Shown here piece by piece: positions 1 through 64,000 of a DNA stretch of 64,000 nucleotides. Source of the stretch: a virus (taxonomy: Duplodnaviria > Caudoviricetes); the IMG/VR virus record IMGVR_UViG_3300014656_000001, positions 15,904 through 79,903 of that record; one strand, 5' to 3'. The translations under genes and the position numbers were made by a program. Numbering within the stretch: the first letter of the stretch is position 1; each line of letters opens with the position of its first letter. The notes beneath the pieces were generated by a model. It saw only the letters and a list, made by a program, of their open reading frames with translations, did no database searches and was not told the DNA's origin.

Positions 1-2965
1 CAGGCACAATGCGTGTTTCAGCCTTGGCTTCCTGCTTACGCTCCCACTCGACATAATCAAGGCTCAATCGCCAAGTATGATTCTTATTATCGGCTGGATG
101 CGAATCAATATAGGCTTGGACACCCTCAAGCGTTGTCAGCCACTTTTCACCGTCAAGAATCTCCTTGCGTGGGAAAGGTGAATCTGGATCACCTATAGCG
201 TTGGAATGAGTATCGTAGTCATCGAAGATGGCATTTCCGCCACCGATTTTACCATAGGCTGGATACGTTGGGGTTACTCGCAGATAGTTTCCAACATTGT
301 TTACATAAAAAGTAAACAAATCATCGTAATGATTATATTCTACCATTCCTCGGTTTGGATCTAAATCACCCGTCGCAAAATACACTGCTCCAGCCACCCC
401 AGCTAGGCCTGTGCCTATAGTAATTCCTGCATTTGTATCATCCTCAAATACAGCGGTATCCGCATATATGGACGGAGTCACCAACCCGCTATCCCCCTCG
501 GTGACGGTGAGTTTGACGAACACATCTACACTGTCATTGTCAATCGTCATTCGCTTATAATTCGCTTCAAACGTTGCATGTGATTGACCTTCTATTGCCG
601 CCGCAGGGCCGGTATAAAATTCTAAGCCGTTATAATATGAAAATCCTATCGCTTGCCAGACATTGTAGGCAGAGGAATTATCTTTCCACCATGTATTACT
701 CGATTCATTCCATAATACAGGCTCATCCCTGCTTGCTTGTATAAAACCTTGCATATAATCATTCTCTAACTCCCGTGTAATAACTTTTAAGTAAGTTACT
801 CCAGCAGAGGTTGTCGCCTCCCTGATTCTTGGGCCGTATTCATTTGCATAAACATCAAAATCATATATTGTTGGAGCAATCCCAATCCCCACATCTCCCC
901 CGAAGGTGGATGCGTGCGTACTATGATCCCAAGTCTGCATAACTGCTTCAACCGCTCCCGCATCAGTCAGTGATTTTAGGTAAGTGAAATCAGAATCATT
1001 GATTAATTGACAGTATTTATCATCAGTACTTCCACCTGTATCTTTTAGTAGGATAAAAGCATTTACCGATCCTGTAATATTTAATAAAGGGCTGGTTCCA
1101 GTAATCCCCACATTTCCCCCGAAGGTGGCGCCGCCTCCATCTAATGTTAGGGTTGCTATCCCCTGATTTGCTGTTTCATTGTACGCCGCCGCTGTATAAA
1201 AGATTATACTAGTAGCGTCTGGAAATCCCCAATTTCCACCGCCTAGATACAAGAATCTATCTGAACCATTATCCCAAGTTGAATAACCAGAGAAGGGAGC
1301 ATTGGCTATTGTCCTTCTCGCACCAGTCATTACAGCACCTTTACTGGTAGCATCTGCGGCAGATTGTTGCAGTGTCAACGCATTATAATCTGCCTTCGTG
1401 ATTTTCACATTTCCCCCGAAGGTGGCGTTGCCAGCACCAGTTAAAGTTAGCGGAATGTTTGGTGTTCCACTTACCTTTGTTCGAAAAATAATATCGTAAT
1501 TATCATTATTTCCCAAATTATCTATATATAAGTCTGCATGAGAGTAGTCCCACCAGATATCTCCAGACTGAGAGGCACTATAGCCAACGCGCACTTTTGC
1601 ATCGGTATCTTTTGCTATCGTCACATTTCCCCCGAAGGTGGCGTTCTGACTAGCATCTAAACGGAATGCTTCAGTTCCATTTGTACCAATCCTAAATGGC
1701 CCATTTTCATAACCCCAAATCTGTAATCCTCCTGTATCCCACATACCTAAAACGACTCCATCAGAAGCCGTAGAGCCTAATCCGGTCTTTGTTAATCGTA
1801 TTGATGGGTCTGTTGATTTGTTGATATGTATCTCATTCAGTGGAGTAATACCAATCCCCACATTCCCCCCAAAGGTGGCGTTGCCTGACGTATTTATTGT
1901 TGCTGAATCAATACCACCTGTCGCGCTAAAGTTCTGCCCCGCCGCAGTGCCATACAATAAAGAAGTTGTGATGATCGAAGAAAGAGACAAGGGATCGGGC
2001 ACAACAACACTCCCCCCTGAAGTAAGAGATGTTGTACCGCTTTCATTAGTAAAATATAATTCATTATCAGTCCCTCCATCTGAACCATTTGAAATCCAAA
2101 GGATTCCAGCATTCGTCCCCGTAAATCCAGAAGCATCACTGATAACAGGAGTTGATGTACTGTTATTTTCTGCCAAATGTAAACGTCCCCACTTTATTAA
2201 AAAGTTAGCATACGATCCCACTTCAGGATATCGTAAAGCACTAGAACCGCCTGGAGGAGTATCTCTGGAATTCTGAACAACGAATTGAGGTAAATAATAT
2301 TCCGATGGAGTTACAGATTCCAATATAGCAATTCCAACTTCCCCCACATCGTAAATAAATCCCTTAAATTTACTTCCACCCCAAGGACTTCCTAAAGTAT
2401 ATCCATAATAATCAACCCCAGACCAATCGTCCATTATTTTATCATACCCAGCTTCAAAAGCAACACGTGTTCTATAATAATAAGGAATTGTCCAACTTGT
2501 AGTAACGTCATCATATACTACTCCTCTAGGAGAAGTTAAACGACTTCCTCCTGGATAAGGACCGTTTGGAACTAAATCATAATCTACCATTATTTCCATT
2601 CCATCAAAGGGAGCTATATATGTCCAATGCCCATAACCCCCACCCTCATCTATTCGAATACCAACATAATCATCATAATCTTCCCATTCCCCTACAGCGT
2701 CATCAGGAATTATAAAAACATCACCATGAGTGGCGGCCCAAATAGAAGTAGCTGAAGCTATTTCAATTGGATCAGTAGCAAACATTGAAACAGCTTTTGC
2801 GATCATCAACGAATCTACTTTAGTCATCATGTCATTAAGTATTACATCCCCGCCATACATACCATATCCCAAATATTCAAAATCATATTTTGAAGTTTCT
2901 GTTTCGTCACAAAAAACAATGGGAGCCAGAGAAAACAAAACCACAACCAACAATACTTTTTTCAT
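1..2965 (-). CDS. Modular tail fibre/adhesin-like protein, 3'-truncated by the window edge (at least 988 aa), with an N-terminal signal-peptide-like segment and a DUF2793-like domain
   Basis: Absent from the ORF track because no stop codon falls inside the window. ATG at 2965 follows SD AGGAGAAGG, and manual translation stays open to the edge. It begins MKKYCWLWLVLFSLAPIVFCDE and contains GDVFIIPDDAVGEWEDY...HWTYIAPFDGMEI (DUF2793-like) plus five ATFGG(N/D)VxI fibre repeats. It lies directly downstream of the tail-tip gene. Confidence 0.8.
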   Translation of the reverse strand, partial: MKKVLLVVVLFSLAPIVFCDETETSKYDFEYLGYGMYGGDVILNDMMTKVDSLMIAKAVSMFATDPIEIASATSIWAATHGDVFIIPDDAVGEWEDYDDYVGIRIDEGGGYGHWTYIAPFDGMEIMVDYDLVPNGPYPGGSRLTSPRGVVYDDVTTSWTIPYYYRTRVAFEAGYDKIMDDWSGVDYYGYTLGSPWGGSKFKGFIYDVGEVGIAILESVTPSEYYLPQFVVQNSRDTPPGGSSALRYPEVGSYANFLIKWGRLHLAENNSTSTPVISDASGFTGTNAGILWISNGSDGGTDNELYFTNESGTTSLTSGGSVVVPDPLSLSSIITTSLLYGTAAGQNFSATGGIDSATINTSGNATFGGNVGIGITPLNEIHINKSTDPSIRLTKTGLGSTASDGVVLGMWDTGGLQIWGYENGPFRIGTNGTEAFRLDASQNATFGGNVTIAKDTDAKVRVGYSASQSGDIWWDYSHADLYIDNLGNNDNYDIIFRTKVSGTPNIPLTLTGAGNATFGGNVKITKADYNALTLQQSAADATSKGAVMTGARRTIANAPFSGYSTWDNGSDRFLYLGGGNWGFPDATSIIFYTAAAYNETANQGIATLTLDGGGATFGGNVGITGTSPLLNITGSVNAFILLKDTGGSTDDKYCQLINDSDFTYLKSLTDAGAVEAVMQTWDHSTHASTFGGDVGIGIAPTIYDFDVYANEYGPRIREATTSAGVTYLKVITRELENDYMQGFIQASRDEPVLWNESSNTWWKDNSSAYNVWQAIGFSYYNGLEFYTGPAAAIEGQSHATFEANYKRMTIDNDSVDVFVKLTVTEGDSGLVTPSIYADTAVFEDDTNAGITIGTGLAGVAGAVYFATGDLDPNRGMVEYNHYDDLFTFYVNNVGNYLRVTPTYPAYGKIGGGNAIFDDYDTHSNAIGDPDSPFPRKEILDGEKWLTTLEGVQAYIDSHPADNKNHTWRLSLDYVEWERKQEAKAETRIVP
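890..1879 (-). repeat. Five in-frame 21-bp repeats (GCCACCTTCGGGGGAAATGTG) separating tail-fibre modules
   Basis: Copies at 890-910, 1109-1129, 1406-1426, 1622-1642 and 1859-1879. Three are identical and two have 2 mismatches. Spacings are 219, 297, 216 and 237 bp, all multiples of 3. Confidence 0.9.
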
Positions 2966-2996
2966 AATCCTTCTCCTATATAGTGCCTATATCATA

Positions 2997-5900
2997 CTAC
3001 GATACAAATGTTTTCGCAACACCAAATCCTCTTTCAAAAAATTCATTCTGTTCAGAAACCACAACATTGATCGAATTGACTTCTCCCCCATACACTTGAT
3101 TTTGTCCATACTCAAATCTTGTACTTCCCATATCCATAACAAGACTTCCTGGAACTGTAAGAACCATAAACGCATATCTACCCTCAAGCGTACTGCTTAC
3201 TGACTGCTTATTGAATGTGAGATAAACAGTATGAAGAAGCTCGCTCCAGTCATCGCTGTAAAAATCAACCACATACCTCTCATTCACCAAAACAACATCG
3301 TCTTCAACTCCAGCTTGTACAGTAACCTGTCCTCTAGGAGACCTCAACCATGTAAACTTCCAACTCCCGTCACTTTTTTTCACACCATTAAATTGTCCTG
3401 GTGGAAGAGGTTTCTTACCTATTATTTGATTAGTAAACATGCGAAATTCAGTTTCATACGATTGGTTCCCCAATGTCACAATACGATAAGCAATAGCCTG
3501 TCTAATCTCAGTGATATCCATCTTCACACGAAGGAGTTTGCTAATATCCAACTCGATAAACTTTTCAATAGTCCCATGTGTCTGTACATAATCAAGCGTT
3601 CCTACTCTAGCTCTAAGAAGATTGGAGAACCTATATCTGTACCCATCTATATGAGTCACTGTTTTAGCCTGGATAATTTCATCACCACACAAAAACATAT
3701 TTTTACCGTAATACAACTCCTTATCTGTTATGGTCGCTGGAACGCCATGCTTCATCAAAACATCAACTGTGTTTGTTTTATCCATAAAATTCACATTTCC
3801 AACACTCCCCAATTGTGTCAATGTGACCCCCATCATGGATGGTTCAGTTATGGAACCAACAAAACTCCAAGCATCTGTATTTATAATCTTCTTATATATA
3901 TTTGTACCTTCCCACCGTGTCACATCAGAACCCGGAAGACCAGGAGCCGCCGCTATATAAAACCCAAGATCGTCATGCGTTTTATCAAGTATAGGTATGT
4001 CCAAAAAAGCTTCTAATATCGGGATAATTGTACGGGCTGTTGGTGTTGTCGTGTTCGTGCTTGGGATACCTGTATACGTCTTACTATACAAACTCACATC
4101 TTCCAACACACAAACAAATTTAACATGATAAACATCATCTCCATAATTGACTTCCTTTTTATTTATTCTGAGAGTGTATGTAATCCCGTCCACTTCTGTT
4201 GTAATTACATCAGTTGGAACTGCTGTGATGTATTTTGGAGGGAGTGTTATTGTGACTTCATTCTCACTTAAATACATATCATCCCGAAATACCATAGCAA
4301 CGGCTTTGGCTTCATCGTCAGTCAGAACCAGTGGAAGATTGATTCGAACAGTCTCTTTAGAATCAGTGGTCACATCATACGAACTCTGTACCATGGGGCT
4401 GTAATCACCCTCTTGTGACAGATACGAAACTTCTAACGTATATGGATACCCCATCCAATCGTTCTTTACTTGTTCCAACTTATTTACAAAAGAACCTCCA
4501 ATAGCAGTAACCCCCAAATCATCTTCATCCACAGTAATACTATCCCCATTACCTCTCTTTCGAAACAAAAGTTTCCCATCCACTTCAACCACATCCACAT
4601 AGAACTTTGCTAATAAGTTTTGTAAACTGTCACGTATGCTCTCAACACTGCTAATAACGTACCCTCTCACAACATCCCCTGATAGATCGCCTAAATCTAT
4701 ATCACTTGGGGACAGTCCCCCCCACCCGCATATTTCTGTAACAGTATCATCTAATTGAGCTGTGACTGTACCTGTTAATCTTGGAACGCAACGATGAACC
4801 TTCTGAATCAGCGTAGACGATCTTGCCCCACCAACAAAATAAAGCACACCATTGTGAACACAAATAGCGGGGGGAGCTCCCGCATCGTAATCAGTAATAG
4901 CAACATCACTTATTTCAAAGTCTACTTCAGTCCAAGCACCCGTCCCATCAGAAGATTTATATGCTATCAGAGAACCACTCCCATCTCCAGAAACAAATGC
5001 GTAAAAATCTCTATTCCAATAAACAGCCGCTATAACAGTTCCACCAGCTCCATCTGTCAAGTCTGTACTAATTCTAGTGAACTCACCTGTTAGTGTATCC
5101 ATCGTCCAAACTTCTTGTGTGACTGTTGGATTGGAACCCACATTGTCACTATACGTTGTACCTCCAACAGATAGAACTGTTGTATAGCTAAGATCGGTCA
5201 CTAACTTGTGCTTACTTCTAAATCCAAAACCACAGTCAGCTCTCAAAAGCTCCCAAGACCATGTACCTGGAAAAGAAACTTCTTTGTAACGAGTATGTAC
5301 CCCCATTGTTTCAGGAATCAATGCCGTTCTCTGCTGATTGACAAATTTGATTCTGTATATGCTCTTACGGTATTCTGCAATCCCAGGAGGTCTTGGAATT
5401 GCATATCCACCACAAATAAAAACAGGATATAACCATCCAGGGTCTTTACTGTAATCAACATCATCATTGGGATCATCGTACTGTCGAAGAGAGATAACCC
5501 CACAATCAGCAAATCTCGCTAAGTTACTATGCAGATACCCACCAATAGGACACGCCAAATCACCATAAGGGTATCCGTACTGTGTACTAAGTTGACCTAT
5601 CTGACGTAACGTTGTTGAATATGTTTCCCCTTCCCCACCAATACACAATAGATTTTGTGACACAACCAATGGAGGGTTGACTCGTTCTTTAGCATCCAAT
5701 ATTGTCCCTGCAGGATTTTCTTTCCAATCCCATAATGAAGGCTCTTGTCTCCATACTTCCCCTGTTTCACTAGACCATACTTCATCCAGTTTACCACCAG
5801 CATCAGCCCCACCAACCATCCACAATCTGCCAGCATACGAAATCAAACCCATCTGTTTTCTGGCAGACCAAAGTCCAATCTCAGTATCTTCAGCCGAAAT

Positions 5901-6614
5901 GGACAACTCAATAACTTCCTGAGTTTCATCTGCTGATTCACCTGTCTTACAAACTTCAACAAGAAATTGAGGGAGCCTGTTTCCATAATGTTCGAGTGGC
6001 AGTTCTTGAAAAACAGTATAAGCCAAGCCCCGATGAGCTGTATAGTGACCAGCATTAGCTCCAGTACTATAAACCGATTCTACATTTCCCTGACTTCTTT
6101 GATAAATAACATCATGATTGGCTAATAGTATTGGATCAACAGTTTGGGTTTCTGTTCCCTTATAAATCCCCTTAATGTATTTTTGTCTAAATAAAGCAGA
6201 AGACGCCAGTTCTTCCTCAGTAGCATCACTTCGAACGTTATAAACCACTTCTCCATTAATCTTGATTCTCAGTATATCTTTAATCTCTCCCTTACCCAAA
6301 GAAAGACCACCAGTGAATCGAGCCGTCCACCCCCTATAGTTATCATCTTCTCTCCAGCAGGGTTTTAACTGTGTGATCTGTCCAAGATGGTAGAATCTTC
6401 TAGTGGATATGACTTGAGGAGCTATCTCAACTGTTCCCCAAACTTCTCTGATTCTCTCTCCATAATTGGAGCTCTGGATGGTCATATCCCCCAATTCCAC
6501 TCCAGGGGATTTTCCAGGCCGCATTAAAAATGACAATAAAAAAGAAGAGGCTGTGTACACAGCTGCCGCTAAGTACGCCGCCCACCCCGTAAAGAATAAA
6601 AATGTAAATGGCAT
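2997..6614 (-). CDS. Tail tip/host-specificity protein (GTA g15/phage-tail_3-like) with an internal Kelch-like propeller
   Basis: 1205 aa. N-terminal SSNYGERIREVWGT and AHRGLAYTVFQELPLEHYGNRLPQFLVEV motifs, C-terminal FSNLLRARVGT, and a position after the DUF2460/DUF2163 genes. Confidence 0.8.
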   Translation of the reverse strand: MPFTFLFFTGWAAYLAAAVYTASSFLLSFLMRPGKSPGVELGDMTIQSSNYGERIREVWGTVEIAPQVISTRRFYHLGQITQLKPCWREDDNYRGWTARFTGGLSLGKGEIKDILRIKINGEVVYNVRSDATEEELASSALFRQKYIKGIYKGTETQTVDPILLANHDVIYQRSQGNVESVYSTGANAGHYTAHRGLAYTVFQELPLEHYGNRLPQFLVEVCKTGESADETQEVIELSISAEDTEIGLWSARKQMGLISYAGRLWMVGGADAGGKLDEVWSSETGEVWRQEPSLWDWKENPAGTILDAKERVNPPLVVSQNLLCIGGEGETYSTTLRQIGQLSTQYGYPYGDLACPIGGYLHSNLARFADCGVISLRQYDDPNDDVDYSKDPGWLYPVFICGGYAIPRPPGIAEYRKSIYRIKFVNQQRTALIPETMGVHTRYKEVSFPGTWSWELLRADCGFGFRSKHKLVTDLSYTTVLSVGGTTYSDNVGSNPTVTQEVWTMDTLTGEFTRISTDLTDGAGGTVIAAVYWNRDFYAFVSGDGSGSLIAYKSSDGTGAWTEVDFEISDVAITDYDAGAPPAICVHNGVLYFVGGARSSTLIQKVHRCVPRLTGTVTAQLDDTVTEICGWGGLSPSDIDLGDLSGDVVRGYVISSVESIRDSLQNLLAKFYVDVVEVDGKLLFRKRGNGDSITVDEDDLGVTAIGGSFVNKLEQVKNDWMGYPYTLEVSYLSQEGDYSPMVQSSYDVTTDSKETVRINLPLVLTDDEAKAVAMVFRDDMYLSENEVTITLPPKYITAVPTDVITTEVDGITYTLRINKKEVNYGDDVYHVKFVCVLEDVSLYSKTYTGIPSTNTTTPTARTIIPILEAFLDIPILDKTHDDLGFYIAAAPGLPGSDVTRWEGTNIYKKIINTDAWSFVGSITEPSMMGVTLTQLGSVGNVNFMDKTNTVDVLMKHGVPATITDKELYYGKNMFLCGDEIIQAKTVTHIDGYRYRFSNLLRARVGTLDYVQTHGTIEKFIELDISKLLRVKMDITEIRQAIAYRIVTLGNQSYETEFRMFTNQIIGKKPLPPGQFNGVKKSDGSWKFTWLRSPRGQVTVQAGVEDDVVLVNERYVVDFYSDDWSELLHTVYLTFNKQSVSSTLEGRYAFMVLTVPGSLVMDMGSTRFEYGQNQVYGGEVNSINVVVSEQNEFFERGFGVAKTFVS

Positions 6615-6624
6615 AATGGAATCC

Positions 6625-7497
6625 TTAGAACTTCCATACTAAAGGTGAATCCATTTCGTTACCTGGAACATCAGGCTCACATCTGCAATTAGCTTCATTG
6701 TTGAACTTATTCACACAATCTCCATCCAAACTATGATCGCAACCTGCTGTAATGGAAAAGGCATCACCAACCTCAATATCCACTATCATTGGGTGATCCA
6801 GTTCGATAGTATATGTATCAATATCATCCCATTCACTATCTCTCACTTGCATTTCTTTTCCATTGTTGTTCCCAGAAGTCCAAGTAAGCAACCCATAATT
6901 AAAATAATCATCTTCATCAATAGAACCTGTGATATCATCCGAAGTAAATATCTTGTTGCTTGTCACAGCCTTCACAGAACCAGTTTGAGTATACGATCCA
7001 GCCACATCCACACTGCACTTAGAATCTCCCAGTGTGGCACGGCAGTAAGGACTATAAGAATCCCCTACTTTTTGCTGGAGACGTTGGGACAAACTTCTCA
7101 ATTCAAAATCAAAGTCATAATCTTTAATTGATACTTTACCTATAGTGCCTTTAGACACCAATCCCCTTCCCATTGTTGTATCATTTGGATTTACAAAGAA
7201 GAGTTCGTAAGTTGCTCCACGCAATGTGTTATCAATAAGATTAATCTTTGTAAATAAGTTGGAATTATAATCACTCGCCGCATCAGAGCTGTCTACATTC
7301 ATTTCAGCCGATGACGACATTCCCCCCAAGTTAACACCTGGAACAGACTCATAAGTCGTTCCATCATACGTTATTTCTCTATCGTATGATGTCGCTCCCT
7401 TTACACTGCCGCTTGCTAGTGTGATCTTGAGACAATAAGCAACAATGGGATTCCCAGATGCCAGATGAGAAGTCATTGCAGATGTGATTGTAATCAT
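6625..7497 (-). CDS. Baseplate hub protein, DUF2163/BR0599 family
   Basis: YSPYCRATLGDSKC and AGCDHSLDGDCVNKFNNEANCRCEPDVPG Cys motifs. The likely ATG at 7497 overlaps the upstream stop (ATGA). Confidence 0.85.
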   Translation of the reverse strand: MITITSAMTSHLASGNPIVAYCLKITLASGSVKGATSYDREITYDGTTYESVPGVNLGGMSSSAEMNVDSSDAASDYNSNLFTKINLIDNTLRGATYELFFVNPNDTTMGRGLVSKGTIGKVSIKDYDFDFELRSLSQRLQQKVGDSYSPYCRATLGDSKCSVDVAGSYTQTGSVKAVTSNKIFTSDDITGSIDEDDYFNYGLLTWTSGNNNGKEMQVRDSEWDDIDTYTIELDHPMIVDIEVGDAFSITAGCDHSLDGDCVNKFNNEANCRCEPDVPGNEMDSPLVWKF

Positions 7498-8528
7498 GAA
7501 GGGTTCCTCCATTCAATCACAGGGATATCAAATGAGTACCTTTCAAAAGACTCAAATGTGGTATCAAGTTTATCTGTCTTCAAAATAATGGGAACATCAA
7601 ATTCAAATGCTGTTGCAACGATTCTATGTTGGTCTGTGGGAGCTGCATCAAATGTGATTATACCTGTTGTGTAATCCACATCGTAATCACTGCCTTCAGT
7701 CTTTGCGACGCTATTGACAGATATAGCCACTGCTTCAGATTCAACAGGCTTTACTATATCCCTGCTATGGAAAATCCACACATACCCATCTGCCGTTTCA
7801 TCCACTAAATCAGGAGACACTGTGACCACTGTATTTGCCGCTATGGTGTCAGAAGCAGCTCCCCCAGACACAGCCGATTTCAATTCAAGTTCAGTTACGG
7901 GATCATTCCATGTTATGCTCTTTACATACCTGGTGTATTCAGTTCCCCCATGAGTAACAATCACTTTTTGATTGATAGTAAACTCAGCTGTGTAATTACC
8001 TGTTATCGTATAAGTCGTGCCACTGTAACCCGCCACCGTATATGACTGAGAAGCCACAGCAGAGGCCGTATAGAACCCGTTATTGGACGTTGAGCCGCTC
8101 ACATAGATAATGGAACCCGAACCCAATAAGTCTTCGTCAGCGTCTTTTATGGTTAATTTCTCCCCAGTTCCATCAGCTCTCACGATAGCATAGGGAACGT
8201 AAGTGTCGATATAGTTCTTTACCAGTTGCCACTCTGTTGTACTCCCATCACCAACACCAATATACTCATTAGTACCTGTATAATCAGAAGGGTCTTGAAA
8301 ACGGCACCCCTTGTTCTTCCCACGCATAAGAAGAAACCAAGCCTTGACTAAGTCATAACTGGCTTGGGTAATGGATTCACATTCGATATCAAATTCTAAT
8401 AGAGGAGTATCCCACATAGATTGGGGGGTGACATTACCCCCCTGAGATTGGTTGAGCACTGTATTGAACTTCGTACCACCACTCAATCCATAATCGGGCA
8501 CTAATGGAAAAGAGATTTCATAAAACAT
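7494..8528 (-). CDS. Distal tail protein, DUF2460 family, with an inserted domain
   Basis: GCRFQDPSDY, IGVGDGSTTEWQLVKNY, VDYTTGIITFDAAP and FEFDVPI motifs. It follows the tape measure gene. Confidence 0.85.
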   Translation of the reverse strand: MFYEISFPLVPDYGLSGGTKFNTVLNQSQGGNVTPQSMWDTPLLEFDIECESITQASYDLVKAWFLLMRGKNKGCRFQDPSDYTGTNEYIGVGDGSTTEWQLVKNYIDTYVPYAIVRADGTGEKLTIKDADEDLLGSGSIIYVSGSTSNNGFYTASAVASQSYTVAGYSGTTYTITGNYTAEFTINQKVIVTHGGTEYTRYVKSITWNDPVTELELKSAVSGGAASDTIAANTVVTVSPDLVDETADGYVWIFHSRDIVKPVESEAVAISVNSVAKTEGSDYDVDYTTGIITFDAAPTDQHRIVATAFEFDVPIILKTDKLDTTFESFERYSFDIPVIEWRNPS

Positions 8529-11500
8529 TATTTGTCCCTCTTACCTTCTTCAACGGCACGAATCAACTTCTGCCCTTCTCTTCGTAACACTTTCTTTACA
8601 TCTCTGGTCGTATTTTCATTCCCACCATTCACTGTGATATTAGGACTGAAAACAAGAGATGCCTTGCTAGAAGTTTTCAATTTTTCATCTGGATAAATTC
8701 TACCATTAACAGAGGGAACAAACAATTCCTTTCTTCCCCGTTCTCCAACCCACAAAGGCTTTCCAGCTTCTGCATCAGCACCCCAAGCACCACCACCCAT
8801 TCCGGGGTTAATGAAATCAAATACATTCCCTCCCGTACCTCCACCCCCTCCAGCAGCTCCCGCAAGACCAAAAGCAGCTCCAAGCAATGGACGAACAATT
8901 CCCATCTGAATGATCTGAGCGTTGATCTCTTGGATAAACTGCATGAAGTTTACCTTCTGTCCAGTTAAGAATTGAGTGAATGTGCTCTCCAATTGAGATA
9001 TGATGTTCTGCCATGCGTTATATGTGTTCATGGCATATTCTTGAGACATGCGAGAGTACTCAGCCATAGCAACTTGAGCACCTTCCCAAGCAGTGCCAAG
9101 AGAAAGAACCTGATCTTCTTGCATCTGTATGACTTTTAATTCAACTTCTTTCTTTGCCATGTCTTGCCCCATAGTGGATAGTCCACTCCCATACTGGTTC
9201 AAATAATCCATGGACTTTTGACGAAGAAACGCCGGGTCATACATCTCATGAAGCTGGTCTACTTTTGACTGTTCTATCTCAGCAAGTCTCTTAGACTCTT
9301 TTTCTAATTTATCCAACTCTTCTTGTGCTTTATCTCTTTCTTCGTCTCTGGCATTATCGTGTATCTCAGCAAGTTTTCTCAAGTGTGTTTTTTCCTTCAA
9401 CTCTTGAACATCGTTAAATTTATCTGTCATACTATCTATCTGAACTTGAGATAGACCTTCTGTTTTAATTTGCTGTTTGTGTTGATATTCAGCGGCCTGT
9501 TTCTGAGCTTCCCATTCAGTCTCTTGTATTCTGATACGTCTCTCAGCTCCATCATAGTGCATTGCATTCAATTCACCCTCAAGAGTGATTGTATTCTGAA
9601 TCATGGACTGCATATATTGTTCATAAGTGGATGTAGCTTTCTTCAATACACCTTCGTCTACACTTTCTTTTTTTTCGGAAGGTTTTTTGAATGGTTTTGT
9701 CCCTTGCTCAACAAGTTTATTAAACTCATCTTGATTTGTGATGTCACCACTGGTTGCTAGGGCTATATCCAACCATTTTTTCTGCTCTTGAAATCTTTTT
9801 TCACTTTTATCATATTTTTCTAAAGTACCCTGAGGAGCTTTCGATCCCCTTGTCATAACAGATGCACCAGACATTGGATCGTATGTCCATTCTCCCTTTT
9901 CCCATTCCTCTTTCTCACGTCTGATTTTTGCAAATTCAGCAAGTGCTATATCATACCTCTCAAAAGCCACTTGAATTTTCTTTTCTTTGTTTATTAACTT
10001 TTCAGCTTCTGCTAAACTTATAGCTCCTTTTGTCCACTTGTCATAGATAGAACTAATTGTGGGAGCTATTCTTATCATTTCCTCAAACAAGCTATTAACT
10101 TTCTCTTTCTCATGCCATAACAAAGTTTCTTTTTGGGCATAATTACCAAGCTCTCCGCTCAATCTATTTATATGTAATTCCAAATTTGATATTCTTATAT
10201 ATGAGGTATTTATCTCTTCATCAAATGCGTTTATAGGAGTCATTACTTTCCTAAAAGCAACACCCAATCCAACTAAAGCAGCTGCCAATGCTATAACAGC
10301 AGAGACCCCACCCCCTGCCAAACCAACCAACCCAAATCCAGCTGCAGCTATTCCACCAGCCGCCCCTAAAATAACCAAAGATGCCGCCGCACCCTCAATA
10401 GCACGAGCCATTATCTCAAACTTCTTATTGTTTTCATTCAGAACATCGGGTATCTTTCCCCACTCTCGAATCAATCCAGTAGCATACTCTGTGATCGTTC
10501 CAAGAGTCTTCCCTACTTTTTCAGCATATCCCGCCGTTATAAAGTTCTCGAATGATGCTGTAACAGCCCTGATAGCTTCTGCAAACTTATCTCCAAAACT
10601 GGCATCAGAAGCAGCTAGTTTGGTCTGGAAGAGAGCTGTTTGTAGTCTGTTCAACTCAGCCTGTAGATTACGAAGAGCAACGGGAAGTGCAGGTCCAAAT
10701 TCTTCTTTTAATACCTTAGCCATTCTTGGTAGCAATACTTCAGCATACACTTCTCCATTTTCAATTGCTTTATCCAGCTCTTGCATAGTCATGTTCATAG
10801 CTTGAGCGGCGAATCGAAATGCACCTGGCATCTGCTCGCCCCACTGCCGTCTCAACTCTTCAGTAGCCACCCGGCCTTTAGACATCATCTGTTGTACAGC
10901 ATAAATGGAACCTGCAACTTGCTCAGCACCCAATCCCATAGCAGTACCAGCCATGGCAATAGCTTCAAAGATATCCCTCACTCCCTGACCTTCCAACTCA
11001 GTTCCCTTCGCCGCTACTTGCAGTTTTGCCAGCTGGTGAGCGGCTGATTGAAGATCAAGTCCCAGATACTTAGAAGTTTCTGTAATATACTCCATCTCAG
11101 CATTAGCACCTGCCATGCTTTCAGTAGCAACCAGCAATGTAGACTTCATTCTCTGGAGGGCTGTAGTGGCATCTACAATGTTCTTCACAAGCAATCCCAC
11201 AGCAACACCCGCAATGACGTTTCTAAAGTTAACAAACGAAGTCATCACAGCACGTGTATTGGTAGACAGTGCATGAAGGGCACTTCCGGCATTTCTGCTA
11301 AACGACACCACAGATGCTTCTGCTTTTTGAGTAGCATTTCTTATGGTGTCCATTTGCTTTTCAACACTCCCACCAGGGTATATTCCAGCAATTGACGCTC
11401 TAATTCCTTTTGTAGACTCCTGTAGATTAGGTCCAGCCATAGCTGAAAGCATTGTCATTGATCTTTTCATATCAGGACTTATAAAACCTGATGGAAAAAG

Positions 11501-11737
11501 TTGATGCGACATCGAACTTTTTATTGTAGCGATTGTAGCTTTTGCTTTTCTTTCTATTTGTGAAAACTCCTTAGACGCTTTCTGTCTAAGCTTCTCAAAA
11601 CCATTCCCCATATTCTTGATATTGACATTGACATTGATGATAGCCGAATCCATTTGTTTCAGATCGGCTTTGACTGATTGGGTGGCCTTCGTGACAGAAG
11701 CCGTATCCATTTTGATGACGATGTTTTTTACAGCCAT
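8528..11737 (-). CDS. Tail tape measure protein
   Basis: 1069 aa, Ala-rich and helical. Tape-measure motif AVQQMMSKGRVATEELRRQWGEQMPGA and C-terminal GGAWGADAEAGKPLWVGERGRKELFVP. Confidence 0.9.
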   Translation of the reverse strand: MAVKNIVIKMDTASVTKATQSVKADLKQMDSAIINVNVNIKNMGNGFEKLRQKASKEFSQIERKAKATIATIKSSMSHQLFPSGFISPDMKRSMTMLSAMAGPNLQESTKGIRASIAGIYPGGSVEKQMDTIRNATQKAEASVVSFSRNAGSALHALSTNTRAVMTSFVNFRNVIAGVAVGLLVKNIVDATTALQRMKSTLLVATESMAGANAEMEYITETSKYLGLDLQSAAHQLAKLQVAAKGTELEGQGVRDIFEAIAMAGTAMGLGAEQVAGSIYAVQQMMSKGRVATEELRRQWGEQMPGAFRFAAQAMNMTMQELDKAIENGEVYAEVLLPRMAKVLKEEFGPALPVALRNLQAELNRLQTALFQTKLAASDASFGDKFAEAIRAVTASFENFITAGYAEKVGKTLGTITEYATGLIREWGKIPDVLNENNKKFEIMARAIEGAAASLVILGAAGGIAAAGFGLVGLAGGGVSAVIALAAALVGLGVAFRKVMTPINAFDEEINTSYIRISNLELHINRLSGELGNYAQKETLLWHEKEKVNSLFEEMIRIAPTISSIYDKWTKGAISLAEAEKLINKEKKIQVAFERYDIALAEFAKIRREKEEWEKGEWTYDPMSGASVMTRGSKAPQGTLEKYDKSEKRFQEQKKWLDIALATSGDITNQDEFNKLVEQGTKPFKKPSEKKESVDEGVLKKATSTYEQYMQSMIQNTITLEGELNAMHYDGAERRIRIQETEWEAQKQAAEYQHKQQIKTEGLSQVQIDSMTDKFNDVQELKEKTHLRKLAEIHDNARDEERDKAQEELDKLEKESKRLAEIEQSKVDQLHEMYDPAFLRQKSMDYLNQYGSGLSTMGQDMAKKEVELKVIQMQEDQVLSLGTAWEGAQVAMAEYSRMSQEYAMNTYNAWQNIISQLESTFTQFLTGQKVNFMQFIQEINAQIIQMGIVRPLLGAAFGLAGAAGGGGGTGGNVFDFINPGMGGGAWGADAEAGKPLWVGERGRKELFVPSVNGRIYPDEKLKTSSKASLVFSPNITVNGGNENTTRDVKKVLRREGQKLIRAVEEGKRDK

Positions 11738-11738
11738 G

Positions 11739-12032
11739 TCACTTCTCCTTGTCTATAATCTCTCTATATTCAATGTCAAGTTGCAGAATGACTCTTATAA
11801 AAAACTCACGAAACCATCCCAATAAGTTATATTCATCAGCATATTTGACACATGCACTCCATGGGATCATTCCCATAGCCATACCTATACTGCGTTCAGT
11901 ACTCAGAATATAAAATGCTTCCAAATAAAACTCCAATGATGTGTCAACCATTGGAGCCTCAGATATAGACTTTGGGATGGGATCGCCCCTTTTAATGCAA
12001 ACGTCAATAATCTTCTGTTCGTCAGCTCCCAC
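11739..12032 (-). CDS. Tail assembly chaperone, downstream (gpT-like) frame
   Basis: Lies between the chaperone and tape measure genes. The open frame extends back to the slippery site in the -1 frame, and it contains an LSTERSIGMAMGMIPWS motif. Confidence 0.75.
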   Translation of the reverse strand: MGADEQKIIDVCIKRGDPIPKSISEAPMVDTSLEFYLEAFYILSTERSIGMAMGMIPWSACVKYADEYNLLGWFREFFIRVILQLDIEYREIIDKEK

Positions 12033-12058
12033 CCCTCGGCCTTTATATCTGAGGAACG

Positions 12059-12478
12059 CTATGAGTTTTTTACTGCTTCATCCACTTGCATCTTGAAGTT
12101 TCCAAACTTATCCACTTCAAGAACGAACACTTCATATACTTCTGGCAACGCTTTGAAGAAATCCACCACATTCTCTTTCGTGCAGGGTACAGGCTTTCCA
12201 TCGTCACCCGTTACGCCCTGCCAGTCCAAGACAACAGTGGAGGCGTAAATCTCCATCATGATTTCACGTTGTTGATCCAAGGGGAGTGAATCAAAATGAA
12301 TACGTCCTCTGAACTGTTGAAGGCGTTTGGTTAGGGCAGATGAGAATTTTGTATTACTCCCACCCGCCCTAGCTGCTTTGATTTTGAAAATCTGAAAATC
12401 AATCCAAACACCTTCTTTTTCCAACGCTTCATCCCTGCCAAACTGCTCAAGCAACTTCTTGTTAAACTTTACTGACAT
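12059..12478 (-). CDS. Tail assembly chaperone (gpG-like)
   Basis: EKEGVWIDF...KAARAGGSNTKF...VLDWQGV motifs. ATG at 12478 follows SD AGGAGAAGAG, between the tail tube and tape measure genes. Confidence 0.8.
   Translation of the reverse strand: MSVKFNKKLLEQFGRDEALEKEGVWIDFQIFKIKAARAGGSNTKFSSALTKRLQQFRGRIHFDSLPLDQQREIMMEIYASTVVLDWQGVTGDDGKPVPCTKENVVDFFKALPEVYEVFVLEVDKFGNFKMQVDEAVKNS
12065..12071 (-). promoter_or_regulatory. Programmed -1 frameshift slippery site A-AAA-AAC
   Basis: The minus strand reads GTA AAA AAC TCA TAG. A -1 slip gives AAA CTC ATA GCG TTC CTC AGA TAT AAA GGC CGA GGG GTG GGA GCT..., which is in frame with 11739..12032. Confidence 0.8.
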
Positions 12479-12522
12479 TGCTCTTCTCCTTTGTTCATAA
12501 AGTAATAATCCAGCCACTAACA

Positions 12523-14016
12523 TTATGGAACGTAGTGGAACTGTTGAATCTTGATCGTGTAACCCATCGTACTGTTGTACGTGGCAATAAATGGCAGATC
12601 GACTGTGACATCGGCATCAGGTCCCGAAACATCTGGGGCACCACCTGTAAGTTTCAGTGTTGGGATGTCAATCAAGAACATCTGATTGTCATCATCTTCA
12701 AAACGAACTGTATACCCAAGTTCTGTATCGGCAAAAGCGTAAGCAACAAAGGTACTGCTTCCAAAATAAGTATGGAGATTCCCTGTGACATCACACTTTC
12801 CAGAACCAATTCCAATAACACCCAACGTACCAACAGCCGTTTGTCTACGCAAGTTGTTAGAGACACTAATGGAAGATGAAAGCACATAGTTTGGAGTTCC
12901 AACCTCAGTAAGAGTGCTGCTTACGTTGTAAGACAGGCTTCCCACATCAGAAGACGTACTGAAAATATCATCAGTAACAGCTGCTGTTTGTGATTGAGAG
13001 GTTTCACCAGTATTATCAACTTTGGCAGTTGCTCCCATAAAAGAGAAAGAGCCTTTAACAATATCAGCAGAAGGTATATCAAAACTCAATGTACTGATAC
13101 GGCACCCAGAATAAGCTGCATACGTATCCACTCCCGTACCTGCAACGTGGTCATCAAACTCCTGCTGTACTGTATACGATTTGGATGTAGTACCGTTTGC
13201 AATAGAATCGCCCAAGAAAACACGAATAGTTTTGTCAGCCCCTACATCAGTTGAAGCCAGTGTACCTTCAACAATATCAAAAGTCAAAGCGTTTGCCGAT
13301 ATAGCAGAAACACGACACCACCCATTACAAGCTGCTGTAGCGAACGCATACCCAGTACCCCCACCAACATACACCCAATCACCAACATCTATATCAAATG
13401 TTGTGAAGTCCAGCAATGTAGAACCAAGTCCTGTTGCTGTTGCAGTAATATCACTCGAGGCTCCCTGAAATCCCACATTACGAATGCGGGCACCTGTAGG
13501 AGGCGTTTCATCTGCCAAACTGGCATCAATTGTGATTGTTGTTCCATCTGCCGCTTCAATATAAAACAAACCACCCCCGCCATCCCCCGTAGCTGAATTG
13601 TTCTCTGAATTGGTAAATCCAGTAGTCAACACAAGCCCATAGATAACAAACCCATGTGATGCTCCACATGTGATAATATCACCATCCGCTACAATACCAC
13701 TTATGGGAGTTCCAGACCCAGTATTCACAAGTGTGTTTTGTACAGTCCAATCATTCTGTAAAGCACCTTCAATCGGGATATCCATATAAGAAAATCCCAA
13801 TTCAAAGTTCACATCCCCATTTACTTCACGATCAACATGAATGGCTTGTTGTACATTTCTATCAGTGCGTATGACCTGGCTTGTTACGTGTCTGTTTTCA
13901 GCCCCAAGCCGGGGGGAGCCTGTGTAATTCAAAAGCTGAAAAGCGGGAGAGCCGGGAATCGTATCGAATGTTGTTTCTTCAATAATCCCCAGTTTTACTT
14001 GATTGGTGTCAGACAT
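12523..14016 (-). CDS. Major tail tube protein (Phage_tube_2-like) with inserted beta-rich domains
   Basis: N-terminal QVKLGIIEETTFDTIP...SQVIRTDRNV...GDVNFELGFS and C-terminal VGTLGVIGIGSG...VTGNLHTYF. 497 aa. Confidence 0.85.
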   Translation of the reverse strand: MSDTNQVKLGIIEETTFDTIPGSPAFQLLNYTGSPRLGAENRHVTSQVIRTDRNVQQAIHVDREVNGDVNFELGFSYMDIPIEGALQNDWTVQNTLVNTGSGTPISGIVADGDIITCGASHGFVIYGLVLTTGFTNSENNSATGDGGGGLFYIEAADGTTITIDASLADETPPTGARIRNVGFQGASSDITATATGLGSTLLDFTTFDIDVGDWVYVGGGTGYAFATAACNGWCRVSAISANALTFDIVEGTLASTDVGADKTIRVFLGDSIANGTTSKSYTVQQEFDDHVAGTGVDTYAAYSGCRISTLSFDIPSADIVKGSFSFMGATAKVDNTGETSQSQTAAVTDDIFSTSSDVGSLSYNVSSTLTEVGTPNYVLSSSISVSNNLRRQTAVGTLGVIGIGSGKCDVTGNLHTYFGSSTFVAYAFADTELGYTVRFEDDDNQMFLIDIPTLKLTGGAPDVSGPDADVTVDLPFIATYNSTMGYTIKIQQFHYVP

Positions 14017-14036
14017 AATAATGTCCTCCTCTGTAT

Positions 14037-14453
14037 CTATTTATTTTCATCAAATTCGAAATATAAAACGGCATCTTGTTCATACCATTTACCTTCGGCA
14101 TCTTCTCCAACAGTTTCTATTCTCCCCTCTCTGAATCTCACACCACTAAAATCTTTCCCATCAAATATATTCAGAGCCGTTGTTGCTAATGTATCACTAG
14201 CCGAAGTCGCTGTATTTGCCATTGTATATACTTCAATAGTGAGAAATCCCCATCTTCTAAATCTTCTATTATCAGTAGACCCCAATGATATCTGTCCCCC
14301 ACCAACAAACTTTATTGAAAACTTCGCCCACGAAGTCACGCCCGTTGGTGGAGTGTAGGCGGCGTTATCATAAGATACTGGATAAACAGACTCATTCCAT
14401 CCAGCAGAGAACGCCGCCATCATAGCTATGCGAGCTTGGTTTGGTGTGGGCAT
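14037..14453 (-). CDS. Tail terminator protein (DUF4128-like)
   Basis: VSYDNAAYTPP...RRWGFLTIEVYT...F.FDE. Located immediately upstream of the tail tube gene. Confidence 0.7.
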   Translation of the reverse strand: MPTPNQARIAMMAAFSAGWNESVYPVSYDNAAYTPPTGVTSWAKFSIKFVGGGQISLGSTDNRRFRRWGFLTIEVYTMANTATSASDTLATTALNIFDGKDFSGVRFREGRIETVGEDAEGKWYEQDAVLYFEFDENK

Positions 14454-14932
14454 TACTTCTTTCTCCTTCTCTTCTTATACGTACTGGGTGTTACTTGTGA
14501 TCGAAACCCGCCAATACTCTTTGCTGTGAGAGGAGCTGTAATAACGCCCTTGCTTGCCAACGCATTCTTAATAGCACTGTCCACAAAATATCTGTACCTC
14601 TTATGCTTCATATTGATATAGTTTATGTAAGGTACATTGTTACAAATAAAGATCGGCCCTTTTGTCCACTTTGCGAGAGACGCTATACCCGCATTGGATT
14701 TGTTTATATTGAGTTTATTTGGATGTTTCTTTCCATACGTGCGAAGAACAGGCTTCCCTATCGATGGTATCCAGTTGGAAGAAGCCCACCCCGTATCTAT
14801 TGGAGTTCCCCCCATTTGGGGGTTATCTCTCAATCGGCTGACAATATCAATACCAAGACCGATAACCTCTTTCTGAGCGAAATTGGTTATGTCCAACAAA
14901 ATCTCTCTGGACTGATCTTCGTTGCTTTTCAT
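14453..14932 (-). CDS. Tail completion/neck protein (HK97 gp10-like)
   Basis: TPIDTGWASSNW and ICNNVPYINYIN motifs, plus synteny. Confidence 0.75.
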   Translation of the reverse strand: MKSNEDQSREILLDITNFAQKEVIGLGIDIVSRLRDNPQMGGTPIDTGWASSNWIPSIGKPVLRTYGKKHPNKLNINKSNAGIASLAKWTKGPIFICNNVPYINYINMKHKRYRYFVDSAIKNALASKGVITAPLTAKSIGGFRSQVTPSTYKKRRRKK

Positions 14933-15330
14933 TACATTCTCACTTGTAACATGGAAAACACGATGGAGCCTAACACTTCACTGCTTTCCACATTTATGAT
15001 CTTCCACGTTCCAGCACTATCAACAAACTTATCATCCACAGTGGGAACGAAGTTTGATACGGGATCACTATCACCATCCAAAACAGACCCCAATGAAACT
15101 GCAACCATTTTGTCGCCCTGTCTCACCACAGTACCGTCAATCATATCAGCCGTATAATCAATAACAGCCACAGTTGCTGTGTAACTGGCTGAAGTAGGTA
15201 TTTTCCCTTTTGAATGGTCGTTAGCATCTACCCAAGTACCTTCTGTAACCCTGGTGATAGTTGCTGTCTTACCAACTTCAGTAAGAGCGTCTGTGACTCC
15301 AGCTAATATATCGTCAGTCAGAGCCATCAT
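14932..15330 (-). CDS. Head closure/stopper protein
   Basis: GKTATITR...IDGTVVRQGDKMV motif, in the neck-gene position. Confidence 0.7.
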   Translation of the reverse strand: MMALTDDILAGVTDALTEVGKTATITRVTEGTWVDANDHSKGKIPTSASYTATVAVIDYTADMIDGTVVRQGDKMVAVSLGSVLDGDSDPVSNFVPTVDDKFVDSAGTWKIINVESSEVLGSIVFSMLQVRM

Positions 15331-15764
15331 TCACTCTCCAGTTCAGCATCTCTGTCTGCTTTGTATGTTGAAGGCGGGTTATCAAACATACCGAATTTGA
15401 ATTTATTGGGTGGACGGTCTGTATCTGAGTCTGTCGATTCCATATCACTCAGTGAGACACCTGTCAGTTCAGCACCTGCTACCACTGAATCAGACCCACC
15501 TCCACCCTGTGCCCTAAAATCGTAAACGTCCGCCAGTGCTTTATAATGTTCGAATTTATGTTGCAGACTGATACGAATAGGCCCAACAGCAAGACTTACT
15601 TTCGTACTGAATGTAGCTGCAATGGCGCGGCAAGCCGTCGCCGCCGCTCTGTATTCATTTGTCTCCAGAGCTATGATCGCCGTATAATTAGCAGATGATA
15701 ATATCTGGTCATCTCCTGCTGGATCACCCACTAGCAATCTAGTTGTTGCTTCTGTAGCTGCCAT
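15327..15764 (-). CDS. Head-tail adaptor protein
   Basis: TRLLVGD...QILSSA...AAATACRAIAATFS...VGPIRISL pattern, plus synteny. Confidence 0.65.
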   Translation of the reverse strand: MAATEATTRLLVGDPAGDDQILSSANYTAIIALETNEYRAAATACRAIAATFSTKVSLAVGPIRISLQHKFEHYKALADVYDFRAQGGGGSDSVVAGAELTGVSLSDMESTDSDTDRPPNKFKFGMFDNPPSTYKADRDAELESE

Positions 15765-15777
15765 AATAACCTCTCAG

Positions 15778-16068
15778 TTATTTGCCCCGCCGCGAACTTT
15801 TCTTTTTGGTGGTTTTCTTTTCCACTTTAACATCTTCAACAACGGGAACATCTTCAACAGGCTTTGGCTTTGCCCCCGTAACTTTCGATATGGGTTGCAT
15901 CGATAGCATTCTTTGATCGAACAGTAATTTCACCCGATTCCAGTCAGCATCAATCTTCTCATAATCGAAAAGGTCACCTGTTTTGTAGACTTTCCCAAGA
16001 AACTGGAAACCCACACGGCAGACCAGTACCATCCCTCTTTCCAATACTTCAGTAGCCAACATGCTCAT
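15778..16068 (-). CDS. Small hypothetical protein in the head module
   Basis: 96 aa ORF with SD AAAGGAG and a Lys-rich C-terminus. Confidence 0.6.
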   Translation of the reverse strand: MSMLATEVLERGMVLVCRVGFQFLGKVYKTGDLFDYEKIDADWNRVKLLFDQRMLSMQPISKVTGAKPKPVEDVPVVEDVKVEKKTTKKKSSRRGK

Positions 16069-16151
16069 TTCTCCTTTATCTAATAGCTGCTCTTCAGATT
16101 TAGCCCACTACGGCTAAATGAACAGGGAGAAATTAATCCCCCTGTTTTCGC

Positions 16152-16685
16152 TTACTTCATACTAAGTTCGATTTCCACGTCGGATGCTTCTGCAATACCA
16201 CGCGCATGGACAGTGATGAACGAAAGCCCGTCTACATCGATAGGCCCGTATAGACCCAAACGATCAGGAATTTCTCTGGAAACACACTCACGCGCAGCTG
16301 CTGTTGTAGCAGACGAAACATCGTCAAAATAGGGAATCCAAGTTGAAGCATAGGCCACTGTAGCTGTTGAGGAAAGACCTGGTTTACCTTCAATCCAAAT
16401 AGGACGCGTCACAGCCCCTACATGAACTGGAGAACCAATGTTGTTTGTTTCAATATAAACATTAAGCCACACCTTACTCTTCCCAACAACACTAATGACG
16501 GCTGAATCCATCGTTGTGGAAGCAGCTAGCACAGTCCAAGCCATCGTTGTTACTTCTCCAGCCGTCGCGTAACTCCCAGTATTGATGTTGTCAGTTGCCT
16601 GAGTATCAGTCATGAAAGTCAGTACTAAAAGAAAAGCCACAACAGGTGCCCAGAAGAGAAAGTTGATTTTACGTAAAGTACCCAT
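16152..16685 (-). CDS. Hypothetical beta-rich protein with a signal-peptide-like N-terminus
   Basis: MGTLRKINFLFWAPVVAFLLVLTFMTDTQA-TDN, strong SD AAAGGAGG, directly after the major capsid gene. Confidence 0.7.
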   Translation of the reverse strand: MGTLRKINFLFWAPVVAFLLVLTFMTDTQATDNINTGSYATAGEVTTMAWTVLAASTTMDSAVISVVGKSKVWLNVYIETNNIGSPVHVGAVTRPIWIEGKPGLSSTATVAYASTWIPYFDDVSSATTAAARECVSREIPDRLGLYGPIDVDGLSFITVHARGIAEASDVEIELSMK

Positions 16686-16705
16686 TTTAATCCTCCTTTC
16701 TCACC

Positions 16706-17746
16706 TTATGTAAGGGATGTAGCTGACATGTCAGCTACTTCGTTAAAGAAGTATCCCAAATCGGCACAAATTACGTCTTGTGTCCATGCCGATTCGATTT
16801 CATGGCGGTCGCTCTTGATGTTTTCCATACGGAACGTGCTGGTACGGGAACCATTAACACCAGCACCCGTGTACCCATTCCATTCGAAAGTAACACCAGC
16901 TGTGGGTTCGAGAATAAGACTGCCAGGATTCGAATAGCACAGAAGAGCATGTTTGCCAGCGATAAACGAGTGTGAAGCCGTCTGACCCTCATTGGCAGTG
17001 TTCTTGATTGCATCAGCAACCAAAATTTGATCCACATTAAAGAGAGCCGCCAGATCACTGTTATCGGCTTGTGCAGGTCCACCTGGGGTCTGGCCGTATT
17101 TCAAACGATCAATAACTTCAGGGTGAAGACGAAGGGCATCATGCACTTCAGCACCAACCACCAGAATGTTAGGAGCGTATCCCGTCAATTCTTTAACAGT
17201 GCGCTTTGCATTGAGTATGTCTTTGATGGGAGTACTGGCGGCATCATTCCATTTTACTGAAACGTCTTTGTCAGTCGTCCAAACACTGGTAGTGAAGAAA
17301 GTTTCCATCCAATCGATTTCACGGCGAAGAAGATCAACCATCGCTAAAAATCGGGCAATGGATTGTTCGTTACGAAATTCGACATCGTAGTTTGCCAATA
17401 CCTGGTCGTCCATATCAACGTGGAACGCATACACTTCAGCAAAGTACAAAGTCTGTGTGGGGGCAATCCCACCACCCGCTGATTCAGTTGCAGGTGCTCG
17501 TTTTTTCATCAAATCGAGATTGAACTGACCTGCATCCCATTTGGGGTAGTAGTTTGCTTGCTTGTCTACGGGAACTCCTGGAAAGACTTTGTTAGCTACA
17601 AAACCCTCCAGGCTTTGAAAATTGGCAATCACCAAATTAGTCATCAGCCGATTGATATGGACATCGGAAGGAGTTGGTGTTGCGCGTTTGACGGGAGCAA
17701 GGGCTTTCGCTAAAGCTGCTTGCATGATTTGTGAATTGTTACCCAT
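16706..17746 (-). CDS. Major capsid protein (HK97 fold, lambda gpE-like family)
   Basis: 346 aa. VANKVFPGVPVDKQ, LLRREIDWM, PIKDILNAKRTVKELTGYAPNILVVG and ICADLGYFF motifs. Confidence 0.85.
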   Translation of the reverse strand: MGNNSQIMQAALAKALAPVKRATPTPSDVHINRLMTNLVIANFQSLEGFVANKVFPGVPVDKQANYYPKWDAGQFNLDLMKKRAPATESAGGGIAPTQTLYFAEVYAFHVDMDDQVLANYDVEFRNEQSIARFLAMVDLLRREIDWMETFFTTSVWTTDKDVSVKWNDAASTPIKDILNAKRTVKELTGYAPNILVVGAEVHDALRLHPEVIDRLKYGQTPGGPAQADNSDLAALFNVDQILVADAIKNTANEGQTASHSFIAGKHALLCYSNPGSLILEPTAGVTFEWNGYTGAGVNGSRTSTFRMENIKSDRHEIESAWTQDVICADLGYFFNEVADMSATSLT

Positions 17747-17765
17747 TTTTCAAATCCTCCTTTCA

Positions 17766-18137
17766 TTATGCCGCTATATCGCGGGGCTGAACAAGAACAG
17801 CAATGATGTCACCATCAGCAGCTGCGGCTTCCAATGCTCTGCCAAATATCCAATCACCCGAACCTACTGTTTCTGCTTTACCAGCCGCTCCTGTGGTAAT
17901 CTGAGCACCTTTCGCAATTACAGCTCCTGCAATTACTTTAGCCACACCACCAATAATGCAACGCTCGGCTCTGCCTAAAGCGGCAGCTTTTCCATACAGA
18001 ACACAATCAGCCTGTTCTCCTTGTGAACTGCATACGTTCACACCAGTAGAGGTGATCTTTCCCAGGTAGTATTGCTTAGCTGATAAATCAGCAGCTGCTT
18101 CTACCGTAATAGGTACTAAAGACTCTTCCCAAGCCAT
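17766..18137 (-). CDS. Capsid decoration/cement protein (DUF2190-like)
   Basis: EAAADLSAKQYY...GGVAKVIAGAVIAKGAQITTGAAGKA...GRALEAAAADGDIIAV. Confidence 0.75.
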   Translation of the reverse strand: MAWEESLVPITVEAAADLSAKQYYLGKITSTGVNVCSSQGEQADCVLYGKAAALGRAERCIIGGVAKVIAGAVIAKGAQITTGAAGKAETVGSGDWIFGRALEAAAADGDIIAVLVQPRDIAA

Positions 18138-18167
18138 GGTAATTCTCCTTTCTTTCTTTTTTTATAA

Positions 18168-19289
18168 TTAACCTGTTGCTTTCGTTTGTTTTGCGGCTTT
18201 TGCAAGTTCAACACACTCTGGATCGCGTAACAGACGGGAATAAGCTTCTGCTTTGCTAATACCCTCTTTTGCAACAAGGGTATCGGCTTTCTGATCCAGT
18301 TCCAAAGCTGCATCATCAGCACTCTTGGAAAATCCAACATTGGATTTCACAATCTGTAGATTGGAAACACTGGATTCAGGAGTGGAGACAGCTTGGAACA
18401 ATTGACCAAACGCCACATTCGCCGCCGAAAGTAATTCTTCAGCTGACTTCCGAACACTCTCATCTTTGATCGTCTCCAAAGATTTCAGAATGGCGGCTTT
18501 CGTGGAGGGTTCACCGGGTAGATTTGCATACGTGGATTCCGCTTTGTGAATCAGTTCGGATTCTTCCCGTTTCGCCTTTTCCATGGCGGCTTCTTGCTGA
18601 GCTCTGGCAATGGAAGCTTGCTGAGATTTCAATACAGCATACGCCACATCACCCACTTCAGCTTTGCTTACGATAACACCATCTGGAGTTGTGAATGTTT
18701 CATCGGTCTTTTTCGATTTTTCGATGATCTTTCCACGCTCTTCAGAAGTGGCATTCAAAAAGGCTGTTTGATCGTCACCTTTCAGAATATCGTAATGTCC
18801 CTTTTCCACAGCAGTCATCGCCGCTATTTTGGTAAGCCGTTCTACTTCTGGCTGACCTTTGGACATAGCTTCTTCAACGGCTTTGGCGATAGCTGCGTCC
18901 AATTGCTCTTGAGTAAAGTTTGTGTCTTTGTCGTTACCCATTTCTAAACTCTCCTTTTCTTTCGATTTTGCAACATTGGTAAGAAGTTGATCCACTACTG
19001 TTGAGTAAGAAGAAACAACCTCTTTTATTTTGCTTGCTTTGTCCTCCATAGCAATGTCATTATCATAAAATATCTCTGAAATGGCATCGTCCATGGCATA
19101 TCTCATATTCCAAAACATCTCATTGATTTCATTCTTTTTGAGCATGTCTTCGAATATGCCCTTAACGACAGGCTCTTCAAACACAGAAGAGGGTTTTGCT
19201 TTTGCTAATACTGTATTTGCCAATGGGTTGATTCCTTTAGCACAAGAAGACACTTCTGTAATAGACTTAATTTTTATACGTTTCGCCAT
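18168..19289 (-). CDS. Capsid scaffolding protein
   Basis: Helical and charged. The N-terminus IKSITEVSSCAKGINPLANTVLAKA is typical of the segment following XkdF-type proteases. It lies between the protease and decoration/capsid genes. Confidence 0.65.
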   Translation of the reverse strand: MAKRIKIKSITEVSSCAKGINPLANTVLAKAKPSSVFEEPVVKGIFEDMLKKNEINEMFWNMRYAMDDAISEIFYDNDIAMEDKASKIKEVVSSYSTVVDQLLTNVAKSKEKESLEMGNDKDTNFTQEQLDAAIAKAVEEAMSKGQPEVERLTKIAAMTAVEKGHYDILKGDDQTAFLNATSEERGKIIEKSKKTDETFTTPDGVIVSKAEVGDVAYAVLKSQQASIARAQQEAAMEKAKREESELIHKAESTYANLPGEPSTKAAILKSLETIKDESVRKSAEELLSAANVAFGQLFQAVSTPESSVSNLQIVKSNVGFSKSADDAALELDQKADTLVAKEGISKAEAYSRLLRDPECVELAKAAKQTKATG

Positions 19290-19695
19290 CGTAATCCTCC
19301 CATTCTCCAGTTCCGCCGATTGAAAACATGGCGTACTCTCCTTTCTTTATCTTTTCCCAAACTTCAGGATGGTTTGCTTTATCAACTTGAAATTCCACAT
19401 ACCACCCCTCAAATCCAAGATCGATTTCAAGTGCTTTTTGGAGTTCGTTGGTAAAAACAAGAGATTGGGTAAGAGTTCCAACGCCTGTGTATTGGTGAGT
19501 GTCCCCCTGATCTCTGTAATGGATTACAAAATCTCGTGCGGCTTTTTCAATGTCTTCAGTAAATATAACATCCCCATCATCATCTTCCACCAAAACACCG
19601 CCAATTGTCATGATAGAAGCCCACCCACCGACAATACCTAAATCATCGCTAGTCTTGGTGATCTTACCAGATTTAGATTTGATGATCTTACTCAT
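19267..19695 (-). CDS. XkdF-like prohead serine protease
   Basis: IVGGWAS, DDDGDVI...IEKAARDF, GDTH, GWYVEFQV and WEKIKKGEYAMFSIGG motifs. Confidence 0.8.
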   Translation of the reverse strand: MSKIIKSKSGKITKTSDDLGIVGGWASIMTIGGVLVEDDDGDVIFTEDIEKAARDFVIHYRDQGDTHQYTGVGTLTQSLVFTNELQKALEIDLGFEGWYVEFQVDKANHPEVWEKIKKGEYAMFSIGGTGEWEDYDGETYKN

Positions 19696-19718
19696 AATCC
19701 GTATCCTTTCTGTGTAAC

Positions 19719-19727
19719 ATTATACCA
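19719..19727 (-). promoter_or_regulatory. Putative extended -10 promoter (TGG-TATAAT) for the protease/capsid genes
   Basis: TGn-TATAAT in an AT-rich gap about 25 nt upstream of the protease ATG. Confidence 0.4.
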
Positions 19728-19754
19728 AATTAAATAATTAATCAATAGTAAATT

Positions 19755-20732
19755 TTACACAACCTTGTAAATCAGACGACACCTACAGTTCACGACCTCC
19801 TCAGGAGGTGCGTTGGGATCGCGTGGGTAACGTAATAAATTCCCTCTTGGAGTCTTAAATGGCTGGTCTATTCCCACCCCATCTTTATTCAATTTAGGCA
19901 TCCCTTTATGTGACCACCTCGTTCTTTCATCCAAAGTAGCCACCCAAAATCTCAACAGTTCCACCTGCATACTCCCCTCATCATACGCCTGTTTCAGAGA
20001 TTCAAACTCACCCATGGATATAGCTCTCATCGCTTCGGTACGTGCCACAGTCTCAGCCCTGTACTTCAACGTTCTCTCTCTGTATCTGTCCACCATCTTA
20101 TCGATCTTCTCTTGAGAGATTGGTTTGTCTTTCTTTTTGGCACTGGACAGCAGTTTGTCAAATCTCTTGTCTCTAAGGGTGTTTTTCAGAGCAGATGATA
20201 TGTCTCCCGATTCCAACGATGCCCGAAAATTACTGACCGCCTGATTCTGTATTTGTGTCAATCCAATACTATCCCGTATATCCCTTGCGGCTTTGATTGG
20301 ATTGACACCCGCAATAATATTAGCCTCTAACTGATCCACAACAACCTTTCTAGTTCCCATGGATATATCACTGACCAGACGCACATAGTGATTCTTGAAC
20401 TCCCGAATGACACCCTGATCCAGCATATCAAATGTGTAAGTCTCCAGAATTGCCTTTTTGGGAAGTTGGCCGATCACAGCCCTCCCTCCCTCAGCTACGG
20501 CATCAATCAGAGTGTCCCGAATCTCTTTCCCAATAATCTTCTCCAAATCACCCAGTTTTGCCAGAACAGCAGATATACCTCCAGTAACAATCAACCCTTC
20601 CAACTCTGACAGGATTATACCGCTCTTGATTTTTTCAAAAGCGGCAAGAAGCCCTTGTTCGATCTTAGGTTCGTACTTGGACGCAATCCTATCCAAATGA
20701 TCTGTTGTGTCTGACTTATTCAGGTTTACCAT
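19755..20732 (-). CDS. Mu gpF-like head morphogenesis/minor head protein
   Basis: RAETVARTE, FWVATLDERTRWSH and LRYPRDPNAPPEEVVNCRCRL motifs. Confidence 0.85.
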   Translation of the reverse strand: MVNLNKSDTTDHLDRIASKYEPKIEQGLLAAFEKIKSGIILSELEGLIVTGGISAVLAKLGDLEKIIGKEIRDTLIDAVAEGGRAVIGQLPKKAILETYTFDMLDQGVIREFKNHYVRLVSDISMGTRKVVVDQLEANIIAGVNPIKAARDIRDSIGLTQIQNQAVSNFRASLESGDISSALKNTLRDKRFDKLLSSAKKKDKPISQEKIDKMVDRYRERTLKYRAETVARTEAMRAISMGEFESLKQAYDEGSMQVELLRFWVATLDERTRWSHKGMPKLNKDGVGIDQPFKTPRGNLLRYPRDPNAPPEEVVNCRCRLIYKVV

Positions 20733-22137
20733 TAGGCACTCCCATTATTGGAGGCTTATTCGCCTGTGTCTCTTTAATCTCTAATTCTTTGTGAGAAGGT
20801 ACTATGTAATCGTTTACGGGGTTCTTATCGGGGAATCCCGCCCGAGCTCTTACGTGGGCTTCCAAATCGTCATCGGGGAATATGGGCATTCCAGCATCAC
20901 CCAGATTCTTAACTGCTTCAGATAGTTCGAGAACGTTTTCTGGATCAACTTTACCGTACTGCATTTTAGGCATAGTGATTCTATCGAATCCATTAATATC
21001 AAATAATGCGGGGATGATTCTTCGATTGAAAACAGCCGCTATGATACTCAACCACCCTTCCAACGCATTCATGAAGATGGAAGATTTGTCTCTGGAAAGG
21101 GCTTGTGATCCCCTCTCACCAACACCAAGCATCACCCAATCAGCCAGCACACTACGGCATATCCCTCTCGAATGACGATCCAGTACAGCCCCCGTATCAA
21201 TCGTTCGTGTGCCAGAAGACGCCATTAGCTTAAAATTCACCTTCTTCACATCACTAATCTTTCCCTCAGCATCAATAAATGTATCAGAGGGAATGACAAC
21301 CCCTGCTTGCTGATTGATTCGAACGTTCTTCACTAAATTCACATACGTCTGTACCACAGCTATATCAGCTGCGGCAGTTGACTTTAATAACTCATCAGGT
21401 AATTCAACAATAGGCAAACCCGTCAATTCACGTTCCACCCCAATTGCTTCAATCATTTCCAAACTCTTCTTGAAATGATATGCTTTATAAGCACTTCGAA
21501 GAGCCGATTTTCCTTCTGGGTTGTTCTTTGTATATTTAGACCTGAACAAAACACAACGATCCATGGGAAGAAATATATCTCCCATCCCATAAGGGGGTGT
21601 TTGATACGCTCCAATCACTTCATCCCCATGAAAAGCCCATTTATGGATAGTGTCTTGTGATCTGGGAGCCAGATTTCTAAGTCCAATTTTCCCGTCATCA
21701 TAAGCACTTCTGAACCTCGGGTCGCTCTGTTTGATTCCCTTACGACGTTTATAGATAATCTCAAACAGGGAAAATCCAAATGGAATCATACTCAAGACCT
21801 CAACCACAAAGTCTTCCAGTGACACATCCATGTCTTTGAGCACTTCCCGTACAAACTCAGCTTTATCTTCGTATTCTGGATTCGATCTATAATCTTCATC
21901 CACCACCACAGTCCATGGAACAGACCTGATTGTCATCTCAATAGCAAAGATGACAGAGCCAACAGTCTCATCTGATTCCATCATCTCTTTATACATCTTG
22001 GCGGCTTTTACCCCTTGCAGGTCTGGCTGGTACTCTTCCATGATGTACCCGCTACTTTGTTTCAGACCTGTTACCCCCAAAGGCATTCCTATCTTGTTAT
22101 TCACGGCTTTCTTCACTAAATGCTTTGTTCTGGGCAT
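20716..22137 (-). CDS. Portal protein (DUF935/Mu gp29-like)
   Basis: MIPFGFSLFEIIYK, NNPEGKSALRSAY, IEAIGVERELTGLP and FPDDDLEAHVR motifs. It follows terL. Confidence 0.88.
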   Translation of the reverse strand: MPRTKHLVKKAVNNKIGMPLGVTGLKQSSGYIMEEYQPDLQGVKAAKMYKEMMESDETVGSVIFAIEMTIRSVPWTVVVDEDYRSNPEYEDKAEFVREVLKDMDVSLEDFVVEVLSMIPFGFSLFEIIYKRRKGIKQSDPRFRSAYDDGKIGLRNLAPRSQDTIHKWAFHGDEVIGAYQTPPYGMGDIFLPMDRCVLFRSKYTKNNPEGKSALRSAYKAYHFKKSLEMIEAIGVERELTGLPIVELPDELLKSTAAADIAVVQTYVNLVKNVRINQQAGVVIPSDTFIDAEGKISDVKKVNFKLMASSGTRTIDTGAVLDRHSRGICRSVLADWVMLGVGERGSQALSRDKSSIFMNALEGWLSIIAAVFNRRIIPALFDINGFDRITMPKMQYGKVDPENVLELSEAVKNLGDAGMPIFPDDDLEAHVRARAGFPDKNPVNDYIVPSHKELEIKETQANKPPIMGVPNGKPE

Positions 22138-22151
22138 AATAATCTCTCCTT

Positions 22152-23765
22152 TTACATAACCGGGCCTGATACAACGGGAACTCCATCAGGTTTATCTACA
22201 AATTTTGTTTTATACGTCATTTCATCCTTATTATATCCTACAACCATTTTGTCAGACTTTCCCATTAAAATTTCAGGGGAACCCGCCACGCCATGTTGAT
22301 TCCCCATTTTCTCAAGCAGTCTGATTTCATGGAACGCTCTGGAACTGGCATCCACTTGATCCAGAAATTTACCGTTAGGGAACGATCCACACTCATCCAA
22401 ATAAATCTCATTCCATACATCTTTCACAATGAAAACATTCCCAATTTCAACCTGAGCTGCAAACGACTGAGCACGTATTTCTTTATCCCCCGATTCCAAT
22501 GAGGTGCGTATTGGGTATCCCGCCAGCATAGTTTTCAAATGTTGAGCCGATAACTTGCCAGCAGATGCAGGGTCTTGGGGGAACGACTGAAGCCTTACAT
22601 GATGACCTTCATCATCGGCATCAACAATCGCTTTGATCTTAGCCTCAAGAGCACCTGGGGTAAGACGAAAACGGCAAACGTTTATGATATAGTATTTCCC
22701 TTCAACCTTCTTAATTAAAACACCACACGTCCACGCAGCTCTCTTATCAGAACTTGCCGCCAAGTCCCATCCCCTCACGATAATACCTCCAGAAGGCACT
22801 TTATCATAAGTAATTTCTTTGAACCACTTGGGATCGAACATCCCCCCTTGACGGGGAGCAGGTCTCTGCTGAAGCTGTCCCGCCGCCGCATACACCCCCA
22901 TGGCATCTTCCAGATTCTTTACCTCACGTTCTCCAAACTTCTCTTCCCATATCAACTCCCCATCAATCTCTCTGGGGTCTTCTGGATGGACGTAAGGGTG
23001 ATCGTATTCGTATTTACATGGAAGTACCAGATGTTTGTAACCTACTTTAATCATCTCCCCCGCCAAATCTTCCTCATGCACTCTCTGTTGGATGATAATC
23101 TTTACACCTGTCTTTGCATCATTCAAACGGGTGGAAACAGCTTCTTTCCACCATTCGACAGTGGATCGTCTAACAGATTCTGATTCCCCTTCTACTACAT
23201 TGTGTGGATCATCTACGATGAGAAAATCACCGCCCTCTCCCGTAACCGAACCTCCAACAGATGCGATTGTACGATACCCTTGTTTTGTTGTTTCATACCT
23301 GCGTTTCTGATTCTGGTCGTCAGCCAGTTCAACGATATCTCCCCATCTCTCCCTGAACCAATCAGACTCAATTAACCTGCGACACTTCACACTGTCGCGC
23401 TCACATAAGTTTAATGCGTAAGAGAAAAAGAAAAACCTAATGGAAGCGTCTTGTATCCAACACCACACAGGAAACAAAACTGCTACTATGGAAGATTTAC
23501 AGTGACGGGGAGGTATATTAATAACTAACCTTTTTATTTCCCTGCGGTAGCATTTTTCGAGGTATTTACAAATCAATTTAATATGCCAACCGTCAGCGAA
23601 AGGTGCTGGGTCGATTGCCGGCCAAGTCAGTCTCACGAAATCATGAAATGACCTTTTCCCCAATTCACGATCAATGCTAACCTCATTCAGCATATTATGA
23701 GTGTTCTTTTCACTGTCCAGCATCAAGTGTCTATCGCTATTCAGCGTATTTTTAGTTCTGGGCAT
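22152..23765 (-). CDS. terL: Terminase large subunit
   Basis: Walker A INIPPRHCKSS, Walker B LIVDDPH, and nuclease motifs GWDLA and DQVDA. Confidence 0.95.
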   Translation of the reverse strand: MPRTKNTLNSDRHLMLDSEKNTHNMLNEVSIDRELGKRSFHDFVRLTWPAIDPAPFADGWHIKLICKYLEKCYRREIKRLVINIPPRHCKSSIVAVLFPVWCWIQDASIRFFFFSYALNLCERDSVKCRRLIESDWFRERWGDIVELADDQNQKRRYETTKQGYRTIASVGGSVTGEGGDFLIVDDPHNVVEGESESVRRSTVEWWKEAVSTRLNDAKTGVKIIIQQRVHEEDLAGEMIKVGYKHLVLPCKYEYDHPYVHPEDPREIDGELIWEEKFGEREVKNLEDAMGVYAAAGQLQQRPAPRQGGMFDPKWFKEITYDKVPSGGIIVRGWDLAASSDKRAAWTCGVLIKKVEGKYYIINVCRFRLTPGALEAKIKAIVDADDEGHHVRLQSFPQDPASAGKLSAQHLKTMLAGYPIRTSLESGDKEIRAQSFAAQVEIGNVFIVKDVWNEIYLDECGSFPNGKFLDQVDASSRAFHEIRLLEKMGNQHGVAGSPEILMGKSDKMVVGYNKDEMTYKTKFVDKPDGVPVVSGPVM

Positions 23766-24495
23766 TATCCACCATCTCTTCCACAATATCGGGAGCCACT
23801 TCTTGCATCTCGATCATATCGGCCTCTGTAAATGATGCCTTCTCAAACGAAATCTGATCGAGCTTCCCGTTTGCCTTCGCAGACATGTCTTTCAATGCTT
23901 GCAACTCTTCAGTAGAAAATTTGGACATATCCAGATGGACGTGTTTATGGGTGTTCATCTCCAGTTTTTCGGCATTACGTCTCCACCTCATACCGTTACG
24001 GTTACACAAGAAGAAAATGATGGCGCGGGTGTCTGGAGGAAAGTACATTTCTTCTTCAGTTTCAATTCTCTCGGTATACGTTAATACCTCACCGTGATCG
24101 TCCAGCACGGGCATACCTGACTTATCAGTAACGACTTTGGTTTTTGCAATGCTCTTCTCAATCGTCTTGGAGTAACCTACAGCCCTTGTTCTCAACGCAC
24201 TCTCAACAACTTCAGTATCATATATATCCCTGCCAGCCTTCAACGCTTTGCTAAATCTGGGATGCTTATTCTTCCAGACAGATATGACTCTTTCTTTCAC
24301 TCCAAATATCATGGCTAGATCAGGTATTGTTGCTCCCATACGGGAACATACACGAAAGGCGAGTTTTGGATGTAATTCATCATCATAGACACTATGAGAC
24401 AGCTTATCCAAAGCAGACCTCATTTCATACCTATTCAAAGCTCCTTCGAACTCATCCAGGTCTAGTTCAGCAGGTTTTTCCAGTGTTCTTGGCAT
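23752..24495 (-). CDS. terS: Terminase small subunit
   Basis: HTH segment GATIPDLAMIFGVKERVISVWKNKHPRFSKALKAG and PPDTRAIIFFLCNR. Overlaps the terL start. Confidence 0.85.
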   Translation of the reverse strand: MPRTLEKPAELDLDEFEGALNRYEMRSALDKLSHSVYDDELHPKLAFRVCSRMGATIPDLAMIFGVKERVISVWKNKHPRFSKALKAGRDIYDTEVVESALRTRAVGYSKTIEKSIAKTKVVTDKSGMPVLDDHGEVLTYTERIETEEEMYFPPDTRAIIFFLCNRNGMRWRRNAEKLEMNTHKHVHLDMSKFSTEELQALKDMSAKANGKLDQISFEKASFTEADMIEMQEVAPDIVEEMVDNAQN

Positions 24496-24521
24496 AACTA
24501 AATCCTCCACTTTCCTCCATC

Positions 24522-24549
24522 AGTATAAACAACATGTAAAAATAGTCAA
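24522..24549 (-). promoter_or_regulatory. Putative sigma70-like promoter for the terminase/morphogenesis operon
   Basis: The minus strand reads TTGACT-N16-TATACT just upstream of terS. Confidence 0.55.
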
Positions 24550-24559
24550 CACAATTTGT

Positions 24560-24580
24560 GAGGTCAGTTGTATAATAGAG
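24560..24580 (+). promoter_or_regulatory. Phage-specific promoter motif, copy 1 (GAGGTCAGTTGTATAATAGAG)
   Basis: 20/21 identical to the motif at 41179-41199. It has a TATAAT box but no canonical -35. Confidence 0.65.
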
Positions 24581-24715
24581 TTGTTACAATTTGCTGAATG
24601 GTTCAAAGTTGTGATGGGACATAGAGCTGATGCGTTGCTCGAACAGGCCTCAGATAACTCCCCTGATTAATCTCACGCATGGGATGTGTCCCAATTTCTT
24701 TTTGGAGAAACAAAC

Positions 24716-24874
24716 ATGAGCAAGGAAACTAATGGCATAACCAGTAAACAAGCAAACTCGATAAAATGGATACTCGCCTCTATTGCCTGTGCACTCTTTA
24801 GTATTGTGTGCTTTATACTGTCCACTATACTCTTTTCAATCGCTCAGGGATTACGAGAAGCCGGGAGCATGTGA
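24716..24874 (+). CDS. Small membrane protein
   Basis: SD GGAG and a single hydrophobic helix, WILASIACALFSIVCFILSTILFSIA. Confidence 0.6.
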   Translation: MSKETNGITSKQANSIKWILASIACALFSIVCFILSTILFSIAQGLREAGSM

Positions 24875-24893
24875 ATCTATATTGGAGAAAAAA

Positions 24894-25310
24894 ATGAATA
24901 AAAAAGACTTATCACCACTTGGCACAAATAGTAAAACTAACAGAGGTTTTGGATTGATCGAATTTCTTGATGAATATGGAAAAAAATGCAGTCTGCAAAT
25001 CAGTTCACGCGCTGTGTGTGAAAATGATGATGGTACAGTTGATGACCCTCTTGGTTGGATATGGCTTGGAATTGATGATCCAGAACCAAAAATCATGAAA
25101 ACAAAAGCACAAAAAATTGGTATGGCATTACCTCCTGGAGAAGTCAGTGGATGGATGCCGTATCCAATACCCGATGATGTATTGATACACACAAGAATGC
25201 ACCTCAATGAAACACAAGTGCGGGGTTTGATAGAGAGGTTACAAATATGGCTCGAAACTGGAACATTTACAGAAGAAACAGGAGAAACGAATGAAAAAGT
25301 TACAAGTTGA
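24894..25310 (+). CDS. Conserved phage hypothetical protein
   Basis: SD GGAG. The TNRGF..EF.D.YG..CSLQ.SS.A...IWLG pattern is familiar from phage hypothetical proteins. Confidence 0.65.
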   Translation: MNKKDLSPLGTNSKTNRGFGLIEFLDEYGKKCSLQISSRAVCENDDGTVDDPLGWIWLGIDDPEPKIMKTKAQKIGMALPPGEVSGWMPYPIPDDVLIHTRMHLNETQVRGLIERLQIWLETGTFTEETGETNEKVTS

Positions 25311-25542
25311 ATACCAAAACTCACCGGGAAATTTTCCTAAAACACCCATCTACACCAATACGCAATGTGAAAAATGTGGCGATCTTAATCGTATACCTGG
25401 GTTGGAATACATCGGCCCTGTATATAACACGTTCGATAAAACCAAAATCAATGAACCTGAGGTAATGAAAGTAACATGCAGGCGATGTGGTTATATTGCC
25501 TATATGTCTCCCATTCAACCACGGGAGGAAACGAATGAATAA
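25291..25542 (+). CDS. Small zinc-ribbon protein
   Basis: CEKCG...CRRCG Cys pairs, with an SD and overlaps with its neighbours. Confidence 0.6.
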   Translation: MKKLQVEYQNSPGNFPKTPIYTNTQCEKCGDLNRIPGLEYIGPVYNTFDKTKINEPEVMKVTCRRCGYIAYMSPIQPREETNE

Positions 25543-25795
25543 CAACGTGCAATATGTCCCCATCGTCTTTCGCAAGGGGTTTTGGTTATCATGCGGGAAT
25601 TACACGTCTGATATCAACCAAGCCATCGAATACGCTCAGAATTACGCCAAGAAAGAAAACGCAATAACTGGAGTCAGATACAAACGGGGAAACGTTGTTG
25701 TGGACAAAAGAGTGGATGAACAGGGTTTTCTCCACACTCACACACCCTCAGACATGCCAATTAAAGCCCCATACAGCCCCGCTACAGGCATTTAA
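25535..25795 (+). CDS. Hypothetical protein
   Basis: SD GGGAGG, overlapping the upstream gene end. Confidence 0.55.
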   Translation: MNNNVQYVPIVFRKGFWLSCGNYTSDINQAIEYAQNYAKKENAITGVRYKRGNVVVDKRVDEQGFLHTHTPSDMPIKAPYSPATGI

Positions 25796-25831
25796 GGGAG
25801 CAACACACACATAAGCACTGGAGAATAAAAG

Positions 25832-26164
25832 ATGAAACCTGACTTTGACGTTACTCTCTCTTTGAAAAGTCCCATAAACAGCATTGCTGAGCTCTGGAAA
25901 AAGTTTGACAGGGAGATGCTGACACTCATTCAATTGGAAGTCAGTGATTCTGTGTTTCGAACCATCCAAAACGATATACGAATAATGATACAAGATTTTG
26001 GCCTCAATCTCAGTACATATTCAGTGAGACGTATTGTTATGGAGGTGTTTGGTGTTTTAATCAAACGCATAGTCCCTCCCCACAAAGACCTCCATGACAA
26101 AACATTCACAGCGCATTATAAAGCAGGTATACACCACTACGAGGTACAAGGAAAAATTGTATAA
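25832..26164 (+). CDS. Hypothetical protein
   Basis: SD GGAG, 110 aa. Confidence 0.55.
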   Translation: MKPDFDVTLSLKSPINSIAELWKKFDREMLTLIQLEVSDSVFRTIQNDIRIMIQDFGLNLSTYSVRRIVMEVFGVLIKRIVPPHKDLHDKTFTAHYKAGIHHYEVQGKIV

Positions 26165-26207
26165 TCAAAAGAAAATTAGCCTAAAACATCATTCCCATTG
26201 CAATGCA

Positions 26208-26237
26208 GCCCTCTACACCTCCAGAGGGCATTTTTTT
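26208..26237 (+). terminator. Rho-independent terminator
   Basis: GCCCTCT-loop-AGAGGGC followed by T7. Confidence 0.75.
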
Positions 26238-26445
26238 ATCTAAAAATTATACCATTATTGCTTACCTCGATCGATTCCCCGTACAGATGCTTATATAGTG
26301 AGCAAAACTATTTACCTGCCTGGATCGATGCCCAGTGCCCAAACTTTGAAAATAATTGGGTGTGGCTGCCCCCTACTACACAAGACGTTTTCGGGTTTTT
26401 CATTCTCTATCAAATCTATAGACTGTGTAGACTAATAAACGGTTA

Positions 26446-27063
26446 CTCTACTTAGTCTATAGAGTAAGTAGGGCGGTTGTGCGTGTGTATGGGTGTTTGG
26501 GTATGGGTGACTGTGGCTGGCGTTTCAACGTTTCATGAACATCTATTCATTCCATCTATCTATCCATATCCAAGTAGATTGAAATGGACATCTATTCACT
26601 AGAGAGAGTATGTACCCATAGAACGTTCTGTATCATGCATCTACTTGGATATGGATATCTATATGCTTTGTTGTCTGGTATCCATCCCAGTCTACTATCC
26701 AAAGTATAGCTAGAACGCTTTCTAATACTCTATGTGACAACTTTATTGAGCTGTCAGTCATTTCTACTCTTAATCGGCTTTGAATCGCTTATATGTGACG
26801 CATGGTAAACCTCTCTACTTAGTCTATAGAGTAAGTAGAGAGTGAGAAGTAATTGCACAATATGGGTAAACTTTGCTCACTCTCTAGTGAATAAGTAGAG
26901 TATGCTTTATATTCTTTATATTTATAGACTTATGGAAGCAGGTAGTATGGGTGTAGTATAATAGCGGGCAAATGTTGCGCAAGTTTACATAATGCTTAGT
27001 ACATGGGTAGGGATTTATACACTAGATATTGTGTATTTGTCTATGCTTTATATTCTTTATATT
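26446..27063. repeat. Non-coding cluster of palindromes, inverted repeats and direct repeats
   Basis: CTCTACTTAGTCTATAGAGTAAGTAG at 26446 and 26811 (32-bp near-perfect palindrome). Perfect 19-bp inverted repeat at 26561-26579/26639-26657. 22-bp direct repeat TATGCTTTATATTCTTTATATT at 26901 and 27042. Confidence 0.9.
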
Positions 27064-27069
27064 GGCATA

Positions 27070-27560
27070 GTGATTGCTTACAGTATGGGCGTAAGTCAAA
27101 TCTGACTTACAGTTCTTTGATAACTCTCCAAACCACTAGTATCAAGCAATCCAGACGCTAGTCTTGAGATTAACTATCTCACATAGCAGAATATCAATAC
27201 GCTATGGGATGATTGAGCGCAAAGCTCAATCTCTCTCTTTATGCTCTCCAGCAAGAGCCGGCTAAATGCCCCATATTGAGAGATTCGTGATTGACTTGAG
27301 AAAGTGACCACTATTCCCATTTACGCTAAAAAACACCAAATGTTTAACAGTGTGAATCTCTCTCAGAGATTAATCATTGGAAATGGGAATATGAAGCGAT
27401 TCCATTCACTCCAGAGATTAATGAAAATCTCGATATACTGGAATCCAATAGACTATATGCGTAAGAACTATAGTCTATGATATTTGACAATCTAACTTCT
27501 ATTTATCGAACGATTCGAAGAATCTATGAGATTCACTATTCGTGCGATAGTTGTCACAGC
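27070..27560 (+). ncRNA. Candidate large structured RNA (hairpin-dense non-coding tract)
   Basis: No ORF of 60 aa or more. About ten short hairpins (e.g. GTAAGTCA/TGACTTAC, GATTGAGC/GCTCAATC, TGAGAT/ATCTCA, ATAGACTAT/ATAGTCTAT) plus a long-range GATTGCTT/AAGCAATC pairing. The strand is assumed. Confidence 0.35.
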
Positions 27561-27803
27561 TGGACTTGACAATAAGATACCCAATAGATAAATAGACTTC
27601 CCTGTATATGTAGTAGCATAACTGGCTAGCAAGCTACCCTACTACAAATTATAATGAATAGCACATTTGAATATTCTCTTCTCTTCTCTTTCTCTAGCAA
27701 AGAGAGAGAAGATATTGCATTATTGTAGTATCTTCTCTCTAATTGCCATTCCAAGCGATAGTTTGGAATGAGTAAAATTAGAGAAAAGAGAGAGAGTAAA
27801 AAA

Positions 27804-28085
27804 ATGAACGATAAGAGAAAGAAATTAGATTCGTACGAACTATACAGAATAGCAAGCGATATGCTTTTGAGCTATTCTGAAAGTGATTCGATTGAAGCTC
27901 TTGCAAGAGTGAAACAAGATACCACTTTGGCAATCACAATGGCCCGTCAGTCATTTCTTGCACACTATTCCAATCGCGCTAGCAAACGTTCGTTAAATAC
28001 TATTGCTAATATAGTATTTGACGTTCACTTGTTTGATTCGATTCCCAATAGTGAAGCATTGTTTTCTACTCCATGTATTATGTAA
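27804..28085 (+). CDS. Pre-early/early hypothetical protein
   Basis: Leader GAGAAAAGAGAGAGAG at 27781, ATG at 27804. Confidence 0.65.
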   Translation: MNDKRKKLDSYELYRIASDMLLSYSESDSIEALARVKQDTTLAITMARQSFLAHYSNRASKRSLNTIANIVFDVHLFDSIPNSEALFSTPCIM

Positions 28086-28169
28086 TATCAAAAAGACTAT
28101 ACAAAATTACTTGTATAGTCCATTGATACTATATAGTATCTAAAACCAAAAGAGAAAAGAGAGAGAATC

Positions 28170-28547
28170 ATGAAAACAAAGCAAGATGGTAGAAGTGGAC
28201 AGTATATTCGTGATGATAATGGCAAAGTGGTAAAAGGCGCGCTTACTTATCGTAAGGGTACCCAAGCCGATTTTATCAGTGAAATGCTGATATTGGGAAA
28301 TACGATTGAGAATATCACTAATGAGCTGATTAAATATTTCGGCTTCAAAGCTGCCGATTACAAAAAGTATTATCGGCGCGTATATGGACATATAAAGCAC
28401 ATCGAAGCGAAAAACATGAACATGGAAACACCCATGTTCAAAATTCAAAAAAACGTAAAAACGAGAGTTATCAAAATTACACCAGTGAAGAAATACGTTC
28501 GTGAATACGTCAAGAATGAAATGCCAAATTGTGTAATTGCATTCTAG
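28170..28547 (+). CDS. Pre-early/early hypothetical basic protein
   Basis: Preceded by the hairpin and conserved leader. Confidence 0.7.
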   Translation: MKTKQDGRSGQYIRDDNGKVVKGALTYRKGTQADFISEMLILGNTIENITNELIKYFGFKAADYKKYYRRVYGHIKHIEAKNMNMETPMFKIQKNVKTRVIKITPVKKYVREYVKNEMPNCVIAF

Positions 28548-28641
28548 TTTGGCATACTAACGATACTACACAATAAATAACTATTGTGTAGTATATTAGT
28601 ATTAAAGAAGTAAAAACTAAACAAGAGAAAAGAGAGAGACT

Positions 28642-28956
28642 ATGCTAATTTATGCACTAACAAAAAAAGAATCATTAGACTTGGCTACTGAATTAATGTG
28701 CTCTGACTTAACGATTGAAAATCCCTATGCTATGGAATGGTTTGAACATCATTTTCTGTTGGTGGAAAGCAATGAAAATTACATGTTCATACCACGTACA
28801 AGTGAAGTAGCCGAAATAGTACAATCTACTATAGATGAATACTATAGCGATGTGTTGGACAATGTCACATTCAATACAGAATGTGATCATATAGAGATAT
28901 TCCACTATCTCTATACCAATCTCAAAAAAGCTGAATTGACTATTCCAATTAATTAA
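28642..28956 (+). CDS. Pre-early/early hypothetical acidic protein
   Basis: Preceded by the hairpin and conserved leader. Asp/Glu-rich. Confidence 0.7.
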   Translation: MLIYALTKKESLDLATELMCSDLTIENPYAMEWFEHHFLLVESNENYMFIPRTSEVAEIVQSTIDEYYSDVLDNVTFNTECDHIEIFHYLYTNLKKAELTIPIN

Positions 28957-29040
28957 ATTGTAACACTAGTGAGAGCTCTTGCTATCGATTCAAGAGCTCT
29001 AATTAGTCGTACAATACTATAGAGAAAAGAGATAGAGAAT

Positions 29041-29277
29041 ATGAGAGAAAAAATATACGTAGTATCAAATAATCACGATTCAAAGCGATTTATTCAAAAA
29101 GCAAGTAATGGAATAATCGCCATTCAGAAAGCATTTGGAAACTCACATTACCATGATAGCTATCAATGCAATCCAGCAAAAAAAGCTCAATACGCAAAGT
29201 ATATCCAAGTAGATAATTCTACTCTGCAATCAAAGCAAAGTGGAATAGTCTATCACTCTGAATTACAAGTGTATTAA
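29041..29277 (+). CDS. Pre-early/early hypothetical protein
   Basis: Preceded by the hairpin and the leader AGAGAAAAGAGATAGAG. Confidence 0.65.
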   Translation: MREKIYVVSNNHDSKRFIQKASNGIIAIQKAFGNSHYHDSYQCNPAKKAQYAKYIQVDNSTLQSKQSGIVYHSELQVY

Positions 29278-29346
29278 TTGCATTATTGTAGCTCTATACT
29301 TTACTATTTCTATCAATTAAGTGAAGTATAGAGCTATTCGTTTATT

Positions 29347-29407
29347 CTACTTAATCTATAGATTAAATAGACTTCTATACTCTATTTAGTCTATAGATTA
29401 AATAGAG
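29347..29407. repeat. Two further copies of the TCTATAGA-centred palindrome
   Basis: CTACTTAATCTATAGATTAAATAG (29347-29370) and CTCTATTTAGTCTATAGATTAAATAGAG (29380-29407). Confidence 0.85.
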
Positions 29408-29547
29408 TATTCTGTACTACAGAGATAAGAGGGGAGATAAACTAAATGTAGTATGATTCCCTATAAGAATCCCTATAAAATTGAAATCTCAAAGCTCTGT
29501 AAAAAGAGAAAACGGATTACAAAACGGATTGAAAGAGAGAACGGATT

Positions 29548-29622
29548 ATGGAACACATTATCACAGTTTTCTTAACCATATTCATCATTGTATGGTTAAG
29601 AAACGAACACAAAACGGATTAA
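29548..29622 (+). CDS. Putative 24-aa membrane microprotein
   Basis: MEHIITVFLTIFIIVWLRNEHKTD, with a purine-rich leader. Confidence 0.4.
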   Translation: MEHIITVFLTIFIIVWLRNEHKTD

Positions 29623-29714
29623 TAGATTCAAACAAGAACTGATAAACAAAACGGATTATCAGTTCTATTGAGTTTATTACTCAACAACAAAACAGAGAAA
29701 AGAGGAGAGAGACA

Positions 29715-30011
29715 ATGAAAAAAGTAGTACTAAACTATGAGATTGTAAATCACGGAATTGACAACGAACAATACTTTTCAGGATGCGGAACATCATTCAC
29801 GGAGTTTGATCGTGTCGTTACTGGAATGGGACAGACGGAGCAGGAAGCATTCGATGACGCTATGGAATGCTTGTACGAATCGGAAGACGGACTGGAAGTA
29901 TGCAATAGACTTGAAAGAGAAAAAGGAACACTGAGAACAGAACACGGATGCGACATAGAAGGATTACACTGCTATGTCTCCATACGGTACAATTTAATGC
30001 AATTATCTTGA
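29715..30011 (+). CDS. Early hypothetical acidic protein
   Basis: Preceded by the hairpin and leader AGAGAAAAGAGGAGAG. Confidence 0.7.
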   Translation: MKKVVLNYEIVNHGIDNEQYFSGCGTSFTEFDRVVTGMGQTEQEAFDDAMECLYESEDGLEVCNRLEREKGTLRTEHGCDIEGLHCYVSIRYNLMQLS

Positions 30012-30093
30012 TATTGTCACATAAGACTGATAACGGATAACGTTGTCGGTCTTGGTGAAGTATCAAACTAACAGAGAAAAGAGGAGAGATATT

Positions 30094-30390
30094 ATGTTAC
30101 ATGTACGTACAAATAATCAGAAAAGACAAATTGAAGACGGTGAGAACGGAACCAATGGATTCACGTATAAAAAGTATTTCTACAATTTCGCTGACTTCAT
30201 TCTCACAGAAACAGGTTCTGAATTGCATAAAGCAGGTTGGTATGGATTACAACCGGCTACGATGGGATCAGGTGTCTGTGTGAAATTCCCGGATGATGAA
30301 CCACAAGGATCTTGTGAGAACATCATTGTAGGTTGGTTCTGGTACACTTCTGAAGTGATGGATGAAATGGAAAAAGAAGGTGTGCTATGA
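30094..30390 (+). CDS. Early hypothetical protein
   Basis: Preceded by the hairpin and conserved leader. ATG at 30094. Confidence 0.7.
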   Translation: MLHVRTNNQKRQIEDGENGTNGFTYKKYFYNFADFILTETGSELHKAGWYGLQPATMGSGVCVKFPDDEPQGSCENIIVGWFWYTSEVMDEMEKEGVL

Positions 30391-30620
30391 ACGATAAGTT
30401 TATGGTTTGTTTATGGTTTGTTTGTATCGATTATCATAGCGGACAGTGGTCAAGAGGATACGAATTGCAATGCAGGTTGATGAAAAGGATCACACGCATT
30501 GCAAGACTGAGAAAGGTTCCCTTTTTCGTATTCACTGAAGCTACTTTCTTCAAGGGAAACGGATACAACAATGATCCACTGTACCAGGAACTGGCAAAAA
30601 GGTTTGGAGATGAATTGTAA
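30387..30620 (+). CDS. Early hypothetical protein
   Basis: ATGA overlap with the upstream gene. Contains IDYHSGQWSRGY. Confidence 0.6.
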   Translation: MNDKFMVCLWFVCIDYHSGQWSRGYELQCRLMKRITRIARLRKVPFFVFTEATFFKGNGYNNDPLYQELAKRFGDEL

Positions 30621-30711
30621 ATTCTAATTTCAAGAAAGAACTGATAACTGATAAAAGGTTGTCAGTTCTGTTGAGAGTAGAATACAAAACAGAGAAAAGA
30701 GGAGAGATATT

Positions 30712-31050
30712 ATGAAAGTACACCAGGATAAATATACAAAATATTTAGATTTATTTGAACTGGACAAAAACGGAACAGAATTATCTGAGATGAAGGTGGG
30801 ACAGAGATATCTAGGATACAGCGGAGATATCTATGTTATCACAGAACAGACTCCAGGAATCACAGAATGTCATGTATACGGTAACAGAAAAACACTGTAT
30901 ACGTTCTCAAGCAATTCTAAAGGATATCCATTAGTTCCCAAAACGGATATCGTGAAAGAGATTGCCGAAAAGAACGGATTCACTGTATTGGATATCCAAT
31001 GCGGTGAAGTTGAACCTAAAGACATACGAGGATTGCCCACTGTTGAATGA
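30712..31050 (+). CDS. Early hypothetical protein
   Basis: Preceded by the hairpin and conserved leader. Confidence 0.7.
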   Translation: MKVHQDKYTKYLDLFELDKNGTELSEMKVGQRYLGYSGDIYVITEQTPGITECHVYGNRKTLYTFSSNSKGYPLVPKTDIVKEIAEKNGFTVLDIQCGEVEPKDIRGLPTVE

Positions 31051-31137
31051 TGAATAAGACTGGTAACGGATCAATCGTTATCAGTCTAGTTGGTTATTCA
31101 ACTAACCTACAACAAGAGAAAAGAGGAGAGAAATATC

Positions 31138-32010
31138 ATGGCTAATTTGCAACAGAAAGCAATCATGGTGAAAAAGACGGTTACCACTTGGACTTCCAGT
31201 ATCACGGATAAGTCTGAGTCACAGAAGGTCGCCAGTGACAATGACACTACAACAAATAGCGTTACAGTCACAAAGAGGTTGATTGCCCGTTCTCACATGG
31301 ACGGAATCAACAAGACGGTTTCAAAAATCAACACGTTATTCAAAGCAAAAACAAAACCGTTTCTTGACGGTGGCTGGAATGTCTGTTCGATTGAGGATTG
31401 GCCTGAGCTCAGAAAGGAACTCACTGAGTTGAAAGATGAGTTCGAAAAAGAGGTTCAGGACTTCTGCAATCGCTATGACACTGTGCGTAACGCTGAAGTA
31501 TCCAAGCTGGGAAAGCTTGGACATGAAAGCGAATATCCAACGAAGGAACAGATTTCACATCGGTTCCAATGCGGATTCGCTGTGCTTCCACTTCCCAGTG
31601 TGAATGAGGATTTCAGAGTAGGAAATTCCGACGCTGAAAATGCCGAGATTCGCAAAGAGGTTGAAGCGACTGTGAAATCAGCAATTGGCAACACTGTTAC
31701 TTCAGGATTGAAAGAAATGACGGAAGCCCTGAAGCGATTGCAAGAGAAGTTCAAGACGGTTCCAAAAAAGGTTCACGAATCGATTATTGGGAACGTTGAG
31801 GAACTCTGTGAAGTACTTCCGAAGTTGAATATCGCGGGGGATCCTGCACTGGACAAGATGATGCAGGAGATCAAAGAGAAAGTATGCAAGTACGGTACTT
31901 TCGGATTGAAGGGTGAGACGGAGCGCGCTACGAAAGCGCGTGAAGAGGTTGTGACGGCCAGTGAGGAATTGGTAGCACAGATCGAGGAACGCATGGCTGG
32001 ATATTATTAG
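31138..32010 (+). CDS. DUF3150-like coiled-coil protein
   Basis: TWTSSITDK, KRLIA, TKPFLDGGW and YPTKEQISHRF pattern. First gene of the AAA/vWA trio. Confidence 0.6.
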   Translation: MANLQQKAIMVKKTVTTWTSSITDKSESQKVASDNDTTTNSVTVTKRLIARSHMDGINKTVSKINTLFKAKTKPFLDGGWNVCSIEDWPELRKELTELKDEFEKEVQDFCNRYDTVRNAEVSKLGKLGHESEYPTKEQISHRFQCGFAVLPLPSVNEDFRVGNSDAENAEIRKEVEATVKSAIGNTVTSGLKEMTEALKRLQEKFKTVPKKVHESIIGNVEELCEVLPKLNIAGDPALDKMMQEIKEKVCKYGTFGLKGETERATKAREEVVTASEELVAQIEERMAGYY

Positions 32011-32091
32011 TCAACAGAAGACTGATAACGGATTATTGTTATCGGTCTTCGTGGATTAATAAACCCAATAAAGAGAAAAGAGGAGAGAACA

Positions 32092-33111
32092 ATGAAACAA
32101 TCGGAACTGAAACAAGCGATTCAGGATGCCCGCGTACTTATGGAATCGGTATTCGTATGGGGCGCACCAGGTATTGGAAAGTCAGCTATTATTTATCAGC
32201 TGTCTTGTATGCTGGACATACTTTTCAAGGATGTTCGGGTGTTGTTACTTGACCCGACTGACTTGAAAGGATTTCCCGATCCATTTAACGGTGATACTGT
32301 GAAGTGGAAAGTACCTGACTTTTGGCCGAAAGACGGTGAGGGGATTATTCTTCTCGATGAATTGAATCTCGGTTCAAAGATGGTACAGGATGCTTGTTAC
32401 CAGCTGATACACGATAGAAAAGTAGGAGATTATGAAGTTCCTGCCGGCTGGACTATCGTAGCTGCTGGAAATCGAGAGACTGACGGATGCGGTGTTAAGC
32501 GTCAATCAGCTGCTCTCGCAAGCAGGTTCATCCATGTGACACTGGATCATGAAACTGAGGAATTCAAAGCAGAATTTCTCAAGTACGCACGGGAGAACGG
32601 ATTCCATCCCATTGTTCTCGGTTACTTATCTGTCAACAAAGCTGCCATATTCAAATATGACAAAACAGCGTTGACGTTTGCTAACCCAAGAACGTGGGAG
32701 AAGGTATCGAAGATGTGCAAACTGTTTGAGAACGGTGATCGCACTGATTCATACAAGCGGCAGATGTTTCAAGGTTGCGTGGGGGAAGGTGAAGGAAACA
32801 ACTTCTTTGATTTTTATAAGAACTGTTTAACTCTTCCCAATCCCAAACAAATACTGAAAGATCCTGTTGGCACTTGGCCGGTGGACAGCTCGTTCAGCAC
32901 TTCACCCGAAAAAATGGGACAGCTCTACATGGTATGCACCGCGTTAGCCAGACTGGTTGACAAGAGCACTATTGACAATATGACGGTGTTCTTGAATACA
33001 CTTCCCATGCGGGAGTTCGGAACGTTCACTATGGAGGATGCTATTGCACAGCATCCTGAACTGATGAAAACGGATGCTTACATCCAGTGGCAGAGTAAGA
33101 TAGCTGCTTGA
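32092..33111 (+). CDS. MoxR-like AAA+ ATPase
   Basis: Walker A WGAPGIGKS, Walker B ILLDELN, IVAAGNR, ALASRF and NPRTWE motifs. Confidence 0.9.
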   Translation: MKQSELKQAIQDARVLMESVFVWGAPGIGKSAIIYQLSCMLDILFKDVRVLLLDPTDLKGFPDPFNGDTVKWKVPDFWPKDGEGIILLDELNLGSKMVQDACYQLIHDRKVGDYEVPAGWTIVAAGNRETDGCGVKRQSAALASRFIHVTLDHETEEFKAEFLKYARENGFHPIVLGYLSVNKAAIFKYDKTALTFANPRTWEKVSKMCKLFENGDRTDSYKRQMFQGCVGEGEGNNFFDFYKNCLTLPNPKQILKDPVGTWPVDSSFSTSPEKMGQLYMVCTALARLVDKSTIDNMTVFLNTLPMREFGTFTMEDAIAQHPELMKTDAYIQWQSKIAA

Positions 33112-33195
33112 TTCAAAGAGACTGATAACTGATAATAAGAGGTTATCAGTCTACTTGAGTTTAGCAACACAAAATGAGAAAAGAGGAGAGAACAA

Positions 33196-34362
33196 ATGAA
33201 AGCAATAGATAAAATATTCAAAGCTCGTGAACGTTTGATTCTCAGTACCGTATTCTTCGGTGCTCTGTGTATTCGATTGATCCCTAAAGAGGATACTTCT
33301 TGCGATACGGCTTGGACGGATGGTATTCATATTGGATACAATCCCAAGTTTATTGAGACGTTGTCGATGGCTCATTTAGTCTTCGTTCTTGCCCATGAAG
33401 TCCTCCACTGTGTCTTCAATCATCACACAAGAAGGAACGGACGTGACGCTAAGAAGTGGAACGTAGCTTGCGATTATGCTATCAATATCATTCTTACCGA
33501 TTACGGATATACGTTATTAGAAGGTGCTCTGTATGATGAAAAATATCGAGGTATGGATGTTTATGAAATCTACAGGGACTTATACGGTAACGATATGAAT
33601 GATGATGATGGAGATCAGCAATCAAAAGGATCAAGTGATCCTGGTGAATGCGGTGAAGTGAGAGACTTCCCAGAAGAAGACGGTGAAGAATCTAAAAGTG
33701 AAAACGAGCAGAATTGGAAACAAGCTTCCATCAAAGCGCAGGAAATGGCTGAGAGGAAGGATGAGAAGGTTAATTCCAGAATTAGTGACGCTATCTACGG
33801 TTACAAAAATCCTAGAACTGACTGGCGTTCAGTACTGAATGAGTTTTTGACAGAACAGATAAACGATGATTACACATTCACAACTCCTAATCGCCGTTAC
33901 TTGGCTCATAAATTGTATATGCCAGGTATGGACGGGGAGCAGATGAAGGAAATGGTGTTCATCGTGGACACTTCGGGTTCTGTCAAGACTGATATGCTGA
34001 ACCAGTTCTGGACAGAGATCAAAACGGTACTGGAACTGTTTGATGAAGTGAAAGTAACCATTCTTCATGTTGACAACGTGTTGAGCGGGGTTGAGGTATT
34101 GGAACCCCACGATGAGAAACCTGAAACTCTAGTTCCAAAAAGCACGTATGGAGGAACTGATTTTCGACCTGGTTTCGAATGGATTGAAGAAAATGAAATT
34201 GATCCAGGATGCGTTATTTACTACACAGACGGTATGTGCCGTGATTACCCGCAAGAACCTGATTACCCCGTACTTTGGGCGAAGTTCGCTACAGAGTGGG
34301 ACGGTATGTTAAAATTCAATCCACCCTTCGGGCAGGTAGTGCCTGTTGATTACGTGGACTGA
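33196..34362 (+). CDS. DUF2201-type putative metallopeptidase plus vWA-domain protein
   Basis: TAWTDG, HEVLH zinc motif, WNVACDYAIN, MIDAS-like VDTSGS, GGTDFRP and YYTDG. Confidence 0.88.
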   Translation: MKAIDKIFKARERLILSTVFFGALCIRLIPKEDTSCDTAWTDGIHIGYNPKFIETLSMAHLVFVLAHEVLHCVFNHHTRRNGRDAKKWNVACDYAINIILTDYGYTLLEGALYDEKYRGMDVYEIYRDLYGNDMNDDDGDQQSKGSSDPGECGEVRDFPEEDGEESKSENEQNWKQASIKAQEMAERKDEKVNSRISDAIYGYKNPRTDWRSVLNEFLTEQINDDYTFTTPNRRYLAHKLYMPGMDGEQMKEMVFIVDTSGSVKTDMLNQFWTEIKTVLELFDEVKVTILHVDNVLSGVEVLEPHDEKPETLVPKSTYGGTDFRPGFEWIEENEIDPGCVIYYTDGMCRDYPQEPDYPVLWAKFATEWDGMLKFNPPFGQVVPVDYVD

Positions 34363-34466
34363 TTGCAGTATCTCTCTCAACTCTCTTTATGCTGTCAGTG
34401 AGCAATGGGGTTCACTGGCAGTAATGGATAGTTGAAACACAAAATGAGAAAAGAGGAGAGATTATT

Positions 34467-34745
34467 ATGAAAAGACTAAAAACCCAATATGTGGAAATCC
34501 TGCAGAGAGCCATTGATTCTCAATGGGGGGATTTCAAAAAGTTCACACAGAATAAAAAGATTGATTTCATCTTCTGTGATGAAAATGAAGAAACAAAGTT
34601 CACGTTCGGAAAAGGTGCCTGGATTAATTTGTTCTTCAGTGTACAAGGACATCGTGTAGAACAGGATTGGAAGGTGACTCCATTTATGGATGGAGATGAG
34701 ATTAAGGTTGAGTTTTACAGAAAATCGGAAACCGAACCTAATTGA
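34467..34745 (+). CDS. Early hypothetical protein
   Basis: Preceded by the hairpin and conserved leader. Confidence 0.65.
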   Translation: MKRLKTQYVEILQRAIDSQWGDFKKFTQNKKIDFIFCDENEETKFTFGKGAWINLFFSVQGHRVEQDWKVTPFMDGDEIKVEFYRKSETEPN

Positions 34746-34825
34746 TATCTCATAGAGAACAGGTAACGGATTATTGTTATCTGTTCTAATGAAGTATCAA
34801 ATCTGAGAAAAGAGGAGAGATTATT

Positions 34826-35554
34826 ATGAAAAGAAAAGAAGCAATAGAGCTACTAAAAACAAATGTTTCAGCATGGAATCAATACAGAATCGACAATCCA
34901 TCTTGGATTCCTAATTTGCGAGGGGCTAATTTGCAAGATGCTGATTTGCGAGGGGCTGATTTGCGAGAGGCTGATTTGCAATGGGCTAATTTGCAAGATG
35001 CTGATTTGCGAGGGGCTGATTTGCGAGGTGATAATTTGCAATGGACTAATTTGCAAGATGCTGATTTGCGAGGGGCTGATTTGCGAGGTGCTAATTTGCG
35101 AGAGGCTAATTTGCAATGGGCTAATTTGCAAGGGGCTAATTTGCAAGATGCTGATTTTCGAGGTGCTAATTTGCGAGGTGATAATTTGCAATGGACTAAT
35201 TTGCAATGGACTAATTTGCAAGATGCTGATTTGCGAGGGGCTAATTTGCAAGGGGCTAATTTGCAAAAGGCTAATTTGCAAAAGGCTAATTTGCAAAGGG
35301 CTGATTTGCAAAGGGCTTGTTATGGGAAAGGTGTTCCCATTACAAAAGAACCTCTACAAATACACGGATTAATATATTTTGTTTTGGTTATGGACTCTCA
35401 CATGAAAATAGGATGTGAATTACATAGCTTTGAAGAATGGCAGAATTTTTCTGATAGAGAAATTCTTACAATGGATAATTCTTCCGCCCTAAAGTTTTGG
35501 AACCAGTATAAGCCCATGTTAATGGGATTATGTAAAACAAGAACCGAGGAATGA
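34826..35554 (+). CDS. Pentapeptide-repeat protein 1
   Basis: About 27 tandem A(D/N)Lxx repeats (15-bp DNA period) and C-terminal MKIGCELHSFEEW. Confidence 0.92.
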   Translation: MKRKEAIELLKTNVSAWNQYRIDNPSWIPNLRGANLQDADLRGADLREADLQWANLQDADLRGADLRGDNLQWTNLQDADLRGADLRGANLREANLQWANLQGANLQDADFRGANLRGDNLQWTNLQWTNLQDADLRGANLQGANLQKANLQKANLQRADLQRACYGKGVPITKEPLQIHGLIYFVLVMDSHMKIGCELHSFEEWQNFSDREILTMDNSSALKFWNQYKPMLMGLCKTRTEE

Positions 35555-35578
35555 ATCTGAGAAAAGAGGAGAGATAAA

Positions 35579-35848
35579 ATGGCTAAAAAAATGCACGTGA
35601 AGACATACTTGCGAAACTGGGCCGGTTTGGACGGTAGAACCGACAGAACACCCATTGAAGTGGTAGACGGATATAAGTTACCCATTCTCGAAGGGGAGCC
35701 GGGATATTGGACGACCCCAAGCGGTAAAACAGTCGTATATCATCCCAATGCGTATGGATGGCCCACATGGTATCACCATTCAACCAAAAAGGTTGTTGTT
35801 GGCCGGGGATTGCTGGAAGCTTATGGGATTCCAACATCCGATTTGTAA
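35579..35848 (+). CDS. Early hypothetical protein
   Basis: Conserved leader at 35560. Confidence 0.65.
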   Translation: MAKKMHVKTYLRNWAGLDGRTDRTPIEVVDGYKLPILEGEPGYWTTPSGKTVVYHPNAYGWPTWYHHSTKKVVVGRGLLEAYGIPTSDL

Positions 35849-35926
35849 ATCTAAACCAAGACTGATAACGGATTAGTGCTATCAGTCTTATTAGACGTAC
35901 AAACCAAAAGAAAGAGAGAAGAGATT

Positions 35927-36172
35927 ATGAAACTGTCAGAACAGATGACTAAACAGATCGCTGTGTGTCAATCGGCAATCGAACGGGTAAAAGCCCTGGA
36001 GAATGCTATGGATGCCGCTGAAAAGGCCGCTGAAGCCCTCACCCCTGGACTGAAAGAAACAAAACGGGGAATCACTCCCATGCTCCAGAACGGACAGGGT
36101 GGGAGGTTTGGTGATGATGATGCCAGAACTGATTTACCAATGACAAAACCGAACGGAGATGTGGCACAATGA
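35927..36172 (+). CDS. Early hypothetical protein
   Basis: Preceded by the hairpin and a purine-rich leader. Confidence 0.6.
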   Translation: MKLSEQMTKQIAVCQSAIERVKALENAMDAAEKAAEALTPGLKETKRGITPMLQNGQGGRFGDDDARTDLPMTKPNGDVAQ

Positions 36173-36507
36173 AACAAATATACAGCATTGCAATGAGCAA
36201 TGGGTACGGGATTCAAATGTTTCATTTATGTGATGAAATCCGCACCCTCAAACGAAGACTGACACAACTTGTGAAAGCTGGGTTATGTCCACGTAACGCT
36301 CACTTAAAAGTGAGTCACAACGGAAAGTCTGAACAGTTCCCCAAAGATGAAACTGAAAAAATTGTGGACAAGGCAATAAAGGACTTGTGCTCAGATATGA
36401 ACAAGCCTGTGGATATTTGGGGAATACATGAAGACGGTCAGTATCATTGCGAAGAGGGAATAACAATCTCAAGAGTAAATGTACTTACGATGGATGATTT
36501 GGATTGA
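36169..36507 (+). CDS. Early hypothetical protein
   Basis: ATGA overlap with the upstream gene. Confidence 0.6.
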   Translation: MKQIYSIAMSNGYGIQMFHLCDEIRTLKRRLTQLVKAGLCPRNAHLKVSHNGKSEQFPKDETEKIVDKAIKDLCSDMNKPVDIWGIHEDGQYHCEEGITISRVNVLTMDDLD

Positions 36508-36583
36508 TGTTCTCAGATAGCCGGGGATTGAGTTCCCCGGTCTTTTGAGAGTACCAAACTAAAAAGAGAGAGGAGAATTGATT

Positions 36584-36850
36584 ATGGATTACAAAGAAGC
36601 TGCTGAAAAAACATCATTCACACTAGACCGCATTCATTACTGCTTTATGTGGAACAGTAAATTTTGGGATATGGACTACAGCATGGCAGATAGACCTTTC
36701 ACCCTGGATGAAGTTCGGGAAATCAAAAGTGTCTGGGAACTGATGGGAGATAATTCAAATTTCTACGGGGCATTCTGTGAAGTTGCCAGAGCAAAGGGAT
36801 ATTTTGAGAGTGATTTGTATCTCAAAAAAGGAGAAAAACATGAATCTTAG
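36584..36850 (+). CDS. Early hypothetical protein
   Basis: Preceded by a hairpin at about 36512-36550 and the leader AAGAGAGAGGAG. Confidence 0.6.
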   Translation: MDYKEAAEKTSFTLDRIHYCFMWNSKFWDMDYSMADRPFTLDEVREIKSVWELMGDNSNFYGAFCEVARAKGYFESDLYLKKGEKHES

Positions 36851-36917
36851 AAAAAATTACACAGAAGAAGATTTACAGCGGTGTACAGAAGAAGCCAGGA
36901 CGGGAGAACAATTATGA
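36840..36917 (+). CDS. Putative 25-aa microprotein
   Basis: [33 protein letters not shown], with its stop overlapping the next ATG. Confidence 0.4.
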
Positions 36918-37663
36918 ATAAATTACGAACATTGGAATTATTAATGGAAATTGCGGCTTGGAATGCTTATCGCAAAGAAAATCCATATTGGACTCCGAAT
37001 CTGAGCGGTGTGAATCTGAGTGATGCGAATCTGAGTGATGCAAATCTGAGTGATGCAAATCTGAGTGATGCAAATCTGAGTGATGCGAATCTGATCTATG
37101 CAAATCTGAGTGATGCAAATCTGAGTGATGCAAATCTGAGTGATGCAAATCTGATCTATGCAAAACTAAGCAATGCAAAACTAAGCAATGCGAATCTGAG
37201 CAATGCGAATCTGAGCAGTGCGAATCTGAGCAATGCGTATCTGATCTATGCAAAACTAAGCAATGCAAAACTAAGCAATGCAAATCTAAACCGTACGAAT
37301 CTGAGCAGTGCGTTTGGGTTATTATCCTCATCTGATTGGTTGAAAGAGAACTTTGATACTTACCACGGCAGAGGATATATAGTGTTCAAGGAGGTAGATT
37401 TGTATAAATCTACTCCCCCAAAATGGGAATACAAAGGCGGGAATACTCTCGCCGAAACGGTTAATCCTAACCGAACGGATGACTGCGGGTGTGGCATCAA
37501 TTTTGCCACTTTGACGTGGATTAAAAAGAAAAATGTAAGACCTGATTTAGTAATCTGGAAGTGCTTGCTCACCTGGGAGGCACTAGCTGATACTGTTGTT
37601 CCATATAATACGAATGGTAAAGCCCGGTGCCAGAGTTTGCAACTGTTGGAGCGAATCCAATGA
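36914..37663 (+). CDS. Pentapeptide-repeat protein 2 with a conserved C-terminal domain
   Basis: Tandem ANLS(D/N) repeats and C-terminal [15 protein letters not shown]...GKARC. Confidence 0.9.
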
Positions 37664-37729
37664 TTGGAATTGCAATGTGTGGTGCTGGTAAGAATATTTC
37701 ATACTGCAATGAAATGTAATTATTTTGGG

Positions 37730-37757
37730 TTGACTTCTGTAGGTACAGATGTATAAT
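37730..37757 (+). promoter_or_regulatory. Sigma70-like promoter
   Basis: TTGACT-N16-TATAAT. Confidence 0.7.
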
Positions 37758-37809
37758 ACCAGCAACAGTAGGTCATACATAAACACTTATATATAAAGGA
37801 GAAGAGCAG

Positions 37810-38529
37810 ATGGCTAAAAAGCAATCCCTAGCTGTGCAAGTTGCACGTGAGTTCAACAAAGCTCTTGGAATTAAACCTCCAATTGATATCACTGCAACAG
37901 ACGAAGAAATCAAAGAAGCGTTGAAGGTCGAAGTGGATGAAGAACTGTATGGAGACGATCCACTATCTGACAAGGTGTGGAAGTTCTTTAAGGATGAATT
38001 TGGAGTGGAACGAAAAACTCTCCCTCTAAAAGAACCTCCAAAAGAAGAAGAACCCATCCCCAGTCCAAAACCAGCATCACTCGAAGAAGAACCAAAGAAA
38101 ACACCAGCTCCAAAGAAAGCCAGTGCAAAGAAAACACCAGCTCCAAAGAAAACACCAGCTCCAAAGAAAGCCAGTCCAAAGAAAACACCAGCTCCAAAGA
38201 AAGCCAGTCCAAAGAAAACATCAGCTCCAAAGAAAGATGAAACTCCAAAAACTGCTGAGAAAAAAACACCGGCAAAGAAAGCCAGTGGAGAACAAACACA
38301 AGTCCAGTTGATGGATGAAATGTTCCGCAAGGGAACAACTATCCAAGAAGCTGCTGAAGCCTTGGATGAAAAATTTGACTTCTCTGGTCGCAACAAAAAA
38401 CCGTCGTTACGTGTGTACTCCCATATCAACGGGAGATACAAAAAACAAGAAAAAGAAGGGGCAGTTGAAATCACTGTAAAAAAAGTGAAAGACCGGGGTG
38501 TAGTTATCAAGGTTGTACCCGTAAAATAG
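37810..38529 (+). CDS. Histone H1-like Lys/Pro/Ala-repeat DNA-binding protein with a C-terminal HTH-like domain
   Basis: Tandem KKTPAPKK/ASPKK repeats, tandem at the DNA level around 38090-38235, and C-terminal GTTIQEAAEALDEKF...LRVYSHI. Confidence 0.7.
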   Translation: MAKKQSLAVQVAREFNKALGIKPPIDITATDEEIKEALKVEVDEELYGDDPLSDKVWKFFKDEFGVERKTLPLKEPPKEEEPIPSPKPASLEEEPKKTPAPKKASAKKTPAPKKTPAPKKASPKKTPAPKKASPKKTSAPKKDETPKTAEKKTPAKKASGEQTQVQLMDEMFRKGTTIQEAAEALDEKFDFSGRNKKPSLRVYSHINGRYKKQEKEGAVEITVKKVKDRGVVIKVVPVK

Positions 38530-38547
38530 CAAATCTCCCATTACTGT

Positions 38548-38596
38548 ATGAGGAGTCAGAAACACAACCCCCAACGATCTGGCTCCTCATTTTTTT
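38548..38596 (+). terminator. Rho-independent terminator
   Basis: 13-bp stem ATGAGGAGTCAGA/TCTGGCTCCTCAT followed by a T-run. Confidence 0.7.
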
Positions 38597-38609
38597 ATTT
38601 ATTATATTC

Positions 38610-38638
38610 TTGACTTAAAAGATATAAAACAGTATAAT
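38610..38638 (+). promoter_or_regulatory. Sigma70-like promoter
   Basis: TTGACT-N17-TATAAT upstream of the sigma-like gene. Confidence 0.75.
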
Positions 38639-38662
38639 AACCCTTAGAAGGGAGAAGAGCAG

Positions 38663-39163
38663 ATGCGAACAAAACACACACACCTACCTGTCAAAAACCA
38701 TTTCAACTTAATCAGACGAGTATGCTGGAGGTTTTGCAAAAAGACCCGTTTGGACTATGAAGATGCCGTCCAAGGTTCTATTTTGTTCGTGCTGGAAAGA
38801 GCACATCTTTACTCCCCTAATAAGGGAAAAGAAACAACCTTCATACACACAGTCACAAAAAACTATCTGATTAACTTAATCAGAAGAGAAGTAAGAAGAA
38901 ATCATGGGTGTCTTGTAGAAGATATGGACATACGAACCACAGGCCGTGAAGAAATAGAAAACCTATTACTTCACGAATCTCTATCAGAAGATGCTATAAT
39001 GCTTCTGAATTACATAGAGAATAAATTAGTACCTTCCAGAAGAACCCGGCTAGCTCCCGATCTTCGAAGAGAGGTTAAAAACTATGGCACTCATCAAATG
39101 GGTAAACGTAGAATGATAAAAGCATACAGAGAGTTAAGAAAATGGTATGCCGAACTTCAATAG
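38663..39163 (+). CDS. Phage sigma-factor-like protein (sigma70 region 2)
   Basis: LIRRVCWRF...LDYEDAVQ...LYSPNKGKETTFIHTVTKNYLINLIRRE resembles region 2 of alternative sigma factors. Confidence 0.7.
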   Translation: MRTKHTHLPVKNHFNLIRRVCWRFCKKTRLDYEDAVQGSILFVLERAHLYSPNKGKETTFIHTVTKNYLINLIRREVRRNHGCLVEDMDIRTTGREEIENLLLHESLSEDAIMLLNYIENKLVPSRRTRLAPDLRREVKNYGTHQMGKRRMIKAYRELRKWYAELQ

Positions 39164-39178
39164 AAAAGAGAAAATATC

Positions 39179-39286
39179 ATGATTGAATTGTTGATGCTTA
39201 TCGTCATTGGAGGTTTTGCAGAAGTAGCTGCTGTGTTGTTATATGCAGCTTACAAAACAGCGAAGGGAGAAGAGATTAAAAAATGA
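39179..39286 (+). CDS. 35-aa membrane microprotein
   Basis: MIELLMLIVIGGFAEVAAVLLYAAYKTAKGEEIKK. Its stop overlaps the helicase ATG (ATGA). Confidence 0.5.
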   Translation: MIELLMLIVIGGFAEVAAVLLYAAYKTAKGEEIKK

Positions 39287-40935
39287 AACGTCTCACAAAT
39301 CCCAAAAAAACCGTAGAACCGGCGACTGGGATGGTAGCGATGATGGGGAAGGATTTCTTCAAAGTTAGATTTCCCTACGACCCCCGCATAATTGCAAACA
39401 TCAAAACCCTCCCAAGACCTCCGGCAAAAGGCTGGAACCCGAAAGAAAAATACTGGACAGTCAGAGCACTCCCCGCCACTCTCGAAAGTCTGAGAAAATG
39501 GGGGTTTTATATCCATTCAAACGTGCTTCAGTGGGAACAAGATAGCATTCAAAACAACCATGTAGACTTAACTGAGATAGTTGTTAAACTATCATCTACA
39601 AATTTCAAGGGAATATTACGCCCATATCAAATTGAAGGTGTTGGGTTTCTTGAATCCAATAAGGGAAGCGGTTTAATTGCTGACGAAATGGGTACGGGCA
39701 AGACAATCCAGTGTATAGCGTGGTTACACTTACACAAAGATGATCCCGGCAAGATACTTATAGTCTGTCCAAGCTCTCTCAAGATCAACTGGGAGAGGGA
39801 ATTTACAAAGTGGTCTGACTTCTCTTGCCACATAATCAATGGAACAACCTCATACACCCTTCCAGAATCCCAAGTTTACATAATAAATTATGACATCATT
39901 AGCTACTGGGAAAGCACCTTTCAAAAAATAGATTGGAAATGTGTTGCGGCTGATGAAGTCCACTTCGTACAAAATCGTCAAACCAAAAGAAGCAAAAGCA
40001 CTCTGGGAATAGCAAAGAAATCAAAAGCATTCATTGCCATGTCTGGAACTCCCATAACCAATCGCCCTGTCAGTTTCTTCTCTGTACTCAACTTACTCGA
40101 CAGAGAAACCTTCTCAAACTTCTGGTGGTATGCACAGAGGTTTTGTGGAGCCAAGCACGATGGGTTTGGATGGGATTTCAAAGGTGCAAGTAATACCGAG
40201 CAGTTAAACAGCATGGTTAAAAAAATCATGATAAGAAGACTCAAGAAAGATGTATTAAAAGATTTACCTCCAAAACAAATAACAGTCATTCCAATCGAAA
40301 TGGAGAAGAAATACGAAACTGAATACAGAAAAAAAGAAACCTTGCTGTTTGGTGAAACAGACTCAAAAGCACTGGACATTGTGGAAGCTCTCAAACAAGC
40401 TGCTTTCAAAGCCAAGTGGAAAGGTATTTGCCAATGGCTGGATAACTTCTTACCAAGTGGAGAGAAGATCGTAATCTTCTGCACACACAAAGCATCCATA
40501 CAAGCCCTGGAAAAGCGTTACAACAGCATATCTGTGAAAGTAGATGGTTCTGTTACGGGAAAAGCCAGACAGAAAGCAATAGACATGTTTCAAACCAACC
40601 CAAAGGTACAAATATTCTTAGGGAATATTAAAGCGGCAGGTGTTGGATTGACGCTTACGGCATCTTCAACTGTTGTGTTCGTGGAATTGGGTTGGACTCC
40701 GGGGGAGCACTGTCAGGCTGAAGATCGTTGTCACAGGTTAGGCTCAGAATGGGCTGACAAGATTAATATTTACTACCTCATTGCCGATAACACCATCGAA
40801 ACATACATCATGCAAATCCTGGATGAAAAAAGAAAAGTACTGGGATCAATACTGGATGGAAAAGAACCTGAAGAAACAAAACTGTTGACTGTTTTGTTGG
40901 AAAGGATTAAATCCAATGCCTCGAACGTTATGTAA
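39283..40935 (+). CDS. SNF2-family (SMARCAL1/HARP-like) helicase
   Basis: LRPYQIEGV, IADEMGTGKT, DEVH, SGTPITNRP, GVGLTLT and QAEDRCHRLG motifs, with an N-terminal HARP-like segment. Confidence 0.92.
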   Translation: MKRLTNPKKTVEPATGMVAMMGKDFFKVRFPYDPRIIANIKTLPRPPAKGWNPKEKYWTVRALPATLESLRKWGFYIHSNVLQWEQDSIQNNHVDLTEIVVKLSSTNFKGILRPYQIEGVGFLESNKGSGLIADEMGTGKTIQCIAWLHLHKDDPGKILIVCPSSLKINWEREFTKWSDFSCHIINGTTSYTLPESQVYIINYDIISYWESTFQKIDWKCVAADEVHFVQNRQTKRSKSTLGIAKKSKAFIAMSGTPITNRPVSFFSVLNLLDRETFSNFWWYAQRFCGAKHDGFGWDFKGASNTEQLNSMVKKIMIRRLKKDVLKDLPPKQITVIPIEMEKKYETEYRKKETLLFGETDSKALDIVEALKQAAFKAKWKGICQWLDNFLPSGEKIVIFCTHKASIQALEKRYNSISVKVDGSVTGKARQKAIDMFQTNPKVQIFLGNIKAAGVGLTLTASSTVVFVELGWTPGEHCQAEDRCHRLGSEWADKINIYYLIADNTIETYIMQILDEKRKVLGSILDGKEPEETKLLTVLLERIKSNASNVM

Positions 40936-41185
40936 ACATGAAACACCGCCACCAAAAATAAAACGGCAGAGAACAAAATTCGAAGTGGAAGAACCAATCA
41001 AACTAAAGGGCGGGTTTATTGGGAATCCCCCATCTGATTGTCCCTATAGAAGACTGAATGAGGGCGACGGTCAATATTATGCTGACTTGACCTGCTGTGG
41101 TTTCAGTTGCAGAAAGCACAGAAATTGCAAGACTTGGAAACAATTTCAAAATTATCGTAAAAAAAATCCCCCAATCAAGAGGTAA
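40916..41185 (+). CDS. Small Cys-rich hypothetical protein
   Basis: 89 aa, CPY...CCGFSCRKHRNCKTW. Confidence 0.55.
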   Translation: MPRTLCKHETPPPKIKRQRTKFEVEEPIKLKGGFIGNPPSDCPYRRLNEGDGQYYADLTCCGFSCRKHRNCKTWKQFQNYRKKNPPIKR

Positions 41186-41199
41186 GTTGTATAATAGAG
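41179..41199 (+). promoter_or_regulatory. Phage-specific promoter motif, copy 2, upstream of the Y RNA cluster
   Basis: GAGGTAAGTTGTATAATAGAG. The TATAAT box is 6 nt upstream of the first Y RNA stem. Confidence 0.7.
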
Positions 41200-41200
41200 G

Positions 41201-41282
41201 GGAAGTGAGCCGAACGAAAATGGGTTATCTTACCAAACCACAAGAAAAATCCCCATCTTCATCATAGCAATGCTCACTTCTC
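41201..41282 (+). ncRNA. Y RNA-like gene 1 (minimal, no tRNA-like domain)
   Basis: Terminal helix GAAGTGAGC/GCTCACTTC, GCCGAACG element, second helix GAAAATGGG/CCCATCTTC, adjacent to the Ro60 gene. Confidence 0.7.
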
Positions 41283-41296
41283 TTAATGAAACAAAA

Positions 41297-41432
41297 GGAC
41301 GAGCCGAAGTAAAACGGTTATCATAGGGTCTGAGGGTTGTGGGTTCAAATCCCACCTTTTCGCTTAAAGCTGGAAAGTAGCTCAATGGCAGAGCATCAGA
41401 ATTAATCCGTTTACAACAAACATAGCTCGTCT
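41297..41432 (+). ncRNA. yrlA: YrlA-like Y RNA gene 2 with a circularly permuted tRNA domain
   Basis: Terminal helix GACGAGC/GCTCGTC and GCCGAAG element. T arm GTGGG-TTCAAAT-CCCAC, then a loop-closed acceptor stem, then TA and D arm GCTC-AATGGCA-GAGC. Anticodon-stem equivalent TCAGA/TCTGA. Confidence 0.85.
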
Positions 41433-41448
41433 CTTATAAAACAAAAAA

Positions 41449-41587
41449 GTGTGAGCCGAATTGTGATCGATTACCACTTGTAATGGCGTGATGCAGGTTC
41501 GAATCCTGTCTCTTCGATCTCTAATCGGGGAGTAGCTTAAACGGTAGAGCGCGTATAAACTCGATTGCTATCCAGTACTGCTCACAC
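41449..41587 (+). ncRNA. yrlA: YrlA-like Y RNA gene 3 with a circularly permuted tRNA domain
   Basis: Terminal helix GTGTGAGC/GCTCACAC and GCCGAA element. T arm GCAGG-TTCGAAT-CCTGT, acceptor CTCTTCGAT/ATCGGGGAG closed by CTCTA, D arm GCTT-AAACGGTA-GAGC. Confidence 0.85.
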
Positions 41588-41592
41588 AATTA

Positions 41593-41622
41593 TAAGGGAC
41601 AGGGTTGTTACTCTGTCCCTTA
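41593..41622 (+). other. Strong hairpin between the Y RNAs and the Ro60 ORF (possible processing or attenuation site)
   Basis: TAAGGGACAGGG/CTCTGTCCCTTA 12-bp stem, with no U-tract. Confidence 0.6.
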
Positions 41623-41653
41623 ATCTATTTACACCATAAAAAGGAGAAGAATC

Positions 41654-43288
41654 ATGGCACAACCACTGCACAAACAATTCAATCCAACACAAACCCCGCA
41701 AAGCAAACCCATTCCCGGCAAAGTGGGAAAACGGCAAGTCAAGAACGATGCTGGAGGTTATGTATTTCAGATCGACAAATGGGAACAACTGAAGAGGTTT
41801 CTCACACGTGGAACATCGGGTGGAACATATTACTGTGGAGAACAAAAACTCACAGTGGAAAACGCCGAATGTGTTATCGAGTGTCTGGATGAAGACACAC
41901 AGAAGACGGTGAAGATCATCGAAGAAATCAGCACTGAGGGCAGAGCACCACGCAATGACCCTGCTTTGTTTGCTCTGGCATTGGCTTCTTCCAAATCAGA
42001 ATACACAGAACTGTTCACTCTCAAAGATTCGCTACTCAAAGTAGCACGAATCCCCACACACCTGTTCATCTTCATCAAATATGCAACAGAGATGCGGCGA
42101 TGGGGGAGAGCACTCAAAACAGCAGTCGCTCACTGGTACGAATCAAAAAACTGTGAAAGTCTCATTTACAACGCACTCAAATACCGGCAACGTGAGGGCT
42201 GGACACACGGTGATGTTATTCGTTTGTCTCATCCCTCTCCCGTTCACTTGAACGAAACAACCAACGAACGAAAACCCGTCTTTGAGTATATGAGAAAGGG
42301 CGGAAGTGCGAATGTACCCCACTTCCCAGAACGCATCAAAACGTTTGAGACAATGAAGATCATGACAGAATACTCTAAACCGAATCTCAACAAGATTCTG
42401 GATGTCATCAAAAATGACAAATTCTTCACATGGGAGATGCTCCCTACATGGACACTTACACACACATCCACATGGACTGAATTGTTACCTCATCTTCCCA
42501 TGACAGCTTTGCTGAGAAATTTAGGCCGCATGACATCCATCGGTGTTTTTGATTGTGACAAAAACCTCGAACATACCGTAAAGCATCTCACAAACAAGAG
42601 CAGGTTACAAAAGTCCCGCATTCATCCAATCAACGTTCTGATTGCAATGTTAACATATCGCCAAGGACAAGGTGTAAAAGGCAGTCTCAACTGGACACCT
42701 CACAGTAATATCATAGATGCCTTGCATGACGCTTTCTACTTAAGTTTCAAAAATGTGGAACCCACAAACAAACGTCTGTTGGTTGCTGTGGATATTTCAG
42801 GAAGCATGGGATGGATAAATCTCATGAACGTTCATGGATTTACACCTCGCATGGCGGCAGCTGCTTTATGTACTGTGTTTGTACAAACAGAAAACCACAC
42901 TGACATTGTGGCTTTCAGTCACACACTAACTCCAGTACCTATCTCCAAACGGCAAAGACTGGATGATGTTGTGAAAACATTTCTAAACTATGGCATGGGT
43001 GCAACTGACTGTGCTCTCCCCATGATCTACGCCTATCAAAACAGAAAAGTGTACGATGCTTTCATTATCTACACTGACAACGAAACATGGTATGGAAGTG
43101 TGCATCCCAAACAAGCTCTGGACAGATACAGAAAAGAAGTGAACCCAGAAGCAAAACTGATTGTCCATGCCATGGAATCCACAAACAAAAGCATTGCCGA
43201 TCCCCTCGATCCAGGCATGTTGGATATCAGTGGTTTTGACTCAGCAGCTCCTCAAATCACAAATGACTTCATACGAGGTTCTTTTTGA
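41654..43288 (+). CDS. rsr: Ro60/Rsr TROVE-domain RNA-binding protein with a C-terminal vWA domain
   Basis: NDAGGYVF, RFLTRGTSGGTYY, TWEMLP, LPMTALLRNLGRMT, RIHPINVL, AVDISGSM, GATDCALPM and IIYTDNETW motifs. Confidence 0.95.
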   Translation: MAQPLHKQFNPTQTPQSKPIPGKVGKRQVKNDAGGYVFQIDKWEQLKRFLTRGTSGGTYYCGEQKLTVENAECVIECLDEDTQKTVKIIEEISTEGRAPRNDPALFALALASSKSEYTELFTLKDSLLKVARIPTHLFIFIKYATEMRRWGRALKTAVAHWYESKNCESLIYNALKYRQREGWTHGDVIRLSHPSPVHLNETTNERKPVFEYMRKGGSANVPHFPERIKTFETMKIMTEYSKPNLNKILDVIKNDKFFTWEMLPTWTLTHTSTWTELLPHLPMTALLRNLGRMTSIGVFDCDKNLEHTVKHLTNKSRLQKSRIHPINVLIAMLTYRQGQGVKGSLNWTPHSNIIDALHDAFYLSFKNVEPTNKRLLVAVDISGSMGWINLMNVHGFTPRMAAAALCTVFVQTENHTDIVAFSHTLTPVPISKRQRLDDVVKTFLNYGMGATDCALPMIYAYQNRKVYDAFIIYTDNETWYGSVHPKQALDRYRKEVNPEAKLIVHAMESTNKSIADPLDPGMLDISGFDSAAPQITNDFIRGSF

Positions 43289-44181
43289 TGGACATACGAA
43301 AGCTGTTGGACGATTACAATGTTCCCTATGTTACAGAAGGGCACAAACACTGCCAAGAAGGTTGGTTGCAAGTGGAGTGCCCTTTCTGTACGGGGAACAG
43401 GGGATACCACTTAGGTTATAACATAAGACAAGAGTGGTGGAACTGCTGGAGATGTGGATGGAAGCCCGATGTGCAGGTTATCAGCACATTAACGGGACTA
43501 TCTTACGGCCAAGCAAAAGATGCTCTAAGACAGTATGGAAAACACAGATCGCCCTCTTACAAAGAAGAAATCAAAAACAGAAAACCCCTAACAGTCCCAG
43601 GCTCCTCAATGACATACCATCATTATGCTTATCTCAAATCCAGAAAATTCAAAGTAACTGAGATAAAAAAAACTTGGAACTTGCTTGGAACAGGTATTAT
43701 TGGAGACTACAGTCACAGAATTATAGCTCCCATCTACTACAACAAACAGATTGTATCATTTCAGGGGAGAGATATTACTGGCAAGAGTGATTTGAAATAC
43801 AAAGCTTGCAAAAAAGAAAACGAGATCGTACATCACAAACACATTCTCTATGGACTGCAACATGCCACCAAGAGAACGTGCGTTGTGGTAGAGGGAATAA
43901 CAGACGTTTGGAGGCTCGGAAAGGGGGCTGTAGCGACATTTGGCATCAAATACACCCCACACCAAGTCAATTTATTATCTCTTCTCTACGACACTGTTAT
44001 CATCATGTTCGACCCAGAACCCCAAGCCCAAAAACAAGCCCATATATTAGCTTCCATGCTGGACAGTTTGGACGTGATGACAAAAATTGCAAAGATCGAT
44101 GCAAAAGATCCTGCTGAACTTGACCCTGTGGAGGCTGAGGAATTTATGATGCTGAATGGGATGGGAGTCAACCAAAAATAA
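43288..44181 (+). CDS. DNA primase (Zn-finger plus TOPRIM)
   Basis: CPFC...HLG...CWRC zinc finger, SFQGRDI, VVVEGITDVW and MFDPE. Confidence 0.88.
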   Translation: MDIRKLLDDYNVPYVTEGHKHCQEGWLQVECPFCTGNRGYHLGYNIRQEWWNCWRCGWKPDVQVISTLTGLSYGQAKDALRQYGKHRSPSYKEEIKNRKPLTVPGSSMTYHHYAYLKSRKFKVTEIKKTWNLLGTGIIGDYSHRIIAPIYYNKQIVSFQGRDITGKSDLKYKACKKENEIVHHKHILYGLQHATKRTCVVVEGITDVWRLGKGAVATFGIKYTPHQVNLLSLLYDTVIIMFDPEPQAQKQAHILASMLDSLDVMTKIAKIDAKDPAELDPVEAEEFMMLNGMGVNQK

Positions 44182-44184
44182 ATA

Positions 44185-44214
44185 TTGACGAACCTTTTAA
44201 CACGTGTGTATAAT
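44185..44214 (+). promoter_or_regulatory. Sigma70-like promoter followed by a tandem 15-bp repeat (possible operator)
   Basis: TTGACG-N18-TATAAT, then TTATTAGCAGATTGT twice at 44216-44246. Confidence 0.65.
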
Positions 44215-44506
44215 GTTATTAGCAGATTGTTTATTAGCAGATTGTTACTTTATCCAAAGAAAGAGGGTGATTATCATGCGCCGGGGATAAAACCCCCACT
44301 CCAAAAAAACTCAACCCTGTTGAAATTTAGTGTGTTTTTAGCAACAACGGTCAGCTCTGGAGAGTGCCTGACCGTTGTACTAAAGGCACATTTCAAAGCC
44401 GCACTCTCTTTTCTCTCTCTGCTGTGCCTGGTGTGTGCCATAGGGGAATACTCATCACGTTATTGGTGGGTATTCCCCACAACTAAATTTTACAGAGGTA
44501 TTAAAA

Positions 44507-44860
44507 ATGCCAAAAAACCCGCCTAATTTAGACACAATCCCCAAAGTAAAAGGTTTAACAGGTTATGAAACAAATGGAAATGGTATTACTTTTTTACCTG
44601 AAATAAATAAAGTGGTTTATTGCAAAATCATGAACCTAAAATTTGAAGATGGAAAAACCACCTCTATAAAAACCAAACCAAAACCCGTTCACAAATTAAT
44701 AATACTCGGTATTTATTTATATTATTTAGCGATGAATGCTAAAAATATAAAAACCGTCCCCATAAAAGAACAAGAAAAGAAAACGGGAGTGGATAAAAAT
44801 AAAATACAAAAAGCAAGAACAGAACTAAAAAAGATGGGGCTTATCGAGGAGGTTATATAA
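44507..44860 (+). CDS. Winged-helix DNA-binding protein
   Basis: C-terminal IKEQEKKTGVDKNKIQKARTELKKMGLIEE resembles the N-terminal wHTH of the next gene. Confidence 0.6.
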   Translation: MPKNPPNLDTIPKVKGLTGYETNGNGITFLPEINKVVYCKIMNLKFEDGKTTSIKTKPKPVHKLIILGIYLYYLAMNAKNIKTVPIKEQEKKTGVDKNKIQKARTELKKMGLIEEVI

Positions 44861-44861
44861 A

Positions 44862-46187
44862 ATGACACGCACATTAAACCAAATACCAGACATAAACACA
44901 TATTCATCAGATGGAATAAAAAACGATCCAATACCTCTTTTTATCGAATCATTCTCCCGAATTTTAGCACAAGATAATCCAAACGACATGCTGATCGTTT
45001 ACCTCATTTTATTACTTGTATCAAGACTCAGGGGCAATCCAACAATCGATGATGAAATGCGTTACACAGATATGGGAAGGGACAGAATAAAAAAAGCAAA
45101 AAAACGACTAATGGAACATGGATTGATAGAACAATATCGGGTATTGGAAAATGGAAAATTTCATAGTTATTTTTATTATTGTCTAACCCGCCCAATACAA
45201 AATCCCATAAAACCAAACGATTCTGATCTGGATATTGTGAGTGATATACTCGAATCTGCCGAGGACTGGAAACCAGTCCGTGGAGAGATAAAACTACAGT
45301 CACGAGGACTGAAATCCAGTCCGTGGATGGATGTCCCTGAAAAAGAATCACTTATGTTGTTAAAAGACTCAATTTTGAAGCAAAATAACAACTCACGAGG
45401 ACTGAAATCCAGTCCTCGTCAAAACACTGATTTTATTGGAGATAGTGACTCAAGTTTACATAATACTTTTTTGGATAAGAAGAAAAAAGAAAAAAAAGAA
45501 AGTTCTTTTTCCCCCCCTATAACCCCCTCTTTATTTCAAAGAAATAAAAAGAAAAAAGAAGAACGGGGGTGTGTGCCCGCGCACGATACGTCTGTAGTTT
45601 TGGAAGAATCACCCAAATCAACAGAAGGTGATAATGAACTTGGAGATTTAAGCTTTGAAAATATGAACCTTCCAAATCAAAAAGAGTACCCGTTCAGCGA
45701 TGGTGTATACCTCCAATCCAAAAACAAGCTCCCGCTAAAGTTAACCTCCAATAAAGAATTTATGAATACCTGGGCGATGTACTTTTTGTACCGCAAAGAA
45801 ATAAAAAAACAAATTACGAAATTTGCCCTGCCGGGAATGTTCACTGTGCTTTCATCCATGACACCCCAAGAAGCCATCGACACAATTAACCGCGCCATGA
45901 TGAACCAGTGGACAGGTTTATTCCCAGAGAAAAAATCATTCACCCAAAAAACACCTGTCCAAATTCACGAACAGCACATGCTCCAGAGACACTACGATCA
46001 CTGGAGGCAGTGTGACAAAGAAGGTAACATGCGATGCTACACGATAGACAACACCACAAATCAGGTCTATTCCAAACCATGGCCTGAAGATGTTCTTGAA
46101 CCTCCCTGGTTGGATGAATTACCTGAAGATAGCGTTCCAGACCTACATCCAGATTACGAAAGTTACCCTGAATTGTTCCAAAAATAA
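44862..46187 (+). CDS. Replication initiator/replisome organiser (lambda O-like architecture)
   Basis: N-terminal wHTH (TDMGRDRIKKAKKRLMEHGLIEQ), internal iterons and a low-complexity linker, C-terminal W..Y.LYRKE.KK.IT...AI..I.RAM.NQWTGLF. Located upstream of the DnaC-like loader. Confidence 0.7.
   Translation: MTRTLNQIPDINTYSSDGIKNDPIPLFIESFSRILAQDNPNDMLIVYLILLLVSRLRGNPTIDDEMRYTDMGRDRIKKAKKRLMEHGLIEQYRVLENGKFHSYFYYCLTRPIQNPIKPNDSDLDIVSDILESAEDWKPVRGEIKLQSRGLKSSPWMDVPEKESLMLLKDSILKQNNNSRGLKSSPRQNTDFIGDSDSSLHNTFLDKKKKEKKESSFSPPITPSLFQRNKKKKEERGCVPAHDTSVVLEESPKSTEGDNELGDLSFENMNLPNQKEYPFSDGVYLQSKNKLPLKLTSNKEFMNTWAMYFLYRKEIKKQITKFALPGMFTVLSSMTPQEAIDTINRAMMNQWTGLFPEKKSFTQKTPVQIHEQHMLQRHYDHWRQCDKEGNMRCYTIDNTTNQVYSKPWPEDVLEPPWLDELPEDSVPDLHPDYESYPELFQK
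45260..45415. repeat. Three iterons GGACTG-N5-CAGTCC inside the initiator gene (putative origin)
   Basis: Copies at 45263-45279, 45306-45322 and 45399-45415, each preceded by CGA and followed downstream by an A-rich tract. Confidence 0.8.
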
Positions 46188-46358
46188 CCTCCAAATAAGC
46201 GATTCTAAGCGACTTTTTTTAGTCTACCCATACTGAGAGTCGTTTTTTGAAAAAAAATGCAGTGGTACCCCCTAAACGGGGCTAGAATTGGCATCCAAAA
46301 TCATAGTTCCAGACCCCAGACCCCCTCTGGGTGTCAAAATCGAAGGGAGAAGAGCAAA

Positions 46359-46964
46359 ATGATAGGCCATCCATGGAGATTTGAGTCTTTTGGCTCATAC
46401 GAAAATGCGCACATGGAAAACTGGTGTGACAAGTTGGAAGTTCCCCCCCACTTCCAGAGTGCACATTGCTTGTCAGACCCTAAAGTAAAGATCACAGAAA
46501 AGAATATTGAAAAATCGTATTATGTGTATGGGGAAACCAGATGCGGTAAGACACATGCTGTTTGTGCTTTGTTGAAATACAGAGCCATGATACAGGTGAG
46601 CAATCGTAAGTATACACCTGATTCTCTATTTGTCTCAGTTCCCGTCATGCTGGAACAGTTGAGGCAGTCGTATAAGGATGTGATTTTAGATTTCCCACAT
46701 GAGAATGAACCTACTCTGTTTCACAAGGGAAAAAATTTGTATCATTTAGTGCTAGATGATTTATGCGCTGACAAAATTTCCCAGTGGGGGTGTGATGTGT
46801 TGTTTTTGCTGTTGGATCATAGATACAATAATAATCTTCACACAGTAATCACCTGCAATCTCCCCATGGGAAAGATTGCAAACATTGTTGGAAGAAGAGT
46901 ACATTCACGTATTGCCAGTATGTGCCATCCAGTTCTTGCGAATGGGAGAGTGGTATTCAAATGA
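46359..46964 (+). CDS. dnaC: DnaC/IstB-like AAA+ helicase loader
   Basis: Walker A GETRCGKT, VSVPVMLEQLRQSY, Walker B LVLDDL, TVITCNL and RVHSRI. Confidence 0.8.
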   Translation: MIGHPWRFESFGSYENAHMENWCDKLEVPPHFQSAHCLSDPKVKITEKNIEKSYYVYGETRCGKTHAVCALLKYRAMIQVSNRKYTPDSLFVSVPVMLEQLRQSYKDVILDFPHENEPTLFHKGKNLYHLVLDDLCADKISQWGCDVLFLLLDHRYNNNLHTVITCNLPMGKIANIVGRRVHSRIASMCHPVLANGRVVFK

Positions 46965-48511
46965 TCGAAATAGAAACAGTAGATAACTCGCAAGAGAGAT
47001 TGATACTGATGTGTCTGATTGTTTCAGATTCTTTTATACCTCAGTTCATCCCCCTCTATACAGATGCAGACTACTTCAGTGTACCTTGGTCAAAGACCAT
47101 TGCCGATTGGTGTGTCAAATATTATAAGAAATATGAGAAAGCCCCTGGATCGGATATCCAGAGAATCTATAACTCCCATCGAAAAGCGTTGACAGATGAA
47201 AATGCAAGCATGATGGAAAAGTTTCTCTTGTCTCTTTCTGAAGAGTACAAGAGAAAAGACACCATGAATGTTGCGTACATGGTGGACATGACTGTCAAGT
47301 ATTTCAAACAGAGGTCTTTACAACTTGCGGCAGATGATTTGACGTATTGTTTGCAAGAAGGTAAACTAGAAGATGCTGAAGATATTATCTCCACATATAA
47401 TATAGTGGAGAAAACATTGGACAGCAGTATCGATGTTATGTCAAATACAGATATCATCGATAGACTGTATGAAGATTTACCTGAACCCATAATCAAATAT
47501 CCAGGGAAATATGGTAAACTGATTAACCCTTTATTGAAACGGGATTCTTTTGTGGCTTTCATGGCCCCAGAAAAGACAGGAAAAAGTCATTATATGGACG
47601 ATTTATTGATGAGAGGTGTTTGCTCCCGTCTCAACGCCTGTCTATTTGAAGCGGGGGATATGTCAGATGTTCAGCGCATGAATAGATATCTGACGTACTT
47701 CTCTCAACGTCCCGTAGAGAGTTACAAGGCAGGTGAAATTATGTTCCCTGTTTTGGATTGCAATTACAACCAAGACAATACCTGTAACAGACCCGAACGA
47801 TCTTGTAATGTAGGTATAAGAATTGGAGAAGACAATTTACCTTATGACGAACAAGACAAAAACTATAGACCCTGTACAGGATGCAGGGACAACAGGCGGG
47901 GAGCTTTTTCAGGGTGTGTTTATCTGGAACCAAAAAAAATAACACCCCTAACCAAAAAAGAGGCGTTGGAAGCTCAAGCCAAATACAAAAAAAGAGTGGG
48001 GAGCCGTGTTTTCAAAATGGCTCCCTATCCAAACTCAACACTGACCTTCGATATGATAAACAGACAGTTGGATGCTTGGGAACGCAACGATAGTTTTATA
48101 CCTGATGTAATAGGCATAGACTATCTGGATATTATGGACACGTCCCATTACGGGAAAGAATACAGACACCAGCAAAACGAGTTGTGGAAACAAGCCCGTA
48201 AGTTATCACAACAACGTCATGTGCTGTTGATATCAGCCACACAGGCGAACGCTCAGTCATACTTTCGCCCGAACAAAGACAAGAAAGATGACCCCCATGG
48301 GATTATTAGAAGATACCATGTGGCTGAGGATAAACGTAAACTTGCACATGCTACGGGAATTATTGGATTAAATCAAAGTCCAAAAGATAAGGTCAGTTGT
48401 ATAATAAAAGCAAACGTTGTCATCCAAAGAGAGGGAGCATACAACGAAGAAGATTATGCTTGTATCATGCAATGTCTCTCTATGGGAAGACCTCACTTGC
48501 AATCGTTTTAA
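46961..48511 (+). CDS. dnaB: DnaB-like replicative helicase with a Cys-rich insertion
   Basis: Walker A APEKTGKS, IGIDYLDIM, ATQAN, AEDKRKLAHATGIIGLNQ, and inserted CxxxxxxxC...C...CxxC residues. Confidence 0.8.
   Translation: MIEIETVDNSQERLILMCLIVSDSFIPQFIPLYTDADYFSVPWSKTIADWCVKYYKKYEKAPGSDIQRIYNSHRKALTDENASMMEKFLLSLSEEYKRKDTMNVAYMVDMTVKYFKQRSLQLAADDLTYCLQEGKLEDAEDIISTYNIVEKTLDSSIDVMSNTDIIDRLYEDLPEPIIKYPGKYGKLINPLLKRDSFVAFMAPEKTGKSHYMDDLLMRGVCSRLNACLFEAGDMSDVQRMNRYLTYFSQRPVESYKAGEIMFPVLDCNYNQDNTCNRPERSCNVGIRIGEDNLPYDEQDKNYRPCTGCRDNRRGAFSGCVYLEPKKITPLTKKEALEAQAKYKKRVGSRVFKMAPYPNSTLTFDMINRQLDAWERNDSFIPDVIGIDYLDIMDTSHYGKEYRHQQNELWKQARKLSQQRHVLLISATQANAQSYFRPNKDKKDDPHGIIRRYHVAEDKRKLAHATGIIGLNQSPKDKVSCIIKANVVIQREGAYNEEDYACIMQCLSMGRPHLQSF
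48389..48406 (+). promoter_or_regulatory. Phage-specific promoter motif, copy 3 (inside dnaB, upstream of the orphan ncRNA)
   Basis: AGGTCAGTTGTATAATA is 17/17 identical to copy 1. Confidence 0.6.
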
Positions 48512-48734
48512 GTTTTATGGCAACAGCGATGTGGAAAGCAGACACATACGACTAAGCGTGAACAAAAATCAAAGCCCCATGACACTGGTAACAGTGGATG
48601 CAGAAAGTTGGGGTGTCCGCTAATAAGGGTAGCAATGGACATCTAGCAGATTCTTAGTAGCACGGATGTCCCGGTTCAATTCCGTGCCATACCGTTCAAT
48701 AGCCAGGGTAGCGTCTGGCCTGTTGCCATAAAAC
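48512..48734 (+). ncRNA. Orphan structured RNA (about 223 nt) closed by a perfect 15-bp helix
   Basis: GTTTTATGGCAACAG/CTGTTGCCATAAAAC. Internal hairpins ATGTG/CACAT, CACTG-GTAA-CAGTG, TGTCC/GGACA, GCACGG/CCGTGC with a GGTTCAATTCC T-loop motif, and GCCAG/CTGGC. It fills the intergenic gap. Confidence 0.65.
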
Positions 48735-48753
48735 ATAACAAAGGAGAATTAGT

Positions 48754-49107
48754 GTGGTGACATTTCAACTCACAGAAAAACAAATCAAAGTATTGTATCA
48801 CATGGTACACGGTGATAGACCTCTAGTAGTCTATCAATCTACAAAAGTGGCGAACTGCAAGAAACCTCTCAACAAATGGAAAAAGAACAAGGGGTATGTA
48901 TATGGGATGGACGACGTAGAAGTCAGTGATAATTGTTTCAAGACCATGCTGAACAGAGGTTTGATTGAGTACAAAGAATCTGGTATGAGTTTTGACAACA
49001 CTGAAGGGACTGACATCTATGTATTCACCAAGCTGGGAGCTGAGAGACTGTATGCAAATCGTAGCAGACAAGAGTATAAACGTCTGGACGAAATTGAGGA
49101 GTTTTAG
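48754..49107 (+). CDS. Hypothetical protein (possible winged helix)
   Basis: SD AAGGAG. CFKTMLNRGLIEY...IYVFTKLGAE. Confidence 0.55.
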   Translation: MVTFQLTEKQIKVLYHMVHGDRPLVVYQSTKVANCKKPLNKWKKNKGYVYGMDDVEVSDNCFKTMLNRGLIEYKESGMSFDNTEGTDIYVFTKLGAERLYANRSRQEYKRLDEIEEF

Positions 49108-49109
49108 AA

Positions 49110-49325
49110 ATGAAACCAATGTATCTGAAAAAAGAAACAAAACCAGTTAGTTACAATCTGCATCCAATCATCGATATGAAACCTCTACGCTATGGATTAC
49201 TGCACAAGATTCACAATTTTTTATGTGTGATTTCTGTTGCAATCTTCGCCGCCGCTGTGTCTATTGGTTTGGGATGTGGGCTGGCTTATTTGATTTACAA
49301 ACTGTTTTTAGAGAGGACTTACTGA
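49110..49325 (+). CDS. Small membrane protein
   Basis: Hydrophobic helix FLCVISVAIFAAAVSIGLGCGLAYLIY. Confidence 0.6.
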   Translation: MKPMYLKKETKPVSYNLHPIIDMKPLRYGLLHKIHNFLCVISVAIFAAAVSIGLGCGLAYLIYKLFLERTY

Positions 49326-49326
49326 A

Positions 49327-49800
49327 ATGAAAACAACTATCACGAAGAGATTTAATTTTTGTTACGGGCACCATCTTGACGGGTACGTGGGGAAGTGTTG
49401 TATGAATCACGGTCACAATGCTGTACTGGATGTCACTGTCACAGGTGAATTGAAAAACAGCATGGATGAACTCTATGATAAAATGGGTGTGTTCAGAGGC
49501 ATGGTGATGGACTTCAAAGACCTGAAGAAAATCGTCAAGAGTAATGTAATAGACGTTCTCGATCATACAACTCTAAACGAATCGTTATCCACTTTGAATA
49601 TCTGTGTAGATTCTGTATTGGAAAAAGAAATTACCAAACTGAAACAAATATCTCAAAAATCGCCCACATGTGAAGTGACGGCGCAATTGATATTCTATTG
49701 TGTAAGATCGTTTATTAATCCAATCTATTGTGGCAATGTGAGATTGGACAAAATACGTCTCACTGAAACAAATGATTCGTGGGCGGAGGTATCCAAATGA
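49327..49800 (+). CDS. queD: 6-carboxy-5,6,7,8-tetrahydropterin synthase
   Basis: CxxxHGH motif (CCMNHGH), MVMDFKDLKK, LDHTTLN, PTCE and RLTET. Confidence 0.92.
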   Translation: MKTTITKRFNFCYGHHLDGYVGKCCMNHGHNAVLDVTVTGELKNSMDELYDKMGVFRGMVMDFKDLKKIVKSNVIDVLDHTTLNESLSTLNICVDSVLEKEITKLKQISQKSPTCEVTAQLIFYCVRSFINPIYCGNVRLDKIRLTETNDSWAEVSK

Positions 49801-50519
49801 ACGAACAAATAAGAGTGCACTCCATTTACAAGAGCATATCGGGGGAAGCGGGGATGATTCCACAGGGGGCACCATGTACAGTGCTTCGCTTGCAAGGGTG
49901 TGATTTAACATGCCCGTGGTGCGATGTTAAAGACTCATGGGGGCGGGGTGAAGGGAGAACTATGTTGCAGGGAGAGATCATTGAGAAACTGGATGATGAT
50001 AAGAATAAATCCAGTCATCTGTTGATTACAGGGGGAGAACCCCTTCTCCAAGCAGAAGGATTGAACAATCTTTTGAACCACCCAGCCTTGCCCGACTATC
50101 ACATCACCCAACTGGAGACAAATGGAAGACACCTCTGGGAGTATGATGGAATTGATTGCATTGTGTACGATTATAAACTTCCCTCTTCCAATACTATATC
50201 ATTTTCTCCTCTTATATTCTTACAGAGAATAATCAATAGCATCCACGACCATATCAACGTACTCATCAAGTTTGTGATTGCGAATGATAATGATTATGAA
50301 CACACTCTCAATTTCATGCGGGTGTATCAGAATAACAAAGAGACCGTTCAAGGGTGCTATGCAGATGTGCGATTCGCTGTGTCCAACGTGCAAGGGGATG
50401 ATGATTTTAATGGGTATACAAATAGAGAGTTTGTTGAACGGGTGCTCAAGGAGTCTTTATTTGATGACAAGATTACTATTATCAATTGTCAAATACACAA
50501 GTTCATGGGAGTGAAATAA
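49797..50519 (+). CDS. queE: 7-carboxy-7-deazaguanine synthase-like radical SAM enzyme, copy 1
   Basis: SISGEAG, RLQGCDLTCPWCD, ITGGEPLLQ, ETNG, DYKLPSS and KFVI motifs. Confidence 0.88.
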   Translation: MNEQIRVHSIYKSISGEAGMIPQGAPCTVLRLQGCDLTCPWCDVKDSWGRGEGRTMLQGEIIEKLDDDKNKSSHLLITGGEPLLQAEGLNNLLNHPALPDYHITQLETNGRHLWEYDGIDCIVYDYKLPSSNTISFSPLIFLQRIINSIHDHINVLIKFVIANDNDYEHTLNFMRVYQNNKETVQGCYADVRFAVSNVQGDDDFNGYTNREFVERVLKESLFDDKITIINCQIHKFMGVK

Positions 50520-50533
50520 CCAGGAGGAACAAA

Positions 50534-50872
50534 ATGATTACACTACAGATAATTATGGGAGCATTCATTGTTGGATTCATCGTTGGATACTTTGGATGCT
50601 GGAAGAAACATGAAGAAGAAGTCATGAATAGCAAAGAGGAGCCTGTTCTCAAACTCCCCGCCGCTCATTTGAAATCACCTAGGGGGGATTCATATTTTAT
50701 GAGTCAGAAAGCCGCTCAAGAATTTAAGAAGCATTTCAAAGAAGAACCTCCCAAACCTCCTGAGTATATTCACCCTCTTGCATTTGATACACTCAGTCCC
50801 TTTGGATCGTTCATGATGCGAATGGGACCTGAAGACAAAAGCAAGTGGACATCTACTGAAGGGAGAGCATGA
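50534..50872 (+). CDS. Hypothetical protein with an N-terminal membrane anchor
   Basis: SD AGGAGG. LQIIMGAFIVGFIVGYFG. Confidence 0.6.
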   Translation: MITLQIIMGAFIVGFIVGYFGCWKKHEEEVMNSKEEPVLKLPAAHLKSPRGDSYFMSQKAAQEFKKHFKEEPPKPPEYIHPLAFDTLSPFGSFMMRMGPEDKSKWTSTEGRA

Positions 50873-51654
50873 TGAAGATACTAATCACAGGTGCGAGTGG
50901 TTTTATCGGCAGTAATTTGGTTAGTTCGTTGTATGGTGTAAAAGAATACGAATTACATCTTATTCATAGGGGGTTAGAGGGAATAGGTTCAGAAATTGCT
51001 GGTGTGTTTGAATACAATGTTGATTTAACTCATGAGAATTGGCCGGCGCGATTGCCTGATATAGAGATGGATGTGGTTATCCATCTCGCTCAATCAAATC
51101 ACTATCGGGAGTTCCCCGCAGGTGCACAAGATATGTTTGATGTGAATGTAAAGTCTACATTCGATCTTTTGGAATGGTCGAGGAAACATAATGTGAAAAG
51201 ATTTATGTTTGCGTCAACTGGCAGTTTGAATAATAGAGCAGATGACAATCCAAGTATGTATAAAAGTACCAAATTAATCGCAGAAAAACTCGTGAATCAA
51301 TATTTTGAGTTTTTTTCTACAATGAATATGCGATTGTATACTGTGTATGGGGTTGGACAAACAGATAAATTAATACCCAATCTAATTCGTAAGATTAAAT
51401 CGGGGGAACCCATTAAATTAGATGAAAACGTTACAGTACATCCCGTTCATGTTTCTGATTGTGTTAAGTCCATTATTAATTTAATGGCAAGTAAGGCAAG
51501 GCGATATCCATTGACAACCAATATTTGCTCAGACGAACAATTTTATAGTCTACATGATTTTGTGGAATTGTTACGTAAAGTTGTTGAAGGTGATTATGTT
51601 AAAGGGCTTTATACGGAAGATAAACTAAGGGAAGTCGTGGATTCCATGCAATGA
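50869..51654 (+). CDS. NAD-dependent sugar epimerase/dehydratase (extended SDR)
   Basis: GASGFIGS, VIHLA, FASTGS, YKSTK catalytic motif and RLYTVYGVG. Confidence 0.9.
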   Translation: MMKILITGASGFIGSNLVSSLYGVKEYELHLIHRGLEGIGSEIAGVFEYNVDLTHENWPARLPDIEMDVVIHLAQSNHYREFPAGAQDMFDVNVKSTFDLLEWSRKHNVKRFMFASTGSLNNRADDNPSMYKSTKLIAEKLVNQYFEFFSTMNMRLYTVYGVGQTDKLIPNLIRKIKSGEPIKLDENVTVHPVHVSDCVKSIINLMASKARRYPLTTNICSDEQFYSLHDFVELLRKVVEGDYVKGLYTEDKLREVVDSMQ

Positions 51655-51736
51655 TTGTTTATCTATTCATATTAGCAATCCCTTGTATGTTATTAATTCA
51701 GTTTGTTGTATATCTTATATTGAAGAGGTTACTTAA

Positions 51737-52372
51737 ATGACTGCAAGATTATTATCATTAATAGATTTACACGAACAAAATTTAATTCATCCCTGGAGTA
51801 TTGAAATTGAAATGCAGGGTTATTTACATGTGTATAACACCAGACTTGGGATCGATTCCAATTCCGATATTGAAAGTTCTGATTACAAAACTTTGATTAA
51901 TGATTTGAAAGAATTTTGTAAGAATATAAAAGGCACAGTGTTGGATATCGGATGTGGTGATCCTAAAATCGGAGCTTTTGTTTTTTCTGATGAGTGTTCA
52001 TATATTGGATTGAATCCTAATTCCCATTCAATTGAGGGAAGAGTGAATGGGTATGCTGAGATAAATCCATTTAATGATAATGTGTTTGATTGTGTGTTAT
52101 TTAATGGAAGCCTGGATCACATATTGGATCACTATACAGCAGTGGAAGAGGCTTACAGGGTACTTAAGCCAGGGGGTAAAATGATTGTGACAGCATTGGT
52201 TTGGGAAGCACAAGCCGATATGTTGAGGGACACAGTACATTTCCACCACTTTAGAAGAAGAGAACTTGAAGCACTGTTTCGTGAATACTGCCTGTCTATC
52301 ACCCACTTTGCTTCTTACCCATGGAAATTCAACAATCACCGACATGTGGAATTTTTTGAACTCAAGAAATGA
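51737..52372 (+). CDS. Class I SAM-dependent methyltransferase
   Basis: VLDIGCG, PFNDNVFDCV, SLDH and RVLKPGG. Confidence 0.9.
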   Translation: MTARLLSLIDLHEQNLIHPWSIEIEMQGYLHVYNTRLGIDSNSDIESSDYKTLINDLKEFCKNIKGTVLDIGCGDPKIGAFVFSDECSYIGLNPNSHSIEGRVNGYAEINPFNDNVFDCVLFNGSLDHILDHYTAVEEAYRVLKPGGKMIVTALVWEAQADMLRDTVHFHHFRRRELEALFREYCLSITHFASYPWKFNNHRHVEFFELKK

Positions 52373-53484
52373 GAGCCATTATGAAAGTATTGTTTTTAGG
52401 AAACATGAATAATAATAACTTTGCGTTGTGTAGATATTTGCGGGATAGAAATATTAACGCATCTGTCGCACGGTTTTCTTACGAACCCGAACACTTCCAT
52501 CCGAAAGCCGATTGTTACGATTTATCATTTCAGAACTATTGTTTTGAATTACCTTGGGGGATCGATAATTTCAACCAGTTTACAAAAAACGATATCAATA
52601 AAGTACTGGATGAGTATGACTTTATCATAGGGTGTGGAGTGGCTCCAGCTTACTGTCACAGAGCAGATCGTAAAATGGACCTGATGATATCACATGGGGG
52701 TGACTTGTTCGAACTGACAAAGTATAAAATCTTAACCAATCCAAAACGATTCTCCAATCACATGAGTTTTGTTATGGCGCAACGGCAGGGTATAGAAGAT
52801 TGCCGAACGCTCAGCTGTCACAAAATGTTTGATGAATACGAGGATACAATCAAAAAATTGAGGGGTGACAAACCACGTTTAGTTTTTACTCCCCCCTATG
52901 TTTACCACTCCATGTATCCAGCCCACCATAGAACGCACTGGTATGAAGAGTTTAAGAAGATTAGAGATAGACTGAATGTGATGATTATTTCCCAATCCCG
53001 GCAATCGTGGATGGATAGGGGAGTTAACAGTAAAGGCAGTGAAATACTGATAAAAGGGTTTGCTGAATATTGTTACTTGAATTGGACTGCTTTTTGTAAA
53101 TTAGGACTTGTGTTGTTTGAATATGGAAATGATGTTGCCCGTTCGAAGCAACTTATAAAAGATTTGCACATTGAGCAGTTTGTGTATTGGATGCCAAAGA
53201 TGTATAGAAAAGACCTCATGGTTGGTTTAGCGTTGGCTGATTTTGGTGTTGATATTTGTGGATACGATCGGCTGATAGAGAACGGTTCTACAGCTGAAAA
53301 CTTTGTAGCAAAGAACTGTCTACTCAATGAATATGATTGTTCAACCTCTGCTCTGGTGAGTGAGCAATTAAAAAAACGTGTGGATAAAATGGAATCCACA
53401 AGATCGTGTGGCAGACTTAAATACGATTTATATAAACAAAGAGCAACTACTTACATTGAAACATTAATGGGAATGATCCAATGA
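52369..53484 (+). CDS. Putative GT-B glycosyltransferase 1
   Basis: MKVLFLGNMNNNNFALCRYLR N-terminal Rossmann strand/helix, KGSEILIKGF and LVLFEYG. Adjacent to the epimerase and methyltransferase. Confidence 0.6.
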   Translation: MRAIMKVLFLGNMNNNNFALCRYLRDRNINASVARFSYEPEHFHPKADCYDLSFQNYCFELPWGIDNFNQFTKNDINKVLDEYDFIIGCGVAPAYCHRADRKMDLMISHGGDLFELTKYKILTNPKRFSNHMSFVMAQRQGIEDCRTLSCHKMFDEYEDTIKKLRGDKPRLVFTPPYVYHSMYPAHHRTHWYEEFKKIRDRLNVMIISQSRQSWMDRGVNSKGSEILIKGFAEYCYLNWTAFCKLGLVLFEYGNDVARSKQLIKDLHIEQFVYWMPKMYRKDLMVGLALADFGVDICGYDRLIENGSTAENFVAKNCLLNEYDCSTSALVSEQLKKRVDKMESTRSCGRLKYDLYKQRATTYIETLMGMIQ

Positions 53485-53993
53485 AATACACACTCAACAA
53501 GATATGCAACCAAGAAGATTGTGAATACGCCGGTATACCACAACCCATTGAAAACTTTTACCTAGTGTATCATAAAAGCAGAAACAAAACGTATAGAAGA
53601 GGTCATTGTAAATACTGCGACAACAAGAGAACTCAAAAATACCATAAAGAGAATGCTGAGAAGATCAGCAAACGAAAATTTATGAAGAACATTAAAGACC
53701 CTTTTAATTCCCGTTTGTATACACTCAACAGAAGAGCTGGAGAGAATGGGTGTTTGGACATGGTCACTCTCAAAGAGTATAAGAGAGTATGGCTGGAATC
53801 AGGTTTTGTGTGTCATTACTGTGGTAAAAGATTGAACGTAAATACTTTTACGATAGATCATGCACAGCCAATATCAAAAGGGGGAGGTAACGTGTATAAT
53901 AATTTGAGAGTTTGCTGTCTATCGTGCAACAGTAAGAAACAAGACTTAACAGAGTTTGAATACTTCACCAAAATAGAAAGGTGCCCATTCTGA
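53481..53993 (+). CDS. HNH endonuclease
   Basis: CHYCG...[27 protein letters not shown]. Confidence 0.9.
53884..53901 (+). promoter_or_regulatory. Phage-specific promoter motif, copy 4 (inside HNH, upstream of folE)
   Basis: GAGGTAACGTGTATAATA is 16/18 identical to copy 2, with the same spacing. Confidence 0.5.
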
Positions 53994-54541
53994 TGATTGA
54001 TCCATACAAATGTGTATCCATGTTGATAACTTCAATAGGGGATGATGTTGAAAGAACGGGGTTGCAAGGGACACCCTTACGGGTTGTCAAATCATTTAGT
54101 GAGTTGTACAAAGGGTACAACTCAGACCCAAAAGACCATATCAAATACTTTCCATCCACATCAAATGAAATGGTAATTGTAAAGAACCTTCAAGTGTTTT
54201 CCATGTGTGAACATCACATGCTTCCATTTGTGGGCGTGTGTCATGTGGGTTATATACCTAATGGAACAGTCTTGGGACTTTCCAAGTTCTCCCGAATACT
54301 AAACTGCTTTGCGCGTAGATTACAGATACAAGAACAGTTGACACACGATATGGGAAAGTTTTTAACTTTGAACATACCTAATAATATGGGGGTATCTGTT
54401 GTGATTGAAGCTCAACACATGTGTATGCGAATGAGAGGGTGTAACGAACAAGAAAGCACTGCCATAACATCGTATGTATCAGGGTTCTTCAAAGAGTATT
54501 CAGAAACCAAATCCGAATTTATGAGCATGATAAAATCATAA
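53993..54541 (+). CDS. folE: GTP cyclohydrolase I
   Basis: [37 protein letters not shown] and [13 protein letters not shown] overlap with HNH. Confidence 0.95.
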
Positions 54542-54554
54542 CAGGAGAATTAAA

Positions 54555-54776
54555 ATGGCAAGTAAAACAGCAAGAGACATCGAAAACAATTTCACGTATC
54601 ATCCACCAATCGGAGATCAGGCTCAACGATATGAAGATATCAGAGCAAAAGCAAAAGGGCTTGCATACTTTATTGAAACTCGTTGCCCTGAATCACGTGA
54701 GCGGTCACTGGCTATGACCAAATTGGAAGAAGCTATCATGTGGGCAAACGCATCTATCGCCAGAAACGAGAAATAA
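54555..54776 (+). CDS. Acb2/Tad1-like small helical protein (candidate immune-signal sponge)
   Basis: NFTYHPP...RYEDIRAKAK...CPESRERSLAMTKLEEAIMWANASIAR. The C-terminal helix resembles the Tad1-type ALTHVEEALMW segment. Confidence 0.6.
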   Translation: MASKTARDIENNFTYHPPIGDQAQRYEDIRAKAKGLAYFIETRCPESRERSLAMTKLEEAIMWANASIARNEK

Positions 54777-54988
54777 TGAAGCGCAAACGTTATAACCCAG
54801 ATGATTTGTTATCAGAACTTGGCAAAATGACCTTGCTTTATGACAAAGATTGGCCGAGACGAACTATTGCACTTGCTGGTCACGATGGATTGGGCAATCT
54901 CAAAGTTCTGATTATTACTCCTTCTATGTGGAATGATGCTGATGACGTTCTTGAAGCACTTAAGGAGATTCAAAACAATGAAACATAA
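54776..54988 (+). CDS. Hypothetical protein
   Basis: TAATG overlap, 70 aa. Confidence 0.5.
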   Translation: MKRKRYNPDDLLSELGKMTLLYDKDWPRRTIALAGHDGLGNLKVLIITPSMWNDADDVLEALKEIQNNET

Positions 54989-56141
54989 ATTCAGAAAGAT
55001 ATGGTATGTATCTCTGGAGCCACAAAAACAGAGGTACAGTTGGAACTTGTCATTCCCTCTTGTTGGATGGCAAGAATCTAATTGGATTGAAAATTACATT
55101 CCCTATGAACGAATAGAAGGGCATCAATTGGGGGACGGGGAAATCAAAACAGGTGTTGCTTTGGATGGTGCGGGGCGCGGGTACTATGCTTGTTCCCAAA
55201 TCATGGAATTGTTACACCGTTTGGATAACAATGAGGTGGATGCTGAAGATGTGATTTACTTCGAAGACTTCTGGCATCCCGGCATCGAAGCACTTCCCTA
55301 TTACTTTCATCTGGCAAACACTCATCCAAAAATGTATGCGAATTGTTGGGCGCAGAGTGTGGATATGTATGATTTTACATTCCCAATGCGCTCATGGATG
55401 CGTCATTATGAAAAAGGGAACGGGGCTATTCTGGATGGTGTATTTGTCACCAGTTCATTGCTAAAAGAACTGTTAGTACGTTCTGGTATATCCAACAAAG
55501 TATATGTGATTGGGCATCCATTTAGAAGCGAAAGCATTATTAAAAAAATACAACCTTACTTAAAACTCCCCAGAGAAGACAAAGTGGTATGGAGTTCCCG
55601 TTGGGATTGGGAGAAGAGACCTTCTGTATTTTTACGTCTGGTAAAACGAATGCCTCACATCCAATTTGTTATCTGCACATCGGCTCCCAAGTTGAGAAGC
55701 AACAGTGGTGGATTACTTGAACAGTTAGCTACATATCTAACAGAATGTCCCAATTTAACACTCAAAGATAACCTCACCAAAGATGAGTACTATAAAGAAC
55801 TTTGCACGGCTAAGGTGCAATTCAATTCAGCTTTGCAAGACTGGGTAAGTTACACACTTTTGGAATCTGTTACATGTGGGTGCTTCCCTGTATATCCCAG
55901 GTTCAGAAGTTTCCCTGAAGTATTTGACAGTGCTGATATGGGGTATCTGTTGTACGAAGATGACGATGTCAGCGATGCTTCTCATATCGTTCAGCGATGT
56001 ATAGATGAGTACTCCACTGCTGTTGCTGATTTTCATTTCGATAGTATGATTCCAAGATTTGATCGTTCATGGGAACGAATGATTCACATAATGAATGGAG
56101 AAGATTATGAAACGCTATATAGTCGTCAAGACTCAGTTTGA
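54978..56141 (+). CDS. GT-B (GT4-like) glycosyltransferase 2
   Basis: IYFEDFWHPG, VVWSSRWDWEKRP, YYKELCTAKVQFNSALQDWVSYTLLESVTCGCFPVYPRFRSFPE. Confidence 0.85.
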   Translation: MKHKFRKIWYVSLEPQKQRYSWNLSFPLVGWQESNWIENYIPYERIEGHQLGDGEIKTGVALDGAGRGYYACSQIMELLHRLDNNEVDAEDVIYFEDFWHPGIEALPYYFHLANTHPKMYANCWAQSVDMYDFTFPMRSWMRHYEKGNGAILDGVFVTSSLLKELLVRSGISNKVYVIGHPFRSESIIKKIQPYLKLPREDKVVWSSRWDWEKRPSVFLRLVKRMPHIQFVICTSAPKLRSNSGGLLEQLATYLTECPNLTLKDNLTKDEYYKELCTAKVQFNSALQDWVSYTLLESVTCGCFPVYPRFRSFPEVFDSADMGYLLYEDDDVSDASHIVQRCIDEYSTAVADFHFDSMIPRFDRSWERMIHIMNGEDYETLYSRQDSV

Positions 56142-56448
56142 GGGTATTCACAGTTGGCCTGAATGTCCCTATGGGGATGTTTCTTTTTTACGTTTTCCTC
56201 ATCGTCATATTTTCCATGTAACAGTTCGTGTGAGTGTGTCTGACAGCCGGGACATAGAGTTTATTAGATTCAAGAGAAAATTAGATTCTTGGATTAATAG
56301 CAAACTCATTCTCTTCGGCTCTTGTGACGCATTTTTAGGAACAGTGAGCTGTGAAGATATCTGTGACAAAATTCATGAAGCATTCCCAGAAGCTGTTTAT
56401 ATTCAGGTTATGGAAGACAATGAGAATGGAGCTGAGTTAATAGTATGA
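56107..56448 (+). CDS. dpdL: T-fold QueD paralogue, DpdL-like (putative CDG decarboxylase)
   Basis: LxxxHRHxF motif (LRFPHRHIF) in place of CxxxHGH, plus RDIEF, SCE and EDNENGA. Located inside the deazaguanine cluster. Confidence 0.65.
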   Translation: MKRYIVVKTQFEGIHSWPECPYGDVSFLRFPHRHIFHVTVRVSVSDSRDIEFIRFKRKLDSWINSKLILFGSCDAFLGTVSCEDICDKIHEAFPEAVYIQVMEDNENGAELIV

Positions 56449-57230
56449 AAGTATATTCGATATTCAAAAGCATATCGGGTGATGTTACAGGTGTGCCACA
56501 AGGCACACCCATCACCATACTCAGGCTGGCTGGTTGTGACATGGATTGTGTTTGGTGTGACGAACGCAAAAGCATCGACCCCAAGAATGGTATAGACATG
56601 CGGCCCATGAAAATAGTCAAGGCTTTGTTGAGTGATGAAGTTCGTACCAATTGTCTGCATATCACAGGAGGGGAACCCATTCTCCAAAGACGGGGACTGA
56701 AGACCGTATTACGGGAAGTTGCTGGTAAATTTGAATTTATCCAGATGGATGGTAATGGTAACAACATGATAGACTTGTGTTATGTAGACCACATAATCTA
56801 CAACTATAAGTTACCATCGTCAAAACAAAAGGTGCTCTCCCCCAATGAATTTACATGTAAACTGATGGAAAACATGCTTAGTAGCAGAGAAGATGTTAGC
56901 TACTCTATAAAATTTGTGTGTAAAGACATGACAGATTATATAGAAGCTAGTTCAGTTATGAATACTGTTTTGATGCACTCTAAAATAACACCTATGGAAA
57001 AGAACGTTGATTTTATCTTTGCAGCTGTTGAATCACCATCACATATAAAAGACAATCCTTGGAGAAGAGAACTCGCAGATTTGGTATTGAAAAACCATTG
57101 TTATTTCAACAATAAATCTGGGGGATTTCATTTCAGTGCTTTGTTCAACGTTCAGGTACATAAACTGCTTGGGGGAGATAAGGGCAAAGCACGTGAAACT
57201 CCCGGTCAAATTGGAGTGGAATATAAATGA
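56445..57230 (+). CDS. queE: QueE-like radical SAM enzyme, copy 2
   Basis: SISGDV, RLAGCDMDCVWCD, ITGGEPILQ, YKLPSS and KFVC motifs. Confidence 0.8.
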   Translation: MKVYSIFKSISGDVTGVPQGTPITILRLAGCDMDCVWCDERKSIDPKNGIDMRPMKIVKALLSDEVRTNCLHITGGEPILQRRGLKTVLREVAGKFEFIQMDGNGNNMIDLCYVDHIIYNYKLPSSKQKVLSPNEFTCKLMENMLSSREDVSYSIKFVCKDMTDYIEASSVMNTVLMHSKITPMEKNVDFIFAAVESPSHIKDNPWRRELADLVLKNHCYFNNKSGGFHFSALFNVQVHKLLGGDKGKARETPGQIGVEYK

Positions 57231-58285
57231 AAATCTTCATGGACTCTGGAGCACACACACTCTATACAGCACATGCTTATGGTAAACCAGCAAGAAAGAA
57301 GTATGACTATTATGAATCAGAAACGTTCTGGAACTATGTCGATGAGTACATTGCTTTCTTACATAAAAATTCCAAATACCTCGATGTCTACGTCAATGTG
57401 GATGTCTTGTCGCATCCCGCTAAAACTTGGGAAGTCCAACGATACATGGAAAAAACGGGACTCACCCCACTACCCGTTCTTCACCCAAACACAGACCTGA
57501 AATGGCTGGATCGGTATATAAAAGCAGGTCATACACACATTGGATTGGGTGTTACGGGTAAAGGCAACTCCCCTCAGATGTTTAGGGCATGGGGGAATAA
57601 GATATTCAACGACCCCAAATACAAGGGCATCAAGTTTCATGGGTTTGCCGCAACAGCATTCAGTTTACTGATAGAATACCCATGGTATTCAGTGGATAGC
57701 ACGACATGGATCACACATGGAGGATATGGAAATGTTATCTTCCCTAAGAAGAAACAAGGTAAGTGGGATTACAGCGACCCGTTCATTATTGCTGTGACTC
57801 CCCGCCGCCAAAATATGATCCCCCTTACAACGAAAGCTGGTGTTCTTGGAAATAACATTGAAACCATACGGCATAAGACTCCAATCATATTCAAGCAGAT
57901 GATGGAATATCTGGAAGAGAACAACGTAGATTACAAAGAACTTACAGAAGTAGGGAGAGTTCGATACGACTTGAACGGTATATTCTATTTGAGAATGATG
58001 GCACAGTGCCAGAAGAGAGATGATTTTATTTTCTATTTCTCAGGTGTTGGAAGAAGAGCCGAAGAATGCGAGCCGTTGGTTAAGGAACCATTGTATGATA
58101 ATTGGGGGGTGTTGATTTCATATTATCACACCCATCACTTGTTGAAAGATAAAGAAGAATCAGCCAGATTTGGCCGAATAAAACAGTTAGCGAGGAGACA
58201 ACATGAATCAGGGAATAAACAGAAATTCTTTATTAAAAACGGTGAAGTTGTTGCTTTCGGGGACATCCAGCCGGGAGATCATTGA
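57227..58285 (+). CDS. dpdA: TGT/DpdA-like DNA base-exchange transglycosylase
   Basis: IFMDSGAH, VNVDV, PLPVLH, IGLG, KFHGFA and YPWYSVDSTTW TGT-fold motifs. Terminal gene of the cluster. Confidence 0.7.
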   Translation: MKIFMDSGAHTLYTAHAYGKPARKKYDYYESETFWNYVDEYIAFLHKNSKYLDVYVNVDVLSHPAKTWEVQRYMEKTGLTPLPVLHPNTDLKWLDRYIKAGHTHIGLGVTGKGNSPQMFRAWGNKIFNDPKYKGIKFHGFAATAFSLLIEYPWYSVDSTTWITHGGYGNVIFPKKKQGKWDYSDPFIIAVTPRRQNMIPLTTKAGVLGNNIETIRHKTPIIFKQMMEYLEENNVDYKELTEVGRVRYDLNGIFYLRMMAQCQKRDDFIFYFSGVGRRAEECEPLVKEPLYDNWGVLISYYHTHHLLKDKEESARFGRIKQLARRQHESGNKQKFFIKNGEVVAFGDIQPGDH

Positions 58286-59246
58286 GCAGTCATCTTGTAT
58301 TGTGTTTTCAGATGGAGATGTGTACACATACAACGATGAAATGTGCGTAAGTACAAAGATACCTGAAATTGAAGGTACATGTGCTGTGCCCGCGAACGAA
58401 CTATTAAACATACTCTCCAAAATGAAGGGGGATACAGTTGACATTGATATCAGCGAGGGGAAGATGGTAATAAAAACACCTCGCACTGAAGCTATGTTGA
58501 TTGCACAAAACGATGTGTTTCTTCCCATACCATCGTCAGAGCAGAAAAGCACTGACTCCGAAGTGGGGAATCAATTCTTTGAAGCACTGTATGATTGTTC
58601 GATGACGGTCAGTAAAGACGCGACGAAACCCTATATGTTTTGTGTTCACATCAATAACGATTACATGCAATCGTGTGATGGATACCAACTCACCCAATAC
58701 AAGCATGGTCTTTCACTCAAGATAAAAGAATCTGGAATCTTGATACCTTCACCCGCCATACGGGAACTGGCAAAACATGGAATCAAAAAAGCGACACTCA
58801 AAATCAGAGAAACTTGGGCTGATTTTGAAGTAGAAAGTGGTGGGGAACCTTATGTGTTTTCATGCAGACTGTTCCAGTCAGATTACATTAACACTGAAAG
58901 AATCGTCAAGGGAACAGATAATGTGATAACAAACTTTCAATTTCCACCAACCTTCATAGACTCACTGGAAGTGGCTTTATGCTTACGTGAGATCAATATG
59001 TATAACGAACGGGCTGCTATACACTTTGATAAGAACATGGTCACAGTTGTGAAAAAGACAGAGAAGGGGATTATTACGGAAAAGAATAGAGTAAGATACG
59101 ATGGGGAATCATTTAGTGTGAACGTAAACCCGGCACTGCTTCTTAACTTGCTCAAAAAAAGTGACTCCATATCGATCTGTCATTCATTTATCAAATCTGA
59201 ATCGGACGGGATGTTGTATGTAATACCTATTCATAAAGGAGAGTGA
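58203..59246 (+). CDS. dnaN: DNA polymerase III beta-type sliding clamp
   Basis: 347 aa. EGTCAVPANELLNILSKM, QSCDGYQL, GILIPSPAIREL, FSCRLFQSDY and FSVNVNPALLLNLLK. SD GAGGAG. Confidence 0.8.
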   Translation: MNQGINRNSLLKTVKLLLSGTSSREIIEQSSCIVFSDGDVYTYNDEMCVSTKIPEIEGTCAVPANELLNILSKMKGDTVDIDISEGKMVIKTPRTEAMLIAQNDVFLPIPSSEQKSTDSEVGNQFFEALYDCSMTVSKDATKPYMFCVHINNDYMQSCDGYQLTQYKHGLSLKIKESGILIPSPAIRELAKHGIKKATLKIRETWADFEVESGGEPYVFSCRLFQSDYINTERIVKGTDNVITNFQFPPTFIDSLEVALCLREINMYNERAAIHFDKNMVTVVKKTEKGIITEKNRVRYDGESFSVNVNPALLLNLLKKSDSISICHSFIKSESDGMLYVIPIHKGE

Positions 59247-59247
59247 C

Positions 59248-59820
59248 ATGAATGATGTAAATCGAAGAGGGTTTTTGAAAGTACTGTCAGCCACTCCAGC
59301 TGTTATTTGTGCTGGGGGGGTAACAAGTGAAACTTTATTATTTCCAGACAAGCCTCTAATTATTGAACCTACTCAAAACGAGATCAATCAATATGGAAGT
59401 GATAATAAATTCAAGGGTAGATTATCCCATACAAATTACAGTCATGTATTTATTGCTACTCAAAATGGAAGTATTTATGAGTTGGGTCAGATTACCTGTC
59501 TAATCAGTCATCATTATATACAAAATTATATACAAAATGTAAATGAGAGATATGTAATAAATGAGCCGAATTGTGTTGGAGTGGTGATTGGATGTCGACA
59601 AGTAATCATGAGATTTGAATACCTCCCAACTCAATACCATTGGCAGATGAATACAAAACCGTATTCAGATGGGGATGTGTATGTTTATTTGAATGAACCA
59701 CAATCGGTTTTATTTCGAATAGTAATAGAAAATTTTAGTGTGGCGTTTGAACCTTTAACACAACCAATACTCAGTCAAATGGGGGGATTGGTTTTGGAGC
59801 AGATTGTATTGGAGAATTAA
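59248..59820 (+). CDS. Hypothetical protein with a twin-arginine (Tat)-like N-terminus
   Basis: MNDVNRRGFLKVLSATPAVICAGG. Confidence 0.6.
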   Translation: MNDVNRRGFLKVLSATPAVICAGGVTSETLLFPDKPLIIEPTQNEINQYGSDNKFKGRLSHTNYSHVFIATQNGSIYELGQITCLISHHYIQNYIQNVNERYVINEPNCVGVVIGCRQVIMRFEYLPTQYHWQMNTKPYSDGDVYVYLNEPQSVLFRIVIENFSVAFEPLTQPILSQMGGLVLEQIVLEN

Positions 59821-59821
59821 T

Positions 59822-62527
59822 ATGAATGATGGGTTCTTTACTGAAGAAGATCACTTACGAACCAAAAAGAGCATAAAGATCGTAGAGGGCTGTAATAAGT
59901 GTGGGCTATACAGAACATGCAATTCCCCTAAAATGCTCGCTACGGGGACGGGAGACATCCCTATACTGTTTCTCGCAGAGGCTCCAGGCGAACGGGAAGA
60001 CCAGATGAACACCCAATTGATAGGGGCAGCCGGCCAATGTCTTAGGGAACACTTGGAGGAGTTGGACATAGACATCGACAAGTGCCGAAAGATCAACGCT
60101 GTAAATTGCAGACCTCCAGACAACAGAGAACCAACACCCAATGAAGTATCCCAGTGTCATTACTTTGTCGATAAAGAGTTGAGAGAATTTCAACCTGAAT
60201 TGGTAATAGTATTGGGGGGAACGGCTCTTGATTCATTCCTCCAAAACAGACACGTCCATACTATGGGGCTTGGAATCAGCAAGTGGCGGGGATTTATTAT
60301 ACCTGATGCAAAATACAAGTGTTGGATGGCTCCCACATTCCACCCCTCGTTTGTCAAGCGCATGGAAGAGGCTAAAGATTATAAAGTAATCAGTACACTG
60401 TTCCATCAGGATTTGAAAAATGCTGTCAGTAAGCTTGGAGAACCAATACCCTATCATAACTTAGATGAAGTCAAAAAACGTGTGGAGATATTGGATACAA
60501 AAAATGCTATAACCTTTATGGAATGGTTACTCGATGAGGCTGATAACTCCAGTGATGATGGAATTGATGTGTCTATTGACTATGAGACAACGGGTTTGAA
60601 ACCACATAGACCTGGACATGATATTATTTCAGTATCTTTGGGAACAAAAGAGAAGGGATCAAAAGCTTTTCTCATTCACAGAGATGTAAAAGGGTTTGGA
60701 AAACTAAGAGTGTTGTTGTGTAAATTACTCAGGCATAAAAAAATATATCTCACAGCACATAACATGAAGTTTGAAGAGATGTGGAGCAATGTTATTCTTG
60801 AAACCTCTGTTGCTAACTGGAACTGGTGCAGCTTACAGGCCGCTCACGTTCTGGACAATAGAACGGGAATAGGCAAACTAAAACTCCAAACATATTTACA
60901 TTTTGGAGTGGATGATTACAGCAGTCATATTGAACCTTATTTGAAATCAGATGGCAAAGAAGCAGGGAGCATAAACAATATTCACAAATTACTTGGCAGT
61001 CCAGCATTAACCCATGATTTGCTTATGTACAATGGACTGGATACAGAATTTCAATTTATGCTCTATGAAAAACAAAGCAGTGAAATCTATAAAAGAAACA
61101 TGTACACCCCATACGACCTCATACACGATGGTGCTCTGACTTTCTCAAAGATTGAACTCAATGGAATACCTCTCGATCTTGATAAAGCAGAAATGCTAAC
61201 AGAGCGTCTGGAAAAACGTGTGCAGAGTATAAAAGAGAAACTCATTGAGTATGAAGAAGTAAAACAATGGAAAACTATAAACGGTGCAAAATTCAATCTG
61301 GCTTCCAACACCCAATTAGCAAATCTGTTATATTACCACTTGGACTATAGAGACTTACCAAAAACAGCAACAGGTAAACCAAGTGTGGATGAACCTTCGT
61401 TAAAGACAGTCAATCTCCCATTCGTAAAAGACCTAATGGCGATGAGAAAACTGGAAAAGATAAAAGGTACATTCATTGCTGGTTTTTTACGGGAGTGTTG
61501 CAGAGGGAAGATGCACCCGTTTTTCAATCTACACACAACGATCACGTACAGGTCTTCATCTGATTCACCTAACTTTCAAAACATACCAAAGAGAGACAAA
61601 GAAGCACAGAGGTACTGCCGTAGTCTAATCATCCCGAATAGAGATCAATTGTTGGTTGAGATAGACTACTCTCAGATTGAAGTGAGAGTGGCGGCTTGCT
61701 ATCACGAAGACCCAAACATGATCCAAGAGATAATCGATCCAACAAAAGACATGCATGGTGATATGGCTATGGAATTGTATAAGATGGATAAAATAGCCAA
61801 AGACCCTAGGTTTTGTGCTAAGAACGGGTTTGTGTTTGCTCAGTTCTATGGAGATTACTATGTGTCATGTGCTAAAGCGTTGTGGGGATTTATTGACACA
61901 ATGAAATTGGAAACAGCCGATGGAATCCCCATGAGACAGAATCTTAAAAGCAAAGGTATCAAAACATATATTGATTTTGAAGAACACGTAAAAGAAGTGG
62001 AAAGAGTGTTCTGGAAAGAGAGGTTCCCTGTTTATGATAAGTGGAGAGACACATGGTACAATGACTATTTGGAAAAGGGGTGGTTTGAGACACTTACAGG
62101 TTTCATTTGTTCTGGATACATGCAACGAAACGACGTTATAAACTATCCGGTACAGGGAAGTGCTTTTCACTGTTTGTTGAGGTCATTGTGTATAATAGAT
62201 AGAAGAATAAGTGGCATGAAATCAAAACTTATCGGTCAGATACACGATGCCGCAAACTTGAGTGTCAGTTCAGAACCTGAAGAGTTCAATCGTGTAATTT
62301 CCATGTGTTCAGAAATCATGACACAAGAAATACCCAGAGAGTGGGATTGGATCATAGTACCTCTTGAAGTGGAAGTGGAAGCGGCTCCAATGAACGCTCC
62401 CTGGTGTGATATGAAAAAACTATCGAACAAATTATGCAATGTGTGTGGATGCGAATACGCATACAAAAGTGAAAAAGAAAGTACCATCGTTTATGAGTGC
62501 CCAATCTGTGGAGATGAATGGAGTTAA
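59822..62527 (+). CDS. polA: Family A DNA polymerase with an N-terminal family-4 UDG-like domain, 3'-5' exonuclease and C-terminal zinc ribbon
   Basis: UDG: CNKCGL, AEAPG, NCRPPDNREP, TFHPSF. Exonuclease: DYETTGL, HNMKFE, YNGLD. Polymerase: DYSQIEVR, RFCAKNGFVFAQFYG, QIHD. Tail: CNVC...CPIC. Confidence 0.93.
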   Translation: MNDGFFTEEDHLRTKKSIKIVEGCNKCGLYRTCNSPKMLATGTGDIPILFLAEAPGEREDQMNTQLIGAAGQCLREHLEELDIDIDKCRKINAVNCRPPDNREPTPNEVSQCHYFVDKELREFQPELVIVLGGTALDSFLQNRHVHTMGLGISKWRGFIIPDAKYKCWMAPTFHPSFVKRMEEAKDYKVISTLFHQDLKNAVSKLGEPIPYHNLDEVKKRVEILDTKNAITFMEWLLDEADNSSDDGIDVSIDYETTGLKPHRPGHDIISVSLGTKEKGSKAFLIHRDVKGFGKLRVLLCKLLRHKKIYLTAHNMKFEEMWSNVILETSVANWNWCSLQAAHVLDNRTGIGKLKLQTYLHFGVDDYSSHIEPYLKSDGKEAGSINNIHKLLGSPALTHDLLMYNGLDTEFQFMLYEKQSSEIYKRNMYTPYDLIHDGALTFSKIELNGIPLDLDKAEMLTERLEKRVQSIKEKLIEYEEVKQWKTINGAKFNLASNTQLANLLYYHLDYRDLPKTATGKPSVDEPSLKTVNLPFVKDLMAMRKLEKIKGTFIAGFLRECCRGKMHPFFNLHTTITYRSSSDSPNFQNIPKRDKEAQRYCRSLIIPNRDQLLVEIDYSQIEVRVAACYHEDPNMIQEIIDPTKDMHGDMAMELYKMDKIAKDPRFCAKNGFVFAQFYGDYYVSCAKALWGFIDTMKLETADGIPMRQNLKSKGIKTYIDFEEHVKEVERVFWKERFPVYDKWRDTWYNDYLEKGWFETLTGFICSGYMQRNDVINYPVQGSAFHCLLRSLCIIDRRISGMKSKLIGQIHDAANLSVSSEPEEFNRVISMCSEIMTQEIPREWDWIIVPLEVEVEAAPMNAPWCDMKKLSNKLCNVCGCEYAYKSEKESTIVYECPICGDEWS

Positions 62528-62529
62528 AT

Positions 62530-62928
62530 ATGAAAGAGAAGCAAACAATTGAAGACAAACACATGAATCTGATAATCATGCATCAAAAGCTGGAAAAGCT
62601 TTTTATTGAATCACAAGCCAGAACTTCAAAATTATTAAAAGCTCTTCAGAAGTCAGAGCTTGAAAAGTCAGAAATTATGCACTTGTTTTTTGCTTATGTA
62701 AAGCAAGTAAATGGATATTTGCCCGTATTGAGTGTTAAAGAAACTGAAACCTTTTCTTTACACGCCGATGAAAACTTAGACAAGTTTCTCAGAAACGAAA
62801 AATCAAGTATCGGTCTAAAATCCAAACTGGAATCAGACCAAATGTTGGTTGATTTGATCTATGAGAGTAACGATTGTGACGATCTTGATGATATCTCAGA
62901 TAATTCCAAAACAATTATAAGTGAGTGA
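62530..62928 (+). CDS. Hypothetical protein
   Basis: 132 aa ORF between polA and the clamp loader. Confidence 0.5.
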   Translation: MKEKQTIEDKHMNLIIMHQKLEKLFIESQARTSKLLKALQKSELEKSEIMHLFFAYVKQVNGYLPVLSVKETETFSLHADENLDKFLRNEKSSIGLKSKLESDQMLVDLIYESNDCDDLDDISDNSKTIISE

Positions 62929-63856
62929 AAAAACAATGTCATTATACAAAGAATATAGACCTGAAGAATTTGATGATGTTGAGGGAAACGAAAGCACGAT
63001 AGCGGCTATCAAATCTAAATTGGATTCAGATAGTGTGCCTTCGGCATTTTTACTGACAGGACCTCCAGGGTGTGGGAAAACAACAGTGGGGAGGATCATA
63101 GCGAGGTATTTGAAATGCTATGACGATTGGAACTTTCATGAGTATAACAGTGCGAGGTTCACTGGGATTGAAACTGTACGTCAACTCCAAGATACAATGG
63201 GGCTGGCTCCCGTAAATGCTCCATACAAAATCTATCTGTTGGATGAAGTGCATCGAATCTCACCCCAAGCACAAGACGGGCTGTTAAAGGCGTTGGAAGA
63301 CACTCCAAGCCATGTTATTTTCATCTTATGTACCAGTGAAGCCGGGAAAGTAACAGCCGCTGTAAAGAGACGATGTGCTCATTTTGAATTTGTCCCTTTA
63401 GAACCTAATCTGGTGAAAGATTATTTGTTGTGGGTTGCCAGTAACGAAAAAAAAGATGTACCCAATCCAATCATTTCCATGATTGTTGAAAAGAGTAACG
63501 GTTCTCTTGGACAAGCTCTTCAGTACATGGATACCATCATTGATGTTGAACCAGACAAAATGCAAGAGGTACTAGAAAGCACAGAAAAGACCAAAGAAGA
63601 ATCCATTGCTTTATGCAGATTGTTAATGGGGAAGTCATGCACTTGGAAACAGATATTGAGCATCTACGGTAAGATAGAAGATGACCCAGAAACAATACGA
63701 AGAATCATTATGGGGTATTGTAACTCTGTACTTATGAAAAGTGACAATGCAAAAGTGGGAATCATACTGGACATGATGATTCAGTGCGAATCCATGATGT
63801 TGGGGAAACCAGCGTTAACCAGTACATTATATAACATCTGCACAACATTATCTTAA
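62921..63856 (+). CDS. dnaX: Clamp loader subunit (DNA pol III gamma/tau-like)
   Basis: LYKEYRPEEFDDVEG, LLTGPPGCGKTT, IYLLDEVHRIS, LLKALEDTP, FILCTSE and RRC. Confidence 0.92.
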   Translation: MSEKTMSLYKEYRPEEFDDVEGNESTIAAIKSKLDSDSVPSAFLLTGPPGCGKTTVGRIIARYLKCYDDWNFHEYNSARFTGIETVRQLQDTMGLAPVNAPYKIYLLDEVHRISPQAQDGLLKALEDTPSHVIFILCTSEAGKVTAAVKRRCAHFEFVPLEPNLVKDYLLWVASNEKKDVPNPIISMIVEKSNGSLGQALQYMDTIIDVEPDKMQEVLESTEKTKEESIALCRLLMGKSCTWKQILSIYGKIEDDPETIRRIIMGYCNSVLMKSDNAKVGIILDMMIQCESMMLGKPALTSTLYNICTTLS

Positions 63857-63870
63857 AGAGGAGAAGTCGT

Positions 63871-64000
63871 ATGGAAGCACAAACAAAAACTTATTATCGG
63901 TATGTACGTGAGACTGTGAAATGTCCAAAATGCCATAAAGCAATTCCCAATAATCAGGGGCTTAATCTCAAAGTACCTGTTGGATGTATTGCTTTTGTGG
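63871..64000 (+). CDS. Partial ORF, possible zinc-ribbon protein
   Basis: SD GAGGAG. MEAQTKTYYRYVRETVKCPKCHK, running off the window. Confidence 0.5.
   Translation, partial: MEAQTKTYYRYVRETVKCPKCHKAIPNNQGLNLKVPVGCIAFV

Follow-up and report, generated by a model that had tools for sequence, protein, structure and literature searches.

A 3-kb block at the head of a phage early region in which nearly every AGG and CCT is gone, ribosome-binding sites included

Introduction

A 3-kb block that heads the early genes of an uncultured phage raises the question of why one short word, AGG or its complement CCT, is almost entirely gone from it, even from ribosome-binding sites. The block lies within a window of 64,000 nt from a metagenomic contig that was assembled as a circle with 123 bp of overlap. 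The initial annotation proposed selection against a G-containing motif, either the target of the phage's own 7-deazaguanine modification or a host restriction or PAM motif.

The module and its limits

The block is part of a distinct module that opens the early region, running from an intrinsic terminator at 26208-26229 to an array of ACGGATTA at 29505. It is composed of ~1.35 kb of untranslated repeat- and hairpin-rich DNA, four orphan genes, and three pairs of a palindrome that is found nowhere else in the genome. The outermost palindromes are located within about 30-90 nt of the purge edges. The GC content of the island is 33-37%, the lowest in the genome. The limits and untranslated elements are as follows.

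26208-26229 (+): intrinsic terminator (GC stem, then T run) preceding the island; closes the upstream four-gene operon (24783-26164) and forms the left limit of the module
26319-29702: purged span, 3 AGG[A/C/T] or [A/G/T]CCT in 3385 nt
26405-26471: palindrome pair 1 of CTCTACTTAGTCTATAGAGTAAGTAG, degenerate at 26405-26430 and perfect at 26446-26471; left purge edge
26473-26812: untranslated G/T-rich tract with a 27-nt inverted repeat (arms 26553-26579 and 26639-26665)
26813-26902: palindrome pair 2, perfect at 26813-26838 and degenerate at 26876-26902
26901-27063: 22-nt direct repeat in untranslated DNA, identical copies at 26901-26922 and 27042-27063
27260-27780 (+): six or more stable hairpins in series, untranslated (RNA fold z-score -6.95)
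29345-29405: palindrome pair 3, copies at 29345-29370 and 29380-29405; right purge edge
29421-29451 (+): degenerate leader (AGAGATAAGAGGGGAGA), then ATG and TAG, a start-stop relic or mini-ORF; first AGG past the island
29505-29660 (+): five spaced intergenic copies of AAAACGGATTA, opening an ACGGA-rich block
29694-37663 (+): neighboring early block (zone 3) with nine AGGAG-leader cassettes, exempt from the [A/C]GGA purge described below

The island lies at the 5' end of a series of 13 cassettes with a common leader. A phage sigma-factor-like gene is located just past these cassettes, which fits an early region. The adjacent 8 kb is unusually rich in AGG.

Near-absence of AGG and CCT

AGGA and TCCT, reported by the initial annotation as missing from about 26155-29700, are absent from 26149 to 29702, and this gap of 3554 nt is the longest in the genome. 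The earlier estimates of about 10 AGG plus CCT in 26461-29430 and about 20 + strand AGG in the following 1 kb agree with counts of exactly 10 and of 21 (30001-31000). ACGG, said to be absent from about 26460-29500, does not occur from 26440 to 29511. The observation is thus confirmed and is stronger than first stated. Between 26319 and 29702, AGG[A/C/T] is observed 3 times on either strand, compared with about 43 expected. The survivors are at 26809, 26940, and 28235, where the genome mean is one per 79 nt, and the three largest gaps between such sites (AGGH/DCCT) in the genome are consecutive and all in the island. [A/C]GGA and TCC[G/T] are not present at all from 26150 to 29512.

In the core of the island (26472-29344), a first-order Markov model predicts 25 AGG and 22 CCT, and 4 of each are found. 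AGGH/DCCT is reduced to 3 from about 42 expected, and AGGG/CCCT is not depleted (5 versus 6 expected). Among 136 tetranucleotide pairs, AGGA/TCCT and CGGA/TCCG are the sole absentees from the core. Inside the island, GGA, TGG, and GGG do not fall below expectation, and all 45 GGA/TCC have T or G before them. The motif, originally given as AGG/CCT, is refined by these counts to AGG[A/C/T] plus [A/C]GGA, with AGGG tolerated. Depletion is equal in the untranslated and coding halves (AGG/CCT observed/expected of 0.17 and 0.16). Because both strands are hit, selection acts on the DNA and not on mRNA alone.

The depletion persists in k-mer statistics corrected for composition and codon usage, the check for which the initial annotation had called. 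Across all 3- and 4-mers and all 3-kb windows of the genome, AGG/CCT in the island is the top local depletion, with P = 1e-6 after scaling to the genome-wide ratio. The four island genes contain 3 AGG+CCT versus 10.9 +/- 2.4 under permutation of their own synonymous codons (P = 3e-4), the strongest effect of 32 trinucleotides, and applying the codon usage of the genes downstream raises the expectation to 18.5. AGG is used for none of the 16 Arg codons and CCT for none of the 9 Pro codons, and Gly is 2.7% versus 7%. The same permutation shows no such AGG/CCT effect in the flanking gene sets, and the other intergenic DNA of this phage is unpurged (observed/expected 0.87). Selection against a G-containing word, as claimed, exceeds base composition, codon usage, and amino-acid sequence.

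That the pattern is chance or a by-product of low GC, with its contrast inflated by the AGG-rich neighbor, is scarcely credible. No part of the genome is richer in AT than the island, the longest gaps of several G-rich words lie close by, and the genome-wide AGG/CCT ratio is already about 0.7. Composition-corrected, dinucleotide-corrected, and codon-permutation tests reject this reading, and it does not account for the levels of GGA, TGG, and GGG. It is largely refuted by the window scan, the codon permutation, the intergenic comparison, and the run of consecutive AGGH gaps.

Island genes and their leaders

The coding half of the island is made up of four cassettes.

27780-28085 (+): cassette 1, leader AGAGAAAAGAGAGAGAG and an orphan gene (27804-28085, 93 aa)
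28151-28547 (+): cassette 2, GG-less leader and an orphan gene (28170-28547, 125 aa, pI 9.8)
28624-28956 (+): cassette 3, GG-less leader and an acidic orphan gene (28642-28956, 104 aa)
29021-29277 (+): cassette 4, leader AGAGAAAAGAGATAGAGA and an orphan gene (29041-29277, 78 aa)

None of the four proteins, all orphans, has likeness to known anti-defense proteins. The 125-aa protein is a probable winged-helix DNA-binding protein by its predicted fold and is a candidate binder of the palindromes. The structure model of the acidic protein is poor.

The change of leader noted earlier is borne out. The four island genes have AGAGAAAAGAG(A/AT)GAG, and the nine genes at 29694-35558 have GAGAAAAGAGGAGAGA, a 16-nt leader that is invariant among them. 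The island leaders are the resident leader less one G; AGGAG is removed from all four and the remainder is conserved. Predicted pairing with the anti-Shine-Dalgarno changes from -9.1 to between -5.7 and -2.9 kcal/mol. The purge is powerful enough that the AGGAG ribosome-binding site has been lost to it.

Selection could instead operate on RNA, with island transcripts avoiding Shine-Dalgarno- and anti-Shine-Dalgarno-like sequences in a separate translation program or in escape from a T4 RegB-like nuclease that cuts GGAG. On that view, shut-off of the AGGAG-led cassettes would leave the four genes translated or preserved. In keeping with this, the surviving AGG is mostly AGGG, which is not Shine-Dalgarno-like, and AAGG, AGGA, GGAG, GAGG, and AGGT on the + strand total 3 versus about 35 expected. 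The invariant leader of the neighboring cassettes suggests a specific trans-acting factor, and a perfect 13-nt antisense of the island leader is located at about 44404-44418. The reading is nonetheless quite improbable: same-strand CCT is depleted as much as AGG in both halves, CGGA/TCCG is absent though not Shine-Dalgarno-like, and the genome-wide purge is indifferent to strand and reading frame.

Avoidance of [A/C]GGA in the rest of the genome

Avoidance of [A/C]GGA is genome-wide and not island-specific. In the remaining genome, synonymous sites show a roughly 3-fold purge of the motif that extends to every reading frame and both strands (z = -4.8 to -8.4 in two gene sets), giving a ratio of 0.38 compared with 1.09 +/- 0.17 in 34 unrelated viral loci. 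Genome-wide, no other non-palindromic tetranucleotide is as depleted as AGGA/TCCT and CGGA/TCCG. A purge that is strand-symmetric and frame-independent points to selection on the DNA itself, and some factor probably reads this short G-motif on DNA.

The following 8 kb of early genes is exempt, so that three regional levels of [A/C]GGA are observed: 0 in the island, about 0.38 in the rest, and about 1.1 in the early block. ACGGA shows an enrichment confined to the + strand (z = +3), and zone 3 holds 36 of the genome's 46 copies, on the + strand without exception. Because the neighboring 8 kb is exempt, the contrast first noticed was inflated. The AGG/ACGG-rich block after the island is present as described, but it is the genome's exception rather than its norm.

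The genome also selectively avoids about 15 palindromic sites. CTAG and GCGC persist in the island, along with the sole TGATCA of the genome and one of two GGTACC, classical restriction palindromes that the rest avoids. CAG/CTG (halved) and GATC are likewise depleted in the island.

These features bear on a separate history of the module, by recent acquisition or very fast turnover, in which the AGG/CCT deficit was inherited and not imposed here. The island is the top di-/trinucleotide signature outlier of the genome (z about 4), does not share its avoidance of CTAG, GCGC, CGCG, and 6-bp palindromes, has its lowest GC and k-mer diversity, and encodes orphans in four of four cases. Such a history is rather unlikely to be the explanation, as the two tetranucleotides wholly missing are exactly the two purged by the resident genome, and the leaders are resident leaders minus one G. 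The AGG purge itself makes most of the loss of k-mer diversity, and whatever the donor, a trinucleotide ratio of 0.16 still calls for active selection there.

A proposed leading early module

The best explanation, still tentative, is that the module leads the early region and has to go unseen by a short-motif DNA reader, by T5 or T7 logic. The island would be the sole segment made fully invisible to an [A/C]GGA-type reader. If that reader is a host defense and the island enters and acts first, the island would carry the cis elements and first genes needed while the reader is still active. The AGGAG ribosome-binding site would have been given up because it contains AGGA. Against this reading, the following 8 kb also look early yet are wholly unpurged, a pattern for which a host reader active at entry accounts poorly. 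The kept CTAG, GCGC, TGATCA, and GGTACC also count against it, as does the lack of any likeness of the four orphan proteins to known anti-defense proteins. They bear on the proposed host restriction motif as well: selection on a word stands, and general restriction-proofing is weakened. A further point against is that the island is the genome's strongest signature outlier, which with the halved CAG/CTG may reflect several forces or a separate history.

Alternatively, the reader is encoded by the phage or induced mid-infection, as a nuclease, a DNA-binding roadblock, or a DNA-modifying enzyme at [A/C]GGA. Its action would silence both the host DNA and the early block of the phage itself, which would keep the motif and concentrate ACGGA because it is destined for switch-off. 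Middle and late genes would be partly purged for self-protection, and the island fully, since its cis elements and products must persist. Alone among the readings considered, this accounts for all three motif levels together. It is in line with the five-copy array at the entrance of the early block and the + strand enrichment of ACGGA. A reader present in every infection would exert constant selection, which fits a complete purge without palindrome avoidance in the island, and HNH nucleases and a large DNA-modification cluster are among the products of this phage. This alternative is still somewhat unlikely. No candidate reader gene was found, the extra island purge of AGGT, AGGC, and GAGG is unaccounted for, and a frequent 4-mer purged to 0.38 still leaves about 300 sites. 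We know of no described phage system that acts this way on DNA.

The phage's own 7-deazaguanine-derived modification could also target the purged word, with the island kept unmodified for reading by host proteins such as RNA polymerase or initiation or packaging factors. Pathway genes are present, as this earlier claim implied: the interval 49.3-57.2 kb encodes QueD, FolE, two QueE-like radical SAM proteins, a methyltransferase, an epimerase, and a weak glycosyltransferase-like match. Candidate protein-binding repeats are packed densely into the untranslated half of the island, and the strong genomic avoidance of restriction palindromes implies sparse, not global, modification. The DpdA motifs known to date are GA and GGC in CAjan (PMC7544227) and GA alone in iggy (PMC10484667). 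These do not match, and GA is plentiful in the island, leaders included. The putative DpdA transglycosylase here (57227-58285) matched no Pfam or NCBIfam model. There is no evident reason to purge the target of one's own protective mark from most of the genome, and the neighboring early genes, which would likewise be read from incoming DNA, are motif-rich. Modification is fairly improbable as the cause. DpdA resembles the reader considered here in being a short-motif, G-centered, phage-encoded DNA reader, part of whose pathway is present. To our knowledge, avoidance of the enzyme's motif by its own phage is undescribed.

Comparison with known systems

Next to the pre-early genes of bacteriophage T5 lies a repeat-rich region of 1662 bp that is untranslated, and restriction sites are harmful only in the first-step-transfer DNA of this phage (10.1101/866236). 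Together these are a precedent for the leading-module reading. No homologues of T5 A1, A2, or dmp were found here. The T5 sites are 6 bp, whereas the word here is 3-4 nt, non-palindromic, and also partly purged genome-wide. The untranslated block precedes the genes here, whereas the untranslated injection-stop region of T5 follows them.

In T7 and T3, the anti-restriction gene 0.3 (ocr) is expressed first, and the leading DNA must survive before counter-defense is in place. The arrangement is similar here, in that the genes opening the early region have more early genes behind them. No acidic DNA-mimic protein was recognized; the model of the sole acidic protein (28642-28956) is too poor for a judgment. 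No phage RNA polymerase was seen, and a sigma-factor-like gene is present instead.

Phage genomes avoid restriction sites and PAMs (PMC4687349, PMC4246573). As in such avoidance, the depletion here is strand-symmetric and visible at synonymous sites, and this genome does avoid about 15 palindromes. The word itself differs, being non-palindromic, 4 nt long, and degenerate at its first base, and depletion varies by region, from none through about 3-fold to total. The analysis identified no restriction enzyme or PAM that has such a specificity.

The T4 endoribonuclease RegB cuts GGAG in the Shine-Dalgarno sites of early genes. A purine motif of the ribosome-binding site similarly splits the early genes here, with GGAG in 0 of 4 island leaders and 9 of 9 neighbors. 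RegB acts only on RNA, whereas the reverse complement is equally purged in this phage.

T4-type promoter-early stem-loop (PeSL) cassettes occur in hyperplastic regions. We know of no report of a motif purge in PeSLs, and the leader sequence here is unrelated to theirs. The likeness is one of layout: a hairpin and a conserved regulatory leader stand in front of each small orphan early gene.

Genome setting and anatomy of the island

The window covers bases 15904-79903 of a single-contig viral record of 79,903 bp, the two ends of which overlap by 123 bp, so the assembly is circular and its ends are arbitrary. Leftward from 24510 lie the structural genes, which encode TerL and the portal, major capsid, and tape-measure proteins. 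Rightward plus-strand genes begin at 24783, and a four-gene operon stops at a terminator at 26208-26229. Beyond it lies the island, a module purged of AGG and CCT that spans 26319-29702 and has its core at 26472-29344. No credible ORF is present in 26230-27780. After the palindromes described below, ~1.35 kb lack a credible ORF; the four small genes follow and are separated by a 400-nt spacer from a long series of early-type cassettes. The replication genes and the 7-deazaguanine pathway are located rightward of these cassettes and of a sigma gene. This gene, at 38663-39163, directly follows the early cassettes. Its 166-aa product matches sigma-70 region 2 (Pfam E = 1.3e-9) and is likely a phage sigma factor that serves the switch to middle or late expression.

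A nucleotide search of GenBank phages returned no match, and relatives found through TerL in viral and metagenome contigs share at most 44% identity, are mostly of high GC, and lack the purge. Neither Rfam nor a tRNA scan found anything relevant in the region. A sigma-70 promoter scan gave a number of sites not above that of shuffled sequence.

The island is bracketed and punctuated by a 26-nt near-perfect palindrome, CTCTACTTAGTCTATAGAGTAAGTAG, that is absent elsewhere in the genome and for which a sequence search for relatives found no match. It occurs in three pairs.

26405 and 26446: palindrome pair
26813 and 26876: palindrome pair
29345 and 29380: palindrome pair, right-hand

The outer pairs are within ~30-90 nt of the edges of the purge. 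Between them are a G/T-rich tract, a 27-nt inverted repeat, two 22-nt direct repeats, and a hairpin array (z = -6.95). Directly after the right-hand pair, 29421-29451 carries a degenerate cassette leader (AGAGATAAGAGGGGAGA), an ATG, and then immediately a TAG, and reads as a start-stop mini-ORF or a dead cassette.

Depletion of AGG and CCT in the island

The initial annotation had described an AGG/CCT-avoiding stretch at about 26155-29700, and exact counting reproduces its observations. AGGA/TCCT is missing from 26149-29702, the longest such gap in the genome. The interval 26461-29430 holds 10 AGG and CCT, as first counted, and the next full kilobase has 21 AGG, for which ~20 had been given. 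ACGG is missing from 26440-29511. The leader ahead of the four island genes reads AGAGAAAAGAG(A/AT)GAG, and nine genes at 29694-35558 carry GAGAAAAGAGGAGAGA, the change of leader that had been reported.

Correction for composition and codon usage was the check named beforehand, and the depletion persists under it. In the core, AGG occurs 4 times against 25 expected from the island's own dinucleotides and CCT 4 times against 22, while the counts of GGA, TGG, and GGG reach or exceed expectation. A scan of all 3- and 4-mers in all 3-kb windows, scaled to the genome-wide ratio of each word, places AGG/CCT in the island as the strongest local depletion of the genome (P = 1e-6). Chance is a very improbable cause. 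The four island genes contain 3 AGG and CCT, against 10.9 +/- 2.4 when their own synonymous codons are permuted (P = 3e-4), and this word pair ranks first among 32 trinucleotides. The codon usage of the neighbors would give 18.5. The genes are poor in Gly and Pro and have no AGG or CCT codons, and flanking gene sets are unremarkable in the same permutation. The island depletion is therefore not due to composition or codon usage.

Depletion is equal in the untranslated half (observed/expected 0.17) and the coding half (0.16). Relaxed constraint, which would have let a genome-wide purge go to completion here, was considered as a cause and rejected because the other intergenic DNA of the phage, 3.1 kb in all, is unpurged, with a ratio of 0.87.

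The island is also the strongest di- and trinucleotide signature outlier of the genome, with CAG/CTG halved. A module with a separate evolutionary history would fit an outlying signature, and this explanation is held to be quite unlikely. The low k-mer diversity of the island is mostly the AGG purge itself, and a "private restricted vocabulary" was for this reason rejected as a separate phenomenon. The second-strongest dinucleotide outlier is at genome bases ~10000-11500 (window -5900 to -4400, outside the window), where there is a local AAAA/TTTT deficit.

The avoided word and its genome-wide purge

Of the ten surviving AGG/CCT, seven have the form AGGG. AGGH (AGG with A, C, or T as the next base) is found 3 times against about 42 expected, and AGGG/CCCT 5 times against 6. 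The three largest gaps between AGGH/DCCT sites in the genome are consecutive and span 26318 to 29703. Among the 136 reverse-complement pairs of tetranucleotides, only AGGA/TCCT and CGGA/TCCG are absent from the core, and all 45 GGA/TCC there are preceded by T or G.

The same two pairs are the most depleted non-palindromic tetranucleotides genome-wide. Synonymous codons were permuted in the replication genes and the late genes as separate sets, and z for the four words is -4.4 to -8.4.

Observed against expected counts under synonymous-codon permutation
AGGA: 31 against 96 in replication genes, 43 against 103 in late genes
TCCT: 11 against 57 in replication genes, 29 against 54 in late genes
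CGGA: 8 against 51 in replication genes, 10 against 55 in late genes
TCCG: 8 against 29 in replication genes, 6 against 31 in late genes

TGGA/TCCA is increased in compensation. Outside 26.2-37.7 kb, the [A/C]GGA ratio is 0.38, compared to 1.09 +/- 0.17 (minimum 0.78) in 34 unrelated viral loci. The one spared context is AGGAG (ratio 0.88), presumably due to its use as a ribosome-binding site. The deficit is seen in both orientations and all three reading frames, and selection therefore acts on DNA, not on protein or one mRNA strand. Set beside this result, an RNA-level explanation, in which Shine-Dalgarno-like words are avoided or a RegB-like nuclease is escaped, is improbable. A CsrA-type reader of A(N)GGA was rejected, as the phage has no CsrA homologue and the island has many ATGGA and AGGGA.

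A second non-palindromic avoidance is that of GCAGCA/TGCTGC, with 1 copy genome-wide against 22 expected; the sole TGCTGC is at window 12915. AGCTGC/GCAGCT is 3-fold over-represented.

The exempt early block

The neighboring early block (29694-37663) includes nine cassettes with the AGGAG leader. From 29440 to 37700 the DNA is unpurged, with 50 AGGA against 45 expected and 37 CGGA against 35. The contrast noted by the initial annotation is that between the most purged segment of the genome and its only unpurged one. The early block still avoids GATC, CTAG, and TTAA like the rest of the genome and is therefore not foreign-looking.

ACGGA is enriched in this block, which has 36 of the 46 genome copies, all on the plus strand at 29505-37475. 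TCCGT occurs only 9 times in the whole genome. The run opens with five spaced copies of AAAACGGATTA at 29505-29660, and ACGGA appears again in hairpin loops between the cassettes (AGACTGATAAC-GGATTATT-GTTATCAGTCT). TspGWI recognizes ACGGA (PMC2700111). By analogy, having the sites in one orientation is reminiscent of how Type III restriction is evaded.

Within 31138-37663, the block carries a triad of genes for a DUF3150 protein, a MoxR-type AAA ATPase, and a DUF2201 metallopeptidase/vWA protein, along with genes for two pentapeptide-repeat proteins (34826-35554 and 36881-37663), whose fold is a known mimic of DNA.

Restriction sites

Classical avoidance concerns restriction sites of 4-8 bp, and this genome avoids many palindromes. 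AvaI, AvaII, AvaIII, AhaIII, BclI, NdeI, EcoRI, BglII, XbaI, SphI, and BamHI sites are at 0-0.15 of expectation, as seen, e.g., in window 38600-64000 and 1-24500, and EcoRV, ScaI, ClaI, and PvuII sites are not avoided. Whole-genome counts are 3 against 27 expected for AvaI (CYCGRG), 8 against 98 for AvaII (GGWCC), 5 against 34 for AvaIII (ATGCAT), 0 against 51 for TTTAAA, 1 against 45 for TGATCA, 0 against 28 for CATATG, and 2 against 35 for GAATTC. AGATCT, TCTAGA, GCATGC, and CCCGGG are each at 0. The set of AvaI, AvaII, and AvaIII, and likewise AhaIII, together with the two pentapeptide-repeat proteins and a GC content of 40%, hints at a filamentous cyanobacterial host, as a lead only.

In the island, CTAG is kept (0.9 against 0.33 elsewhere), as are GCGC, the sole TGATCA of the genome, and one of its two GGTACC, and GATC is nearly gone (1 against 12.6). 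The purge itself has two hallmarks of the restriction type, strand symmetry and depletion at synonymous sites. No enzyme recognizing [A/C]GGA or AGGH was identified; TspGWI, through ACGGA, covers one sub-word only.

Possible deazaguanine modification

A cluster at 49327-58285 encodes QueD, two QueE-like radical SAM proteins, FolE, a SAM methyltransferase, and an HNH nuclease with a Cas9-type HNH domain. QueC was not seen in this cluster. The phage's own deazaguanine modification could in principle be behind the purge, with the island avoiding the modified word. The mapped motifs of DpdA are GA and GGC (PMC7544227, PMC10484667), and the purged words AGGH and [A/C]GGA match neither. Because GA/TC is plentiful in the island (1.1-1.15 of expectation) and the transglycosylase is unconfirmed here, the putative DpdA at 57227-58285 matching no Pfam or NCBIfam model, this explanation is placed in the third tier and is rather unlikely.

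Possible readers of the motif

The explanation ranked first, though still tentative, is by analogy that the island is a leading early module that would need to be invisible to a DNA reader of a short motif. Its logic is likened to the first-step transfer and untranslated repeat region of T5 (10.1101/866236) and to the leading region of T7. As in the T5 pre-early region, an untranslated stretch rich in repeats, inverted repeats, and palindromes adjoins the genes. Unlike in T5, no A1, A2, or dmp homologues were found among the four island proteins (PHROG, PADLOC, and Pfam). The absence of nuclease target sites that the rest of the genome has, known from the T5 pre-early region, holds for AGGH, [A/C]GGA, and GATC but fails for CTAG, GCGC, TGATCA, and GGTACC.

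Selection against a G-containing motif, as first proposed, is borne out, in that the depletion goes beyond composition and codons and acts on DNA. A simple first-entering, restriction-proof segment is complicated by the palindromes that are kept and by the exempt early block. The exemption is difficult to square with a host reader active at entry. A reader that is phage-encoded or induced in mid-infection is ranked second and is unlikely, and it is the reading that explains the three motif levels jointly. In that case, the reader would be partly evaded by middle and late genes, and the early block would be intended to fall to it.

It is doubtful, though conceivable, that an undescribed factor reads [A/C]GGA, or more broadly AGG[A/C/T], on double- or single-stranded DNA and has shaped the genome into three classes. 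These would be a fully purged leading module in which even the Shine-Dalgarno sequence is given up, a body purged ~3-fold, and an exempt early block with ACGGA gathered on one strand. The factor might be a host guanine-directed ADP-ribosyltransferase, glycosylase, or frequent-cutting nuclease, or the phage's own enzyme. If so, the motif map would be a readout of the temporal program of exposure to it. DarT1 was dropped as the reader and is retained as a lead; a single enzyme has been studied, without a consensus motif (PMC11543638).

Motif avoidance leaves in phage genomes a fossil trace of the agents that attack or mark their DNA. Here, a non-palindromic G-motif of 3-4 nt is removed from spacers and synonymous positions alike, on both strands, next to an early block that is exempt. 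Within one 3-kb module the removal is complete enough to forfeit the canonical ribosome-binding site. If the cause is a DNA reader of very short specificity, the island and the map would give a direct handle on its motif and would predict, in a testable way, the DNA that is first to act.

Proteins and leaders of the island

The four island proteins are orphans by sequence. They have no match in PHROGs or PADLOC, and their Pfam hits are sub-threshold and chance-like. The ESM Atlas yielded nothing beyond leads below 0.9, a word search of 5.8 billion proteins with an island protein returned the query alone, and a full phmmer scan gave one spurious match to a repetitive protein. The structure model of the acidic protein (28642-28956) is too poor for use (pLDDT 50). 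The basic 125-aa protein (28170-28547) was modeled with AF2 at pLDDT 74, with 84-91 over residues 30-120 and the topology H-H-H-E-E-H, a model of reasonable confidence in which three helices precede a hairpin. Foldseek returned MarR, ArsR, ScpB, and RosR at E ~0.1, and VIA-align 2 gave Z values of 5-5.5 to forkhead, E2F, PadR, and MecI, both sets being of middling score. Its best structural neighbors are almost all winged-helix DNA binders, and it has no sequence relatives. From this model, it is a plausible candidate for binding the palindrome.

Against a generic 16S anti-Shine-Dalgarno sequence, which may not be that of the host, the pairing of the island leaders, interrupted by an internal mismatch, is predicted at -5.7 to -2.9 kcal/mol. 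The AGGAG-type neighbor leader is at -9.1 kcal/mol, and neighboring and late genes are at -8.5 to -11.6 kcal/mol. AGGAG-type pairing 5-12 nt before the start is not found in the island genes. Searches of IMG/VR with the leader 16-mer gave single chance matches only. A sequence at ~44404-44418 on the plus strand, CTCTCTTTTCTCTCT, inside the gene 44185-44526, is a perfect antisense over 13 nt of the island leader AGAGAAAAGAGAG, and pairs over just 10-11 nt with the AGGAG-type leader.
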